Notes under the pieces: model-generated
Database searches by the model: none
The model's input: the letters and a program-made list of their open reading frames with translations, nothing else
Told to the model about the DNA's origin: nothing
Program-made: the position numbers and the translations under genes
Origin: a virus
Taxonomy: Duplodnaviria; Caudoviricetes
Direction: 5' to 3' (one strand)
Virus record (IMG/VR): IMGVR_UViG_3300023245_000021
Span: 1-51,643 of that record
DNA length: 51,643 nt
Part shown: positions 1-51,643 of the stretch, in pieces
How the letters are laid out: every line of letters begins with the position of its first letter
How positions within the stretch are numbered: position 1 is the stretch's first letter

Positions 1-67
1 TGATGTTGCTATGGGTTCCCCATACGACCATGCCACACCTTATTTAAAACCAGTGGGGGTGAAGTGA
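1..67 (+). CDS. Partial ORF (3' end only), ...DVAMGSPYDHATPYLKPVGVK
   Basis: Frame from nt 2 is open to TGA at 65-67 and ends in the junction motif; the 5' part lies outside the window. Confidence 0.6.
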   Translation, partial: DVAMGSPYDHATPYLKPVGVK

Positions 68-69
68 TG
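46..69 (+). repeat. Gene-junction element, full copy AAAACCAGTGGGGGTGAAGTGATG
   Basis: Identical to 799-822 and 51200-51223; encodes KPVGVK-stop, an SD and the next ATG. Confidence 0.95.
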
Positions 70-291
70 GACGAATTTAAAGAAAAGGTTACAAGTGGCT
101 CAGTCTACCTAGACCCTGCGGAGATATGCTTTTTTACACAGCCAGAGTATTCCGATTGGAAGTGTTACCTGTTTGGCGGGTCGGGCACGAGTCTGACTTG
201 GACTCCACATAAGGGAAAAGAGCCTAATTGGTTTTGGCGAAAGATGCAGTATTTGATACTCGGCAATCGCTGGGTAAAGGAGAAAGAATAA
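67..291 (+). CDS. Small hypothetical protein (PNWFWRKMQYLILGNRW end)
   Basis: ATG inside the junction motif, 7 nt after GGGGG SD; TAATG overlap with next gene. Confidence 0.8.
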   Translation: MDEFKEKVTSGSVYLDPAEICFFTQPEYSDWKCYLFGGSGTSLTWTPHKGKEPNWFWRKMQYLILGNRWVKEKE

Positions 292-479
292 TGGAAAATA
301 ACCTAATCATGCCTGCAATTCTTGTGTGTCTCGCCGCCTTTATAATAGGCATTGGTCTTGGAGGCCTCGTGAAAGGCGGCACGGCAGAAGAAAAATGGCA
401 GAAAAACACCGCACAAACAGAATGCGCTAGATTTCACCCCGCTACTGGGAAATTTGAATGGATAAAGGGGGTGAAGTGA
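291..479 (+). CDS. Small membrane-anchored hypothetical protein ending WIKGVK
   Basis: ATG 291 after AAGGAG SD; N-terminal hydrophobic stretch. Confidence 0.75.
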   Translation: MENNLIMPAILVCLAAFIIGIGLGGLVKGGTAEEKWQKNTAQTECARFHPATGKFEWIKGVK

Positions 480-481
480 TG
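467..481 (+). repeat. Gene-junction element, core copy GGGGGTGAAGTGATG
   Basis: Exact 15-nt core. Confidence 0.85.
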
Positions 482-673
482 AGTAAATTATATAGGTGCG
501 GATGGTGTGGACGGCCTACAGATAAAGAAGGTCGAGTGACTTCCATGTTTGAAGTTGGGCGCATATCGGATATTGATGAGGTTTGGAAAGACGCAGACCA
601 TGTGCGTGGTGATTGCTGTAGGGTGATAAGCAAGACGAAGAGGATTATTACAATCGACAGATTTCTGAGTTAG
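479..673 (+). CDS. Small Zn-finger-like protein (CGWCG...HxxxxCC)
   Basis: ATG in junction motif; Cys/His pattern. Confidence 0.7.
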   Translation: MSKLYRCGWCGRPTDKEGRVTSMFEVGRISDIDEVWKDADHVRGDCCRVISKTKRIITIDRFLS

Positions 674-688
674 AGGAGTGAAGTGATG
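674..688 (+). repeat. Gene-junction element, degenerate non-coding copy AGGAGTGAAGTGATG
   Basis: 13/15 match to core. Confidence 0.7.
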
Positions 689-820
689 AACAGAGAAGAG
701 AAAGAGTTGAGAGAGTCGATAGCAAGGTTTGAGCGGGAGAGAGACATCGCAGAAGATCGCTTGCTCAAGGCAAAGCACACCCTTAAATTTTATCTATTAA
801 AACCAGTGGGGGTGAAGTGA
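686..820 (+). CDS. 44-aa protein MNREEKEL...YLLKPVGVK (not in ORF track)
   Basis: Hand-translated; bounded by junction motifs at both ends. Confidence 0.75.
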   Translation: MNREEKELRESIARFERERDIAEDRLLKAKHTLKFYLLKPVGVK

Positions 821-822
821 TG
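799..822 (+). repeat. Gene-junction element, full copy
   Basis: AAAACCAGTGGGGGTGAAGTGATG, exact. Confidence 0.95.
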
Positions 823-1017
823 TATTTGCCAGAGATTAAATACCCGCTAAGACTGTGTGTTGAGATGATGCATTATTGCACGTGGTCAAACGAGAAAACG
901 GCAGAGATAAGACCTAGTGAATTGCTTGTCAACTTAGAAGTGTTTTTTAGTAAAGAGCTAATTGAAGAATCGCGAAAAATACTTTGCGGTGAAATAACAC
1001 CAGTGGGGGTGAAGTGA
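820..1017 (+). CDS. Small hypothetical protein ending ITPVGVK
   Basis: ORF between two junction motifs. Confidence 0.75.
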   Translation: MYLPEIKYPLRLCVEMMHYCTWSNEKTAEIRPSELLVNLEVFFSKELIEESRKILCGEITPVGVK

Positions 1018-1019
1018 TG
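996..1019 (+). repeat. Gene-junction element, 1 mismatch (AACACCAGT...)
   Basis: 23/24 match. Confidence 0.9.
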
Positions 1020-1283
1020 CAAACAACACACTATTGCGACGAGTACGGAGGGTTCCTACAGTACCCAACAAAAGAAGTTAAATCCAAGGAAGTTAATGTA
1101 TGGATTCATGAGAGCCTCTTGGCTGCTACGCACGATTATAGCTGTACCGCTTGTCGAGAGAGGAAGGCGGTGCTGGATATGCAGACTGGAATAATGCAAC
1201 CCTGTTGGCGCTGTCAAGAGGAAGGTTACAAAGTGCTGAAGGTTAGACGCAACTGGCTATTACGGTTAGTGGGGGTGAAGTGA
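1017..1283 (+). CDS. Small Zn-finger protein (CTAC...CWRC) ending RLVGVK
   Basis: Two CxxC motifs; bounded by junction motifs. Confidence 0.75.
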   Translation: MQTTHYCDEYGGFLQYPTKEVKSKEVNVWIHESLLAATHDYSCTACRERKAVLDMQTGIMQPCWRCQEEGYKVLKVRRNWLLRLVGVK

Positions 1284-1285
1284 TG
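1268..1285 (+). repeat. Gene-junction element AGTGGGGGTGAAGTGATG
   Basis: Exact 18-nt match. Confidence 0.9.
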
Positions 1286-1570
1286 GACATGAAAGAGATT
1301 AAAATAAAACCGAAAAATATTATATGGTCAGACGAAAAAGATTGTGACGAAAGTTGTAGGTATAACCATGTTCGAGGGGCAAGTGGACTCGGTGAATTTT
1401 TGATTACATGGAAGGGTTGGAAAAAGTTTCCTAGTTTTGACATAGAGGGGCCACTAGAGGATTTTAATAACTTTTATGGTTGTGGTTCTTTAAATGAAGC
1501 TAAGGAAAAAGCTAATAAAATGTATGAAGAAACAATACTGGGTTGCATTGAGTCAACAGAGTTAGGTTAG
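1283..1570 (+). CDS. Hypothetical protein (ITWKGWK motif)
   Basis: ORF starting in junction motif. Confidence 0.75.
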   Translation: MDMKEIKIKPKNIIWSDEKDCDESCRYNHVRGASGLGEFLITWKGWKKFPSFDIEGPLEDFNNFYGCGSLNEAKEKANKMYEETILGCIESTELG

Positions 1571-1571
1571 C

Positions 1572-1586
1572 GGAGGTGAAGTGATG
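1572..1586 (+). repeat. Gene-junction element, non-coding copy GGAGGTGAAGTGATG
   Basis: 14/15 match; shares upstream GGTTAG with the 1264-1285 copy. Confidence 0.8.
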
Positions 1587-1769
1587 AGTATGTACAACTG
1601 CGGAATATGTGGAGCTTGGAAGGACAATGATTACGAACCTGCTGAGTTTATAAAAGAGAACAGCAGTGACGAAGAGTACCCAGTGTGCGAAGATTGTTTC
1701 GCTGAACATGAAGAGAATAAGAATGACTATACCCACCACGACTATGAGTCTAGTAATGAGCAGAAGTAA
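1584..1769 (+). CDS. Small acidic Zn-finger protein (CGIC...CEDC)
   Basis: Two CxxC motifs; start in junction motif. Confidence 0.7.
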   Translation: MSMYNCGICGAWKDNDYEPAEFIKENSSDEEYPVCEDCFAEHEENKNDYTHHDYESSNEQK

Positions 1770-1920
1770 AGTATACACTACCTTAGCCTTCCTTATGGCA
1801 GCGTGTATGATCTATAAGGTATCCGCAGACCCTGAAGGCTATGGGTTGGATACCACCTTTTTAATCTGGGGAGTCTACATGGCCTCTGGTGTATTGTATT
1901 ATATTTGGAGTGAGACATGA
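1756..1920 (+). CDS. Small two-TM membrane protein
   Basis: Internal ATG of track ORF 1666-1920; two hydrophobic segments. Confidence 0.55.
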   Translation: MSRSKVYTTLAFLMAACMIYKVSADPEGYGLDTTFLIWGVYMASGVLYYIWSET

Positions 1921-2114
1921 GAGTAATTGATGATGATGATAAGACTATAGCTGTGTTTAGGAAGCACTTTGGCTTTGGGTTTAGTAGAGAACACTACTAT
2001 CCTATATTGGCAAAGCTTAGAGAGGAGTTAGCCGAAGATTCTTTCGACGAGATATTTGATGCCGTAGCTAGACACGAGACTAAACTAAACAAAGAACAGG
2101 AGAGTGATGTATGA
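1917..2114 (+). CDS. Hypothetical protein (MRVIDDD start)
   Basis: ATGA overlap and GGAG SD. Confidence 0.7.
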   Translation: MRVIDDDDKTIAVFRKHFGFGFSREHYYPILAKLREELAEDSFDEIFDAVARHETKLNKEQESDV

Positions 2115-2196
2115 TGGATACTATGGTTATCAAAAACCCGGCAGATGATAAGCCGAGTGATCAAGAAGATTTGTTTGAAGCCGTGGCTAACTGCTC

Positions 2197-2379
2197 ATGA
2201 GCTCTTCAACCCACGGAGGTAAAGGAGACAGGCAGCGGCCTAAAGATACAGAGAGGTTTAATACTAATTGGGATTTAATATTTAAAGGAGAAAAGAAAGA
2301 TGATAAAGAAGTTGGCTACACTGCTCGGCGAGAAGCTCCTGTCTTGGATACAACAAGAGACAATAATCCTAAAGAGTAG
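2197..2379 (+). CDS. Small phage protein, GKGxxxRP...FxxNWDxIF type
   Basis: Motif also present in 35857-36030; recognised from memory as common in aquatic phages. Confidence 0.6.
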   Translation: MSSSTHGGKGDRQRPKDTERFNTNWDLIFKGEKKDDKEVGYTARREAPVLDTTRDNNPKE

Positions 2380-2473
2380 GTTTGAATCGAGGTTCATAAA
2401 GACAGTGCGCTCAGTGGTTGTATTGGCTTGTGTGCTGACACTCATTAATGTTATAATGGTTTTAAAAGGATAG
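2300..2473 (+). CDS. 57-aa membrane protein (not in track)
   Basis: Hand-translated MIKKLATLLGEK...; AAGGAG SD; C-terminal TM segment. Confidence 0.55.
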   Translation: MIKKLATLLGEKLLSWIQQETIILKSRFESRFIKTVRSVVVLACVLTLINVIMVLKG

Positions 2474-2479
2474 AGCACT

Positions 2480-2593
2480 ATGAATATAATATTAGGAATG
2501 CTTGTAGGGGTGGCAGTAATTTTATGTATTAAAGTCCTGTATGAATCAGAGCTGATGATAGAGGAACTAAAGAAAGAAAGAGAAGAGGATTAA
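2480..2593 (+). CDS. 37-aa membrane peptide (not in track)
   Basis: AAAGGA SD; hydrophobic N-terminus, charged C-terminus. Confidence 0.55.
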   Translation: MNIILGMLVGVAVILCIKVLYESELMIEELKKEREED

Positions 2594-2597
2594 AGTT

Positions 2598-2900
2598 ATG
2601 ACTAGACGAATAGATAGTATGGATGGGGAGCAACTATACGCTTCTTGGATGAGGTACTCAGGCCCTCTAGCATTATGGCTACTCGAGATGACTGAGCCAG
2701 AACCAAGATGGCAAGACGACCTGAAGAAGGGCCCTATAATCTGTTGGGTTTGGGATAGAGAAAGAGTAAACCCTAAAAAGTATATGTATAATATAGATTC
2801 AATAAACCCTGAAACTGCTGACTACCGCGGAGGTATTCTTAGTTGGGAGTTTGCCGAGCCTGTAAGACCCCACGAAATCTACCAAGGAGGTAGCAGATGA
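2598..2900 (+). CDS. Hypothetical protein, paralog of 48911-49240
   Basis: Shared RRID..SWM.YSGPL..EP.PRW.DDLK.G...CWVW. Confidence 0.8.
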   Translation: MTRRIDSMDGEQLYASWMRYSGPLALWLLEMTEPEPRWQDDLKKGPIICWVWDRERVNPKKYMYNIDSINPETADYRGGILSWEFAEPVRPHEIYQGGSR

Positions 2901-3106
2901 ATATATTAATAAGCGCTGAACTACTACAAGAAATGATAGAGTATGTTGAGTCAGCCGAACAGGGCTACGACGCCGAGCATGGGCTAGTGCGGAAGATCCC
3001 GCAGGTTTCACCTGACGACATGATGCCTGATCTCTATGCCACCTTAAAGACTCTAGAAGCGCGGCAACACCCAAACAGAACGGAGGACAACCGCGGCAAT
3101 AAATAA
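2897..3106 (+). CDS. Hypothetical protein
   Basis: AAGGAGGT SD, ATGA overlap. Confidence 0.7.
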   Translation: MNILISAELLQEMIEYVESAEQGYDAEHGLVRKIPQVSPDDMMPDLYATLKTLEARQHPNRTEDNRGNK

Positions 3107-3114
3107 AAAAGAAC

Positions 3115-3143
3115 TTGACAGACTTAACAGACTATGCTATACT
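3115..3143 (+). promoter_or_regulatory. Sigma70-type promoter for replication genes
   Basis: TTGACA-17 bp-TATACT with extended TG and an A-tract upstream. Confidence 0.85.
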
Positions 3144-3184
3144 TCACCCTCAATTTTAAAACAACTTAAAAAGGAAATATCAAC

Positions 3185-3619
3185 ATGGCAATATTAGAAG
3201 GCTCAGCATACTGGGCATCAGTTTTAACACCCAACACCACTTTTGAACCGGCCTACTCGGTCAATCTGGTTGTAGACGAAGCGACTGCCGAGGACTTTAA
3301 GGCCCGAGGGTTTAATATTAAACAGATGGACGAAGGCCCTTCTATTCTTTTCAAGCGTAAAGTCGAAGGCAAAGGCGGAACAATTCGCAGCGCGCCTAAG
3401 CTCATGGATAAGTTCAAGAACCCTCTGGACGCACGGGTCGGCAATGGCTCAGCCGTTAAGGTTCAGTACAGCGAGTGGGAAACCACCAATAAGTTTGGTT
3501 CTTTTCGGGGCTTAGACTTTCAGGCTATGCAGGTCTTAAACTTAGTAGAAGTAGGGACTGAAGATGGCGCAGAGTTTGATGCCGAAGACGCAGACGACGA
3601 TATGGACGGAGAACTATAG
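3185..3619 (+). CDS. Single-stranded DNA-binding protein (T7 gp2.5-like)
   Basis: VGNGSxVKV motif, acidic C-tail, position before primase-helicase. Confidence 0.8.
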   Translation: MAILEGSAYWASVLTPNTTFEPAYSVNLVVDEATAEDFKARGFNIKQMDEGPSILFKRKVEGKGGTIRSAPKLMDKFKNPLDARVGNGSAVKVQYSEWETTNKFGSFRGLDFQAMQVLNLVEVGTEDGAEFDAEDADDDMDGEL

Positions 3620-3840
3620 TGGGTATCATTACCGTAGACGGGACTCAGTACGAGTCCGACAACCTCTCGGCACTGGGTCAAGGCATCTTAGCTCGCCTCA
3701 TCGAAGCAGACAAGCGAACAAGCGAGGCTTCGCAGACTGCCGCGATTTTTCAGGCCGCTGTGCTTCAGTTGATCATAGAGCTTAAAGATAACCATCTCTT
3801 TGACGAGGCGCTTGTCACAGAGGAAGTAACCGAGGAGTAA
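3619..3840 (+). CDS. Hypothetical protein
   Basis: GTG start overlapping the SSB stop. Confidence 0.7.
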   Translation: MGIITVDGTQYESDNLSALGQGILARLIEADKRTSEASQTAAIFQAAVLQLIIELKDNHLFDEALVTEEVTEE

Positions 3841-3845
3841 GCCCA

Positions 3846-5516
3846 TTGCCTTTTGTTAAACACAAACTACCGTGTCCTGAGTGTGGCGGAAGCGACCCAG
3901 TATCTTTAAACGATAATGGGTCAGGTTGGTGCTTCAGCGGGTGTGGCTATCTGCCAAACTACGGAGCCAAAAAGGAAGAGACTTTAACCGACACTGTTAT
4001 AGACTTTGAAATGCACCAAAGGAACAGTAAGATGAATGACGACGGAACTGCCGCCTTTAATGAATTGACTGACCGCAAGATAAGCTTAGCTACTGCTAAG
4101 AAGTACGGCGTCAAATCAACAATGGTTGGCGGGAAGATAGACAAGCACTACTATCCTTATTATAACGGGCATGAGTTAGCCGCTACTAAAATCCGTAAAC
4201 AGAACAAGGATTTTCCGTGGACAGGGAGTCCAAAGGAAGCGGGGTTGTTTGGCGAGAACCTGTTTAAAGCCGGAGGTAAATTCATAACCCTAGTAGAAGG
4301 AGAGTGTGACGCGATGGCCGCTTATGAACTTATGGGGAGTAAGTGGCCTGTTGTTTCTTTAAAGAACGGGGCGGATGGAGGCGTCCGAGATGTAAAAGAG
4401 AACTTAGAATACCTTGAGTCTTTTGAGTCCATAGTAATTAATCTGGACAACGACAAGCCCGGAAAGGCTGCGGCTCTATTGATCGCCAAGCTCTTAACGC
4501 CGGGCAAAGCCAAGATCATGACACTGCCCGTGGACTACAAAGATGCCAACGATATGTTGCGCCAAGGTAGACACGCCGCATACGTCAGTGCTTTTTGGGA
4601 TGCTAAACTCTATACGCCCTCTGGTGTATTGAATATGTCCGAGCAGCTAGAGGCTTATCAACAGCTAAGAGCCGAACGAAAACCGGCCATCCCTTATCCT
4701 TGGTCTGGTTTAAACCGCAAGCTAGAGGGCCTGAGATCCGGCGAGCTTGTTACGCTTACTGGCGGCACGGGCTTAGGAAAGTCCTCTGTTACTCGCGAGG
4801 TTGAGCATTGGTTGATTGAACACACTGACGACAATGTGGGTGTCCTAGCCCTTGAAGAGAGTTGGGCCCGTACTGCGGAGGGTATCATGGCAGTAGAGGC
4901 AAACGCCAAGCTGCATCTTGATAGCGTCAAGGCTACGTTCGCCGACGAACAACTAGACGACTACTATAAGAAAGTCTTTATGGGCGAGAACGAAGGAAGA
5001 GTGTGGGTACATGCTCATCATGGTGTCAATAACCTAGAAGAGATCTTCAGCAAGCTACGATATATGATCATAGGATTAGACTGTAAATGGGTTGTAGTTG
5101 ATCACCTTCACATGCTTGTGTTATCTACTTTAGAGCACGACGAGCGCAAAGCCATTGATGGCATCATGCACCGCTTACGGACTATGGTAGAAGAGACAGG
5201 CTGTGGTATGATACTGGTGTCACACTTGAGGCGAGTCGATGGAAACAGAGGCCACGAAAACGGAATAGAGACAGGGCTATCACACTTGAGAGGCTCTCAA
5301 TCTATTGCTCAGTTGAGTGATTGTGTTATTGCCTTGGAGCGAAACCAACAATCCGAAGATCACATAGAGGCATCAACCACTAAAGTTAGGGTGCTTAAGT
5401 CTAGGTACACTGGCGATGTTGGCGTAGCTTGTCATCTCTTGTATGATCATACGACAGGACGACTGCGAGAGCTAGATGACTTTGATGACTCGCAGTTTGA
5501 CGGAGAGGTTATGTGA
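3846..5516 (+). CDS. T7 gp4-like DNA primase-helicase
   Basis: Zn ribbon CPECGGSD; TOPRIM EGECDA and DNDxxG; Walker A GGTGLGKS; VVVDH; LRGSQSIAQLSD. Confidence 0.97.
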   Translation: MPFVKHKLPCPECGGSDPVSLNDNGSGWCFSGCGYLPNYGAKKEETLTDTVIDFEMHQRNSKMNDDGTAAFNELTDRKISLATAKKYGVKSTMVGGKIDKHYYPYYNGHELAATKIRKQNKDFPWTGSPKEAGLFGENLFKAGGKFITLVEGECDAMAAYELMGSKWPVVSLKNGADGGVRDVKENLEYLESFESIVINLDNDKPGKAAALLIAKLLTPGKAKIMTLPVDYKDANDMLRQGRHAAYVSAFWDAKLYTPSGVLNMSEQLEAYQQLRAERKPAIPYPWSGLNRKLEGLRSGELVTLTGGTGLGKSSVTREVEHWLIEHTDDNVGVLALEESWARTAEGIMAVEANAKLHLDSVKATFADEQLDDYYKKVFMGENEGRVWVHAHHGVNNLEEIFSKLRYMIIGLDCKWVVVDHLHMLVLSTLEHDERKAIDGIMHRLRTMVEETGCGMILVSHLRRVDGNRGHENGIETGLSHLRGSQSIAQLSDCVIALERNQQSEDHIEASTTKVRVLKSRYTGDVGVACHLLYDHTTGRLRELDDFDDSQFDGEVM

Positions 5517-6178
5517 GTAAGGCGTGTTCTAGATGTGGGGAGATTAAAGCGCTTGAAGAGTTTTATAAACGCAGGCGCACTAAGGAGGGGCGCAGGTCTG
5601 AGTGTAAAGAATGTTCAAAGGCTTCTGAAAAAGAATATTACCTAGCGAACAGAGAGGCTGTTAATTCGAGGACTCAGGCGTGGGCTAGAGCCAATCCAAT
5701 GAGTGCTAGGGCTCGGAGCAAGGCGTGGTACGAAGCTAACAAAGAAAGGAAGGCGGCGAAGGGCAGGGCTTGGCGCGAAGCAAACAAAGAAAGAGATCAG
5801 AATTATAATAAGGCTTGGTACGAAGAGAACAAAGAAAGATCTGCGGCACTGAGCAGGGCGTGGCGCGAAGCTAATCCCGAAAGGGTGAAGGCTAATAATA
5901 AGGCTTGGCATCAGACACACTTAGACAAGAGAAACGCGAGTGGGGCTAAGTACAGAGCCGCAAGACTACAGCGCACAGTGGCATGGTCTAACAACGAGGT
6001 AATAGAAGAGGTGTACGCCGAAGCTCGAAGGCTGTCAGAAACTACAGGCATCCAGTTTCATGTCGATCATGTTATTCCGCTTCAAGGTAAACTGGTCAGC
6101 GGCCTTCATGTTGAAACAAATTTACAGATACTTATGGCACACGATAATAGTGCTAAGTCCAACAACTTTAAAATCTAA
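5513..6178 (+). CDS. Free-standing HNH endonuclease with Zn finger and AWxEANxER repeats
   Basis: CSRC/CKEC; HVDHVIPL...GLHVETNLQ...N..KSN. Confidence 0.9.
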   Translation: MSKACSRCGEIKALEEFYKRRRTKEGRRSECKECSKASEKEYYLANREAVNSRTQAWARANPMSARARSKAWYEANKERKAAKGRAWREANKERDQNYNKAWYEENKERSAALSRAWREANPERVKANNKAWHQTHLDKRNASGAKYRAARLQRTVAWSNNEVIEEVYAEARRLSETTGIQFHVDHVIPLQGKLVSGLHVETNLQILMAHDNSAKSNNFKI

Positions 6179-6190
6179 AGGAAGAAGAGA

Positions 6191-7963
6191 ATGGTTAACC
6201 TAGTATTCGATATAGAAGCTAACGGTTTAGACCCTACTAAGATCCACTGTATTGTGGCCCAAGACGCCTTCACCAAGGCGGTATTTAAGTTTGATAACAC
6301 TCAACTAGAAGAGGGCTATAAGTTCCTTAGCTCTGCAACTAAGCTCATAGGCCATAATATTATAGGCTATGACATACCCGTCATTAAAAGGCTAGCAGGC
6401 GTGGATCTATTTGATAAGAAGATTGTAGATACTCTAGTTTTATCTCGGCTCTTTAACCCCACCCGCGAGGGGAACCACGGCTTAGAGGGATGGGGCTATC
6501 GCTTAGGCTTTAAGAAAGGTGACTTTGGAAAAGCCGAGGGTGCTTGGGAAGTCTACACGCCCGAGATGTTGAAGTATTGTAAGAATGATGTGTTGTTGAA
6601 TACTAAAGTCTATGAGGCTCTTAAGATTGAGAGCCGCGGGTTTACGCCGCAGTCTGTTCAAATAGAACACGCAGTTGCTAGGATTATAGATCAACAGCGC
6701 AACAACGGCTTTGTTCTTGATGTCGAGAAAGTCATGGGCTTGATGGCTATGTTCGAAACCCTCCTGCATGATTTAGTTGAGGAGGTTCATGAGGAGTTTA
6801 AGCCTGTTATAACTACGCAGATACTTAGCCCTAAGTTTACTACCAACGGGTCATTAGCTAAGACAGCAACAGACCAACACGGAGCCGGGACAAGACTGAG
6901 TGACGAAGAGTACGAGAAACTTTTAGTAGATGAGGGCTCTAAGCCTATAGCTCGACACACCGAGACGCCCTTTAACCTTGGCTCAAGGAAACAAATAGGC
7001 GAATACTTAATCCGCTTCGGTTGGAAGCCGCAGAAGTTTACGCCCACAGGTCAGCCGATGGTAGACGAGGGGATACTTAAACGAGTTAAGAGGATTCCGC
7101 AGGCCGCCTTAATCGCCCGCTACCTTATGGTTCAGAAGCGCTTGGCACAAACTAAGAGTTGGATCAAAGAACTGAACGAAGAGACAGGCAGAGTGCATGG
7201 TTATGTTAATCCTAATGGCGCAGTGACAAGCCGCATGACTCATTCGCATCCGAACATGGCTCAAATTCCTAGTAGCACTTCGCCTTATGGCCCCGAGTGT
7301 CGTGCTTGTTGGACAGTCCCAAAAGGCTACAAGCTTGTAGGCATTGATGCCTCTGGCTTAGAACTACGAATGCTAGCACACTACTTAAACGACGAGGGCT
7401 ATACTAATGAAATCCTTAACGGAGACATACATACCACTAATCAAAACCTTGCAGGGCTTGAGTCAAGAGATCAGGCTAAGACTTTCATCTATGCCCTCCT
7501 GTACGGAGCCGGAGATGCTAAGCTTGGATCAGTGGCTAAAAGAGGCAGAGCAGGTGGTAAAGGACTTAGACAACGCTTCTTTGATAACCTCCCATCATTT
7601 AAAGCTCTTACAGATCGCGTACAAAGAGAAGCAGCAAGCGGATTCATTAAAGGCTTAGATGGCCGCAAGCTCACGGTTCGCTCGGCTCACGCTGCCCTCA
7701 ACACTCTTCTTCAAGGAGCAGGCGCAATAGTCATGAAGAAGGCGCTGATAATCCTTGATGATCTTATAACCTCTAAAGGACTTGATGCTAAGTTCGTAGC
7801 CAATGTCCACGACGAATGGCAGATAGAGTGCCACAAAGATCACGCAGAAGAAGTAGGAAAGCTAGGTGTACGAGCCATCAAAGAAGCAGGCTGTATGCTT
7901 GCGCTTAATTGTCCATTAGACGGCGACTATAAAGTCGGGGAGAACTGGAGTGAAACACATTAA
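6191..7963 (+). CDS. polA: Family A DNA polymerase with 3'-5' exonuclease (T7 gp5-like)
   Basis: FDIE exo I; DASGLELR motif A; RDQAKTFIYALLYGAG motif B (Tyr, as in T7); VHDE motif C. Confidence 0.97.
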   Translation: MVNLVFDIEANGLDPTKIHCIVAQDAFTKAVFKFDNTQLEEGYKFLSSATKLIGHNIIGYDIPVIKRLAGVDLFDKKIVDTLVLSRLFNPTREGNHGLEGWGYRLGFKKGDFGKAEGAWEVYTPEMLKYCKNDVLLNTKVYEALKIESRGFTPQSVQIEHAVARIIDQQRNNGFVLDVEKVMGLMAMFETLLHDLVEEVHEEFKPVITTQILSPKFTTNGSLAKTATDQHGAGTRLSDEEYEKLLVDEGSKPIARHTETPFNLGSRKQIGEYLIRFGWKPQKFTPTGQPMVDEGILKRVKRIPQAALIARYLMVQKRLAQTKSWIKELNEETGRVHGYVNPNGAVTSRMTHSHPNMAQIPSSTSPYGPECRACWTVPKGYKLVGIDASGLELRMLAHYLNDEGYTNEILNGDIHTTNQNLAGLESRDQAKTFIYALLYGAGDAKLGSVAKRGRAGGKGLRQRFFDNLPSFKALTDRVQREAASGFIKGLDGRKLTVRSAHAALNTLLQGAGAIVMKKALIILDDLITSKGLDAKFVANVHDEWQIECHKDHAEEVGKLGVRAIKEAGCMLALNCPLDGDYKVGENWSETH

Positions 7964-8453
7964 AAACTGTATAGAATGTGGCGTAGTCTTAGAAGCACCC
8001 GTCAACTGGTGGCGTTCTTTTGTTGATAAGAAGCACTATAAATGCACTGACTGTTATAATACGCGCCGCACTGAGAATGAAGTCAAGAAGAAATATCAAG
8101 ATGGCGAGCAGCCAAGTTCAAAGCTACTGGCTAAGCTCTTTAAGACTCGACACAAAGCAGAATATGACGACATCAAACACGGCTATGTCTATATCATATC
8201 TAACCCTGCGTGGCCGGGGTGGTACAAAGTGGGCATGGCACTCGACGCAAATGACAGGTGCTCTAGTTATCAAACCTCCTCGCCGCTAAGAGACTATGTA
8301 GTTAGATACTCTAAGTTCTTTGCAGATCGCCGCGAAACAGAAAAGACCGTGCATTTAAAACTTAAAGAACTTGACCTAGAGAACACAAATGAATGGTTTA
8401 AAGGGTCGCTGAGTCTGATCAAACGAACCATCCGACAGCAAAGGAGTAAGTGA
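7950..8453 (+). CDS. T5orf172/MUG113 (GIY-YIG-like) protein with N-terminal Zn finger
   Basis: GYVYIISNPAWPGWYKVGM...R...YQT..P...NEWF. Confidence 0.85.
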   Translation: MKHIKNCIECGVVLEAPVNWWRSFVDKKHYKCTDCYNTRRTENEVKKKYQDGEQPSSKLLAKLFKTRHKAEYDDIKHGYVYIISNPAWPGWYKVGMALDANDRCSSYQTSSPLRDYVVRYSKFFADRRETEKTVHLKLKELDLENTNEWFKGSLSLIKRTIRQQRSK

Positions 8454-8767
8454 TGTCTAGAGTAATTGATGATGATCGTCTAGCCGAAGAGGTACTACTA
8501 GAGTGGCGCTGTGAGGGTAGCCCTCTTGAGTATTTACTTCGGGATCTAAGAAAAGAAACCCCTAACTGGTGGAATGATATAGACATGAAAAACCCAGCAA
8601 CTTGGGTTGATGCGTGGGCTTGGAATTTGGGTGAGCGAGAAAGAGTCCTGATAACGCACCGCCAACATGAGCCTAACCTTGCTGGAATCCGTCTTTACTA
8701 TTCGTCCACAAACCGAACTTATGTTAATGCTACACCCTTTATTAAACCGGAGAAAAATAATGCCTAA
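8453..8767 (+). CDS. Hypothetical protein, distant paralog of 2598/48911 family
   Basis: RVIDDD start, W..D..AWAWN, YVNATP end. Confidence 0.65.
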   Translation: MSRVIDDDRLAEEVLLEWRCEGSPLEYLLRDLRKETPNWWNDIDMKNPATWVDAWAWNLGERERVLITHRQHEPNLAGIRLYYSSTNRTYVNATPFIKPEKNNA

Positions 8768-9620
8768 AGACCTAAACACCTTAGTACCTGACATCTATAG
8801 CCACTTGGAGAAACTTTCTAGCGGCACACCTTTGCCCTTGACAGACGCCGACATCGACCAAGCCGCAGAGGGTATGAAGGCTGCGCTTAAATCTTGGGCA
8901 AACCCCGAAGAGCGAGACACCAACTTCACGGTTCGTATGTCTAATGTTGGCAAGCCTGCGCGTCAGTTGTGGCACCAGAAGCGAGATCCAGAAAGACGAG
9001 GCGGTATTGATGGCCCGACGCAGATCAAGTTCTTATACGGCCACTTGCTTGAAGAGATTGTTCTTATGCTTGTACGCATGGCAGGCCACGAAGTTACCGA
9101 CGAACAAAAAGAAGTCAAGGTAAAAGGCATAGTAGGCCACATGGACTGTAAGATTAATGGCGAGGTGGTTGATGTTAAGACAGCCTCAAGGTTCGCTTTT
9201 AATAAATTCAGAGAAGGGCGCTTAGCCCAAGACGATCCGTTTGGATACTTGGGTCAACTGGCGGGCTACGAAGCAGCAGAGGGTACAGACAAAGGCGGCT
9301 TCTTAGTATTAAACAAAGAGAGTGGCGAGCTGTGCATGTATGTGCCAGATGACCTAGACAAGCCCAACATTAAATCGTCTATAAGCCGCTTGTTGCCTGC
9401 ATTAGAGCTTGACACGCCGCCTGCTTTATGCTATACTCCCATACCTGATGGCAAGAAAGGCAACATGAAACTCCCCAAAGGCTGTAGTTGGTGTAAGTAT
9501 AAGTACAAATGCTATGCAGACTCTAATGACGGAGCAGGCTTGCGGACTTTTAAATATTCTAATGGCAATACTTACTTAACTCAAGTAGTTGCCGAACCCA
9601 AAGTAGAGGAGCTACTATGA
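8760..9620 (+). CDS. PD-(D/E)XK (Cas4/RecB-like) exonuclease
   Basis: GHMD...VDVKTAS; YLGQLAGY; CSWCKYKYKC; ATG 8760 preferred as start. Confidence 0.85.
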   Translation: MPKDLNTLVPDIYSHLEKLSSGTPLPLTDADIDQAAEGMKAALKSWANPEERDTNFTVRMSNVGKPARQLWHQKRDPERRGGIDGPTQIKFLYGHLLEEIVLMLVRMAGHEVTDEQKEVKVKGIVGHMDCKINGEVVDVKTASRFAFNKFREGRLAQDDPFGYLGQLAGYEAAEGTDKGGFLVLNKESGELCMYVPDDLDKPNIKSSISRLLPALELDTPPALCYTPIPDGKKGNMKLPKGCSWCKYKYKCYADSNDGAGLRTFKYSNGNTYLTQVVAEPKVEELL

Positions 9621-9886
9621 ACGGAAGACGAGCCAAACGAATAAGAGCTCATGCGCGGACTATCTTTGTTTCTTGGTTCAAGACATTAGTTAATGACGAA
9701 GAGGGCGCTAAGATCAATACTAAGAACTATGCGGACTATATGCCTCTTCAGACTCACTTCATGGCACATGGCACTATGCACCGCAATGCCTATCATCCTA
9801 AGTGGATAAGAAGCAAGATCCGGCAGCTACTTAAAACCAACCCTAAGCGAACCATAGAAGACATTACTCTAGGAGAGATTAAATGA
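9617..9886 (+). CDS. Basic hypothetical protein
   Basis: GAGGAG SD, ATGA overlap. Confidence 0.75.
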   Translation: MNGRRAKRIRAHARTIFVSWFKTLVNDEEGAKINTKNYADYMPLQTHFMAHGTMHRNAYHPKWIRSKIRQLLKTNPKRTIEDITLGEIK

Positions 9887-10041
9887 CTCAACTGACTATC
9901 GAAGAAATGATCATAGCCACAGGGAGTTTTTTGTACAACGACGCCGCTAATTCTATTACTGATATAGATGCCGAGTTCTTAGCCGACTTGAGGTTGTTGA
10001 TTGACGCTGAGCTAGAGAGACGCGAGGTTACTTTACATTGA
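9883..10041 (+). CDS. 52-aa acidic protein (not in track)
   Basis: Hand-translated MTQLTIEEM...EVTLH; overlaps both neighbours by 4 nt. Confidence 0.7.
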   Translation: MTQLTIEEMIIATGSFLYNDAANSITDIDAEFLADLRLLIDAELERREVTLH

Positions 10042-10505
10042 GTAAAATAAGAAAAGGGTTCCGTAAAGCCAGAGTAACGCGCCCAGTAGAAAAGGATCTA
10101 GTCAAAGGTTACGATTCTAATTGGGAGTATGAGTTGCATACAGGGATTTTAGATAACTGGAGTTTTCATACTGACAAGGTTGCGTACACTATAGATCATA
10201 ATTATCATCCTGATTTTCTCCGCGTGGTTGAGGGCAAGAAGATACTTCTCGAAGCCAAGGGAAGGTTCTGGGACTATGCAGAATACAGTAAATACATCTG
10301 GATTAGTAAAGTGCTGCCGGATGATACAGAATTAGTGTTTCTTTTTGCTAACCCTAGTTCGCCGATGCCTCAAGCTAAGCGCCGAAAGGACGGGACTAAA
10401 AGAAGCCACGGCGAGTGGGCAAGTGCTAATGGGTTTAGGTGGTTTAGTGAAGATAGTATCCCGGACAGTTGGATCAACCCTAAGAAGAGAGAGAGCTTTG
10501 ACTGA
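10038..10505 (+). CDS. Endonuclease I / Holliday junction resolvase (T7 gp3-like)
   Basis: YDSxWE, YHPDF, EAKGRF, EWA..NGF. Confidence 0.9.
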   Translation: MSKIRKGFRKARVTRPVEKDLVKGYDSNWEYELHTGILDNWSFHTDKVAYTIDHNYHPDFLRVVEGKKILLEAKGRFWDYAEYSKYIWISKVLPDDTELVFLFANPSSPMPQAKRRKDGTKRSHGEWASANGFRWFSEDSIPDSWINPKKRESFD

Positions 10506-10623
10506 CATCAGCCGTAAAGACGAAAGACGCGACAGGTTTGTGCGAAAGAAGAAGTTTAAAAAGATTACTTCAAGCGCAAAATTAAAAGAATCTAGGCGTA
10601 AAGAAAAGGTAAAGGCCACATGA
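10498..10623 (+). CDS. Small very basic protein
   Basis: TTG start within track ORF 10345-10623; K/R-rich. Confidence 0.5.
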   Translation: MTDISRKDERRDRFVRKKKFKKITSSAKLKESRRKEKVKAT

Positions 10624-10838
10624 TTAAAAATTGTAGAGAACTTTCGACAAAAATTGAGCAACGGTACAATGCCATTCTTAACTGCGATTACTATGAGATT
10701 ACTACCACTGTCACTCTTAGCGGGAATAGGATTTGGACAGCTACAGCTAAGGGGCCTGTAGATCGTCTAAACACAGATATTGAAGATTACCACACACGAC
10801 ACATGAGAAAATTCCATTTAGAGCATCCACAAGACTAG
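10620..10838 (+). CDS. Hypothetical protein
   Basis: ATGA overlap. Confidence 0.6.
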   Translation: MIKNCRELSTKIEQRYNAILNCDYYEITTTVTLSGNRIWTATAKGPVDRLNTDIEDYHTRHMRKFHLEHPQD

Positions 10839-10848
10839 GAGCAGGACA

Positions 10849-11712
10849 ATGACACGCTTAAATGACGCAACACCCGCAGACTGGGATAGACTTAGAACTA
10901 AGTATCCGGCTATAGAGCCAAGTACTACAGTACCTTTAGAGAAAGGAGAGACACACGAAGACGCACTAACCCGCGCTAATTCTGAAGCAGAAGACGCCCT
11001 CGCAAAACTCCTTGCTACCAACAGTGCCGTAGTAGAGAATCACTTTGAGCCTTGGAGGACAGGCGCAGAAGAAGAGAGTTTAAGAGATATTAACGAACCA
11101 CACACCAAGGCTAAACTTTTAAAAAAGATTGACACGTTATTAGATAGGGCCTCTCTTCTGTTAGATCAGGCGTATGAGGGACACCTAGAAAACCGCCAAA
11201 AGCGAAAGGTAGAAGAAGAGATAACTAGAATCCCATGGCGGCAGGATCACGACGATAAGCAAGACGCGGCCGCGCATTTAGACTGGTCAGATCCTCTGTT
11301 TAGGCTAGGCCCCGGAGCCTCAGATATGGAGTGGAAGCACTTCACGCTACCTTTAAACCCAGACCACAAGACAGACGCTTATCACAGACACATTTTAGAT
11401 TCTGCCGTCTATCAGTTGGAGACGACTATGAACCCCATACTCCCTACAGACGCAGCAGAGCGTAAAGCCATCCCCATATATACAGGCTTTATCAAATACT
11501 TCCCAAGGGCTATAGCGGAGGTGGCAAAGCTAAGTTTAGTCGGCGGCATTCAACACGGGCAGACTGCTGAGACACTACACTGGGATCGAAGTAAGTCCGG
11601 CGATGAGTTAGACGCAATGATGCGACATATACTAGACGGCGATTGGGCGCAAGTAGCATGGCGAGCGATGGCTAATCTTGAGAAGAAAGAAGAAGCAAAG
11701 GAGAAAGGATAA
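10849..11712 (+). CDS. Protein with C-terminal dATP/dGTP diphosphohydrolase (DUF5664-like) domain
   Basis: YFPRAIAEVAK.S..G..QH...LHWDRSKSGDELDAMMRH...AWRA. Confidence 0.7.
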   Translation: MTRLNDATPADWDRLRTKYPAIEPSTTVPLEKGETHEDALTRANSEAEDALAKLLATNSAVVENHFEPWRTGAEEESLRDINEPHTKAKLLKKIDTLLDRASLLLDQAYEGHLENRQKRKVEEEITRIPWRQDHDDKQDAAAHLDWSDPLFRLGPGASDMEWKHFTLPLNPDHKTDAYHRHILDSAVYQLETTMNPILPTDAAERKAIPIYTGFIKYFPRAIAEVAKLSLVGGIQHGQTAETLHWDRSKSGDELDAMMRHILDGDWAQVAWRAMANLEKKEEAKEKG

Positions 11713-11864
11713 TGAAGATAGCCGCTATAGACATAGCATTCCTGATTATGTTTACCCTAAAGCTTCTAACCTTAATATCAATCTCTTGGTGGATTGTATT
11801 TTCCCCAGTGATCCTAAAGTGCGGGATTATCTTAACGCTTAAAGCACTAGGAGAAGAAGTGTAA
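11712..11864 (+). CDS. 50-aa membrane protein (not in track)
   Basis: LKL..LI.ISWWIVFSP; TAATG overlaps on both sides. Confidence 0.65.
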   Translation: MKIAAIDIAFLIMFTLKLLTLISISWWIVFSPVILKCGIILTLKALGEEV

Positions 11865-12091
11865 TGGATGGACTAAAAGGACAGGCAGTTAGGCCACTGC
11901 TGAAGACCCTTGAAGAACACAACAAAGAGGCATATCGTTCACCCTTTGGTGTGACTTTACGCAACGGTATAGCCTGTCCCGACTGCGGCGCAGAGCTGAT
12001 AGACACTAACCCTACAGTGGCATTAGCTGTATACCCACCAAAATACAACACGAACTGTTTGTCCTGTGACTACAGCGGCTACCGATACTAA
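11864..12091 (+). CDS. Zn-ribbon protein
   Basis: CPDCG...CLSC. Confidence 0.7.
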   Translation: MDGLKGQAVRPLLKTLEEHNKEAYRSPFGVTLRNGIACPDCGAELIDTNPTVALAVYPPKYNTNCLSCDYSGYRY

Positions 12092-12109
12092 AAATAAAGA
12101 GGAAAAGTA

Positions 12110-14740
12110 ATGGATCAATATCAAGAATTTATACATCGCTCGCGTTATGCACGTTGGATACCGGAGCTTAACCGCCGCGAGTCTTGGAGTGAGACAGTGC
12201 ATCGTTATGTCAACTTCTGGCTTGAGCGCGAGCAAATCACAGCAGCTGAGGGTAAGAAGATATACAACGCTATCTACAACCTAGAAGTCATGCCGTCTAT
12301 GCGGTGTCTTATGACAGCCGGGCCTGCGTTAGCTAAAGATAATGCAGCAGGTTTTAATTGCGCCTATGCTCAAATTGACTCACCGCGTTCTTTTGACGAG
12401 CTAATGTATATTCTTATGTGTGGCACCGGCAAAGGGTTTAGCGTCGAGCGGAACTTTATAAACGAGCTACCTATTGTCGCCGAGAGCTTTCATACGACGG
12501 ACAGCGTTATTGTCGTTAGCGATAGTAAAAGTGGATGGGCCTCGGCGTTCCGCGAGCTAATAGCCTTGCTGTACGCAGGTAAAATCCCTCAGTGGGACGT
12601 AAGCAGAGTAAGGCCCTCGGGGGCTAGATTAAAAACCTTTGGCGGGAGGGCATCTGGCCCAGAGCCTTTAGTAGATCTTTTTAATTTCTGCGTAGGTATT
12701 TTCCCTAAAGCCAAGGGCCGTAAATTAACCTCTATTGAGTGTCATGATATTTGCTGTAAGATAGCAGACATTGTAGTAGTAGGAGGCGTCAGGCGCTCAG
12801 CGCTTATTAGCCTCTCTAATCTTTCAGACCAACGAATGTCTAAGGCTAAGTCCGGCGACTGGTGGAGAAATGAGGGGCATAGACGCTTAGCCAATAATAG
12901 TGTTGCTTATACTGAGAAGCCTGACTTTCAGTCTTATTTGGCCGAGATGCAAAACCTCTATGAGTCTAAGGCCGGCGAGCGCGGAATCTTTAGTCGTGTT
13001 GCGGCCCAGAAGATAGCCGCTAAGAACGGACGACGCGACGCTGATCAAGACTTTGGCACAAATCCTTGTCTCCATCCTGATTCTCTAGTTCAGACGATAC
13101 ACGGCGTTGTGCGCATAGCAGACATAACCGAGCCTACTAAGGTCTATACTATGCAAGCAGACGGCTCTTTAGGTATACGCGACTGTTCGGCTTCTTGGGT
13201 TAGTAAAAAGAATGCTGCTACGCTAAACATCACCATAGCGTCAGGCAAGGTAGTAAGGTGTACGCCTGACCATAAGATCTTCATAGAGGGCAAGGGTTGG
13301 ATAGAAGCCAAAGACATTCAGATTAAAGACCGTGTTGTTCACTTGGTGCGTAGTCGAAGAGGCGCGGCCTACTCAGGGGTTAAGCTAACAACCCAAGGGC
13401 CTCGGGACTATATCATGGAGCATAGGTTAGTGTGGGCTAGTGAGTATGGCCCTATTCCCGAGTACCACGACATACATCACATAGATGGAGACACATATAA
13501 TAATGACATAGATAACTTAGAGTGTCTTAGCCATAGTGACCATGCCAGACTCACAGCCTTAGAGCAGCCCAACAACCACGCGGTGTGCGGGCTCAGAGAC
13601 CATTCGCCGGGAAGACACGGCAGCTTACAGGGTTTTGTCTCTCCGGCCAACAGTAAGCACGGGGCCAAAACCATAATCCCTATGCCAGAGGAGTTGAAAG
13701 CAGGGTTACATCAGGTGGCTTCAGTGGTTGCTATTAGCGAAGGAGAGACTACAGACGTTTATGACCTAACAGTAGAAGATACTCATAACTTTATAGCAGA
13801 CTTTGTTGTTGTCCATAACTGTAGTGAGATTATACTAAGATCTAATCAGTTCTGTAACCTCAGCGAAGTAGTTGTGCGGGCTGATGATACTGTAAAGACC
13901 CTTAAGAAAAAGGTCGAGATGGCAGCTATCATAGGAACCCTCCAAGCTACGCTCACTGACTTCAGATACTTACGAAAAGTCTGGAAGAAGAACACAGAAG
14001 AAGAGGCGTTACTTGGTGTCAGCTTGACGGGCATCATGGACAATAAACTACTTAATAACTGTACGGATAAACTCAATGAAACACTTGAAAGTCTTAAAGC
14101 AGTGGCTGTTGTTACGAATAAGAAGTGGGCGTCTAAGCTTGGTATCAATCAGTCTGCGGCTATTACATGCGTTAAGCCAAGCGGTACTGTCAGTCAGCTT
14201 GTTAATTCTGCCAGTGGCATTCATCCTCGTTTCAGCAACTATTATATTCGAAGAGTACGCTCGGATAAAAAAGACCCGTTGGCAGTCTTCATGCAAGAAG
14301 CCGGATTTGCCGCCGAAACAGACGTAACCTCTAAGGAGACCCTAGTGTTTGGGTTTCCTATTAAGTCGCCAGAGGGCTCAGTGACTGTAAAACAAGTAGG
14401 GGCCATGCAGCAACTAAAGCTCTGGAAGGCTTATCAGGATCATTGGTGCGAACATAAGCCAAGCATCACTGTCTACTACACCGACGACGAGTTCCTTCAA
14501 GTGACTCAGTGGATCTGGGAGAACTTTGATAGTGTTAGCGGGATTAGTTTATTGCCGGTCAGTGATCATGTCTATCAGCAAGCCCCTTATGAGGACATAA
14601 GCGCCGAAGAGTACGAGCGCTTAGTCGCCGAGATGCCAAGCGGCATAGACTGGAACGACTTGCAGAACTTTGAAACCGAAGATAACACAACAGGCTCTCA
14701 AGAACTTGCTTGCGTAGGAGGTACTTGTGAAATTGTCTAA
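12110..14740 (+). CDS. nrdJ: Class II (B12-dependent) ribonucleotide reductase with intein
   Basis: SRYARW, PSMR, VVVGGVRRSA, GTNP|CSEI, TCVKPSGTVS, C-terminal ACVGGTCE; no beta-subunit gene seen. Confidence 0.93.
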   Translation: MDQYQEFIHRSRYARWIPELNRRESWSETVHRYVNFWLEREQITAAEGKKIYNAIYNLEVMPSMRCLMTAGPALAKDNAAGFNCAYAQIDSPRSFDELMYILMCGTGKGFSVERNFINELPIVAESFHTTDSVIVVSDSKSGWASAFRELIALLYAGKIPQWDVSRVRPSGARLKTFGGRASGPEPLVDLFNFCVGIFPKAKGRKLTSIECHDICCKIADIVVVGGVRRSALISLSNLSDQRMSKAKSGDWWRNEGHRRLANNSVAYTEKPDFQSYLAEMQNLYESKAGERGIFSRVAAQKIAAKNGRRDADQDFGTNPCLHPDSLVQTIHGVVRIADITEPTKVYTMQADGSLGIRDCSASWVSKKNAATLNITIASGKVVRCTPDHKIFIEGKGWIEAKDIQIKDRVVHLVRSRRGAAYSGVKLTTQGPRDYIMEHRLVWASEYGPIPEYHDIHHIDGDTYNNDIDNLECLSHSDHARLTALEQPNNHAVCGLRDHSPGRHGSLQGFVSPANSKHGAKTIIPMPEELKAGLHQVASVVAISEGETTDVYDLTVEDTHNFIADFVVVHNCSEIILRSNQFCNLSEVVVRADDTVKTLKKKVEMAAIIGTLQATLTDFRYLRKVWKKNTEEEALLGVSLTGIMDNKLLNNCTDKLNETLESLKAVAVVTNKKWASKLGINQSAAITCVKPSGTVSQLVNSASGIHPRFSNYYIRRVRSDKKDPLAVFMQEAGFAAETDVTSKETLVFGFPIKSPEGSVTVKQVGAMQQLKLWKAYQDHWCEHKPSITVYYTDDEFLQVTQWIWENFDSVSGISLLPVSDHVYQQAPYEDISAEEYERLVAEMPSGIDWNDLQNFETEDNTTGSQELACVGGTCEIV
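13067..13819 (+). mobile_element. 251-aa intein with HNH endonuclease domain
   Basis: Block A CLHPDSLV; block B CTPDHKI; F/G blocks VYDLTV...HN|C; HHIDGD..NN...NL. Confidence 0.93.
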
Positions 14741-14963
14741 AGGAAAAGAAGCGACTATTATAGGCTTTAAGGTTTTGATAAACTGCGAAGGTGTCATTGT
14801 TACGGAGATTAGCGGTATGCCGGCTGCTGATCTCCATAAGGTCTTTAAAGACAATGAATTGGTCATTATGAGAAACATTGTAAAACTTACGAAACAAAAG
14901 ATAGAGCCGCTGCATCAGTTTTTAGAAGATGAGCTGACTGCGCTAAACCACCCAATAGACTGA
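14727..14963 (+). CDS. Hypothetical protein, last gene of the + strand block
   Basis: AGGAGGT SD, GTG start. Confidence 0.7.
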   Translation: MKLSKGKEATIIGFKVLINCEGVIVTEISGMPAADLHKVFKDNELVIMRNIVKLTKQKIEPLHQFLEDELTALNHPID

Positions 14964-14972
14964 GGAGCTATC

Positions 14973-15221
14973 CTAGCGTTTAGACTTAGCCCCCGAACAC
15001 TGCCAACGCTTGCGAGATAAGTTGTTAGGAGTGTTTGGGTCATTTTGTTTCTTCTTAGATAAACCCTTCTTTATACCCTGACTCCGCGCACAATAGCTAT
15101 CCCCCTTCGCAGTCCCGGCACGTACTCGCGGCCCGCCGTCTTTGGCTTTGCCGGCTTGACCGTAGCTTACTTTCTTTCCACTAGCCGTTATCTTTTCTTT
15201 TGCTTTGCCTTTTTGTGGCAT
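14973..15221 (-). CDS. Small basic phage protein (SYCARS...DPN....SRKRW.C)
   Basis: Motif recognised from memory as common in marine phages (DUF6321-like). Confidence 0.7.
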   Translation of the reverse strand: MPQKGKAKEKITASGKKVSYGQAGKAKDGGPRVRAGTAKGDSYCARSQGIKKGLSKKKQNDPNTPNNLSRKRWQCSGAKSKR

Positions 15222-15243
15222 TGTTATTTTCCTTTCGTAGGTA

Positions 15244-15642
15244 TTATTTTATAATCAGCGTAAACGCCTTGGCCTCTAGCTCAGATCTCATAGCCTTTAA
15301 AGCCTTTAAAGACGACAGCACTGCATCCTCTCCGCCTAAGTGACCGTGCTTTAAACCCACAAGAATACAACCGAGAGTGTCGCGGACTAGATTGCCGGCA
15401 TGAAATAGAATCTCGGTTCGGCCCTCTACGTCCTGTAGGTGCCAGACTTGTACATACTTTCCAGACCCAGAGCTCTCAAGCCAAGTGCATTCATAAGTCC
15501 CTTCGGGGATACAGCTTATGTTTGTTTGGTTGTTTAGCCACGGGCGCTCTAAAGTCTTTAGGGTTTTGCCGGACGGCAGCGATAAGGTGCCTAGAGTTAT
15601 ATACGGCCTATATGTTCGGCTTAGGGTTAAGGTATGTTTCAT
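15244..15642 (-). CDS. DUF5675-type putative endolysin
   Basis: TLERPW.NN...SCIPEGTY; ILFHAGN...TLGCILVG; next to holin. Confidence 0.75.
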   Translation of the reverse strand: MKHTLTLSRTYRPYITLGTLSLPSGKTLKTLERPWLNNQTNISCIPEGTYECTWLESSGSGKYVQVWHLQDVEGRTEILFHAGNLVRDTLGCILVGLKHGHLGGEDAVLSSLKALKAMRSELEAKAFTLIIK

Positions 15643-16013
15643 TTTCCCAAGAGCTTCATAAACTTGGTAGCCCCTTTAACTCCAAAGGATGCAGTGACGC
15701 CTACGCCCAGTAGATATTGATACCAAACCGGAAGGGTGCTAAGGACTGCAAAGCCTGACTTTACTCTGGCAATAATCTCAGGGTCATTAGTCAGCGCACC
15801 GTACATGATTAATATCATCGGCAGGGTTAATAGCAGTATTAAGTATTCGTCTTTCCAAGAATCCCCCGAGGCTTCGGCCATCTTAGTTTCCCAATCAGCC
15901 GCGTTGTTTATAGTACTGAGCTGTCGTTCGTGGGTGGCTTGGGCTTTCTCTGCTTTGTTCTTTAGCCAACCCCCAAGGAGTCCTGTTACTGACGAGACTA
16001 TAGAGCCTATCAT
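15639..16013 (-). CDS. Putative 3-TM holin
   Basis: SWKDE motif, LP.WYQYLL...V.ASFG, hydrophobic segments. Confidence 0.7.
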   Translation of the reverse strand: MIGSIVSSVTGLLGGWLKNKAEKAQATHERQLSTINNAADWETKMAEASGDSWKDEYLILLLTLPMILIMYGALTNDPEIIARVKSGFAVLSTLPVWYQYLLGVGVTASFGVKGATKFMKLLGK

Positions 16014-16015
16014 TT

Positions 16016-19000
16016 CTATTTACCTCCTGCTTTATTACAATTTCTTTTTAGTTTGCTTAAGACTTTGCCGCCCTTTGCCATGCTTAAAGCCCTTAGCGGA
16101 TCATCTCTGTCCATGTACGCAGTACCCGCGCCTTCATTGTACGGCAACCCAGTGAGCTTATTGATACGCTCGTCGGGCTCAGAAGGTGCGTTAGGTACAT
16201 CCACTTCGCCGCCGCCTGCTTTTCCGAGTCTTTCTAGTGTTTCTTCTTCGAGGTCAAACGGGTTTAAAGTTGCTTCGCCATATAGTGTTAAGTCTTCTAA
16301 GGCTTTAAAAACCGAGATATACTCTCTTTTAGTTTTAAAAATCTCAGAGTAAAGATTAGCATCTTCAGACTTTGAAGCCTTTAAAACCTCTTCAAGCCTA
16401 TCATCAATAACGGGAGGAGCTGTAGGCTTAAACTCTCCTTTTAACATGCTCATTGCTGCGGGTCTAGAGAGGCCGCTTTCTTTTAACATGCTTAGAGTCT
16501 TGTAGCGCCCATAAAGAGACGAATAGGCGTTTACTTTTTCAAATAACTCTTGTTGATATTCGTAGTTTTTGCTCTGACGCGCAACATAGTTATCTAGCAT
16601 TGAGATAGCCGAGTCTTCGCCTACTTTATAAAAAGGCTTGACGTTAGAGCGCATCTTCTTATTATAGTCTGACACCGCAAAGTTCATCTGCGAATCGGGG
16701 TTGTGATTAGTAAACTTAATCCCTGTGAAGTTGGCAATCAGCGCATGTTTATTCACAGGCCCTAGTTTCTCTTCTTCTTCGCCAGTGTAAGCATCTACAT
16801 AATCACCAAGCTTCATAACACTTGTAACAGTTCCCGGCTCGACGGACTTATAGAGGTGCGTAAACATGGTTGCTATTTTCTCAGCGCCTGAATCGCTAGG
16901 AGGGAACAATAACTTGCCTCCAAGGGTTCTTCCGTCGGGGCTTGCCAGTGCAGTACCTACGTCGCCAATAGCCTTTGTAGCGATGGACTCCGTAAGAAAA
17001 GGAGTTGATAAAGTCCAAACACCTTTAAAGGCTGCATCAACTAAATAGTCGTCAAGCTGTTCGCCGCGTAGTTCGCCTTCTATAATCCTGTCTAAGACAG
17101 CTAATACAGGTTCTTTTATAGTATTATAAGAGTCTAAATACTTAGTAGACACCTTAGTTATATCGCCGTTCTCTTTTCGATACCAAATAAAGTTACTATT
17201 CTTTTCAAACTTTCCTTCGGCCATCTTTGTGTGGTGCATTCTTTCTTCGTCTGTCCAACCCATCAAGTCTGCTGAGAGTTTAGATGCTTCGCCTACGCCA
17301 ACCATAGCGGTAGTGAAACCTGCCATTCTTTTAAGCCCGCGATTCCGTAGCACAGCATTCCCGGAGTTTAGCTCCTTACTAGCTTGCTTAACAATATGAT
17401 AGCTCGTTCTAACTATCTCAGCCGGAAAAGATATAAAGTTTCCGATCGGAAGATAGTTGAGTTTCTTTAAGCCCTTAGCAACCCTATCATAGTTAGGAAT
17501 AGTGTTTTGCACAATGTCTGCTGCTTCGCGCTCTAAGGCATCTATAGACGAGCTAGGCTTGGCGCGCTTTAAAGTGTCTAGCTCTGTCATAAACCCAGAC
17601 ATTTTAAAGTAGTCATCTGTAGCCATATATGAGTCTTCCATGAAACGCAGGACTCTGTTATTCTTAATTTGATTAGTTATTGGTGTAGTGCCAAAGTCCT
17701 TAGAAGAAAGTTTTATAAGTTCTTTAAACTGATTAATTTTAATGTTGGTGTTAATCACCCCCAAGTCTACAAACTTAGCATAAATCGTATCTAGTTCTTT
17801 ATCGCCTTTCCCGTCCATCTGATTCCACAAGACTTTCATGTGTCCTCTGTTTTTAGAAAAAGGGTTGAACGCGGCCAAGTCTCCGTTAGCTATTGCAAAC
17901 TGCGCGCCACCAATTATGTTGCGAAGCCCTGTAACGTGGCTGTAGATAGTTTTAGATGCTTGTGCCGCGCCTTTATATTTTAAAAAGACTTTGTAGGCTT
18001 CAGCAGCTCCGTTAGTGCTAGTAGATAAAAACGCAAGCGAGTCTTCTTGGCGCGCTAGGAACTTAGCCATTTGAGGCGTAGTATATTTGCCATCAAGAAT
18101 CGAGTTAGTGCTCTGTATTTTTGTAGTTAATTTGCCTTCTTCAACAGCTATGCTTTTAGGGCCTTGAATATACTTGCCGGACTTCCCAAGTTGGTTAGCT
18201 ATTTGATAAAAGTTATTAACCTCGTAGATCCTCGCGGCTTTACTTAAACTAAGAATTATGTTTTCAGCAGGGTCTTTTATCTCACCTAATAGGTTTTTAA
18301 TTTCTTGAGGCATATTAACATTCTTTTGATGGAACTTAGCCACGCGCCGAACTTGCGTCATGTGGTCAAGCACTTTCTTATCTGATTTACCAAGGAGCTC
18401 GTTTATTTCTTTGGTGGCCAAGCGGCGCGCCTGAACTTCAGTTAGCTTAGGATTGGACACAAGCTTAGAGTCTTTTAAAACTCCAATAGCTTTTCGCTTC
18501 AACTCTGGGTCAATAACAAAGTTCGCCGCGTCATCAAAGGCTTTATAAGAAGTGCGTAAGTATTGTCCGACATTCCCCTGAATGCTTTCAATCGTGTTTT
18601 TTAAAAACCCCTTGCTTCCGGCAAGCTGTAGAGATACTTTATCAATTAAATAACGAGCGTCTAAAACAGACTCGGCAACGCCTACCGAAATCTTAGAATC
18701 TTCGGCTAGCTGTATTGCTTGTTGTTCAAAGGGCAAGTCAGTATATTTAGAGACGTCGGTGGTTAACAGCTCTTGGGCCTTATCAGCATTCATAGTCCTA
18801 GCAGTCTTATCCGTAAACGAATCAAGAGCATTAGTTAGACGCCTAGAAATCTGCGTAGCTTCTACAAGTGTAGCGCGTTGTTGGGCTTGGCTCTGATTAA
18901 AGAAAGTAAACATCTTTGGAGTTGCATAGCCCCTAGAGGTAAAAATCTGCTGTTGGACTTGGTTTATTTTAGCCTTCGCCCACTCAACCCCTTTCTTGCC

Positions 19001-19957
19001 CTCGGTGTTTTGATCATCAAGCTGCTTTAACCCACTGACATCTTCTGTAAGGACTTCTTTTTCAGACGGTAGATCTGTTCGGATAGCCGGGGTTTTGCCC
19101 ACAGCTCTGGCTTCTGCATCAGTTCTACGCATACTCATGCGCGCTAGCTCTGCGCCTTTGCCGGTCAAAGCTTCGGTAAGCTCATCGACTGAGGGGTTCT
19201 TGGCAGTCAATATATTCTTAAGAGCCGGCACAGCTTTAAATAAACCATCAAGCGCAAAGCCTAAACCCACATCGCCTATAAGAAGCTTTAATCTTTTAGC
19301 CGCCTGTGTGTCATTTTCGTCTGCTTGGAGCGCTTCAATGACTGTGTTTTTAGAACCTTCAGGGAAGATCGAAGCAACAGCATCAAACAAATTGTCGTCT
19401 AAGTCAGTAAGAACCTGCGAGGCTCCTGCACCTGCTAATGTATATTGTACAGCTTTGGGCACATTGCGCGCCGCAAGCTTAGGTGCCACTTTTAAAGCAG
19501 TCTTAGCGCCTATCTTAACTAAAGCTCCCGTGCCTGCAATGTAAGGGATAATAGAAGCCGCCATGCCGACCATAGTTTCAGGGGCTTTGATCTTACCGGT
19601 CAGCGGATCAATGTGCTTAGACGTCTCTAAGTATCCAAAGCCTGCACGTTTGCTTAGTTCTTTTTGCTTTGCAACATCTCCTAAGTCATCTGTTCCGAAA
19701 GCATCACCGGGCAAATAATCTATAAGGCTTACGAAGTCCCGTTGAGTATCAAGCAAGACGCGCTTTAGATCCGCACCTATGCTTGGTTTTTCAGAAGCCT
19801 CTTCTAGCAGGCTTTGGGCCGTCGTGGGCGTAGAGATTGTATCAGACGTTCTATACTTATCCTGCACAAAGCTAAGCAGTTCCTCTTTAGTGGTTTCATC
19901 GGGATGCTCTAAAGTAACTGTCTTTCCGTCTGGAAGCTGTAGAGTGGTTGTCGCCAT
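16016..19957 (-). CDS. Large internal virion/ejection protein (gp16-like position)
   Basis: 1313 aa; last large late gene; GNFISFPAEI motif. Confidence 0.7.
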   Translation of the reverse strand: MATTTLQLPDGKTVTLEHPDETTKEELLSFVQDKYRTSDTISTPTTAQSLLEEASEKPSIGADLKRVLLDTQRDFVSLIDYLPGDAFGTDDLGDVAKQKELSKRAGFGYLETSKHIDPLTGKIKAPETMVGMAASIIPYIAGTGALVKIGAKTALKVAPKLAARNVPKAVQYTLAGAGASQVLTDLDDNLFDAVASIFPEGSKNTVIEALQADENDTQAAKRLKLLIGDVGLGFALDGLFKAVPALKNILTAKNPSVDELTEALTGKGAELARMSMRRTDAEARAVGKTPAIRTDLPSEKEVLTEDVSGLKQLDDQNTEGKKGVEWAKAKINQVQQQIFTSRGYATPKMFTFFNQSQAQQRATLVEATQISRRLTNALDSFTDKTARTMNADKAQELLTTDVSKYTDLPFEQQAIQLAEDSKISVGVAESVLDARYLIDKVSLQLAGSKGFLKNTIESIQGNVGQYLRTSYKAFDDAANFVIDPELKRKAIGVLKDSKLVSNPKLTEVQARRLATKEINELLGKSDKKVLDHMTQVRRVAKFHQKNVNMPQEIKNLLGEIKDPAENIILSLSKAARIYEVNNFYQIANQLGKSGKYIQGPKSIAVEEGKLTTKIQSTNSILDGKYTTPQMAKFLARQEDSLAFLSTSTNGAAEAYKVFLKYKGAAQASKTIYSHVTGLRNIIGGAQFAIANGDLAAFNPFSKNRGHMKVLWNQMDGKGDKELDTIYAKFVDLGVINTNIKINQFKELIKLSSKDFGTTPITNQIKNNRVLRFMEDSYMATDDYFKMSGFMTELDTLKRAKPSSSIDALEREAADIVQNTIPNYDRVAKGLKKLNYLPIGNFISFPAEIVRTSYHIVKQASKELNSGNAVLRNRGLKRMAGFTTAMVGVGEASKLSADLMGWTDEERMHHTKMAEGKFEKNSNFIWYRKENGDITKVSTKYLDSYNTIKEPVLAVLDRIIEGELRGEQLDDYLVDAAFKGVWTLSTPFLTESIATKAIGDVGTALASPDGRTLGGKLLFPPSDSGAEKIATMFTHLYKSVEPGTVTSVMKLGDYVDAYTGEEEEKLGPVNKHALIANFTGIKFTNHNPDSQMNFAVSDYNKKMRSNVKPFYKVGEDSAISMLDNYVARQSKNYEYQQELFEKVNAYSSLYGRYKTLSMLKESGLSRPAAMSMLKGEFKPTAPPVIDDRLEEVLKASKSEDANLYSEIFKTKREYISVFKALEDLTLYGEATLNPFDLEEETLERLGKAGGGEVDVPNAPSEPDERINKLTGLPYNEGAGTAYMDRDDPLRALSMAKGGKVLSKLKRNCNKAGGK

Positions 19958-19959
19958 TG

Positions 19960-21846
19960 TTAAATAGTCCCTTCATCAATCTTCTTCTGGATATGCGTCG
20001 GGTATACTCCGGTTTCACGATGTGTGCTTCTCTCCTCTCGACTCATGTCGTTATAGGCTTTTCGTTTTATTTTAGTTTCTTCTTGCCTAGAACGAGCGTT
20101 GGCTAAAAGGCTTTTTAGAGAATCAGAGCTTGCTAGCCCCAGAGAACCATATTTATTTCTTGTGGGCGCGAACGCAACATCTGGTTTAACTCCAGAACTA
20201 TCTTCGGGCTCGTAGCCTTGTGTCTCTACTAAATAAGCTTCTATTTCTGAAGCCCCTTTACTGGCAGTAATAAGATCGCCCATTTCTTCTTGGGTCAGGG
20301 TTCCGCCTCGTTTATCAACGAAAGTTTTAACTCTGTCTAAAGCAAACGCATCATCGCCTATGACAGTATTTTCACTTGTTTGACCTATGAAATCTGTAGT
20401 AATGTTAGCGCTTGTTGTACTTTTAACTATTATTCCCCCGACACCACTAGGTTTCCCGTCGGCCCTTTTCGCAGTATCAGCATCATCAGCAGTTTTTGGC
20501 CCGAGTATTGGGTTGTTTTCTTTAATCTGTTCCATCTGAGCATTCTGTTGCTGAAAGATAAGAGATACTTCGAGTGTTAGATCTTTAATTGTTTTGTCTG
20601 CATCATATAAAGATTCTAAAGCTATCTCGTCGGCTTCGGGATTGTTTTCTTGGATGGACTGCTTAGCTTTTGCAATTTCAATATTCGCCGACATAGTTTG
20701 ACCGACAAACTCTTGCCAATCTGTAGACGATGTTAGCGCTCGCATAGCATATCTTCTAGCGTCCATACTGTCGGATTCAGCCTTGCTTACAAACGCAACT
20801 CGGTGAGAAGCATAAAACTTATCATACAGCTCGTTATTTTTCGTAACCTGCGCAGTGGTGGCAGGCACCATTGTAAACCCGTTTTCTTTGTTAACCATCA
20901 GGTTAATTCCGTCAGGAGTTATAGTAGATTGTAACTGAGCGGCAGCATCAAACTGACCAAGCATGGCCGCTACTTGACCTGCTTCTGTGTTTAAATTTAA
21001 CTGCTTCGCGTCTGAAAACGTGGTTATTCCATCAGCACCTGTAACTTTTTTAGCTGACACCACGACACCATTTTCTATTGCAGACACTGTTTCTGTGGTA
21101 GAAAGCTGCTCTAAAGCGCTTTGATCTAGTTGAAAGTCTTTGCTAAGCTCTATAGCCTGTACAAAATCACCGCCTGTCTCTTTAAGAATCTTATCAAAGA
21201 TAGCAAGCCCGCTAGCGCTTTTTGCATATAGGCTGTTTCTAAAGCTATCTTGCGCTTCTTTCTGTTTGCCGCTCTGGTCTACAAGACCCGTTAATCTATT
21301 CCCAAGCTTGCTTCTTGCCATTGTCTCGGCGTCTTCTTTAGTTCCACTAGCTGCAAACTTTTCTCGATTAGAAAGCGCGTCTTCGTATTGAGCGGTGGCT
21401 GATAAGGCAGAGGCTTTAGTAGACTCTAGATCTCTAATCTGCGGAGCAAAAGCAGCCCTAAATTTCTGTCTGCTTGCTTCGTCTTTATTCCAGTTTATAT
21501 TTTCTTCGCGGAGCAATAGGTTGTTGAGAGTTTCGTCAACACTTCTATTAGTAAAATAGTCGCCTACAGAGTTTCCAGAGTCTGTAATTTTAGTCTCTAA
21601 GCCGCCAATACCCGTATTAGCTTTCTCAGCCGAAGAGATCATTATGTTTGTATTCAACACATCAGAGTTTTTACTAAAGGTGTCCCACTGGCTAGAAAGC
21701 TTTGAGTTTCCAAACTGCATTAAACCCATAGCACCTAAGCTTAAAAGATCACTCTTGCGCTGACGTTTACGGCTGTCGCTTGCTCTTTTATCATTTCTTG
21801 CGCGTACATCCTGAAGAAGCGATTCTCCAAATTCTCTAATAGCCAT
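19960..21846 (-). CDS. Putative internal virion protein
   Basis: 628 aa; position in ejection-protein cluster. Confidence 0.55.
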   Translation of the reverse strand: MAIREFGESLLQDVRARNDKRASDSRKRQRKSDLLSLGAMGLMQFGNSKLSSQWDTFSKNSDVLNTNIMISSAEKANTGIGGLETKITDSGNSVGDYFTNRSVDETLNNLLLREENINWNKDEASRQKFRAAFAPQIRDLESTKASALSATAQYEDALSNREKFAASGTKEDAETMARSKLGNRLTGLVDQSGKQKEAQDSFRNSLYAKSASGLAIFDKILKETGGDFVQAIELSKDFQLDQSALEQLSTTETVSAIENGVVVSAKKVTGADGITTFSDAKQLNLNTEAGQVAAMLGQFDAAAQLQSTITPDGINLMVNKENGFTMVPATTAQVTKNNELYDKFYASHRVAFVSKAESDSMDARRYAMRALTSSTDWQEFVGQTMSANIEIAKAKQSIQENNPEADEIALESLYDADKTIKDLTLEVSLIFQQQNAQMEQIKENNPILGPKTADDADTAKRADGKPSGVGGIIVKSTTSANITTDFIGQTSENTVIGDDAFALDRVKTFVDKRGGTLTQEEMGDLITASKGASEIEAYLVETQGYEPEDSSGVKPDVAFAPTRNKYGSLGLASSDSLKSLLANARSRQEETKIKRKAYNDMSREERSTHRETGVYPTHIQKKIDEGTI

Positions 21847-21850
21847 AGTA

Positions 21851-22471
21851 TTAAATTCCTGTGGGTGGAGACATTAAACTTTGTTTGTTCGGATCAAGAG
21901 CCTCATCAGGCGCTGACAATAAGCTACCTTGTTTAGCCTTTAAAGCGGGTATTTCAGGCAGCTCTTCTAGCTGTTGTTCCATCTGCGGTGTAATAGTATT
22001 CGCCGGGACGCGCCCAGACTGCCCTGCTTTCTGAAGTTTCTTCAAACGCTCTTCGGAAAAAGAAACTCCTAAGATTTGTTCTTCTTCGTCTTCGTCTTCT
22101 AGCTCGCCACGATAAACAGTAATATCTAAATCGAGTTTTTCGGCCAAGGCAATAAGCATATAAGCAACAGGCTCAACTAGCATTAACATTAAGTCGGGGT
22201 TGAACTTACCTTCCTGAAACTCTGAAAACAACACAGACTGAACAATGTCCATAACAGCCGCACCGTCATCAATGGCCGTCATGAGCGCTGTGTATGTGTT
22301 AGGCTCAATAAACTTACCAAACATATACTCTGAAGCCGCGTGGACTGAAGTAAACTCAGGGGCTTTTTCATACGGCGCAGGGTTCTCGGGGTCATTAGTC
22401 AAAGACTGGCCGGGAAGAGGACGTTTGCCGCTAGCTTGGATTTTCTTATATTCTTCTTCTACTGATGCCAT
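21851..22471 (-). CDS. Virion-associated hypothetical protein
   Basis: PGQSLT..P...PYE motif; late operon. Confidence 0.6.
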   Translation of the reverse strand: MASVEEEYKKIQASGKRPLPGQSLTNDPENPAPYEKAPEFTSVHAASEYMFGKFIEPNTYTALMTAIDDGAAVMDIVQSVLFSEFQEGKFNPDLMLMLVEPVAYMLIALAEKLDLDITVYRGELEDEDEEEQILGVSFSEERLKKLQKAGQSGRVPANTITPQMEQQLEELPEIPALKAKQGSLLSAPDEALDPNKQSLMSPPTGI

Positions 22472-22483
22472 AATTTAAACCTT

Positions 22484-23878
22484 TTAAGCTGTTATGCCGT
22501 ATTGAGACATATAGTTGCCATATTGAAAAGCAGTATAGCCGTAGGCCATAGGGTTGCTAGTTACTTGTTGTTCAAAAGCCCGAGCATTCATAGTCTCTGG
22601 AGCGCCGTAAGAACCTACGTCGGCTGTTTGAAAAGTAGGGACGTCTGCGTAAATAGTATTTCCTTGATTATAAACCGGCTTGTTCTCAAGCCCTATGCCT
22701 TGTAAAACTTTAGTTTGTAAAGCGCCTGTGGCTTTTGTGCCTATGTCTCCAAAAGGATCATTAAGGAACTTCGTGCCCTCTTCTATAGCTTTTTTAGGAA
22801 GCCCTGCAACTGCGTTTCCTACGGAAGCTAACAAGCTTTCAGGCTTAGGCACACTAACCGCCTCATATTGAGCACTATTTAACGTATCATATAAGGCGCC
22901 TATTCCTTGTTCACCCGAAGCTCTTTGTGTAGCCGCGTCAATAACAGAAGTTTTAAAGTTATTAAAATAATTAATATCGTCTACTTTTCCTAGCTCTGTT
23001 AAACTTTCTGGCGACATGAATCTTATCCTGTCACCAAAAGTAAACTTCTGATCGCCGGCCACTCCTTCTAGTTTAAACTTATAATCGTTCAACATCTCGT
23101 CAGACAGATCAGCTCCAAAGGACTTTATTTGCTCACCTGTCATTGAAGAAGAAGATGACACAAGATCAGCGGGGGCTGTAGCGGCCTTTATAGAGCTTTC
23201 AACTGGAGGGGCCTTAAAGGCGTCCGGGAGGTTTGTTACTATGTCTGCTTTTAAGCCTTCTACTTGAAGTGCTCGGGACTCTTTAACACCTTTGAAGAAC
23301 TCCGAGCCTTTAGTCAAGTTCTGAAACCGTGCGTCCGCACCAAAGCTTCTGGAGAATGCAGAGTCTGCAACTTGCTCACCTGCTGAGTTTGTAATCATAG
23401 TTCCGGTAGATCCAGATGTAGGGCCAAAGAAGTTCTGGGCTGCGTCCGCAAACACATTATCCATGCCGACGAAATTAGCTAATTTATTAGTGGCCGTCTT
23501 AGCAAAGTTTCCTAGAGTCTCCATAACTCCGCCAGTGATGTTGCTAAACACAGACTTTACCGTTGCTATCTTCTGGCCTACCCATACTGCGGCTTTGCCG
23601 GCTGCTACGCCTACTGAACCCAGAGCGCCTCCTAATAAACCTGACGCGGGGACAGCCGCTACATAACCTGCCGTGCCTGCAACACCCACAGCCGCTGAAC
23701 CTGCCGCTCCCAGAAGGGCATTGCCGATAGCGGGCATAATAAAGAACATAGCCACCTGACCAAGAATACCAATCTTGTTCATAAATTTGCCGAACTTTTT
23801 AAATGCGCTCTTAATGCCTTTGCCGATTTTCTTAAAAACCTTCCCAACGCTTTTAAATATCTTGCTAAAAAATCCCAT
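22484..23878 (-). CDS. Putative ejection/DNA pilot protein
   Basis: Amphipathic basic N-terminus followed by a Gly/Ala-rich hydrophobic region. Confidence 0.6.
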   Translation of the reverse strand: MGFFSKIFKSVGKVFKKIGKGIKSAFKKFGKFMNKIGILGQVAMFFIMPAIGNALLGAAGSAAVGVAGTAGYVAAVPASGLLGGALGSVGVAAGKAAVWVGQKIATVKSVFSNITGGVMETLGNFAKTATNKLANFVGMDNVFADAAQNFFGPTSGSTGTMITNSAGEQVADSAFSRSFGADARFQNLTKGSEFFKGVKESRALQVEGLKADIVTNLPDAFKAPPVESSIKAATAPADLVSSSSSMTGEQIKSFGADLSDEMLNDYKFKLEGVAGDQKFTFGDRIRFMSPESLTELGKVDDINYFNNFKTSVIDAATQRASGEQGIGALYDTLNSAQYEAVSVPKPESLLASVGNAVAGLPKKAIEEGTKFLNDPFGDIGTKATGALQTKVLQGIGLENKPVYNQGNTIYADVPTFQTADVGSYGAPETMNARAFEQQVTSNPMAYGYTAFQYGNYMSQYGITA

Positions 23879-23935
23879 TATCTTGTATCCTTTATGTGTG
23901 TTTGATTAGGCTAAGTCCAACTTTAAGTATTAATA

Positions 23936-26900
23936 TCACTGTCCCCAAGGGCCGGGGCCTGATGGAGTTGTTGTAGACGTTCCGCTGTAGCCATAACTTT
24001 TTAATATATTAATTAACGCTGATGTTGTAGTGCTCGTATCTTTACTGCTTGTCGCACTTTCATTCCCAATAGCTGTAGCAATCAACTGAGCTTCGCGCTG
24101 CTCGTTATTTTCAAACGACTGGCGGACATAGGCCGCTTCGTCTCTAAGCTGTTGCCAGAGTTGCGTCTGATCCAAGGCCGAAATATTATAAGCATTCTGA
24201 ACATTCTGTTGGTTAGAAGCGTTTGCGGCTGCTGTATCGGCTGTATTGGCCTGTCGTCTCCAAGAGACATTAGACTGTTCTATAGCTTGAGCATTTGCCG
24301 CATTCCAAGTATCTCTTTGATTATCAATACTAGCATTAAACTTATTAATATCTGCTTCAAGCTGTGCAGTAAAGGTATCAGCCTGTAGCATATTACCGGC
24401 CTCAATAGCTGCTGCGCGGTTTGTCTCGGTAACATTGAAGGACTCCATAGCGTTTCGGGCGCTTGTATTAAACTGCTTCATGTTATTAGACTGGCTGATT
24501 AAAAATGAATCTAGCTGATTCTGAGACGTTGCGCCAAACTGCTTAGCGGCATTCTGTGCAGCTTGATCAGACAACAAACTCTGTTGAGCCATCTGTTGAT
24601 CCATAACAATGCCTTGTTGTGCGTTGCTAAGGTTCGCCATATCCATAGTCAAGAAGTTCTTAGCATTCTCTACTGAGACGCGGGTTCTTGCGTCTGCATT
24701 AGCTAAATCAGTTTGTGTTAGAAGTGTTGCGTTCTGAACGGCTGATTGTTGATCGGCGCTAAACTGGGTGGCTGTCATAGTCTGCATGAACTTGCTATTA
24801 GCCATCTCCATCTGTTGTTCGTTAGACATCTTACTCATGTCAAAGTTAGCGTTGATTTGAGCGTTGAACATCGCGGCGCTCTGCTCGTTGCTTAGATTTG
24901 CTAAGCCCATAGCCTGAGCTAACTGTGCGTTAACTTGGCCGGCTTGCATCTTTTTCTCGTAGACTTGAAGCTGAGCCGTGTTTTCAGCACTCATGCTCTC
25001 CGAATCTGCTTGGTTCTCAAAAGTAAGATTAGCTAACTGTACTTTTTCAGAGGCGCTTAACTGAGCCATCTCTGCATTCTGTCGCAGATCTTCGTTCTTA
25101 GCCATCATGCTTGTATAGATAGTAAGCTCTTGAAGCTTCATGCGATTAGCTTCAGTCATGTTAGCGCCGTCAGTTGCGGCTCTTTCCGAGAGATTAGCTA
25201 GTTCCATTTGCTGATCGTTGTTTAGATTAGCTAAGTCCATCTGTTGAGAAAGATTAGCATTAGTCTTTTTAAAGTCTACAAGAACATTGAGGTCTGCTAA
25301 GCGCCCTTGGTTAACTGCCGACATAGATTCTCGGTCTGTGGCGTTTGCTTCGGTCAAGTTTTTCATTTCAAGCTGAAGCTCATTAGAGAGATTAGCTTTC
25401 GTCATGTCTTGATCTAGCTCTGCTTGACGCATAATTCTAGAAACTTGAGCATTATAGCCTGCAAGCTTAGACTGCTGTTCGGCTGTCATGTTTTGCGAGC
25501 CTGCGGCATTCATAGCTTGTAAGTTAGCTAAGTCTGATTGAACCTCTGCGCCTAGAGTAGATATAGCGGCCTGTTGACGCTGTGAAGACTCTTGCTGTGA
25601 TCGCTGTTGAGCCATCTGAGCATTAGTTAAATCTGTTTCTTGTTTCTGTTGCGCAGTAGTCATTACTGCTTGTTGATCAAAGGTTCCTTTCTGGACTTTA
25701 ATCTGCTGTGCCATATCTGCTGTTTGAGATGCAGAGGTCTGTTCGTTTGCAAGGTTCTGAAGGCGTATCTGCATCGTGTTCTGAGCAGTGCCTAAATTAG
25801 CTTGCTGTTGGTTGCTAAGGTTCTGTTGTGCTCGCGTCTGTAGTGCCTGAGCATTACTTTGAGCAATAGGTAGTGCACTCTGAATAATAGCATTGAAGAG
25901 AGCATCACGGCCTACAGTCGAAGTACTTAAACCCCTCTGAGCCATCTTAGCTTCCATAGCCGCTATAGCGGGTCGAGCCCAAGCAGGCGTATTGCCATCT
26001 TCCATTCCGGCCAATAAACCTTCCATTTGTGTAGAGACTAGGGCTTCAAGTGGCAGGGCGGCTACTGCGGCTACAACAACTGGATCAGCGCCCGAATCTA
26101 TCTGAGCTATAACTGTTGCAGGATCTTCGACAAGAGCCGCTGAAACTTCTTTCGGCACATTTGCAACTACTGCTAACATATCTGCGGCGGCTGTCTTACG
26201 TGCCTCGCCCGTTACTGCATCCATTTTAGCGGCGGCGGCTGTAGGAACACCACCAATTTGCGAGGCATCTCCTTTAGAAACTTCGCCGGTAATGCCTTGG
26301 CGTTCTTGCATATCAATAGGCGGCACACTGCCAATCTCAGAAGCTTTACGGCTCTTGGCCTCGCCTACTTGTGCTACACGTTCTTTAGCTAGTTTAAACT
26401 CGGGAATATCTTCAAGTACTACACCCTCTTTAGAGACTATATCTAGAAGATCTCTTTTCTCTCTTTCAGACATTGTTTGAGCCATGCGCTCAGCTACTTC
26501 AGGGTCTTTAGCTTCAATGACTGTATAACGCTCATCTGACTGAGCGGCTATTGCATAATCTGTATATGCGGGTCTATCAGCGGCAACACCCATTGCGGCC
26601 TTTTCAGCCTCTGCATCGCGCTGTGCGGTGTCAACACTCGCGGCTGTTCCTTGGCCCGCAACGCCCGTTATGCTTACTTCACCCTGTGCGGCTACAGTAT
26701 CAGCCATCTGACCAGAGGTGGTTGTAGCTTTGTATGTTTTTGCTTTTCCGTCTCCTAGTTCAACATCTGCTTGGTCTACATCACCCTGTGTGGCTGTTAA
26801 AGCTCCTGCTTCGACTGTACTAGAAGTTGCGTCTGTAGCGTCGCCGAGCTGTTGGATATCATCTTCGCCTGTTATAGTTCCTTCGGGTGCTTGTGCAGTC

Positions 26901-28192
26901 GTGTCGTATGTCATGCTGTTGCTAGCTTCAATGCCCTTTAAGAAATCATGGTTGCCTACAAACCAAGCAGGCATCTGTGCGTCACTACCGGCTCTGTTTG
27001 CTACTGCCCATGCTTGCATTTCAGTTCTTTCTGCATTAGTGAACTCAGGATATTGATCAACAAACTTATTAGCCCATTGCTCAGCTTTTGGGACAGGTTT
27101 AAGTATTGATTCCGCTTCCATCTGCTTCAGATCAGGAACACCCGGATCATAGGGAGCTAGATTTATAGGCGCAGCGCCATCTGGGACATATTCAGGAGAC
27201 TTAAAGCCTCGCTCGCCTTCGGGGATTGGTGTAGTTCCGCCATTATCTACACCATCCGGATTTGTTTCTTCGGTTCCAGAGCCTGACGGATCTGTTTCGT
27301 CGCTACTTGCTGTAGTGCCTGTAGTGCCTCCAGTGCCTGTAGTGCCTCCAGTGCCTGTAGTGCCGTTTTCTGTTTGTGTTCCTTCTGTATCTGGATTATA
27401 TCCTCCTCCGTAGTCTTCAGCAAGTTTAGCTAACTGAGCAGGAGTAAGTCCTGTGAAACCACTACCCATCATGCTTCGTTTCGTCACATTTTGAGATTGT
27501 TGGGATTGGGGCATAGATTGTTGCTGTACTCTTTGTTCAACATTTCGTTGAGCATACGCACGATCAGTAGGCTGTACAACATAATCAGGAGAAAACTCTA
27601 CTCTTTTTCCTCCGCGACCTTCTGTAAGAACCATATTATCCGGTAAATTTTCTGGATCAACTATATTACCGTTTGGATCACGTAGTTCGTTTCCGACTGC
27701 TTGCTTTAAGCCCTGAGTAGGAGCATTTCCTAAAGCAGCAGATTGCATATTAGAAGGGACGCCGTGACTAAAGTTTAAACTTTCATTAATAGGCCCACCA
27801 GACCCTCCAGTAGAAGAGCCTCTTCTTCCGCCCGTTGAGCCTACGCGCTCAACGGGCTTAATATCTCTAGGAGTCCCTAGCTTTGGATCAGAAAAGAGCG
27901 AGGGGTTTATAGGCTTTGGAGCCGGATCAGAGATCACAGGGTTTTTAACTTTAACCTGCTTGGGCTGTGGAGCCGCTTTAACTTGCTTAATGGGTAGTTT
28001 AATTCCCCCACTTTTAGGAGGCGCAATAGGCTTAACGCTGTCGTCATATAGCTCTCTTGGCACAGGTTTAGGGACTGCTTTAAGTTGCTTAGGCTCTAGA
28101 GCCGACACAGACTTTCCGCCTCTAGCCAACTGCTTTCGCTTCAGAGCCTTCAGAGCCTTATTAATATTACGTGCATGTCTTTTATTACTCAT
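23936..28192 (-). CDS. Large Q/A/N-rich internal virion protein
   Basis: 1418 aa; long coiled-coil-like C-half with ANLS/AN repeats. Confidence 0.65.
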   Translation of the reverse strand: MSNKRHARNINKALKALKRKQLARGGKSVSALEPKQLKAVPKPVPRELYDDSVKPIAPPKSGGIKLPIKQVKAAPQPKQVKVKNPVISDPAPKPINPSLFSDPKLGTPRDIKPVERVGSTGGRRGSSTGGSGGPINESLNFSHGVPSNMQSAALGNAPTQGLKQAVGNELRDPNGNIVDPENLPDNMVLTEGRGGKRVEFSPDYVVQPTDRAYAQRNVEQRVQQQSMPQSQQSQNVTKRSMMGSGFTGLTPAQLAKLAEDYGGGYNPDTEGTQTENGTTGTGGTTGTGGTTGTTASSDETDPSGSGTEETNPDGVDNGGTTPIPEGERGFKSPEYVPDGAAPINLAPYDPGVPDLKQMEAESILKPVPKAEQWANKFVDQYPEFTNAERTEMQAWAVANRAGSDAQMPAWFVGNHDFLKGIEASNSMTYDTTAQAPEGTITGEDDIQQLGDATDATSSTVEAGALTATQGDVDQADVELGDGKAKTYKATTTSGQMADTVAAQGEVSITGVAGQGTAASVDTAQRDAEAEKAAMGVAADRPAYTDYAIAAQSDERYTVIEAKDPEVAERMAQTMSEREKRDLLDIVSKEGVVLEDIPEFKLAKERVAQVGEAKSRKASEIGSVPPIDMQERQGITGEVSKGDASQIGGVPTAAAAKMDAVTGEARKTAAADMLAVVANVPKEVSAALVEDPATVIAQIDSGADPVVVAAVAALPLEALVSTQMEGLLAGMEDGNTPAWARPAIAAMEAKMAQRGLSTSTVGRDALFNAIIQSALPIAQSNAQALQTRAQQNLSNQQQANLGTAQNTMQIRLQNLANEQTSASQTADMAQQIKVQKGTFDQQAVMTTAQQKQETDLTNAQMAQQRSQQESSQRQQAAISTLGAEVQSDLANLQAMNAAGSQNMTAEQQSKLAGYNAQVSRIMRQAELDQDMTKANLSNELQLEMKNLTEANATDRESMSAVNQGRLADLNVLVDFKKTNANLSQQMDLANLNNDQQMELANLSERAATDGANMTEANRMKLQELTIYTSMMAKNEDLRQNAEMAQLSASEKVQLANLTFENQADSESMSAENTAQLQVYEKKMQAGQVNAQLAQAMGLANLSNEQSAAMFNAQINANFDMSKMSNEQQMEMANSKFMQTMTATQFSADQQSAVQNATLLTQTDLANADARTRVSVENAKNFLTMDMANLSNAQQGIVMDQQMAQQSLLSDQAAQNAAKQFGATSQNQLDSFLISQSNNMKQFNTSARNAMESFNVTETNRAAAIEAGNMLQADTFTAQLEADINKFNASIDNQRDTWNAANAQAIEQSNVSWRRQANTADTAAANASNQQNVQNAYNISALDQTQLWQQLRDEAAYVRQSFENNEQREAQLIATAIGNESATSSKDTSTTTSALINILKSYGYSGTSTTTPSGPGPWGQ
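27311..27365 (-). repeat. 9-bp tandem repeat encoding GTT/GTG linker
   Basis: (TGT/TCC)AGTGCC about 6 times on + strand. Confidence 0.85.
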
Positions 28193-28362
28193 TTTTTAGT
28201 CTGCCTCTTAGCAATAAGCTTCTGAATGGTTTCTGATTCAAATATACGGATGCCTAACCACACAATCGTAAACAACGAAGCAATAGGCGGAAGCCAACTC
28301 ATTAGTGCAAGAATCCCGGTACTTGCGGCGGCTATGTCTACTACGTCTTTGGTTTCGTTCAT
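28189..28362 (-). CDS. 57-aa membrane protein, holin-like (not in track)
   Basis: MNETKDVVDIAAAS...WLPPIASLFTIVWLGIRIFE; AAAGGAG SD. Confidence 0.7.
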   Translation of the reverse strand: MNETKDVVDIAAASTGILALMSWLPPIASLFTIVWLGIRIFESETIQKLIAKRQTKK

Positions 28363-28385
28363 GATGCTAAGCTCTCCTTTTTTAG

Positions 28386-28580
28386 TTATTTAGCGTTTAA
28401 GGGCACAGTAGTGACTGATCTAAGCACCACAATACATACTGCAATACCTATTCCGATGAGTGCTTGTGAGCCTTGACTAACAGGCAATAAACCAGTGTAC
28501 CCTTGAGCCATGCTTAAAACAGTCAACGCAATGCTAAATTGTATCGTCCTAGACTTGAGGCTCTGTAGTATTAAGTCCAT
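28386..28580 (-). CDS. Two-TM membrane protein, holin-like
   Basis: LKSRTI...VVLRSVTTVP; hydrophobic. Confidence 0.65.
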   Translation of the reverse strand: MDLILQSLKSRTIQFSIALTVLSMAQGYTGLLPVSQGSQALIGIGIAVCIVVLRSVTTVPLNAK

Positions 28581-28816
28581 TATGATATGTACTCATTGCC
28601 AGAGCTAATGGCGGCACTAACCGCAGTCATGTCTTCATCGCCCCAATCGTCTTTAGCAACCATAAGCTCTAGGTGCTGAACATTACGCTCAACTGTTCCT
28701 TGGCTATCTTCATCAGCTTCTGCGGCGATAGTGGCTGTGATAAGTACTACACTATCACCCATTGCTGAGTAGTCTTGTGCTAGTTGTTCTGCTTTACGAT
28801 CTTCTACTTGTGACAT
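28580..28816 (-). CDS. Small acidic protein downstream of tail fibre
   Basis: RNVxHLELMVAK.DW motif; position suggests a fibre accessory protein. Confidence 0.7.
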   Translation of the reverse strand: MSQVEDRKAEQLAQDYSAMGDSVVLITATIAAEADEDSQGTVERNVQHLELMVAKDDWGDEDMTAVSAAISSGNEYIS

Positions 28817-28817
28817 A

Positions 28818-31800
28818 TTATGCCTCCAGTGCTTCGAGTCTTGCGGTTAAGTTTGTGATAATGTCGGCTTGTGCTATTGCTTGATCAGACAAGTCCTGTA
28901 TGGCTTTAACCAAGATTGGTATTAGTGCGGCCTCTGCTACTTCCTGAGAACCATCTTCTCTTTCGTCCCAAAGTTTAAAGCCATCCTTCAAGCCGCTATC
29001 AGCATCAATAGCCTCCTTGGTGTGCTGAGCAATAAGGCCGTGGTTAGTTTGAGTGTTCTTAAAGACTTCAGTAGAACCTTCTTCATAGGCGCTAAAGGTT
29101 TCTGGGAGTTCGCCGAGAGTCTTGTAGTTCCAAGTTACTGATCGCAATGAGTTGATGAAGGAAAGCCCTGTTGTGCAGTCTTCAATATCCTTCTTGTATC
29201 GCTCATCTGACACTGTCGCCCAAGTTGCTACGCCGTGTTGCGCTCTTATGTCGGTAGTCTGCTGGCCAATTGTTGTGTAACCTGCCTCCCCTGAAACGTC
29301 ATAGCCTATAGCTATAGCAAACTGAGCACTAGCGGCAGTTACATCCGCGTATGCACCTATAAGAACATTATAATTGCCAGTAGTAAGACTAGGACTGTGA
29401 TCACCTGCTGATTCACCAATTATGACGTTACGAATACCTGTTGTGAGTGCTCCTCCGGAATTATTACCTACTGCTACGTTGTTAGCACCCGAGGTACAAG
29501 CGTCTAACGATTGACCCCCCAAAGCAATATTAGACGACCCTGTGGTACAGGCTGTCAAAGCTCTAAAGCCAAAAGCGTGGTTTCCATTAGAGGTAGTGTT
29601 GTTGGCTAAAGCCTCATAGCCAACTGCGGTAGCATTAGCGGCTGTGGTAGAGTCCTCCATGGCTAGATAGCCTACTGCAACATTACCTGAAGCAGTTGTA
29701 TTAGCCTTTAAGGAATTATGACCTAAAGCAGTGTTGTTACTGGCTGAGTTGTTGTTTAAAGCATCTCGACCCATCGCTACGTTATTAGCGCCTGTAGTAA
29801 CAGAAGCCAAGGCGTTTGTACCAAAGGCGTTATTATCGCTACCTGTTGTGTTACTAATTAAAGAGTTAAAACCAAAAGATGAGTTAAAATTGGCGGTTGT
29901 GTTGGTACCTAAAGAACCATAGCCAGTCGCTGTATTGCCTTGACCTGTTGTGTTGGCGTCTAGTGCCCACGAACCCACCGCAGTGTTATTCCCCCCTGTC
30001 GTTGTGCCTCCTAGAGCCGAGCGCCCTACTGCTACGTTATAATCTGCTGTTGTGTTGGCCGCTAAAGAGCTAGTACCTACAGAAGTATTGTTATGTCCCT
30101 CAGTATTACTAAGCAGGGCGTCTTGCCCGACTGCTACGTTAGAGCTTGCTGTTGTGTTGGCCGTTAAAGCCTGACGCCCTAGTGCGACGTTGCCCGCGCC
30201 AGTGGTATTAGCACCAAGCGAAGCATAGCCTACAGCAGTGTTGTTGTCTGCCGTTGTGTTGGCGTCTAGTGCGCTTGTTCCTACAGCAGTGTTATTACCG
30301 CCTGTGGTGTTCGACAGTAAGGCGTTTGTACCGGAGGCGGTGTTGTTATCGCCTGTTTCGTTTAAAGATAAAGCTCCTCGCCCTAGAGCCGCATTACTAA
30401 AACCTTCAGTATTGGCGCTTAAAGAAAGGTAGCCTACAGCGGTGTTGTTATTAGCTGTTGTGTTGGCGTCTAGTGCTAGGCCACCTACGGCAGTGTTTGA
30501 TACGCCAGTTGTGTTAGCGGCTAAAGTGTTATAGCCAACTGCTGTGTTGTTATCTGCTGTTGTGTTTCCTATTAAAGCCTGAGTTCCTACAGCAACGTTG
30601 GCCGCCCCAGTAGTGTTAACTCGTAGCGCAAAGCCGCCTATGGCTGTGTTATTACTTGCGGTGGTTGCGGCGGTTGCGGCTTCATGCCCTAATGCGGTGT
30701 TATAACTTCCTGTAGTGTTTGCGTCTAAAGAAAGAGCGCCTAAAGCCACGTTCGCTGTGCCTGTAGTATTAGCACCTAAAGAAGCATACCCCACAGCAGT
30801 GTTGTTGCTTGCTGTTGTGTTAGCGTCTAGTGCTAGTGCGCCTATGGTAGTGTTGTTTGTGCCTGTGGTTATTTGTGATCCGGCTCCATAACCCACAGCT
30901 GTATTGTAAGTTGTTGTAGCTGAAGTAAAATTTTGGTTCAGTAAAGCACTTGGCCCTATTGCGGTGCTTCCTGTTCCCTGTGTATCTGATAAAAGAGCGC
31001 GATAACCTAAAGCAACATTATAATCACCCGTAGTAATAGCAGTACCTGCCTCATCACCCACGACAGTATTATAATTACCACCCGCGATGATGGAGTTACC
31101 TGCGTTTACGCCTAGTCTTAGGTTTGAGGTTCCTGAAGTTGTAGATGAGTAGTCTCCTGTTACTGCTAGACCGCCAGTGCCTGATAACGCTAAAGATTCT
31201 GCACTAGCATCCCAGAAAAACTTGGCTGTGGTGCCTGTATCTTCGTACAGAGACAGATCATTATTGTTAGCAAAGTTAGCTAAGGTTTTTGTTGATGAAC
31301 CATCATCGCTTGAAAGAAGCCGCACCGACCCACTGGCTGAACCTGTTGTTACAGTAGAAGTTAAAGTTAAAGCTCCGCCAGACTGGTTAATAGTTCCATA
31401 CTGAGCGCTTTTTAAGCTCACTGACCTAGACACCCTAAGACCCACGAATTGGTCATTAAGTTCTGCATCTGTGGGTACAATGTGCGCGTATGCGGCAGGG
31501 GAGGCGGTGCCTATACCGATATTACCATCTGACCCTTGAACAAACAGCGCATGAGTATTCGTATTAGACTCAACACGGAAGTCTACATCAGCACCAGACT
31601 CGTTAAAGACCGCCCCGCCGTCTTGAGTCAACGCGCCATCTATATCCACAACATCCAAGTTAGTAACGCCATCTACGTCAATGTCTCCAGAGATGTCTAA
31701 GGAAGCGCCTGTTAGGACTCCAGTAACGCCTAGAGTGCCTGCTATGCTTACCCCCGAAGGCGTGATAGTCATGTCTGGCGTTATGTTGCTTTGATGGTCT

Positions 31801-33470
31801 GCATTAAAACTTAGTGAGTTATTAGCGACGGAGCCGTCTGCCCCTGCATCAAAATAAATAGCCCCTTTATTTCCAGCACCACCATTATCCGCAATAGCTC
31901 CTAAATAGATTGCTACTGGTTCTCCAGTTGCGGTGTTATTAAACGTAGCCAATGCAGCATTGGCCGCATGAGTAAGTGAGCTACTAAAGCTAGAGTTGGC
32001 ATTAGAAGCAAAACCACCATTAAACACAGTAGCCGCTGTAGTGGTCAAAACCCCTGTAACCAGTGCAGTGCTAGCCATATCCACAGCGCCATCTATATCC
32101 ACAACGTCCAGATTAGTGGTGCCATCTACGTCTATGTCGCCTGAGATGTCTAGAGAAGCCGCGATTATTTCCCCACTAACATCTACAGCACCGTTAATAT
32201 CAACGGTTGTAGCAACAATCTGAATCTCGGTATCGGCAACAATGTCTAGCTGACCGTCGGCGCTAGAGTTTATGTATATCGCGGCATCTCTGAACTGAAC
32301 CTTGTCGGTAGTAGTAAGCTCTACGTTTGTGCCGCCAGAGGTGTTACCAATAGCAAGTATCTCAGCTAGTGTGTCAGTAGTATCTACCTGTGCATCGACA
32401 TAGGCTTTAATACTTTGCTGAGTGGCTAGGGCTGTAGCGCTATCAGACACAAGATCATCTTCGTCAAGAATGTTTGTGACACTTACAGCGCCTGTGCCTG
32501 ACAGGTTATCAAACTCTACGGTTGTCGCGTCTACGGTGCCAGTGGCGGTTAAGTTTCGTATCCCGGTATAGTCTTTGTTGGCGTCTAGTATTACGGCCTT
32601 TGAAGCCACCGCAGTTCCAACGGCTGTTGCGCCTAAATCCAGAGCGTTCAATTCGCCGACTACAGCAGTTATACCATCCAGTGCATTTATTTCAGCCGCG
32701 GTGGACGTAACACCATCAAGGATGTTTAGCTCTGCGGTTGTAGAGGTCACACCGTCTAAAAGGTTTATTTCAGCCGAATCAGCCGTAACACCGTCTAGGA
32801 TGTTTAGCTCTGCGGTTGTAGAGGTTACGCCGTCTAGAAGATTCAGTTCAGTGAAAGTAGACGTAACACCATCTAAGATATTGAGTTCAGCAGTTGTAGA
32901 AGTTACTCCGTCTAAAAGATTCAATTCTGCCGCAGTACTTGTAACAACAACACTAGCAATAGATAGAGCATCAGTTTCTAAAGTTCCATCAACGTCAACG
33001 TCTCCAGAGATGTCTAAAGATGTTGCAGTCAAGACACCTGTGACACCCAAAGTCCCTGCCACAGTTGCATTGGCATCTACATCCAAGGTATCTACGTGGA
33101 TTGTGCCGTCAAAGAAGCCGTCTTTAAACTCTAAAGAGGCTGTACCCAAGTCAATATCATTAGTAGTTACAGGAACAATAGCACCATCTTGGATGCGAAT
33201 TTGTTCTACGGCACTTCCGCCTACTTCTACAAAAACCCCAAAGCGATTATTAGTCCCGTCAACCACTAGCTTATTTAAAAAATCTTGGTCGCCGATGATC
33301 TCAATGTTTCCGCCCTCGCCAGCACCCCCATCATGTTGGTGTCCTGTCGTTCCTGTAGCAGAATACGAAAACGCGGTGACTAGTTGATTATATTCAGCGT
33401 TAAAGAGCAGCGCAGTAATCGTATCGCCATCAGTAAGTGTACTTTGTCGTGTGTAGCTTGTTCCTGCCAT
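28818..33470 (-). CDS. Tail fibre with 14-aa repeats and C-terminal S74-type intramolecular chaperone
   Basis: TAELNILDGVT repeats; NTAVG..AL.ANTT repeats; VSDERYKKDI; GLIAQ. Confidence 0.9.
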   Translation of the reverse strand: MAGTSYTRQSTLTDGDTITALLFNAEYNQLVTAFSYSATGTTGHQHDGGAGEGGNIEIIGDQDFLNKLVVDGTNNRFGVFVEVGGSAVEQIRIQDGAIVPVTTNDIDLGTASLEFKDGFFDGTIHVDTLDVDANATVAGTLGVTGVLTATSLDISGDVDVDGTLETDALSIASVVVTSTAAELNLLDGVTSTTAELNILDGVTSTFTELNLLDGVTSTTAELNILDGVTADSAEINLLDGVTSTTAELNILDGVTSTAAEINALDGITAVVGELNALDLGATAVGTAVASKAVILDANKDYTGIRNLTATGTVDATTVEFDNLSGTGAVSVTNILDEDDLVSDSATALATQQSIKAYVDAQVDTTDTLAEILAIGNTSGGTNVELTTTDKVQFRDAAIYINSSADGQLDIVADTEIQIVATTVDINGAVDVSGEIIAASLDISGDIDVDGTTNLDVVDIDGAVDMASTALVTGVLTTTAATVFNGGFASNANSSFSSSLTHAANAALATFNNTATGEPVAIYLGAIADNGGAGNKGAIYFDAGADGSVANNSLSFNADHQSNITPDMTITPSGVSIAGTLGVTGVLTGASLDISGDIDVDGVTNLDVVDIDGALTQDGGAVFNESGADVDFRVESNTNTHALFVQGSDGNIGIGTASPAAYAHIVPTDAELNDQFVGLRVSRSVSLKSAQYGTINQSGGALTLTSTVTTGSASGSVRLLSSDDGSSTKTLANFANNNDLSLYEDTGTTAKFFWDASAESLALSGTGGLAVTGDYSSTTSGTSNLRLGVNAGNSIIAGGNYNTVVGDEAGTAITTGDYNVALGYRALLSDTQGTGSTAIGPSALLNQNFTSATTTYNTAVGYGAGSQITTGTNNTTIGALALDANTTASNNTAVGYASLGANTTGTANVALGALSLDANTTGSYNTALGHEAATAATTASNNTAIGGFALRVNTTGAANVAVGTQALIGNTTADNNTAVGYNTLAANTTGVSNTAVGGLALDANTTANNNTAVGYLSLSANTEGFSNAALGRGALSLNETGDNNTASGTNALLSNTTGGNNTAVGTSALDANTTADNNTAVGYASLGANTTGAGNVALGRQALTANTTASSNVAVGQDALLSNTEGHNNTSVGTSSLAANTTADYNVAVGRSALGGTTTGGNNTAVGSWALDANTTGQGNTATGYGSLGTNTTANFNSSFGFNSLISNTTGSDNNAFGTNALASVTTGANNVAMGRDALNNNSASNNTALGHNSLKANTTASGNVAVGYLAMEDSTTAANATAVGYEALANNTTSNGNHAFGFRALTACTTGSSNIALGGQSLDACTSGANNVAVGNNSGGALTTGIRNVIIGESAGDHSPSLTTGNYNVLIGAYADVTAASAQFAIAIGYDVSGEAGYTTIGQQTTDIRAQHGVATWATVSDERYKKDIEDCTTGLSFINSLRSVTWNYKTLGELPETFSAYEEGSTEVFKNTQTNHGLIAQHTKEAIDADSGLKDGFKLWDEREDGSQEVAEAALIPILVKAIQDLSDQAIAQADIITNLTARLEALEA

Positions 33471-33476
33471 TTTGGG

Positions 33477-35081
33477 TTATCTCCTACCGGATGGGACATA
33501 ATTTATGTATATACCATTAATGGCATACGGGGGTTTTTGATCCGAGCTTTTAATTTGAAAATTACAAACAAAGCCGCTTCCTTCTATTGCTTGGCGTAAC
33601 ATCGGGTCAGTGCTCGCACCCAATACAGCGGTGCCAAAAAGCGCGCTTCCAAAAAGAGCCGGCGTTGGTACATTATCAAGCACATACTCTGCGGGCTGCG
33701 GTATATTTGTGTCTTCGTAGTCGTAGCGTATTCGCATTGTAGGGCTTACTGAACCCTCCGGGGTAAAAGAGAGTTTGACGTACTGCATAGTCTTTCGGGT
33801 TCCGACGTCGCCAAAATCATAATGAGGTGTTTGATATCGCGCCGTAATATCTAAAGCAGTGCCGCCAAAATAAAAGCTGTTGCCGCTATTGTGGTTATAA
33901 ACATAGCCTTGGTTGTCGCCGTGATAAAGCTTTTCAACACCTGTATACGAAAACCCCGAAGTAAAGCCCGTGGCTTGGATGCCTATTGTTTCTGACCACT
34001 CAAAGCCGTTGGCCGTCAAGGTGCCTATAATGCCTTTTGCGGCTGCTGTTGAGCCACCATCTGTATTATAGAACAGCCTGTATTGAGATTTGCTTCTTAA
34101 AACAGCACTAGTGATTGTAAAAGAATTAATCGACCTAGCAATAGCTGATATAATAGATTGTATTTGTCGGCTGACGGAGCCTAGCTCAACGTCGCCAATC
34201 CGTGATGTTCCTGCCACCGAGCGTATGCCATCAGGACTAAGGAAAACTAAATCTCCGCCAATCTCTTGGATGCTGTGTGAGCTTAAGCAGCCTACGTTCT
34301 GCGTAACTGGGACTATTGCAATGTTCGTAGCATCATTTATGTTCACAAGCTTATGAATACTGTTTCTGCAAAATATAATTAGATCGTCTCTAAAGCTCCT
34401 TAAACCCACTATCTGATCGGGTAATAAAATGCTGCCTGACCCAGAGCTTGAAAAACTCTCGGGGTCAAGAAGGCCGCTAAAATAAACTGTATTTTTAGCC
34501 GATGGAGCCCCTGCAACTACTAAGTGACTATCGTGAATAACACAGACTGTCGGAGCTACAGTGCCGCTGACCGTTATTTCCTCAGCAAAGAATGTACGGG
34601 TTGTTAAACCGCCCGTCCCTGTCATGTAGAAAAGAAAAGGCTTATTAACGCCGTCTGTAATGATCAGCTTGCCGTAATCTGTGTTGCCTTCAAAGATTGC
34701 GAAGGTTGTTTGTTCTTGAGCGGTTCGCGCATCCATGCTACGGCCTGTAAAGGCTGTGTGATCATCGCCGCCGCCAGCCACGCTTGCTCTGTTAATTTGG
34801 AGCCATGTGTCTTCGCCGTCTTGGCTAAAGAAAATCCCGTCGTCTGAACACACTACTAAGCCGTCTGCATAAACAAACATGCCTAGCACTTCATTAGCAC
34901 CATTAGGCCGCGTGTCTCCAAAGGCTGTGTAGCCATTGATGCGCCTATAGCCCCCGTCAGGATCAACTTCAAAGTTTACTAACTTCGTAGCTAAGCCGGG
35001 CTGTGCGAGCATCTCTAGTTGGTTGAGGTTAGTATTTAAACCACCTTTACATGAGACACCAAAAGGTTGCGATGCGGCCAT
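33477..35081 (-). CDS. Tail nozzle / stabilisation protein (tubular protein B-like)
   Basis: Beta-rich; VGC...SIQEIGGDLVFLSPDG; position. Confidence 0.75.
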   Translation of the reverse strand: MAASQPFGVSCKGGLNTNLNQLEMLAQPGLATKLVNFEVDPDGGYRRINGYTAFGDTRPNGANEVLGMFVYADGLVVCSDDGIFFSQDGEDTWLQINRASVAGGGDDHTAFTGRSMDARTAQEQTTFAIFEGNTDYGKLIITDGVNKPFLFYMTGTGGLTTRTFFAEEITVSGTVAPTVCVIHDSHLVVAGAPSAKNTVYFSGLLDPESFSSSGSGSILLPDQIVGLRSFRDDLIIFCRNSIHKLVNINDATNIAIVPVTQNVGCLSSHSIQEIGGDLVFLSPDGIRSVAGTSRIGDVELGSVSRQIQSIISAIARSINSFTITSAVLRSKSQYRLFYNTDGGSTAAAKGIIGTLTANGFEWSETIGIQATGFTSGFSYTGVEKLYHGDNQGYVYNHNSGNSFYFGGTALDITARYQTPHYDFGDVGTRKTMQYVKLSFTPEGSVSPTMRIRYDYEDTNIPQPAEYVLDNVPTPALFGSALFGTAVLGASTDPMLRQAIEGSGFVCNFQIKSSDQKPPYAINGIYINYVPSGRR

Positions 35082-35082
35082 A

Positions 35083-35853
35083 TTATACGAATCTCATTCT
35101 GTCATCTTTAATGTAGGTGGGTGCAGGTTCAATAAGATTTGAACGCATACTCCGTAGACCTTTCTTAAAGTCGTCTAGGGCGAAAGCGGCTGCTTGCGGG
35201 TTGTCTTTAAACTGCCAGATATAATATCGGGCCTTAGCTAGCAACACAGCCGAGTACATCTCCGGGAAGACTACTTCGTCTGTGGCGCTTGACAGCTTTG
35301 TCGGAAGGCTCCACGCATAGAACCAAATGCGATAAACCTTGTCGGGTATAGGGCTGAGTCCAAACTTGCGCGAGTCCGGGCTCCGGATAACAGCAGAGGG
35401 AATTGCATACTGTTGCGTGTCTGCGTCGTCTAAGTTCTCGGAGATTCTGCGAAAGTCTTTCCACGCTTCGGTGGTCATGAATCTTAAGTTGCGGGCTTGG
35501 TAGGGGGCTACTTCGTCCGTCACGCCTACGGTTGTAAGATAGAAGTTTTCCCAATCTATAGAACCGTAGTCGGTAGTAATGCTTGAGCTTGCGGGTTTTA
35601 ATTCATAGAACCGTGTGCCGATGACTGTCTCGACGTAGGTATTACCGTACATCGGATCTGTATCACCACTCTCAGCAACAGCTAAGAAAGGCCACTTGGT
35701 TTCTTCGTTTATAATATCAAAGTATGAACGGTTAATAGCGTCTTTAACGTGTTGTTGAACACCAACAGCGTTTGAAAACGTACCATTTGTCAACGTCACT
35801 TCATTTAGCTCTCTGAGAAGTTCGTTAGTTAAATCAAGATAGGTTGTTGACAT
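35083..35853 (-). CDS. Head-tail adaptor (tubular protein A-like)
   Basis: TYLDLTNELLRELNE, LSPIPDK; position after capsid gene. Confidence 0.75.
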   Translation of the reverse strand: MSTTYLDLTNELLRELNEVTLTNGTFSNAVGVQQHVKDAINRSYFDIINEETKWPFLAVAESGDTDPMYGNTYVETVIGTRFYELKPASSSITTDYGSIDWENFYLTTVGVTDEVAPYQARNLRFMTTEAWKDFRRISENLDDADTQQYAIPSAVIRSPDSRKFGLSPIPDKVYRIWFYAWSLPTKLSSATDEVVFPEMYSAVLLAKARYYIWQFKDNPQAAAFALDDFKKGLRSMRSNLIEPAPTYIKDDRMRFV

Positions 35854-35856
35854 AGT

Positions 35857-36030
35857 TTATTGCGCCTTTGTTTCTGTTTTAGTATTGGGTTCGCTGAAGA
35901 TCGCGTCCCAGTTAGCGTCGAACTTTGCTTTGTTTTCTGGCTTGTACCAACTTCCTGTATCGCCTAGTATCTTTCCTTTTCTTTTGCCTTTAATCATTAT
36001 AGGCTTTTTGTCGCTTCCTAATATTGCCAT
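35857..36030 (-). CDS. 57-aa protein with KFDANWDAIF motif (not in track)
   Basis: Hand-translated; AAGGAAG SD. Confidence 0.7.
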   Translation of the reverse strand: MAILGSDKKPIMIKGKRKGKILGDTGSWYKPENKAKFDANWDAIFSEPNTKTETKAQ

Positions 36031-36052
36031 GCTCACTTCCTTCTTAAAGATT

Positions 36053-36073
36053 GAGGGGCTTTTTACACCCCTC
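36053..36073 (-). terminator. Hairpin after capsid gene (weak terminator or stabiliser)
   Basis: GAGGGG/CCCCTC stem; poor U-tract. Confidence 0.45.
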
Positions 36074-36090
36074 TCTCTAATTACTTAACT

Positions 36091-37080
36091 TTAGTCAATA
36101 CCATAGAACGCAGAAACAAGCGCAGCAGGTCGTAAAACCTTAGCACCATATACGTGCAAGCCACGACAGATGTCACCGAAGCTGTCTGGATCACGGATGA
36201 CCTCAGTGCTTGTGATAGTCTGTGCAGTTGCAGTAGAACTAATGTGTCCTGCAACAATCTGTCCTGCCGCACTCGAAGGAGCAGCGATATTGTTTGACTT
36301 ATACATATCAAAGCCACGTAGCTTGCCAGAAGATACCAAACCGTTGCGGATTGATCCCTGACCTGAGTTGAAGTCCACTGACATGAGCTTAGAGCTAGTC
36401 TGAGAAAGCTGCTCGTAGAAGCTAGGTGGAGCTAAGAACCAACGTCCTTCTTCTGGTACGTTCTGCTCGTCAAGTAGACGGGCCATGTGTGCCATAACAT
36501 CTAAAGGATCGTGCTCGTCAGCAGCAAAACCAACGTCCAAGTTACCAGTACCATCAAAAGTTCCGGCGGCTAGGTCAGTAGCACTGTCGCTACCAAGGAT
36601 GTGGTTAGGACTTGAAGCTGAAACGCCTGCAATGATCTTAGCAATTACGCCTGCGTCGAACGCGTCACGTAGAGCATAAGCAGCAGATGAAGATGCAGCT
36701 TCTTTAAAGTTGACATGAGACATTGCTGTTTCAATATCATCAACGATGAACTTAAACGCGTTTGCTACATCAACAATCAAAGTAGTTTCTTGATCCGTCA
36801 ATGCTGTTTTAGTTACATCAGCGCCACGCTCGTACTCATAGACAGTGATTACTGGCTCTTTGATGATCTTTACAGAATCACCGTAGCCTGAAATCTCACC
36901 ACTATAATCAGTGTTGGTGATTGCTTCAGCTACCGAAGCTTTTCGGAAGAAGTTAAGAACCTTCTTAGAAAATACTGAGGGTAGGAAAAAGCTGTTAGTT
37001 TGACCGGCTACTGAGTTACCGAAGTTAGCATCAGTATCTGTACCGGGCTCAAATAGAGCGTTTGATTGGTTATAAGCCAT
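36091..37080 (-). CDS. Major capsid protein
   Basis: 329 aa after scaffold; F.P.VFS, LDEQNVP..GR, R...FGD..RGLHVYG. Confidence 0.9.
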   Translation of the reverse strand: MAYNQSNALFEPGTDTDANFGNSVAGQTNSFFLPSVFSKKVLNFFRKASVAEAITNTDYSGEISGYGDSVKIIKEPVITVYEYERGADVTKTALTDQETTLIVDVANAFKFIVDDIETAMSHVNFKEAASSSAAYALRDAFDAGVIAKIIAGVSASSPNHILGSDSATDLAAGTFDGTGNLDVGFAADEHDPLDVMAHMARLLDEQNVPEEGRWFLAPPSFYEQLSQTSSKLMSVDFNSGQGSIRNGLVSSGKLRGFDMYKSNNIAAPSSAAGQIVAGHISSTATAQTITSTEVIRDPDSFGDICRGLHVYGAKVLRPAALVSAFYGID

Positions 37081-37110
37081 TATGTGTTACTCCTAAAAAG
37101 ACAATAATAT

Positions 37111-37974
37111 TCAATCTACTATTCTGCCTTCCATTACCGCCAAATCAATATCTTTTTCATATCTATCAAATTGGGCTATAGACAGTTTAGAGATCTCCCG
37201 TTGTGACCAAATCTTTGGTTCTTTAGCGTTGATCTGAGTTGTCCGTGTAGACACCATATCAGCGGCTGAAGATTTGGGGGCTTGTGATTTCTTTGTCGTC
37301 TGCTTAGTTCCAATTGAAATACCGTTTTCCATCTTATAAAGGTCGATAGCTTTGATTGCTAGTGCAACATTATTTGGGTTCTCATAGATCCAACTTTGAA
37401 TTGCTTCGGGTTGTTCTTTGGCCCAATCATGAAACTTTTCATCGCCTCGTATATCCTCAAAATCAGGATGACGAGAACGCAATGTAGCTTCAGCCTCTTT
37501 CCGTTGCATGTTTGATTCTCGTTCTTCGAGAACAGACAGCTTGCTTTGTAAGGCTTGCATCTGCTGTTCACTTTGTAAGTGCGCAACAGTCTCTACGGTT
37601 TCATATAAGTCAGGATACTGCTCTCTAAAGCTTTCAAGTTCTTCAGGTGACTTAGTCGGGGCATACGCAGGTTGCGTTTCTTTTGCCATCGCTGTAAGCT
37701 CTAGTTCTCTTTGCTTATGAGTAGCTATCTTCTGATCATAATGCTTCTTTAAATCATCGTATCGTTTTTTATAATTAGTTCTTCCTTTGGGTTCTTCCTC
37801 TGATGCTTCTTCAGGGGCCTGTTTAGGGGTGGCCTGCTTAGAGGGTTCTGCAAAGAAAAGCCCGTCTGCTTTACCTCTACTTGGTGCGTCTGGCGTATGC
37901 CAGTCCTTTCGAGAATTATACATATTAGCTACTGGTTCTTCAATCTGTTCATTTGCATTTGACATATACATCAC
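37111..37974 (-). CDS. Capsid scaffolding protein
   Basis: YKKRYDDLK, HPDF, coiled coil, C-terminal EGRI; precedes MCP. Confidence 0.8.
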   Translation of the reverse strand: MMYMSNANEQIEEPVANMYNSRKDWHTPDAPSRGKADGLFFAEPSKQATPKQAPEEASEEEPKGRTNYKKRYDDLKKHYDQKIATHKQRELELTAMAKETQPAYAPTKSPEELESFREQYPDLYETVETVAHLQSEQQMQALQSKLSVLEERESNMQRKEAEATLRSRHPDFEDIRGDEKFHDWAKEQPEAIQSWIYENPNNVALAIKAIDLYKMENGISIGTKQTTKKSQAPKSSAADMVSTRTTQINAKEPKIWSQREISKLSIAQFDRYEKDIDLAVMEGRIVD

Positions 37975-37982
37975 ACTCCTGT

Positions 37983-38106
37983 TGGGGCTTGCTAGTCTTT
38001 CAAGGTGGCTATACTACTCGCGTTTGTAATATAGGGTCTTGATACTTCAAGGTGGCCTCTAGGTATTAAAAAATGATAAAGGGTTTAGTTAAAACTAAAG
38101 TAGCTC
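37983..38106 (-). promoter_or_regulatory. Structured leader with three GCYAC-hairpin-CCC units upstream of scaffold gene
   Basis: Direct repeat GCCACCTTGAA x2 and stems checked by eye. Confidence 0.6.
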
Positions 38107-38900
38107 TATCGTACACTTGGCATTTGGTTAGATGAGATCATTTGTTTCTTGACCTCTTCTTCGCTGTCATAAACCCCTGAATCTGGGGTGTTTGTCAAGC
38201 CTCCAAAAGCCTTCTTCATTAAACCACCATCATAGGCCATCTCAGCTTCGTCCATCATAGTTTGTAGCTGAGCTGCTCCCATTTGATCGGTAGCCTTTTT
38301 GGTGAAAACAAATTCACCGTCCGATAACCTTGCGGGAATCGAATCTGATACTCCGGTTCCGGGGCCGTCTACAGCTCCTTCGCCTGAGAATTCTCCGGCA
38401 ACATCCATGACTTTATCAAAGATGCTGCTTAAACGCTCGTCTGTTTCTAAGACGCTCATTAAGTATTCTTGTTCTTCTTGGTCGAGTGACTCGCCTAGTA
38501 CATAGCCTGTGTAGTCTTCTTCCATCTCGTCGTCTGAGAGCTGTGAAGCTTCTGCTTCGGCCATCTCGTCTTCGGGGATGTTGTCGTATGTATCTACAGG
38601 AATCTCTTCTTCTTCTAGTGCCATCTCGGGGGCTACAAGCATAGAGCCTTCGGCGTATTTGACTTTTAAAGGGTCTGCTTTACCGCCCTTATTTAACTTC
38701 TGGGCCCTGTCCATACTGTCATCCATAGCCTTTTCAGCCGCCTCTTGCTCTAGTTCTTTTGAAACCTCTTCAGAAACCTCGCCATCTTCTAGAGCCGCAT
38801 TGTCAGCGTCTATTCTTTTCTGCGTCTCGGCGTTCATAGCCTTAATACGCTCCTTGTTCTCCATCATCATTCTATAGCGCTTATCGTCAATGCTTTCCAT
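38106..38900 (-). CDS. Acidic virion-associated protein with GPGTGxSDSIPAxLSDGEFV motif
   Basis: Motif; position between portal and scaffold. Confidence 0.7.
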   Translation of the reverse strand: MESIDDKRYRMMMENKERIKAMNAETQKRIDADNAALEDGEVSEEVSKELEQEAAEKAMDDSMDRAQKLNKGGKADPLKVKYAEGSMLVAPEMALEEEEIPVDTYDNIPEDEMAEAEASQLSDDEMEEDYTGYVLGESLDQEEQEYLMSVLETDERLSSIFDKVMDVAGEFSGEGAVDGPGTGVSDSIPARLSDGEFVFTKKATDQMGAAQLQTMMDEAEMAYDGGLMKKAFGGLTNTPDSGVYDSEEEVKKQMISSNQMPSVR

Positions 38901-38902
38901 AT

Positions 38903-39139
38903 TCAGTTACCTTCTTCTTGTCTTTGTTTGGCTTCGCGTACTTCGTCTTTTAGTTGAAGGAGATTATCCAGAGAACTCACTCTCCCCTGCTTGCGGTACA
39001 GCTCCAGTTCCGATGTTGCCACCACCAGTCCCTGTAGCTCCAAGATCCGGCGATTGTTGAGATGCTCCTTGAGGGCCTCCCATAGCTCCTTGTTGCTCGT
39101 TAGGGGCGACAGGCGCGCCGCCAATGCCTTGTCCAACAT
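38903..39139 (-). CDS. Small conserved protein overlapping portal 3' end
   Basis: ELYRKQG...LLQLK motif. Confidence 0.65.
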   Translation of the reverse strand: MLDKALAARLSPLTSNKELWEALKEHLNNRRILELQGLVVATSELELYRKQGRVSSLDNLLQLKDEVREAKQRQEEGN

Positions 39140-41141
39140 TCTGTGCTCCTATGATTTTAGCCATTAACGCGGCTTCTTCTGGGTCGTTTAAGATTTCATC
39201 GGGATCAAGATCAAGACTATAAGCCAATTCACTAACAATCTTAGAGATCTTAACAAACGGTGCAATTGTAGGGTTCTGTGCAGTCTGAAGGAACATCGTC
39301 AAGCGTTGGCTTCGTACTTCTTTTTGCATTAGGCTATTTGTGCCCATCGCGTTTATCTCTAAGTCGCCTTCTAGGGCTAGCTCGCCTTCGAAGAACTGCA
39401 TGTTCCACTGAAAGTACGAGCGCCCGAGGGGCCTTAAAAGAAAATCATCAATATTCTTGACAACTGTTTTAATATTCAAGGATGCCGCGCCTAATAGCAT
39501 AGACATCCCTGAAGCAGTACGAGTCATAGACTGAACACCTGTCTGGCCGTGTGAATAACTAGGTATTCCTGTCTGCTCGTCTGCAAGTTGGCGGAATTTG
39601 TCGAACATCATCATGTTTTCTTGAGAGGTATTAGGAAATTTAAGCCCATGAATTGCTTGGCCTTGCATTCCTGCTTGCCTTCTAAACACTTTTCCGGGGT
39701 ATATCTCCATTGATTGTCCACCAACCAACGCTGATTCATCAACATCAAAGACTAAAGAGCCGCTGAGTGCTAAGTTATCAATTGCCATACGTGCGTGGCC
39801 ATTCATTATTTGTTGAGAGTCGTCCATATTTTCAGCAACGCCAATACCAAAGAAAGAGTAAGGATTACGCTCGTAAGGAAAGGCATTGTAGGGGAGTCGG
39901 TACGGAGTAAAAGGATTAACAACCCCGCGTAGCAGCTTACCATTACTAATCCACGCATTAACTTGTACTTCATCTAGATCATCTACCTCTTCTGGGAGTT
40001 CCATTCCTGCTTCTCTAGCGTATTGTGCATCCATCACGCCCCAATACTCTAATACTTCAAACAGGCCATCGCCATAGTCTTTGGCAGCATGATCATCTTT
40101 TAATGCAGACTCGTAATCTTTCTCAACATAATTAGATCCCATTCCTAAGCACTCGCGGATCTGGTCTTTGTTGAAGTGCGGGAGTTTAGCTAAACCTCTT
40201 AACTGCGAGCGGTTCATTTTGTGCCGGTGGAAAGTAAACTCGCAGTCATCCATGGTTGTTGCGTTTGGATCAGGAAAGAAATCCCATATAGAAACAAACT
40301 CAATGCGCGGAACGCGGACAACTAGCGGGTTATAAGTTCTTTCGCCCGTCTCTTCGTCTTTTTCCCAACGGCTCAGCGTCTTGTTGTAATTAAAGGGCCC
40401 TTTAACAACCCCTGTGCCAAAGAGCGCTGCTTCAAACAAAGCGTTGCGCAGCTCCGAAGACCCATTAGACTCTTCTATTTGGTCGTGAATGAGCTTTTCC
40501 ATGACGCGGGCCGCATCTTTAGCCGGTGAAACCTGTAGAGCCTGCGGGCTAGGGTTAGGCCCGTCAACGAACTTAGCGTCTGAGTCCTTTATGGCATTCT
40601 CTAAGGCTGTTTCGCCTGCTGAAAAGGTTGCGCCTGCTTTTAAAGCGCGGCCATCTCCTTTATAGCCTACATCAAAAGGGTTGGGCGCTTCTTCTTTTTC
40701 TTCTTCTTTAGGCGCGACAGGTGTGTTTTCTATTCCCGGAGCGCTATCAAGATGCTTATAAGTCGAAACACCCTCGGGGACGTTAGTTTCCTTAACACCT
40801 ATTGGAAACTGGCCAGTGCCAAAAATAACATCTACTAGCTGACCAAAAGCCGCAATGACTTTAGTCTTAGTAACTTTAATAAAGACGCGTGACTTCTCGG
40901 ACTCGCGAAACTTAATACTTTTGCCATACAGTCCGCGGAAGTTATGATAGGCTTGAAGCCATCTAGCTTCGTCGTGCTCGCGAGCTCTTTCAGCTTGAGC
41001 AAAACGCTCTTCGACTAAAGCAACAAACTTGAGCCTTACTGATTCTTCAAGCGTCAGGTCAAGCCCACTTTCGCCTTCTACTGGCGCAAAGTAAATCTCT
41101 CCTGCTGTCCCGAACGGACTAGTTTCTTCACTCATATACAT
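38964..41141 (-). CDS. Portal protein
   Basis: 725 aa after TerL; FGTGVVK, FFPDP, TASGMSML. Confidence 0.9.
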   Translation of the reverse strand: MYMSEETSPFGTAGEIYFAPVEGESGLDLTLEESVRLKFVALVEERFAQAERAREHDEARWLQAYHNFRGLYGKSIKFRESEKSRVFIKVTKTKVIAAFGQLVDVIFGTGQFPIGVKETNVPEGVSTYKHLDSAPGIENTPVAPKEEEKEEAPNPFDVGYKGDGRALKAGATFSAGETALENAIKDSDAKFVDGPNPSPQALQVSPAKDAARVMEKLIHDQIEESNGSSELRNALFEAALFGTGVVKGPFNYNKTLSRWEKDEETGERTYNPLVVRVPRIEFVSIWDFFPDPNATTMDDCEFTFHRHKMNRSQLRGLAKLPHFNKDQIRECLGMGSNYVEKDYESALKDDHAAKDYGDGLFEVLEYWGVMDAQYAREAGMELPEEVDDLDEVQVNAWISNGKLLRGVVNPFTPYRLPYNAFPYERNPYSFFGIGVAENMDDSQQIMNGHARMAIDNLALSGSLVFDVDESALVGGQSMEIYPGKVFRRQAGMQGQAIHGLKFPNTSQENMMMFDKFRQLADEQTGIPSYSHGQTGVQSMTRTASGMSMLLGAASLNIKTVVKNIDDFLLRPLGRSYFQWNMQFFEGELALEGDLEINAMGTNSLMQKEVRSQRLTMFLQTAQNPTIAPFVKISKIVSELAYSLDLDPDEILNDPEEAALMAKIIGAQNVGQGIGGAPVAPNEQQGAMGGPQGASQQSPDLGATGTGGGNIGTGAVPQAGESEFSG

Positions 41142-42814
41142 TAATACCCAAAGGTTGAGTCCACAGGACGATAAAGCCTTTCTCTATGGAGCTGTCTCAT
41201 CTGGCTCATCGTATCGTTTATACGGGGCCTAGACATAATCAGATAACGTAGAGCATCATAAGCATGATCTGGTGCATTGGTATCTACGTCTTCTGGGTTT
41301 TTCTTATCCAGAGGAATACTTTGAAGTTCGCGTATTAGGTTTGGGCACGTATTAAAGATTTGAATCCTTGGCCTACCGCTTGGCATAACTTTTAAGTATT
41401 CGTGGACTTGTATCTTTCCTTGTATTCTGTTCTTGTCTGCTCGCCTGAGCTTGTGTCCGGCCCTTACAAGCGTTTCGCCAATAGTAGGGCCTACGGTACC
41501 TGTCCTACTCCAACACGCTGTATCAAGCACTCCTTGGACGCTAAAGGGGTCTTGGAGTTCCATCTCTGTTATGATAGAAGCAAGATCAGTTCCTAATAGC
41601 CCTTTGCGATATAACTCTCGGTACATGATAAGAGTACCGTCGCTTGGATCTACTGCTCCCCAGACACAAGCACTCTCGGATGCGTAGCCATAATCTATTC
41701 CTTTTATACGTTCCCAATGAAGCGGGATCTGAAAAGGCGGTATAACGTGTAGCTTTGGATCAAGCTCGGTAAAGGCTGCACCCTCTGCAACATCCCAGTT
41801 CCCTTCAAGTAGCTGTTGGCGCTGAGTAGGCGGCAAAGCCTTTAGCATCTTCTCATAATTGCCATCATTGGCTAAGTACGGGTTGTCCTGAAGACGCGCC
41901 GGTATAAACTTCCGTGTTAAGCCCTCGGAATATTCAAAGGCTGTGTAAGGTGGAGACGGATCAATGTATCGTTTCTTAACCCATGTAGCTCCGACTCCGC
42001 CGGGGTTTGCTGTACAACGCATGTAGCATAAAATCTCTGGGTCTGTAGTTCGTAAGCGCGAGGCTAAATAGTTCCAAGCAAATTCTGTTGGCAACTGAGT
42101 AATCTCATCAAACCCTATCCAACTATACGACTGGCCCTGATAGCGATAAACATCTGCATCTCGCTCCAAGAAACCAAACTCGATCTTTGCGCCGCTTGGA
42201 AAGTTCCAAAGCTTTTCGACCTCTTTATATCTACAGCCGGGAAATGCTTTTGGATACAGCTCTCGGCTCTTGTCGATCAATTCTCGCAGTTCTGGCATCG
42301 AGCGTCTTAAAATTAACCCTCTATGTGCTGCGCGATGCGCATAGCGAAGCGGGTCTGCTAGCATGGCGTATGACTTACCACCTCCTGCTGCACCGCCATA
42401 AAGAACATCTATTTCGCTAGCAGCTAAGAAGTCCTCCTGCGGGCCTTCGTTGGCTTTAAAGATTACATCTGCTTCAGCCGCTAAAGAGTTTGGAAGCTCT
42501 TTTAGTTCCGAAGCTTCTAAGACATTAGAGCTTGAGGTGCCCTCCAGTTTCTTCAATGTCTTGTTGGTTGTCTGTATTGATCTTTTGTAGTTCTCGGCTT
42601 TGGCCTGTGCTGCCTTTAGTTTCTTTACTTTTTCTCTGACGGCTTTGCGGGCGTCCATCGTTGCTTTAGTCTTTGAATGAAAGGTATAACCTCGGCTCTT
42701 TGAGCCCTTGGCTCTTCCTGACTTCTTGCGCGGAGTCCCGTCAACCTTAAGGACGAAATGGCCTTCTTCGTCTTTGAGATAAGCATCAGGATTAATGTCC
42801 CAATCATTTTGCAT
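41141..42814 (-). CDS. terL: Terminase large subunit
   Basis: YGGAAGGGKS, IGFDE, TANPGG, IDYG, DHAYDALRY. Confidence 0.95.
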   Translation of the reverse strand: MQNDWDINPDAYLKDEEGHFVLKVDGTPRKKSGRAKGSKSRGYTFHSKTKATMDARKAVREKVKKLKAAQAKAENYKRSIQTTNKTLKKLEGTSSSNVLEASELKELPNSLAAEADVIFKANEGPQEDFLAASEIDVLYGGAAGGGKSYAMLADPLRYAHRAAHRGLILRRSMPELRELIDKSRELYPKAFPGCRYKEVEKLWNFPSGAKIEFGFLERDADVYRYQGQSYSWIGFDEITQLPTEFAWNYLASRLRTTDPEILCYMRCTANPGGVGATWVKKRYIDPSPPYTAFEYSEGLTRKFIPARLQDNPYLANDGNYEKMLKALPPTQRQQLLEGNWDVAEGAAFTELDPKLHVIPPFQIPLHWERIKGIDYGYASESACVWGAVDPSDGTLIMYRELYRKGLLGTDLASIITEMELQDPFSVQGVLDTACWSRTGTVGPTIGETLVRAGHKLRRADKNRIQGKIQVHEYLKVMPSGRPRIQIFNTCPNLIRELQSIPLDKKNPEDVDTNAPDHAYDALRYLIMSRPRINDTMSQMRQLHRERLYRPVDSTFGY

Positions 42815-43031
42815 ATTTAGCGGCTATCTTCTTTAAGCCGGCATGAGACAACTTCCGCCCGGTAATGCTCTCAAGATACAAGCTGCCTTCGCGAAGACTA
42901 ATAGTACGATCATGTATCATAGGTATAATGGTATTAAGGGCCTCAAGCTGAGCGGCTACTGGGTCTAGAAGGGCTGAGTTAGATTCGTTCAGCTCATAGC
43001 CATAAGGAATCGTACTACTAGCTCTCCTCAT
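42804..43031 (-). CDS. Small HTH protein (recombinase-DNA-binding-domain-like)
   Basis: IPYGY...SLRE...L...TGR..S..GL. Confidence 0.6.
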   Translation of the reverse strand: MRRASSTIPYGYELNESNSALLDPVAAQLEALNTIIPMIHDRTISLREGSLYLESITGRKLSHAGLKKIAAKYAK

Positions 43032-43416
43032 AAATGCCCTCGATGATTGTTTGTTGCTTGGCAGGCAATATAAATAAACCTCCCTGTGTATTCACGGTCA
43101 CATCAAGCCTGTCTGTTTTGCCTAAGCCCACTCGATCTAAGATTGTTTGGGCTGCTTGGATTCGCATGTTTGCTTGGGGTATTGGCTCGGCACTATCCAT
43201 GATAGCCACTAGCTTTAGAGCAGCTTTTGGCGCGCTCTGTGCTAAGATATTAGTAGCTAGATCAAGTATCTCAGTCTTTAAAGTCTTAACAGCCCCATAA
43301 ACACTAGTAGGAGAATAACCTGCCATTTCACCGGCTATACCCACATCACCATTACAGGCGACAAGGCTATCCAAGAAGGTTTGCTGCATAGTAGTTAATT
43401 CTTTATTGTTTGTCAT
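43018..43416 (-). CDS. terS: Terminase small subunit (putative)
   Basis: LT..Q..F, A...AGYS HTH, AA..ILDR.G; upstream of TerL. Confidence 0.75.
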   Translation of the reverse strand: MTNNKELTTMQQTFLDSLVACNGDVGIAGEMAGYSPTSVYGAVKTLKTEILDLATNILAQSAPKAALKLVAIMDSAEPIPQANMRIQAAQTILDRVGLGKTDRLDVTVNTQGGLFILPAKQQTIIEGIYEES

Positions 43417-43423
43417 AGGCTAT

Positions 43424-43452
43424 ATTATACTACTTGATTTGGGTTTTGTCAA
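43424..43452 (-). promoter_or_regulatory. Consensus sigma70 promoter for late operon
   Basis: TTGACA-17-TATAAT on - strand, ending 7 nt before terS ATG. Confidence 0.85.
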
Positions 43453-43501
43453 GTCTTTTTTTAGTTATTTTAGTTTATTTGCTAAATAGTTACGAAATAG
43501 C

Positions 43502-43530
43502 TTGACAAAACCTGAATCAAGTAGTATAAT
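43502..43530 (+). promoter_or_regulatory. Consensus sigma70 promoter, rightward
   Basis: TTGACA-17-TATAAT; inverted copy of the leftward promoter. Confidence 0.85.
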
Positions 43531-43533
43531 ATA

Positions 43534-44221
43534 CTTTAAGACCGGGGCGGTTGCATAGTAAATATATCCATGCACCTGATTAAAAGAAAAGAAAGAAAAT
43601 AGTTAAAAGACTGTATAGTCTATAATGTCTATAATGCCCCTCCTCAGCTATAAGCTTCTATAAGCTTCTATAAGCTTCTATAAGCTTCTATAAGCTTCTA
43701 TAAGCCTATAAAACCCCGGATCTATCCTCAAGTCTTTAGAGTCCTTTAAAGCTCTATAGCCCCGCCGCTATCTGGTACACAAGCTAAACCCCTTCAAAAT
43801 GTATAACCTTTAGTATATATAGGGGGGAGGGGCCATGGCGACCTGCCCGCCCTCTAAAGTCTCTACAGCTATCAAGACTTGTCAAGATTCAACTCAATTT
43901 CTATAGCTTCAAAGTCTCTTTAGCCTTTAAAGAGTGCGGCGGGGTGATAGAGTTTGACAAGTTTACAGACTGTAGGGACTTTGGAGTCTGTGAAGTTTAA
44001 TAGCTATAGAGCTCTACAGTCTCAATAGTTTCATAACCTTATAGCTTTAACCCCCATTCCTTTATTCTTTTGTTATAGATCTTTATAGATCTGTATAGCT
44101 ATATAGTATCTATAGACTAGCAGTGTCGTTTATAGATAAATAAGCGACGGTATTAAGTAAGCAAGCATTAGTTATAGGTCTATTATGTACCTACATTCAT
44201 TTTATATATAGGTACATACAT
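43534..44221. other. Non-coding block, probable genome-end/packaging region
   Basis: No ORFs; many CTATAG/CTTTAAAG-type short repeats; G-run near 43822; strand switch between late and early genes. Confidence 0.6.
43648..43707. repeat. 10-bp tandem repeat (CTATAAGCTT)x5 plus one variant
   Basis: Read directly. Confidence 0.95.
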
Positions 44222-44410
44222 ATGTTCATACTTCAATCAAATACAGAGTCTTTTGAGTTATCTTGTTCTATTCAAGCTTGTCAGGCTTATAGAGCATTAA
44301 AGCAAGATGATCCACAGGGATCGTATACATTAAAGAGAGGCGACGATATCCTAATGTCTCATAACTCTGAAGATAAGAGCATTTATTTTAACTGTAATAG
44401 CAATGCATAG
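44222..44410 (+). CDS. First early hypothetical protein
   Basis: ORF with AGGT upstream. Confidence 0.55.
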   Translation: MFILQSNTESFELSCSIQACQAYRALKQDDPQGSYTLKRGDDILMSHNSEDKSIYFNCNSNA

Positions 44411-44458
44411 TAGCTTTATATAGTCACTTAGCAATAGGTGGCTACATTAAACCAACTA
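44408..44458 (+). promoter_or_regulatory. RNase III-like hairpin 1
   Basis: TAGTCACTTA-GCAA-TAGGTGGCTA upper stem plus lower stem. Confidence 0.6.
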
Positions 44459-44474
44459 ACGGAGTAATAGCACC

Positions 44475-44891
44475 ATGAAAAATAAAACATACGATATATA
44501 CATATCAAGCGATAGACCTGCGTTAAACGCTCTTAAGACTAAACAACGACGCATAGCATTAGTAGACGCTTTACAAGATCTAGGCCACCACCCACAAGTA
44601 ATAGAGGGCCAATATAATGGCGTGAGTGAACAGTCTTATAGACTAAAGGGCGTTTCTTTAGGCTCAACCGCTAATCAGATTATAAAGATCGCCGCGGCAT
44701 TGGACCAAGAGTCTATTTTGTTGGTTGAGACTTTAAAGCATACTAAACTAGCTAGTCTATATTATCTTAGCGGTGCGTATGCGAAGACTTTAGAAGCTAT
44801 CGGTTATTTTAAAGAGGAGCGCGAAAAACCTAGTGATGGACGCGATTATTCGTTTAATATAAAGAATAAAACTTATAGTTATGTAGTTTAA
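44475..44891 (+). CDS. Putative S-adenosylmethionine lyase (T3 SAMase-like)
   Basis: ISSDR, GQY..EQS, IA...DQESILLV, ASLYY and GYFKE line up by eye with T3 SAMase motifs; very early position. Confidence 0.7.
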   Translation: MKNKTYDIYISSDRPALNALKTKQRRIALVDALQDLGHHPQVIEGQYNGVSEQSYRLKGVSLGSTANQIIKIAAALDQESILLVETLKHTKLASLYYLSGAYAKTLEAIGYFKEEREKPSDGRDYSFNIKNKTYSYVV

Positions 44892-44914
44892 TGAACCACT
44901 AGAGGAATATAGAT

Positions 44915-45055
44915 ATGAAAGAATCAACATTCATAACACTATGCAACGCACAATATATAGAGCCACAAATAGCATTAGAAAATAATGATCTATGCGATGC
45001 ACTACGAGACAATGACGACGTTGAAGTACAGCGCATATTGATAGAGGAATTTTAA
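44915..45055 (+). CDS. 46-aa acidic protein (not in track)
   Basis: MKESTFITLC...IEPQIALEN...LIEEF; GAGGA SD. Confidence 0.7.
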   Translation: MKESTFITLCNAQYIEPQIALENNDLCDALRDNDDVEVQRILIEEF

Positions 45056-45056
45056 A

Positions 45057-45108
45057 TAGTTTGTTTACCTATGGCCGTTAGAGGTGGCGGTCATTAGTAA
45101 ATTAATTA
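45057..45108 (+). promoter_or_regulatory. RNase III-like hairpin 2
   Basis: ATGGCCGTTA-GAGG-TGGCGGTCAT plus lower stem. Confidence 0.6.
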
Positions 45109-45129
45109 AAAGTAAAGGAGTAATGCAAC

Positions 45130-45228
45130 ATGGATATTCTAACCGACGGCCTATTACTATGCACCATAGCTAACGTGATAGCGTGGTGCTACATAATCAA
45201 ACAGGAGCGAGCAAGATGCAAACATTAA
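45130..45228 (+). CDS. 32-aa membrane peptide (not in track)
   Basis: AAGGAG SD; hydrophobic. Confidence 0.45.
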   Translation: MDILTDGLLLCTIANVIAWCYIIKQERARCKH

Positions 45229-45413
45229 ACTTAGAAACATTAGAACATGGTGAGCTTATTCATATATGGCAGGGTAGCCGTCAAAAGATAATGGTATCGT
45301 TTGAGAATACTAAAAGATTATGGGGATTTTCAAACTTTAACCATGCCATTACTGATTTATATGCGTTGGGCTTTAAAGAAACCGCACGGCTTTTAAATAA
45401 AGCTAAACATTAG
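45216..45413 (+). CDS. Early hypothetical protein
   Basis: ATG 45216 after AGGAG. Confidence 0.7.
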   Translation: MQTLNLETLEHGELIHIWQGSRQKIMVSFENTKRLWGFSNFNHAITDLYALGFKETARLLNKAKH

Positions 45414-45462
45414 TTGTATTATCATAGCCATTAGATTATAGTGGCTATTATTAAAACAACTG
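45411..45462 (+). promoter_or_regulatory. RNase III-like hairpin 3
   Basis: ATAGCCATT...AGTGGCTAT plus TAGTTGT/ACAACTG lower stem. Confidence 0.6.
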
Positions 45463-45479
45463 TTAAAAGGAATGATAGA

Positions 45480-46091
45480 ATGTATAACACTCACGGACTA
45501 AAATGCCAGAAGTATGCTCAAAGATCCGCGGATAATATGGCAGATGTTACATTAATGGTAGTCTTAAGCATTCAACAAAATTGGCTAAGCATTGGCAACC
45601 AATTGGCAGATGTTCGCGCCAATAAGTCAGAGTCAAAGTTTTTATGGGGTAATAAGATTAAAACCTATGAATATTTAGAGGCGAATAAGCATAAAATATA
45701 TGCTCAATCAATGGCAGTTATTAATTCTAAACAAACTGATACTCAAAAATCAATCTCTTTAATGAACATATTCCTGAGAATTGATGGCCTCGGTCTACCT
45801 AAAGCAGGTTTTATGTGCCAACTAGTAGCAGGTTTAGTTGGTTGTATGGATACGCACAACATAAAACTGTATGGTTTAGATCCTAAGAGCCTCGCATTGA
45901 GCAAGAACCCGAAGACTCAAAAGGGTTTAGACACAAATAACCAAAAGATTCTAGCGTATATAACTCTATGCCACAACTATGGCACCGAAAACCTCTGGAA
46001 TAGTTGGTGCAGTTTATTGGCCACCAAATCTAAGAGATGGGTTGATTCGAATCACGTGAGCGAAGTACACTATAGATATTTAGTAGGCTAA
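45480..46091 (+). CDS. HhH DNA glycosylase-fold protein
   Basis: IDGLGLPKAGF..QL..G..GCMDTHN resembles the HhH-GPD/OGG core. Confidence 0.55.
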   Translation: MYNTHGLKCQKYAQRSADNMADVTLMVVLSIQQNWLSIGNQLADVRANKSESKFLWGNKIKTYEYLEANKHKIYAQSMAVINSKQTDTQKSISLMNIFLRIDGLGLPKAGFMCQLVAGLVGCMDTHNIKLYGLDPKSLALSKNPKTQKGLDTNNQKILAYITLCHNYGTENLWNSWCSLLATKSKRWVDSNHVSEVHYRYLVG

Positions 46092-46338
46092 ACAACGGCG
46101 ATATGTGCCGAAGTTTGACAATAGTTTAAACTGATTGACTTTTAGGTAGTATTAATACCTATATATAGATAATAAGTATGCAGATATATAGACTAATAGA
46201 TAATGGGCAGTTTTAAACACAGCCATTCTAAGCGAGGCTAAAGAGACCTAGTACATCGGGTCATAAGTCGCTAGCAATGAGCTTAGACGAGCTTAGAGAC
46301 GCCTTACGGGGCATGTATACATATAACTGGAGAGATTT

Positions 46339-46587
46339 ATGAAAAGCTTAACTAATGTAGAAGTTCGAACAGTCATTGGGTTTTTAAATGAAGGCAGGCA
46401 GGTACAGAAAATCAACAAGTGGAACGTCGAACAGTTGTATCTAGATTACAAGAATGGCTTTTTCAATCTAGAGAGTTTCAGGGACTACCATTCTCTGTCA
46501 CTATTAAAAGCCAAACAACTGATACGAGTAGGCGCAAAATTACATGCTGGACGGAAAGCATACTATAAACTATATGGTCTTGTTTAG
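46339..46587 (+). CDS. Hypothetical protein
   Basis: GGAG SD; YLDY.N.F...F.DYH. Confidence 0.7.
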   Translation: MKSLTNVEVRTVIGFLNEGRQVQKINKWNVEQLYLDYKNGFFNLESFRDYHSLSLLKAKQLIRVGAKLHAGRKAYYKLYGLV

Positions 46588-46609
46588 ACACTATTGAAAG
46601 GAGCAGGTT

Positions 46610-46777
46610 ATGAACTATGCTAAAAAGCTATTAACACTTACAGAACTACATAAAGAGAGACGTCAAGCATTAATTGTGACTACAATAGGTTGGTCAGTCT
46701 TGATAATAGGTTGGTCACTTTTGTCAGTAGTCTGGTTCACTTTTGTGGTGGTTATGTTTGGTGAGGGAGTGAAGTGA
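46610..46777 (+). CDS. 55-aa membrane protein ending GEGVK (not in track)
   Basis: AAGGAG SD; TM stretch with IGWS x2. Confidence 0.65.
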   Translation: MNYAKKLLTLTELHKERRQALIVTTIGWSVLIIGWSLLSVVWFTFVVVMFGEGVK

Positions 46778-46779
46778 TG
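46765..46779 (+). repeat. Gene-junction element GGGAGTGAAGTGATG
   Basis: 14/15 match to core; encodes GVK-stop. Confidence 0.7.
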
Positions 46780-46995
46780 GGATTCATGTATCAGGTCTTA
46801 AGGGCGCATATCAGCGCGTCACTTACTGTTAAAGAGTTGAGCGTGGCGCGCGGCGGCGTAGAGTATTGCCTGAATAAGAGCTATATAACGGCACAGGACT
46901 ACATAAACTTAACAACCCTTTGCAATAGTCACAAAGATCTGCTAGACTTAGTGGCTACTATTCAAGAGTCTTATTTAAAGGAGGAAGAGTTATGA
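46777..46995 (+). CDS. Hypothetical protein ending YLKEEEL
   Basis: Starts in junction motif. Confidence 0.65.
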   Translation: MGFMYQVLRAHISASLTVKELSVARGGVEYCLNKSYITAQDYINLTTLCNSHKDLLDLVATIQESYLKEEEL

Positions 46996-47309
46996 ATACT
47001 AGCGGAGGTTGGAACGGCAGCGGCGAGGACTGGCTACACGGTGACGAAGATTTGATTGACGAACACGACTACCCTGCCTTAGAACAATGGGAGATTGATG
47101 AAGCATTGGCAGATGTGCGTGCTAAGGAGCTTAGAGAACAAGAGATAGAGCTTGACTTTGACCTGCTCTTAGAGAGTGTAGAGCAGATGGACGCTATCAG
47201 GAAGGGCGGGCATCGTCTTGCTACGGAGACAGAGATTGAGAACAGTTTAAGTCTTAGGCACAGTATCACACAACCTGTATTAGATTATTTAAAAGGAGAA
47301 GAGTTATGA
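46992..47309 (+). CDS. Acidic hypothetical protein ending YLKGEEL
   Basis: GGAGG SD, ATGA overlap. Confidence 0.7.
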   Translation: MNTSGGWNGSGEDWLHGDEDLIDEHDYPALEQWEIDEALADVRAKELREQEIELDFDLLLESVEQMDAIRKGGHRLATETEIENSLSLRHSITQPVLDYLKGEEL

Positions 47310-47515
47310 TAGGCTACATAGGAGTATCACTACTACTAACAGCAATGATCTGGGGCGAGTACAAGCCAAGAGGTGTGCTTTATTATGCGCTTAACTCGGC
47401 AGGCTCATTAACTTTATTGACTTACGCCTCTCTGAACGGTGACACACCCGTGTTTATATTGAACTTAGTGTGGGTTGCTGTTAGTCTGCTTGGGCTAGTC
47501 AAGGAAACTAAATAG
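47306..47515 (+). CDS. Small multi-TM membrane protein (CBU_0592-like)
   Basis: Y..LN..GS..L..YA...F.LN.VW pattern. Confidence 0.65.
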   Translation: MIGYIGVSLLLTAMIWGEYKPRGVLYYALNSAGSLTLLTYASLNGDTPVFILNLVWVAVSLLGLVKETK

Positions 47516-47526
47516 GAGAGAAAGGT

Positions 47527-47715
47527 ATGAGAATTATATTAAACGACGATGAAATACGTGAGGCACTTGCTAAGGCATTGGCCGAGAAGGTTTTTTTTAA
47601 CTTCGCCATTGACCCGGATAACTGCTGGTTCGAAGGGAAAGCGGGGTTGATTGAGGGCGATGAGATTGAGGATATAAATGATGTGGAATTCTGCTTCGAC
47701 ACAACAAGCGCATAG
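47527..47715 (+). CDS. Acidic hypothetical protein
   Basis: AGGAG SD. Confidence 0.65.
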   Translation: MRIILNDDEIREALAKALAEKVFFNFAIDPDNCWFEGKAGLIEGDEIEDINDVEFCFDTTSA

Positions 47716-47724
47716 GAGAAAGGT

Positions 47725-48039
47725 ATGGCACTTGAACCAATAGTATTAACCCTCACCCTAGTCTTAAATCAAGGCGTGACGAACGATGAATGCAGGGCGA
47801 TACTGTACAACACTTATCCACCCGACCTTATACAAGAACTAGCAAACCACAAGACTACCTTCTCTTGTCGCATAGATGTAATGGGCAGGATACACGAGTT
47901 GGGTGTTGAGAACGACGCGAAGCTAGATCGAAAGTACAAGCGCGAGACAGCGGGTAGAGAAATCTATGAGATATGCGGCGATCAGATGTGTAGGGTTGAG
48001 CAACGCGACCCGTTGTTGGAGAGAGCGAGCAATGAATAA
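47725..48039 (+). CDS. Hypothetical protein
   Basis: AGGAG SD. Confidence 0.6.
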   Translation: MALEPIVLTLTLVLNQGVTNDECRAILYNTYPPDLIQELANHKTTFSCRIDVMGRIHELGVENDAKLDRKYKRETAGREIYEICGDQMCRVEQRDPLLERASNE

Positions 48040-48358
48040 ATTAATATTAGCATTGGCACTCATGTCGCCACTGGCTCAAGCATCTGTACTCACCTCGCAT
48101 GTTTGGAAAGGAGAGGCTCAAGAACCTAATGAGTCCATACAGACTGGCCGGCTAGTAAGCAATGCAAGCTGTCAGGCTTTAATGAATAAACTATACAGGG
48201 CTACACTGCTTGACATGAAGCAGACATTTGCGGGCCAAGAGCTTGTATTTCGTAAATGGATAGGTTACTATGGAGACTACAACTACGAGATAGCCCTAAG
48301 ACGAGAGGGTAAAATAATAGTTACTTCGGTGGCTAAGTGCGTACCGACTACAATATGA
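48032..48358 (+). CDS. Secreted/periplasmic protein with signal peptide
   Basis: MNKLILALALMSPLAQA signal peptide from internal ATG. Confidence 0.65.
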   Translation: MNKLILALALMSPLAQASVLTSHVWKGEAQEPNESIQTGRLVSNASCQALMNKLYRATLLDMKQTFAGQELVFRKWIGYYGDYNYEIALRREGKIIVTSVAKCVPTTI

Positions 48359-48433
48359 GTAACACTTTTATGGACTATAAAGTGTAAACAATTGACAGTT
48401 TAATGCGCTAATAAATGCGCGAGGAGAAAGCTA

Positions 48434-48730
48434 ATGAGACTTTATTTAGTAACACAAACTTTAATGAAGGGCTATGACACCTATGACTCAATGGTGGTAG
48501 CGGCTGAGAGTGTTTCAGACGCAAGGACTATTCATCCATACTACGGAGACGCCTTTGATTTGTATGTAAAGGAGGGCAAGTGGTGGGTGAAGCGCAAAGA
48601 TTTTGGGGACTATGAGTTTAAGCGCGGCGGTTGGCCTGAGCCGAAGGACAAAGCGTCGTTGTTAGTTAAGTTCTTGGGGTTGACCGAAGAACCCAGAGGT
48701 GTCATACTTGCCTCGTTTAACGCGGGATGA
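48434..48730 (+). CDS. Conserved phage hypothetical (GYDTYDS.VV.A...VILASFNAG)
   Basis: GAGGAG SD; motif. Confidence 0.75.
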   Translation: MRLYLVTQTLMKGYDTYDSMVVAAESVSDARTIHPYYGDAFDLYVKEGKWWVKRKDFGDYEFKRGGWPEPKDKASLLVKFLGLTEEPRGVILASFNAG

Positions 48731-48741
48731 GGAGAAGAGTG

Positions 48742-48921
48742 ATGACTGAGCGTAGAATCTTGAGTGAGAAGAACCACGCAGTATTACAGATTATATTAGA
48801 CACTTTAATAAAAGGAGAAGCCTCTGATACAGAATCAGTAGAGCTTTATCGCGAGATTAAAGACCAGTTGATCTATACTATGTGGATACATGAAGAAGAA
48901 GAAGAGAAAGATGATGAATAA
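48742..48921 (+). CDS. Hypothetical protein
   Basis: GAGGAG SD before GTGATG. Confidence 0.6.
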   Translation: MTERRILSEKNHAVLQIILDTLIKGEASDTESVELYREIKDQLIYTMWIHEEEEEKDDE

Positions 48922-49240
48922 GCAAAAGAGACGAATAGATAACATCAATGCCGAAGAGATGAATCACTCTTGGATGCAATACAGCGGCCCGTTAGAGTCG
49001 TGGTTTGAATATATATGCGAGCCTCTGCCTAGATGGGAAGATGATCTAAAGAACGGCAGTATCCTTTGTTGGGTATGGAATGGGCGCGACAACAACTTCG
49101 ACAACCCTAGGGTGGTCAGTCACTATGTAAAAGACAACGCCTACCCCTATAGATTTGCTGGAGGAAGCGTAAGCGCGAGTGCTGGCGTACACGCCACGCC
49201 TGTATTGTCTGTCGATCTATACAGCGGAGAAGGTTTATGA
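48911..49240 (+). CDS. Hypothetical protein, paralog of 2598-2900
   Basis: Shared motifs with 2598-2900. Confidence 0.75.
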   Translation: MMNKQKRRIDNINAEEMNHSWMQYSGPLESWFEYICEPLPRWEDDLKNGSILCWVWNGRDNNFDNPRVVSHYVKDNAYPYRFAGGSVSASAGVHATPVLSVDLYSGEGL

Positions 49241-49455
49241 ACAAAGATACTTATTTTAATAAGTTCATAGATAGATTGAACACGCCGCCGAGCCCCGAGG
49301 GATTACTAACGCCCCGTAGCTGTGGGATCTTGATAGATCTATTAGACGAAATGAAACACCAGTTGGTTGAAGATGCTGATCATCTTGACGAGATCAAACG
49401 CCAGTTGGACTTGACGATGTTGATGCTGAAGAAAGGAGAGAGAGGTTATGAATAA
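49237..49455 (+). CDS. Hypothetical protein
   Basis: ATGA overlap. Confidence 0.65.
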   Translation: MNKDTYFNKFIDRLNTPPSPEGLLTPRSCGILIDLLDEMKHQLVEDADHLDEIKRQLDLTMLMLKKGERGYE

Positions 49456-49669
49456 ACTAAAGAGCCAAATAGACTTGACAGAACCCATCGAAACCTATAA
49501 GATAATGGTATCAGAAGTTCGCGGCTTCTTCATAGATGTTGCGGCCTCTAGTGAGAAAGAGGCTTTAACATACGCAAAGCTAAACAAAACCTACAAACAA
49601 TATGGATCTGCGATAGTCGATACACACTATCAAGTCTTTAAAGAAGCGGGGGTTGATGAAGATGAATAA
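49448..49669 (+). CDS. Hypothetical protein
   Basis: GAGG SD; V.A.SE.EA motif. Confidence 0.65.
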   Translation: MNKLKSQIDLTEPIETYKIMVSEVRGFFIDVAASSEKEALTYAKLNKTYKQYGSAIVDTHYQVFKEAGVDEDE

Positions 49670-49847
49670 ATGGATAAGTGTTAAGGATAAAAAACCGCGT
49701 CTAAAAAAGAAGGTCTTGGTTTATATTCCGTGCATTGATGGCTATGCAAGTGGATGGCTACTCTCTGGCGGTTACTGGCTAATACTAGGCGAGGCCAACT
49801 TTGATACAGAAGATGTTACTCACTGGAAGGAGATAGAACATGAATGA
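49662..49847 (+). CDS. DUF551-like protein
   Basis: WISVKD..P...VLV...VTHW. Confidence 0.75.
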   Translation: MNKWISVKDKKPRLKKKVLVYIPCIDGYASGWLLSGGYWLILGEANFDTEDVTHWKEIEHE

Positions 49848-50040
49848 GTGCTATGATTATTATGAATGCGGTATATGTTTGATAATGTTTAAAGAACACA
49901 ATGGCCAGACAGACCTGTGCAACCTATGCTATAAAAGCTTGATAGGCTTCGAAGACCTTGAAGATGTATATGTCCACGAAGATGATTATGCTTTAGAGGT
50001 TGATGAGTTTGATGAGGCTAAGGGTGCGTTTACTATATAG
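49840..50040 (+). CDS. Small acidic Zn-finger protein
   Basis: CGIC...CNLC. Confidence 0.6.
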   Translation: MNECYDYYECGICLIMFKEHNGQTDLCNLCYKSLIGFEDLEDVYVHEDDYALEVDEFDEAKGAFTI

Positions 50041-50108
50041 ACTATAGAGAGCTTATCGCCAGTGTTCTTTTTCCTCTTTTCTTTTATTTCGTTATAACTT
50101 TAAAGTAG

Positions 50109-50137
50109 AGTATAGCATATATGGTTTTAAAAGTCAA
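50109..50137 (-). promoter_or_regulatory. Leftward (antisense) sigma70-type promoter
   Basis: TTGACT-17-TATACT with extended TG on - strand. Confidence 0.7.
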
Positions 50138-50170
50138 GAGGTTTATAAGAAATAAAACTAAAGGAGGAGG

Positions 50171-50199
50171 TTGACAACAGGTTAACATTGTGTTAAGCT
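50171..50199 (+). promoter_or_regulatory. Rightward sigma70-type promoter driving the junction-motif array
   Basis: TTGACA-17-TAAGCT with extended TG. Confidence 0.7.
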
Positions 50200-50231
50200 C
50201 TATAAAATTTTAAAGGAAGGAGAAAAGAAAA

Positions 50232-50432
50232 ATGACTACAGGATTTGGCGAATACTTTTTAACATTCAACTTCCGCAACGGCGTGGGCTTAGACTTAGAG
50301 TTTACAGACAGTCGGCCAGTGTGGATAAGCGACAATGCTACGGGTTCTGTAGTTGCGGCGTCGTTTGAAGGCACTGTAGTGTTGGTTCCGTTTGTGATCA
50401 TAACGCTAGGTAAAATTTATCAGGAGGTATGA
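50232..50432 (+). CDS. Hypothetical protein (FRNGVGLDLEF)
   Basis: AAGGAG SD after promoter. Confidence 0.75.
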   Translation: MTTGFGEYFLTFNFRNGVGLDLEFTDSRPVWISDNATGSVVAASFEGTVVLVPFVIITLGKIYQEV

Positions 50433-50436
50433 GGTT

Positions 50437-50733
50437 ATGAATAAAGAACAAGAGCTACAAAAAGCACTACAAGCCGCACAGGATGCACTATATTCAACGG
50501 TTCAAGGGATAATCAACCAAGTCTGTCTTAATGTTGAGTCTGATTTTGTACCTGATTGGAATGTCCATTCTTACAAGTACATTGTTATCTACCACAAAGG
50601 GAAGTGGGTTTCCGATTCGATTGACTACCCTGAAGGACTTAGCTATCTGTCCACAAAAGCCAAAGCCCAACAAGTCTGCGACATCTTGAATGACATTGGT
50701 TTAAAACCAGTGGGGGTGAAGTGGTGGAGCTAA
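50437..50733 (+). CDS. Hypothetical protein ending IGLKPVGVKWWS
   Basis: Reads through a junction motif whose TGA is TGG. Confidence 0.75.
   Translation: MNKEQELQKALQAAQDALYSTVQGIINQVCLNVESDFVPDWNVHSYKYIVIYHKGKWVSDSIDYPEGLSYLSTKAKAQQVCDILNDIGLKPVGVKWWS
50694..50723 (+). repeat. Gene-junction element, 30 bp identical to 51191-51220, followed by GTG instead of ATG
   Basis: CATTGGTTTAAAACCAGTGGGGGTGAAGTG. Confidence 0.95.
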
Positions 50734-50742
50734 GGTGGCTAA

Positions 50743-50774
50743 TGATACTTGGCAATCGTTAGGTAAAGGAGAAA
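50743..50774 (+). pseudogene. Relic of the 3' end of gene 67-291
   Basis: 29/32 nt identical to 254-285; W codon TGG changed to TAG. Confidence 0.7.
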
Positions 50775-50778
50775 TAAC

Positions 50779-51018
50779 ATGTACCTAGTTCAAATAGGTG
50801 AAGATATTTTTGTAGATCTAACCGAAATCCGAGGGGTGTTTTCAACTACCTCCGAAGGAGTCAATATCCTCCACCTTATGTTTAAAGGATGCGAGAACGA
50901 AGCTTCTATGATGGTCAGCTACAAGTACCGTATGAGCGTTATAAACAGTATTATCAGCAATAACCAAAATCCAAGCCAGAGCCTTGAACGGGCGATTAAA
51001 TCCATGGAGAAAGAGTGA
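50779..51018 (+). CDS. Hypothetical protein
   Basis: AAGGAG SD supplied by the relic. Confidence 0.7.
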   Translation: MYLVQIGEDIFVDLTEIRGVFSTTSEGVNILHLMFKGCENEASMMVSYKYRMSVINSIISNNQNPSQSLERAIKSMEKE

Positions 51019-51221
51019 TGAGTGAATTAAAAGATGAAATAATGGTTAAAATTAAAGACGAAATGGTCGAGTCTTACCTCAAAGGCTACGATCATGGGAT
51101 AAAGGATACAGTTGAATGTCTAAAAGAGTGCAAAGAAAAGATTGGCGGGGGAGCCATATTTAGCCTAGACGATATTATTGCATTTGTCAGCATTGGTTTA
51201 AAACCAGTGGGGGTGAAGTGA
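51018..51221 (+). CDS. Hypothetical protein ending IGLKPVGVK
   Basis: GGAG SD, TGATG overlap. Confidence 0.75.
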   Translation: MSELKDEIMVKIKDEMVESYLKGYDHGIKDTVECLKECKEKIGGGAIFSLDDIIAFVSIGLKPVGVK

Positions 51222-51223
51222 TG
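51191..51223 (+). repeat. Gene-junction element, full copy
   Basis: Exact match. Confidence 0.95.
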
Positions 51224-51493
51224 GAAGAATACGAAAGATGCAATCAGACGGGTAAGAAAGATGCAATTAGACGGGTACTTATACCAAGCCTTCTTTTGCT
51301 CTCTGCCTGTAATGTTGATCAGCAAAATGATGCCAGTGAATCTAAGTTTATAGGCACTACTTACACACTTGATCACATGCATGAGGTCCATGAGTTCACG
51401 CCAAATGAAGCACCGACCATGCTGTGCGTTGTATTAACGTCTCGCATCCCCTTAAAGGCCGCATCTGGCATTACCTGTTTTAAGAAAATATAA
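51221..51493 (+). CDS. Putative lipoprotein
   Basis: Basic residues, hydrophobic stretch and lipobox LSAC. Confidence 0.6.
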   Translation: MEEYERCNQTGKKDAIRRVLIPSLLLLSACNVDQQNDASESKFIGTTYTLDHMHEVHEFTPNEAPTMLCVVLTSRIPLKAASGITCFKKI

Positions 51494-51499
51494 CCGACT

Positions 51500-51514
51500 G
51501 GAGGTGAAGTTATG
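51500..51514 (+). repeat. Gene-junction element, degenerate GGAGGTGAAGTTATG
   Basis: 13/15 match to core. Confidence 0.65.
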
Positions 51515-51643
51515 AGTAAAGAAGTGAAAAATGCAATGGATGTTATTAAAAAAGCTATGGTCGAAGACGGTATGGAGGTTGGAAGCCTAGCACACGGGTG
51601 GCATTGCAACATAGCTATGGCTTGTTACGACTCTATGAATCTT
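51512..51643 (+). CDS. Partial ORF MSKEVKNAM...HGWHCNIAMACYDS
   Basis: Open to the end of the window. Confidence 0.7.
   Translation, partial: MSKEVKNAMDVIKKAMVEDGMEVGSLAHGWHCNIAMACYDSMNL

What the first reader, a model, noticed from the sequence alone, without database searches (positions are those of the whole stretch)
46..1586. Candidate phage gene-cassette array: a 24-bp junction element encoding KPVGVK-stop, RBS and next start links unrelated small genes
Seen: the core GGGGGTGAAGTGATG or a close variant occurs at 55, 467, 674, 808, 1005, 1271, 1572, 46765, 50712, 51209 and 51500. AAAACCAGTGGGGGTGAAGTG is exact at 46, 799, 50703 and 51200, with one mismatch at 996. Every copy sits at a gene boundary in the same orientation, and the flanking genes are unrelated 44-98 aa ORFs. 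Identity extends 9-18 bp upstream of the SD and includes synonymous positions, which is more than an RBS needs. Known analogues: T4-type PeSL repeats, lambdoid boundary sequences and mycobacteriophage start-associated sequences are proposed to assist module shuffling. Inference: each gene is a portable, translationally coupled cassette that can be gained, lost or reordered by recombination at this site, giving an integron-like array with no integrase gene in the window.
Basis: partly seen in the sequence, partly recalled or inferred. Interest (0 to 1): 0.9.

Follow-up and report, generated by a model that had tools for sequence, protein, structure and literature searches.

The report
Shared junction motif shuffles phage mini-genes
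A salt-lake phage joins about a dozen unrelated small early genes with one short stop/ribosome-site/start sequence, and otherwise unrelated phages from the same kind of habitat carry the same genes in other orders, with the breaks falling on that sequence.

Summary
GGGGGTGAAGTGATG (up to 2 mismatches) occurs 11 times, all on the + strand and all at gene starts, against 0.05 expected. The 21-mer occurs 5 times against 0.00 expected.

The window is a whole viral record, an HMO-2011-type podovirus. Its two ends lie inside the array.

The motif is an 8-nt extended Shine-Dalgarno sequence, a 4-nt spacer and a TGATG stop/start overlap. It forms no hairpin and holds no promoter or terminator.

Scans with the 18-mer found 29 further loci that share cassettes with the window. 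They fall into at least five mutually dissimilar backbones.

The same cassettes have different neighbours in different loci. At motif-bearing boundaries, 14 of 22 recurrent upstream flanks have more than one downstream partner. At other boundaries the figure is 7 of 57 (p = 1.2e-5). A 553-nt block that is 99.5% identical to an unrelated 33.8-kb phage begins and ends exactly on motif copies.

No tyrosine integrase or serine-resolvase domain and no attC-like structure was found.

Best reading: a standard translational-coupling junction that serves as a short-homology crossover site. It is a PeSL-like linker acting at the translation level, a new variant of a known kind.

This scan has noted similar junction arrays on other DNA. 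Those notes are unchecked.

The parts
55..69 (+). Junction motif copy, exact 15-mer. The extended 24-nt form spans 46-69. The upstream frame ends ..PYLKPVGVK at TGA 65-67, and the ATG at 67 starts gene 67-291.
467..481 (+). Junction motif copy, exact. It is the left edge of the 553-nt block that is 99.46% identical to G001.
674..688 (+). Junction motif copy with 2 mismatches (AGGAG form). The upstream ORF stops at the TAG directly before it.
808..822 (+). Junction motif copy, exact. The extended form spans 799-822.
1005..1019 (+). Junction motif copy, exact. The extended form spans 996-1019 with 1 mismatch. It is the right edge of the 99.46% block shared with G001.
1271..1285 (+). Junction motif copy, exact. 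Contigs of other runs join it to position 1920.
1572..1586 (+). Junction motif copy with 1 mismatch (GGAGG form). The upstream ORF stops at a TAG just before it.
46765..46779 (+). Isolated junction motif copy with 1 mismatch, between genes 46610-46777 and 46777-46995.
50712..50726 (+). Decayed junction copy in which TGATG has become TGGTG. The extended form spans 50703-50726. It is followed at 50743-50774 by a relic of the 3' end of a second copy of gene 67-291.
51209..51223 (+). Junction motif copy, exact. The extended form spans 51200-51223.
51500..51514 (+). Junction motif copy with 2 mismatches (GGAGGTGAAGTTATG). The upstream ORF stops at a TAA 6 nt before it.
50437..51643 (+). Left part of the cassette run: genes 50437-50733, 50779-51018, 51018-51221 and 51221-51493, and gene 51512-51643, which is cut by the end of the record.
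2..1769 (+). Right part of the cassette run: a 3' gene fragment at 2-67, then genes 67-291, 291-479, 479-673, 686-820, 820-1017, 1017-1283, 1283-1570 and 1584-1769. Of the 14 complete genes of the two runs that were scanned, none matched Pfam and 1 matched a PHROG of unknown function.
43502..43530 (+). Consensus sigma-70-type promoter (12 of 12), the likely start of the rightward early transcript that runs through the array. The next strong + strand promoter-like site is at 3115-3143 (11 of 12).
   Evidence: a pattern match only
3185..3619 (+). Gp2.5-like ssDNA-binding/annealing protein, a candidate phage-encoded helper of short-homology recombination. Its role here is inferred.
   Evidence: phrog_112, E 1.6e-7
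8667..9620 (+). Cas4-domain (PD-(D/E)XK) exonuclease, a candidate partner of the annealing protein. Its role here is inferred.
   Evidence: phrog_1990, E 5.1e-50

Best explanation
The motif is a standard translational-coupling junction. GGGGGTGA (or GGAGGTGA) is an 8-nt extended Shine-Dalgarno sequence. Four bases later comes ATG, which overlaps the TGA stop of the upstream gene as TGATG. A ribosome that finishes one small early gene can therefore restart on the next. The genes lie in a long rightward early transcript with no predicted internal promoters or terminators.

Several unrelated phages that occur in the same kind of salt-lake sample carry the same 15-24 bases at their early-gene junctions. 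The junction therefore acts as a short-homology crossover point. An exchange, copy-choice event or unequal crossover inside it swaps, deletes, duplicates or inserts whole genes. Both reading frames and the coupling stay intact, so nearly every product is viable.

The enzymes are most likely general ones: the phage's own annealing protein and exonuclease, or host recombination. A dedicated site-specific recombinase is less likely.

Shown: the motif, its anatomy, its clustering in arrays, and the fact that synteny breaks between phages fall on it. Inferred: coupling, the enzymology, and that recombination rather than selection alone places the breaks.
For: Anatomy.
- 11 copies, all on the + strand and all at gene starts, against 0.05 expected.
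- The stop/start overlap is seen.
- Other genes of the window use ordinary AAGGAG or AGGAG sites with variable spacers, so the motif is not the phage's general RBS.
- No consensus promoter or terminator lies inside the run.
- No conserved fold: z-scores scatter around 0 in 29 copies.
- No inverted repeats of 14 nt or more at the junctions.

Spread.
- The 18-mer AGTGGGGGTGAAGTGATG hits 12 IMG/VR stretches and 48 metagenome stretches.
- In 596 billion bases of bacterial and archaeal genomes it hits only 11 scattered single sites.
- Of the 62 sequences compared, 30 (the window composite plus 29 loci, one of them a duplicate) form one similarity network.
- These fall into at least five backbone groups that share no more than about 1.4 kb with one another.
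- Of G001's whole 33.8 kb, only the cassettes and a tail-spike part match the window.

Breaks on the motif.
- The block at window 467-1019 is 99.46% identical to G001, and identity starts and stops inside motif copies.
- 14 of 32 HSP-end clusters in the window's 10.6-kb array region lie within 12 nt of a copy. These zones cover 4.0% of the region (binomial p 7e-12).
- 14 of 22 recurrent upstream-flank classes at motif boundaries have more than one downstream partner, against 7 of 57 at non-motif boundaries (p 1.2e-5). Seen from the downstream flank the figures are 12 of 22 against 11 of 62 (p 0.0018).
- One upstream gene (..ILNDIxLKPVGVK) is followed by 5 different intact genes and 2 decayed junctions.

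Not an assembly artefact.
- 25 of 51 distinct motif junction combinations recur in two or more assemblies. The count is 19 if IMG/VR labels are ignored.
- Logan contigs of four further runs show joints 65->467, 1019->54 and 1285->1920. Of the 22 loose ends listed, 13 lie within 12 nt of a copy.

Constraint at the nucleic-acid level.
- AGT before the 15-mer is kept in 23, 18 and 20 of 29 upstream classes. The A is a third-codon position.

Traces of duplication and decay.
- G004 carries the same cassette twice.
- The window holds a relic of a second copy of gene 67-291 after the mutated junction.

Candidate recombination genes: a gp2.5-like protein and a Cas4-like exonuclease.
Against: - The shared sequence is only 15-24 nt, rarely 30. 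As I recall, this is at or below the length at which RecA or Red-type systems work efficiently. No crossover was observed directly.
- Breaks are not confined to the motif. Seven of 57 recurrent non-motif boundaries also have several partners.
- 18 of 32 HSP-end clusters in the window lie off the motif. One of them is a recurrent break inside a gene at 50490-50493, with 22 ends and 15 partners. Some of the 18 reflect sequence divergence, and three lie where the partner, not the window, has the motif.
- Nearly all gene boundaries in the densest part of the arrays carry the motif, so 'break at the motif' and 'break at a gene boundary' are only partly separable.
- The copies used for the logo were picked by a limit of 2 mismatches, so conservation inside the 15-mer is partly by selection of the data.
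- All comparison sequences are metagenome contigs. Many probably come from related samples of one habitat type, so events are not fully independent.
- The strict conservation of the spacer is not explained by coupling alone.
Confidence: 0.62

Rival explanations
1. The motif is first of all a regulatory RNA site shared by one class of early genes. It could be the target of a phage or host factor, such as a translational repressor or an endoribonuclease that acts at ribosome-binding sites, as has been proposed for the start-associated sequences of cluster K mycobacteriophages. On this reading the mosaic junctions arise from illegitimate recombination, and selection keeps only the products that break at gene borders.
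For: Positions that pairing with 16S rRNA would not need (the spacer AAGTG and the preceding AGT) are as well kept as the SD. The motif differs from the RBS of the other genes of the window. It is restricted to early small genes. The SAS precedent is in PMC3203893, of which I read passages. Breaks also occur at some boundaries without the motif.
Against: No shared candidate factor was found. The backbones share almost nothing but cassettes. Illegitimate recombination with selection does not predict that both parents carry the same 15-24 nt at every exchanged border. It also does not predict that motif borders are about five times more often promiscuous than other gene borders in the same arrays. 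The two readings do not exclude each other: a regulatory function could be the reason the crossover site stays conserved.
Confidence: 0.17
2. A dedicated, still unrecognised site-specific system (a recombinase, nuclease or homing-type enzyme) recognises the motif and moves cassettes. This would be a true phage counterpart of an integron.
For: The core is strictly conserved and always in one orientation. Single-gene units are exchanged with base precision across unrelated phages. Most neighbouring proteins are of unknown function, so an enzyme could be hidden among them.
Against: No tyrosine recombinase domain was found in the window or in G001, G003, G004 or G005. No serine resolvase domain was found in the window. 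The motif is asymmetric, without inverted repeats or a fold, unlike attC and most recombinase sites. The backbones share no gene other than the cassettes themselves. Motif-free borders also shuffle.
Confidence: 0.1
3. The shared element matters as protein. The C-terminal peptide (K)PVGVK would be a functional tag, for example for turnover or localisation, and the DNA identity would be a by-product.
For: Seven of 11 window copies, and 18 of 29 upstream classes in the network, end in ..GVK.
Against: In 3 of 11 window copies and 11 of 29 classes the upstream ORF does not end at the motif's TGA (most stop before the motif; three classes carry variant stop codons), so the peptide is not always made. 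Identity continues past the stop into the next start codon. A synonymous third-codon position is conserved in 23 of 29 classes.
Confidence: 0.05
4. The apparent shuffling is an artefact: metagenome assemblers joined different phages at a shared repeat.
For: All comparison sequences are assembled contigs. The window record itself breaks inside the array.
Against: The repeat is 15-30 nt, which from recall is shorter than the final word sizes of usual assemblers. 25 of 51 junction combinations recur in two or more assemblies. Independent Logan contigs reproduce both the window's order and the alternative joints. One 7855-nt contig covers window 231-3100 with 0 differences.
Confidence: 0.03

Closest known systems
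PeSLs (promoter-early stem-loops) of T4-type phages (Arbiol et al. 2010, PMC2839356: abstract and sections 13 and 16 read; Comeau et al. 2014, PMC4122927: abstract read)
   Same: Both are repeated regulatory sequences that lie between small ORFan genes in variable early regions. In both, insertions, deletions and replacements between related phages fall on the repeats. In both, the moved gene keeps its expression signals. Recombination between direct copies would release circles.
   Different: PeSLs span about 100 bp and consist of a sigma-70 promoter plus a terminator stem-loop, so each cassette is its own transcription unit. The element here is 15-24 nt with no promoter, no stem-loop and no terminator. 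It acts inside an operon at the level of translation, overlaps both coding regions, and is shared across unrelated backbones (an HMO-2011-type podovirus, a 33.8-kb phage and large contigs), not only within one phage family. The mini-circles shown for PeSLs are untested here.
Start-associated sequences (SAS) of cluster K mycobacteriophages (Pope et al. 2011, PMC3203893: passages read)
   Same: Both are short asymmetric repeats that contain the SD core plus conserved positions that rRNA pairing does not explain. Both lie a few bases before start codons, mostly ATG, in one orientation, in non-structural genes, in front of genes of different families, and are nearly absent from host genomes.
   Different: The sequence is different (SAS is GGGATAGGAGCCC). 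There is no extended inverted-repeat part (ESAS). In the passages I read, SAS were proposed to act in translation initiation and were not tied to mosaic breakpoints. Here the link to breakpoints is the main result, and the stop/start overlap is part of the motif.
Short conserved boundary (linker) sequences proposed for lambdoid phage mosaicism, as summarised in PMC3029335 (passages read). The original papers were not seen.
   Same: The idea is the same: homologous recombination at short conserved sequences between modules creates mosaics.
   Different: According to PMC3029335, such sequences cannot be found at most mosaic boundaries in the phages studied. Here one defined sequence marks most junctions of an array and recurs across several phage backbones. 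The units are single small genes, not functional modules.
Integrons (features recalled, not taken from a call)
   Same: Both are arrays of promoterless single-gene cassettes in one orientation, read from an upstream promoter, with cassettes gained, lost and reordered at a repeated site.
   Different: No IntI-type tyrosine recombinase. No attC-like imperfect inverted repeats or folded site. No attI was identified. The site lies inside coding sequence and carries the RBS and the start codon.

Membership tests
Integron | IntI tyrosine recombinase gene next to the array | tested here: not met
   PF00589 found no match in the window or in G001, G003, G004 or G005. The control genomes matched 14 of 14. 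PF00239 found no match in the window.
Integron | attC sites with imperfect inverted repeats that fold as single strands | tested here: not met
   No inverted repeats of 14 nt or more at the junctions. No consistent fold in 29 copies, with z-scores around 0.
Integron | Promoterless cassettes in one orientation, expressed from an upstream promoter | tested here: inconclusive
   All copies and genes are on the + strand. No site of 10 or more matches out of 12 lies inside the run on the + strand, and there is a 12-of-12 promoter at 43502. These are pattern scans only, and there are no transcript data.
PeSL regulatory cassettes | The element contains a sigma-70-type early promoter | tested here: not met
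   No promoter-like site overlaps any motif copy on the + strand.
PeSL regulatory cassettes | The element contains a stem-loop terminator or attenuator | tested here: not met
PeSL regulatory cassettes | Indels and replacements between phages fall on the repeats, next to ORFan genes | tested here: met
   for the breaks. Cassettes without known families.
PeSL regulatory cassettes | Mini-circles formed by recombination between neighbouring copies | not testable with these tools
   Only assembled contigs of the runs were available. Raw reads or outward-facing PCR are needed.
Start-associated sequences (cluster K mycobacteriophages) | Short asymmetric repeat with an SD core, a few bases before start codons, in one orientation, in non-structural genes | tested here: met
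Start-associated sequences (cluster K mycobacteriophages) | Consensus GGGATAGGAGCCC and, in about half the sites, the upstream 17-bp inverted repeats (ESAS) | tested here: not met
   The sequence here is different. No inverted repeats. The SAS definition is from PMC3203893.
Translational-coupling junction (stop/start overlap with an upstream SD) | The upstream stop overlaps the downstream start, with an SD at a working distance inside the upstream gene | tested here: met
   TGATG is present in 9 of 11 window copies, with GGGGGTGA or GGAGGTGA 4 nt before the ATG. Function was not measured.

The most novel reading that the evidence does not exclude
The junction is an evolved universal adapter, not just a well-used ribosome site. 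On this reading it is a self-propagating 18-24-nt connector that turns any small gene into a plug-in unit. It would be kept identical across unrelated phage families (small podoviruses, an HMO-2011-type phage and contigs whose CheckV completeness figures imply genomes of several hundred kb) because it makes genes exchangeable within one community. Cassettes would move as motif-bearing circles or by copy-choice during co-infection. That would be a community-wide, recombinase-free cassette pool in lytic phages, and a positive case for the old linker model of phage mosaicism.
Probability: 0.25. Interest if true: 0.85.

Novelty: new variant of a known kind. Interest (0 to 1): 0.66.

Why it matters
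How phage genomes become mosaics is an old open question. One view is homologous exchange at short conserved linkers. The other is random illegitimate joining followed by selection. PMC3029335 notes that linkers cannot be found at most mosaic borders.

Here one defined sequence of 15-24 nt marks most borders of an early-gene array. It recurs in at least five unrelated backbones from one kind of habitat. It carries the crossover points with base precision. This gives a concrete sequence with which the linker model can be tested at the bench, by comparing the motif with a scrambled motif. It also gives a simple search key for finding the exchangeable accessory genes of uncultured phages. These are probably host-takeover or anti-defence genes, since a SAM lyase gene lies upstream in the same early region.

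It also shows that a translation signal, and not only promoter-terminator cassettes as in T4-type phages, can serve as the connector.

Tried and rejected
- GenBank phages. Megablast of window 1-6000 and blastn of window 1-3100 gave no match. Only a protein search placed the phage: TerL is 65% identical to Pelagibacter phage HTVC115P.
I used the 18- and 20-mers instead.
- The search for related loci with the single protein 50437-50733 found only 2 loci. I did not build an alignment query.
- Host. The 18-mer scan of 596 billion bases of reference genomes gave 11 scattered single hits in unrelated taxa, about the 17 I would estimate by chance for an 18-mer. No host or prophage array was found, and the host remains unknown.
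- Two small groups with the same 18-mer lie outside the cassette network: the ..HIENHVSPLCKVGVK group, which includes provirus records G007 and G008, and the ..AEQHCEVGVK group. I did not follow them beyond listing ORFs. They may be chance or convergent junctions.
- Function of the cassettes. Of the 14 array cassettes scanned, 0 matched Pfam and 1 matched a PHROG of unknown function. Six neighbouring early genes went through the same searches, and the only hit was the SAM lyase. I attempted no structure prediction.
- Conserved RNA structure at the junction: rejected.
- Tandem duplication of one ancestral gene: rejected, because the cassette bodies are unrelated.
- Expression. No RNA holder was listed among the 24 runs, so nothing can be said about transcription.
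- Parts of window 1-3100 with little or no cover in some runs are not used as evidence.
- Excised circles and within-population joints could not be tested, because all four runs laid were Logan contigs. The joints seen most simply belong to other phages of the community, not to rearranged copies of this phage.
- A -1 slip on the G run would put the upstream frame in register with the downstream ATG. This is read off the sequence, was not tested, and is kept only as a side idea.
- Literature. The motif string is in 0 papers. Two term searches for a translational-junction linker in phages returned 0 papers. Supplementary files of the PeSL and SAS papers were closed and may hold further motif lists.
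- One search failed because it had too many words. I repeated it with fewer words.


Full report
WHAT THE WINDOW IS

The window is a whole IMG/VR virus record of 51,643 bp. It is classed as linear, with a CheckV completeness of 100%. It carries a T7-like replication set on the + strand:
- primase/helicase at 3846-5516
- DNA polymerase at 6191-7963
- a gp2.5-like ssDNA-binding protein at 3185-3619
- a Cas4-domain exonuclease at 8667-9620
- a ribonucleotide reductase with an HNH insert at 12110-14740

The structural genes lie on the - strand at 16016-42814. The large terminase is 65% identical to that of Pelagibacter phage HTVC115P, and the next-best hits are HMO-2011-type phages. No GenBank phage matches at the DNA level. 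Small + strand genes run from about 43.5 kb to the end of the record and continue from base 1 to about 3.1 kb, so the array in question straddles the two ends of the record.

THE OBSERVATION

GGGGGTGAAGTGATG with up to 2 mismatches occurs 11 times at the stated places. All copies are on the + strand, against 0.05 expected. The 21-mer occurs 4 times exactly and once with 1 mismatch, against 0.00 expected. Every copy ends in a start codon.

In 7 of 11 copies the upstream ORF ends ..GVK at the TGA inside the motif. In one copy (50712) TGATG has become TGGTG and the protein reads on. In three copies the upstream ORF stops at TAG or TAA within the 6 nt before the motif. The flanking genes are 44-98 aa. 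Apart from the shared C-terminal peptide they show no similarity to each other (91 pairs tested).

ANATOMY

The 3' end of 16S rRNA is recalled here, not computed. Read against it, GGGGGTGA or GGAGGTGA is an 8-nt extended Shine-Dalgarno sequence. ATG follows after 4 nt and shares its A with the upstream TGA.

The other roughly 60 genes of the window use ordinary AAGGAG, AGGAG or GGAG sites with variable spacers. The motif is therefore a special class of initiation region and not the phage's general one.

Pattern scans find a 12-of-12 promoter at 43502 and an 11-of-12 promoter at 3115. Nothing comparable on the + strand, and no terminator, lies inside the run. The motif has no inverted repeat and no consistent predicted fold in 29 copies.

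RELATIVES

An exact scan with a 20-mer found three IMG/VR contigs. One of them is G001, a complete 33.8-kb record with terminal repeats. It has 8 copies on one strand within 1.8 kb.

The 18-mer AGTGGGGGTGAAGTGATG found 12 IMG/VR stretches and 48 metagenome stretches. In 596 billion bases of reference bacterial and archaeal genomes it found only 11 scattered single sites. I estimate about 17 by chance for an 18-mer.

I compared 62 sequences. Thirty of them (the window composite plus 29 loci, one a duplicate of G004) form one blastn network. By summed similarity they fall into at least five backbone groups that share no more than about 1.4 kb with one another:
- the window
- G001, G003 and L152
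- G004 and G005
- G002, L175, L188 and L180
- L166 and L192
- G006 on its own

G001 has a portal, a scaffold protein and an ejection protein of other PHROG families than the window. Over its whole length it shares with the window only the cassettes and a 1,865-bp tail-spike segment at 99.4% identity. That segment suggests a common host and recent exchange.

SAME CASSETTES, DIFFERENT NEIGHBOURS

The junction table shows combinatorial reuse.
- The gene ending ..ILNDIxLKPVGVK (window 50437-50733) is followed by five different intact genes in different contigs, and by decayed junctions in two.
- The gene ending ..CGEITPVGVK is followed by four different genes.
- The gene ending ..PYLKPVGVK is followed by three different intact genes and, in three further contigs, by a decayed junction.
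- The cassette starting MDE(L/F)KEKV is preceded by at least five different genes.

The block at window 467-1019 (three genes) is 99.46% identical to G001. Identity begins at the first base of the copy at 467 and ends at the ATG of the copy at 1005-1019, and the sequences beyond are unrelated.

G004 and G005 are 99.7% identical over 3.8 kb downstream of one copy and differ upstream of it.

QUANTIFICATION AND CONTROLS

(a) In the window's 10.6-kb array region, 135 HSP ends collapse into 32 clusters. Fourteen lie within 12 nt of a copy, although those zones are only 4.0% of the region (binomial p 7e-12). Three further clusters lie where the partner, not the window, has the motif. Others reflect divergence inside genes. 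One of these is a recurrent break at 50490-50493.

(b) I made rough gene calls in 29 loci, giving 310 boundaries, of which 90 carry the motif. Among upstream-flank classes seen at least twice, 14 of 22 at motif boundaries have more than one downstream partner. At other boundaries the figure is 7 of 57 (Fisher p 1.2e-5). From the downstream side the figures are 12 of 22 against 11 of 62 (p 0.0018). The non-motif exceptions also lie at gene starts and share purine-rich SD-spacer strings. Examples are the 3' end of gene 67-291 and the end of gene 50779-51018.

(c) Against assembly artefact, 25 of 51 distinct motif junction combinations are seen in two or more assemblies.

(d) Twenty-four coded runs labelled as salt-lake metagenomes hold the window's first 3.1 kb or a part of it, 13 of them at least half of its sampled words. 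Logan contigs of four of them, laid on it, show joints 65->467, 1019->54, 1285->1920, 468->1920, 319->467 and 67->229. Of the 22 loose ends listed, 13 lie within 12 nt of a copy, 6 at 277-296 and 3 at 1937-1943. Thirteen more loose ends were not shown. One 7855-nt contig reproduces window 231-3100 without a difference.

HOW FAR CONSERVATION REACHES

I took one copy per upstream gene class (29 classes). The three bases before the 15-mer were not part of the search criterion in that step, yet they are A, G and T in 23, 18 and 20 of the 29. The A is the third position of the codon before Val. Further upstream the signal fades. The AAAACC extension belongs to a subset of classes.

Conservation inside the 15-mer is partly by ascertainment, because copies were picked with a limit of 2 mismatches.

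Decay is seen where the downstream gene is lost. One case is the 50712 copy, which is followed by a relic of a second copy of gene 67-291. The other is a GTAATA variant in G001.

INTERPRETATION

The simplest account is a standardised translational-coupling junction that also serves as a short-homology crossover site among co-infecting phages. Exchange within it keeps both ORF ends and the restart signal, so the products are viable. Recombination between direct copies deletes or duplicates cassettes. G004 has one cassette twice, and the window keeps a relic of a second copy.

The window encodes an annealing-type protein and an exonuclease that could help. Their role is an inference.

No tyrosine or serine recombinase domain was found, and there is no attC-like structure. 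'Integron-like' therefore describes the outcome and not the mechanism.

The closest published system is the PeSL of T4-type phages (PMC2839356 sections 13 and 16; PMC4122927 abstract). It differs in being about 100 bp of promoter plus terminator.

The motif's form is closest to the start-associated sequences of cluster K mycobacteriophages (PMC3203893 passages). In the passages I read, those were not linked to mosaic breakpoints.

PMC3029335 states the standing problem: conserved boundary sequences are not found at most mosaic borders. Here they are.

WHAT IS NOT SETTLED

- It is unclear why the spacer and the AGT are so strictly kept. The options are a direct function at the RNA level, frequent homogenisation by exchange, or selection for exchangeability.
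- It is unclear whether 15-24 nt suffice for the enzymes available.
- It is unclear whether circles occur.
- The host is unknown.
- The function of the cassettes is unknown. Of 14 scanned, 0 matched Pfam and 1 matched a PHROG of unknown function. A SAM lyase gene at 44475-44891 in the same early region (PF23780, 45.7 bits against a cut-off of 28) fits an anti-defence or host-takeover setting.

PRIOR NOTES OF THIS SCAN

Similar junction-motif arrays were reported by follow-up agents on other DNA (e1-5763033, e1-5944662, e1-5688899, e1-3441065). They are unchecked AI notes and I did not test them. I found nothing in print on this motif or on a translational-junction linker in phages. Those searches cover only the held library.

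VERDICT

The finding is a new variant of a known kind (linker-mediated modular shuffling), with interest 0.66.

Noticed in passing
window 28408-30272 (- strand gene 28818-33470): A 1,865-bp segment covering the 3' part of the tail-spike-like gene and about 400 bp downstream of it is 99.4% identical to the otherwise unrelated 33.8-kb phage G001. This points to a shared host and a recent exchange of the receptor-binding part.
   Followed up: partly
window 51501-51643 and 1-68: The two ends of the record lie inside the cassette array. In G001 the matching stretches are 361 nt apart and hold one more motif junction. The record therefore probably lacks a few hundred bases of a circularly permuted or circular map, broken at sequence shared with more abundant phages.
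   Followed up: partly
window 270-293 and 51002-51020: Two other junction strings, ..GGGTAAAGGAGAAAGAATAATG and ..CCATGGAGAAAGAGTGATG, also have several different downstream partners in other contigs. They may be secondary or decayed junction types.
   Followed up: partly
window 50490-50493: A recurrent break inside gene 50437-50733 (22 HSP ends, 15 partner loci). The first 18 or so codons (MNKEQELQKAL..) are shared by otherwise different proteins, so some exchanges occur just inside the N-terminus.
   Followed up: no
window 12110-14740: The ribonucleotide reductase gene carries an HNH endonuclease domain at residues 405-491, between two RNR matches. This looks like an intein or another insertion.
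   Followed up: no
window 44475-44891: An S-adenosylmethionine lyase family protein (PF23780, 45.7 bits, cut-off 28) lies among the first early genes. It is a likely anti-restriction function.
   Followed up: partly
window 43424-43530: Two perfect TTGACA-17-TATAAT promoter matches face outward from each other (- strand 43452-43424, + strand 43502-43530), at the divergence point of the early and packaging genes.
   Followed up: no
all canonical motif copies, e.g. window 53-69: The downstream ATG is in the -1 frame of the upstream ORF, and the frame through GGG GGT GAA GTG ATG is open. A -1 slip on the G run would therefore fuse neighbouring cassettes. This is read off the sequence only.
   Followed up: no
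L047, L049, L140, L142, L168, L179 (including provirus records G007, G008); L139, L141, L151: The same 18-mer ends two other gene families (..HIENHVSPLCKVGVK and ..AEQHCEVGVK) outside the cassette network. The first is followed by several different genes. This could be chance, convergence or a wider use of the junction.
   Followed up: partly
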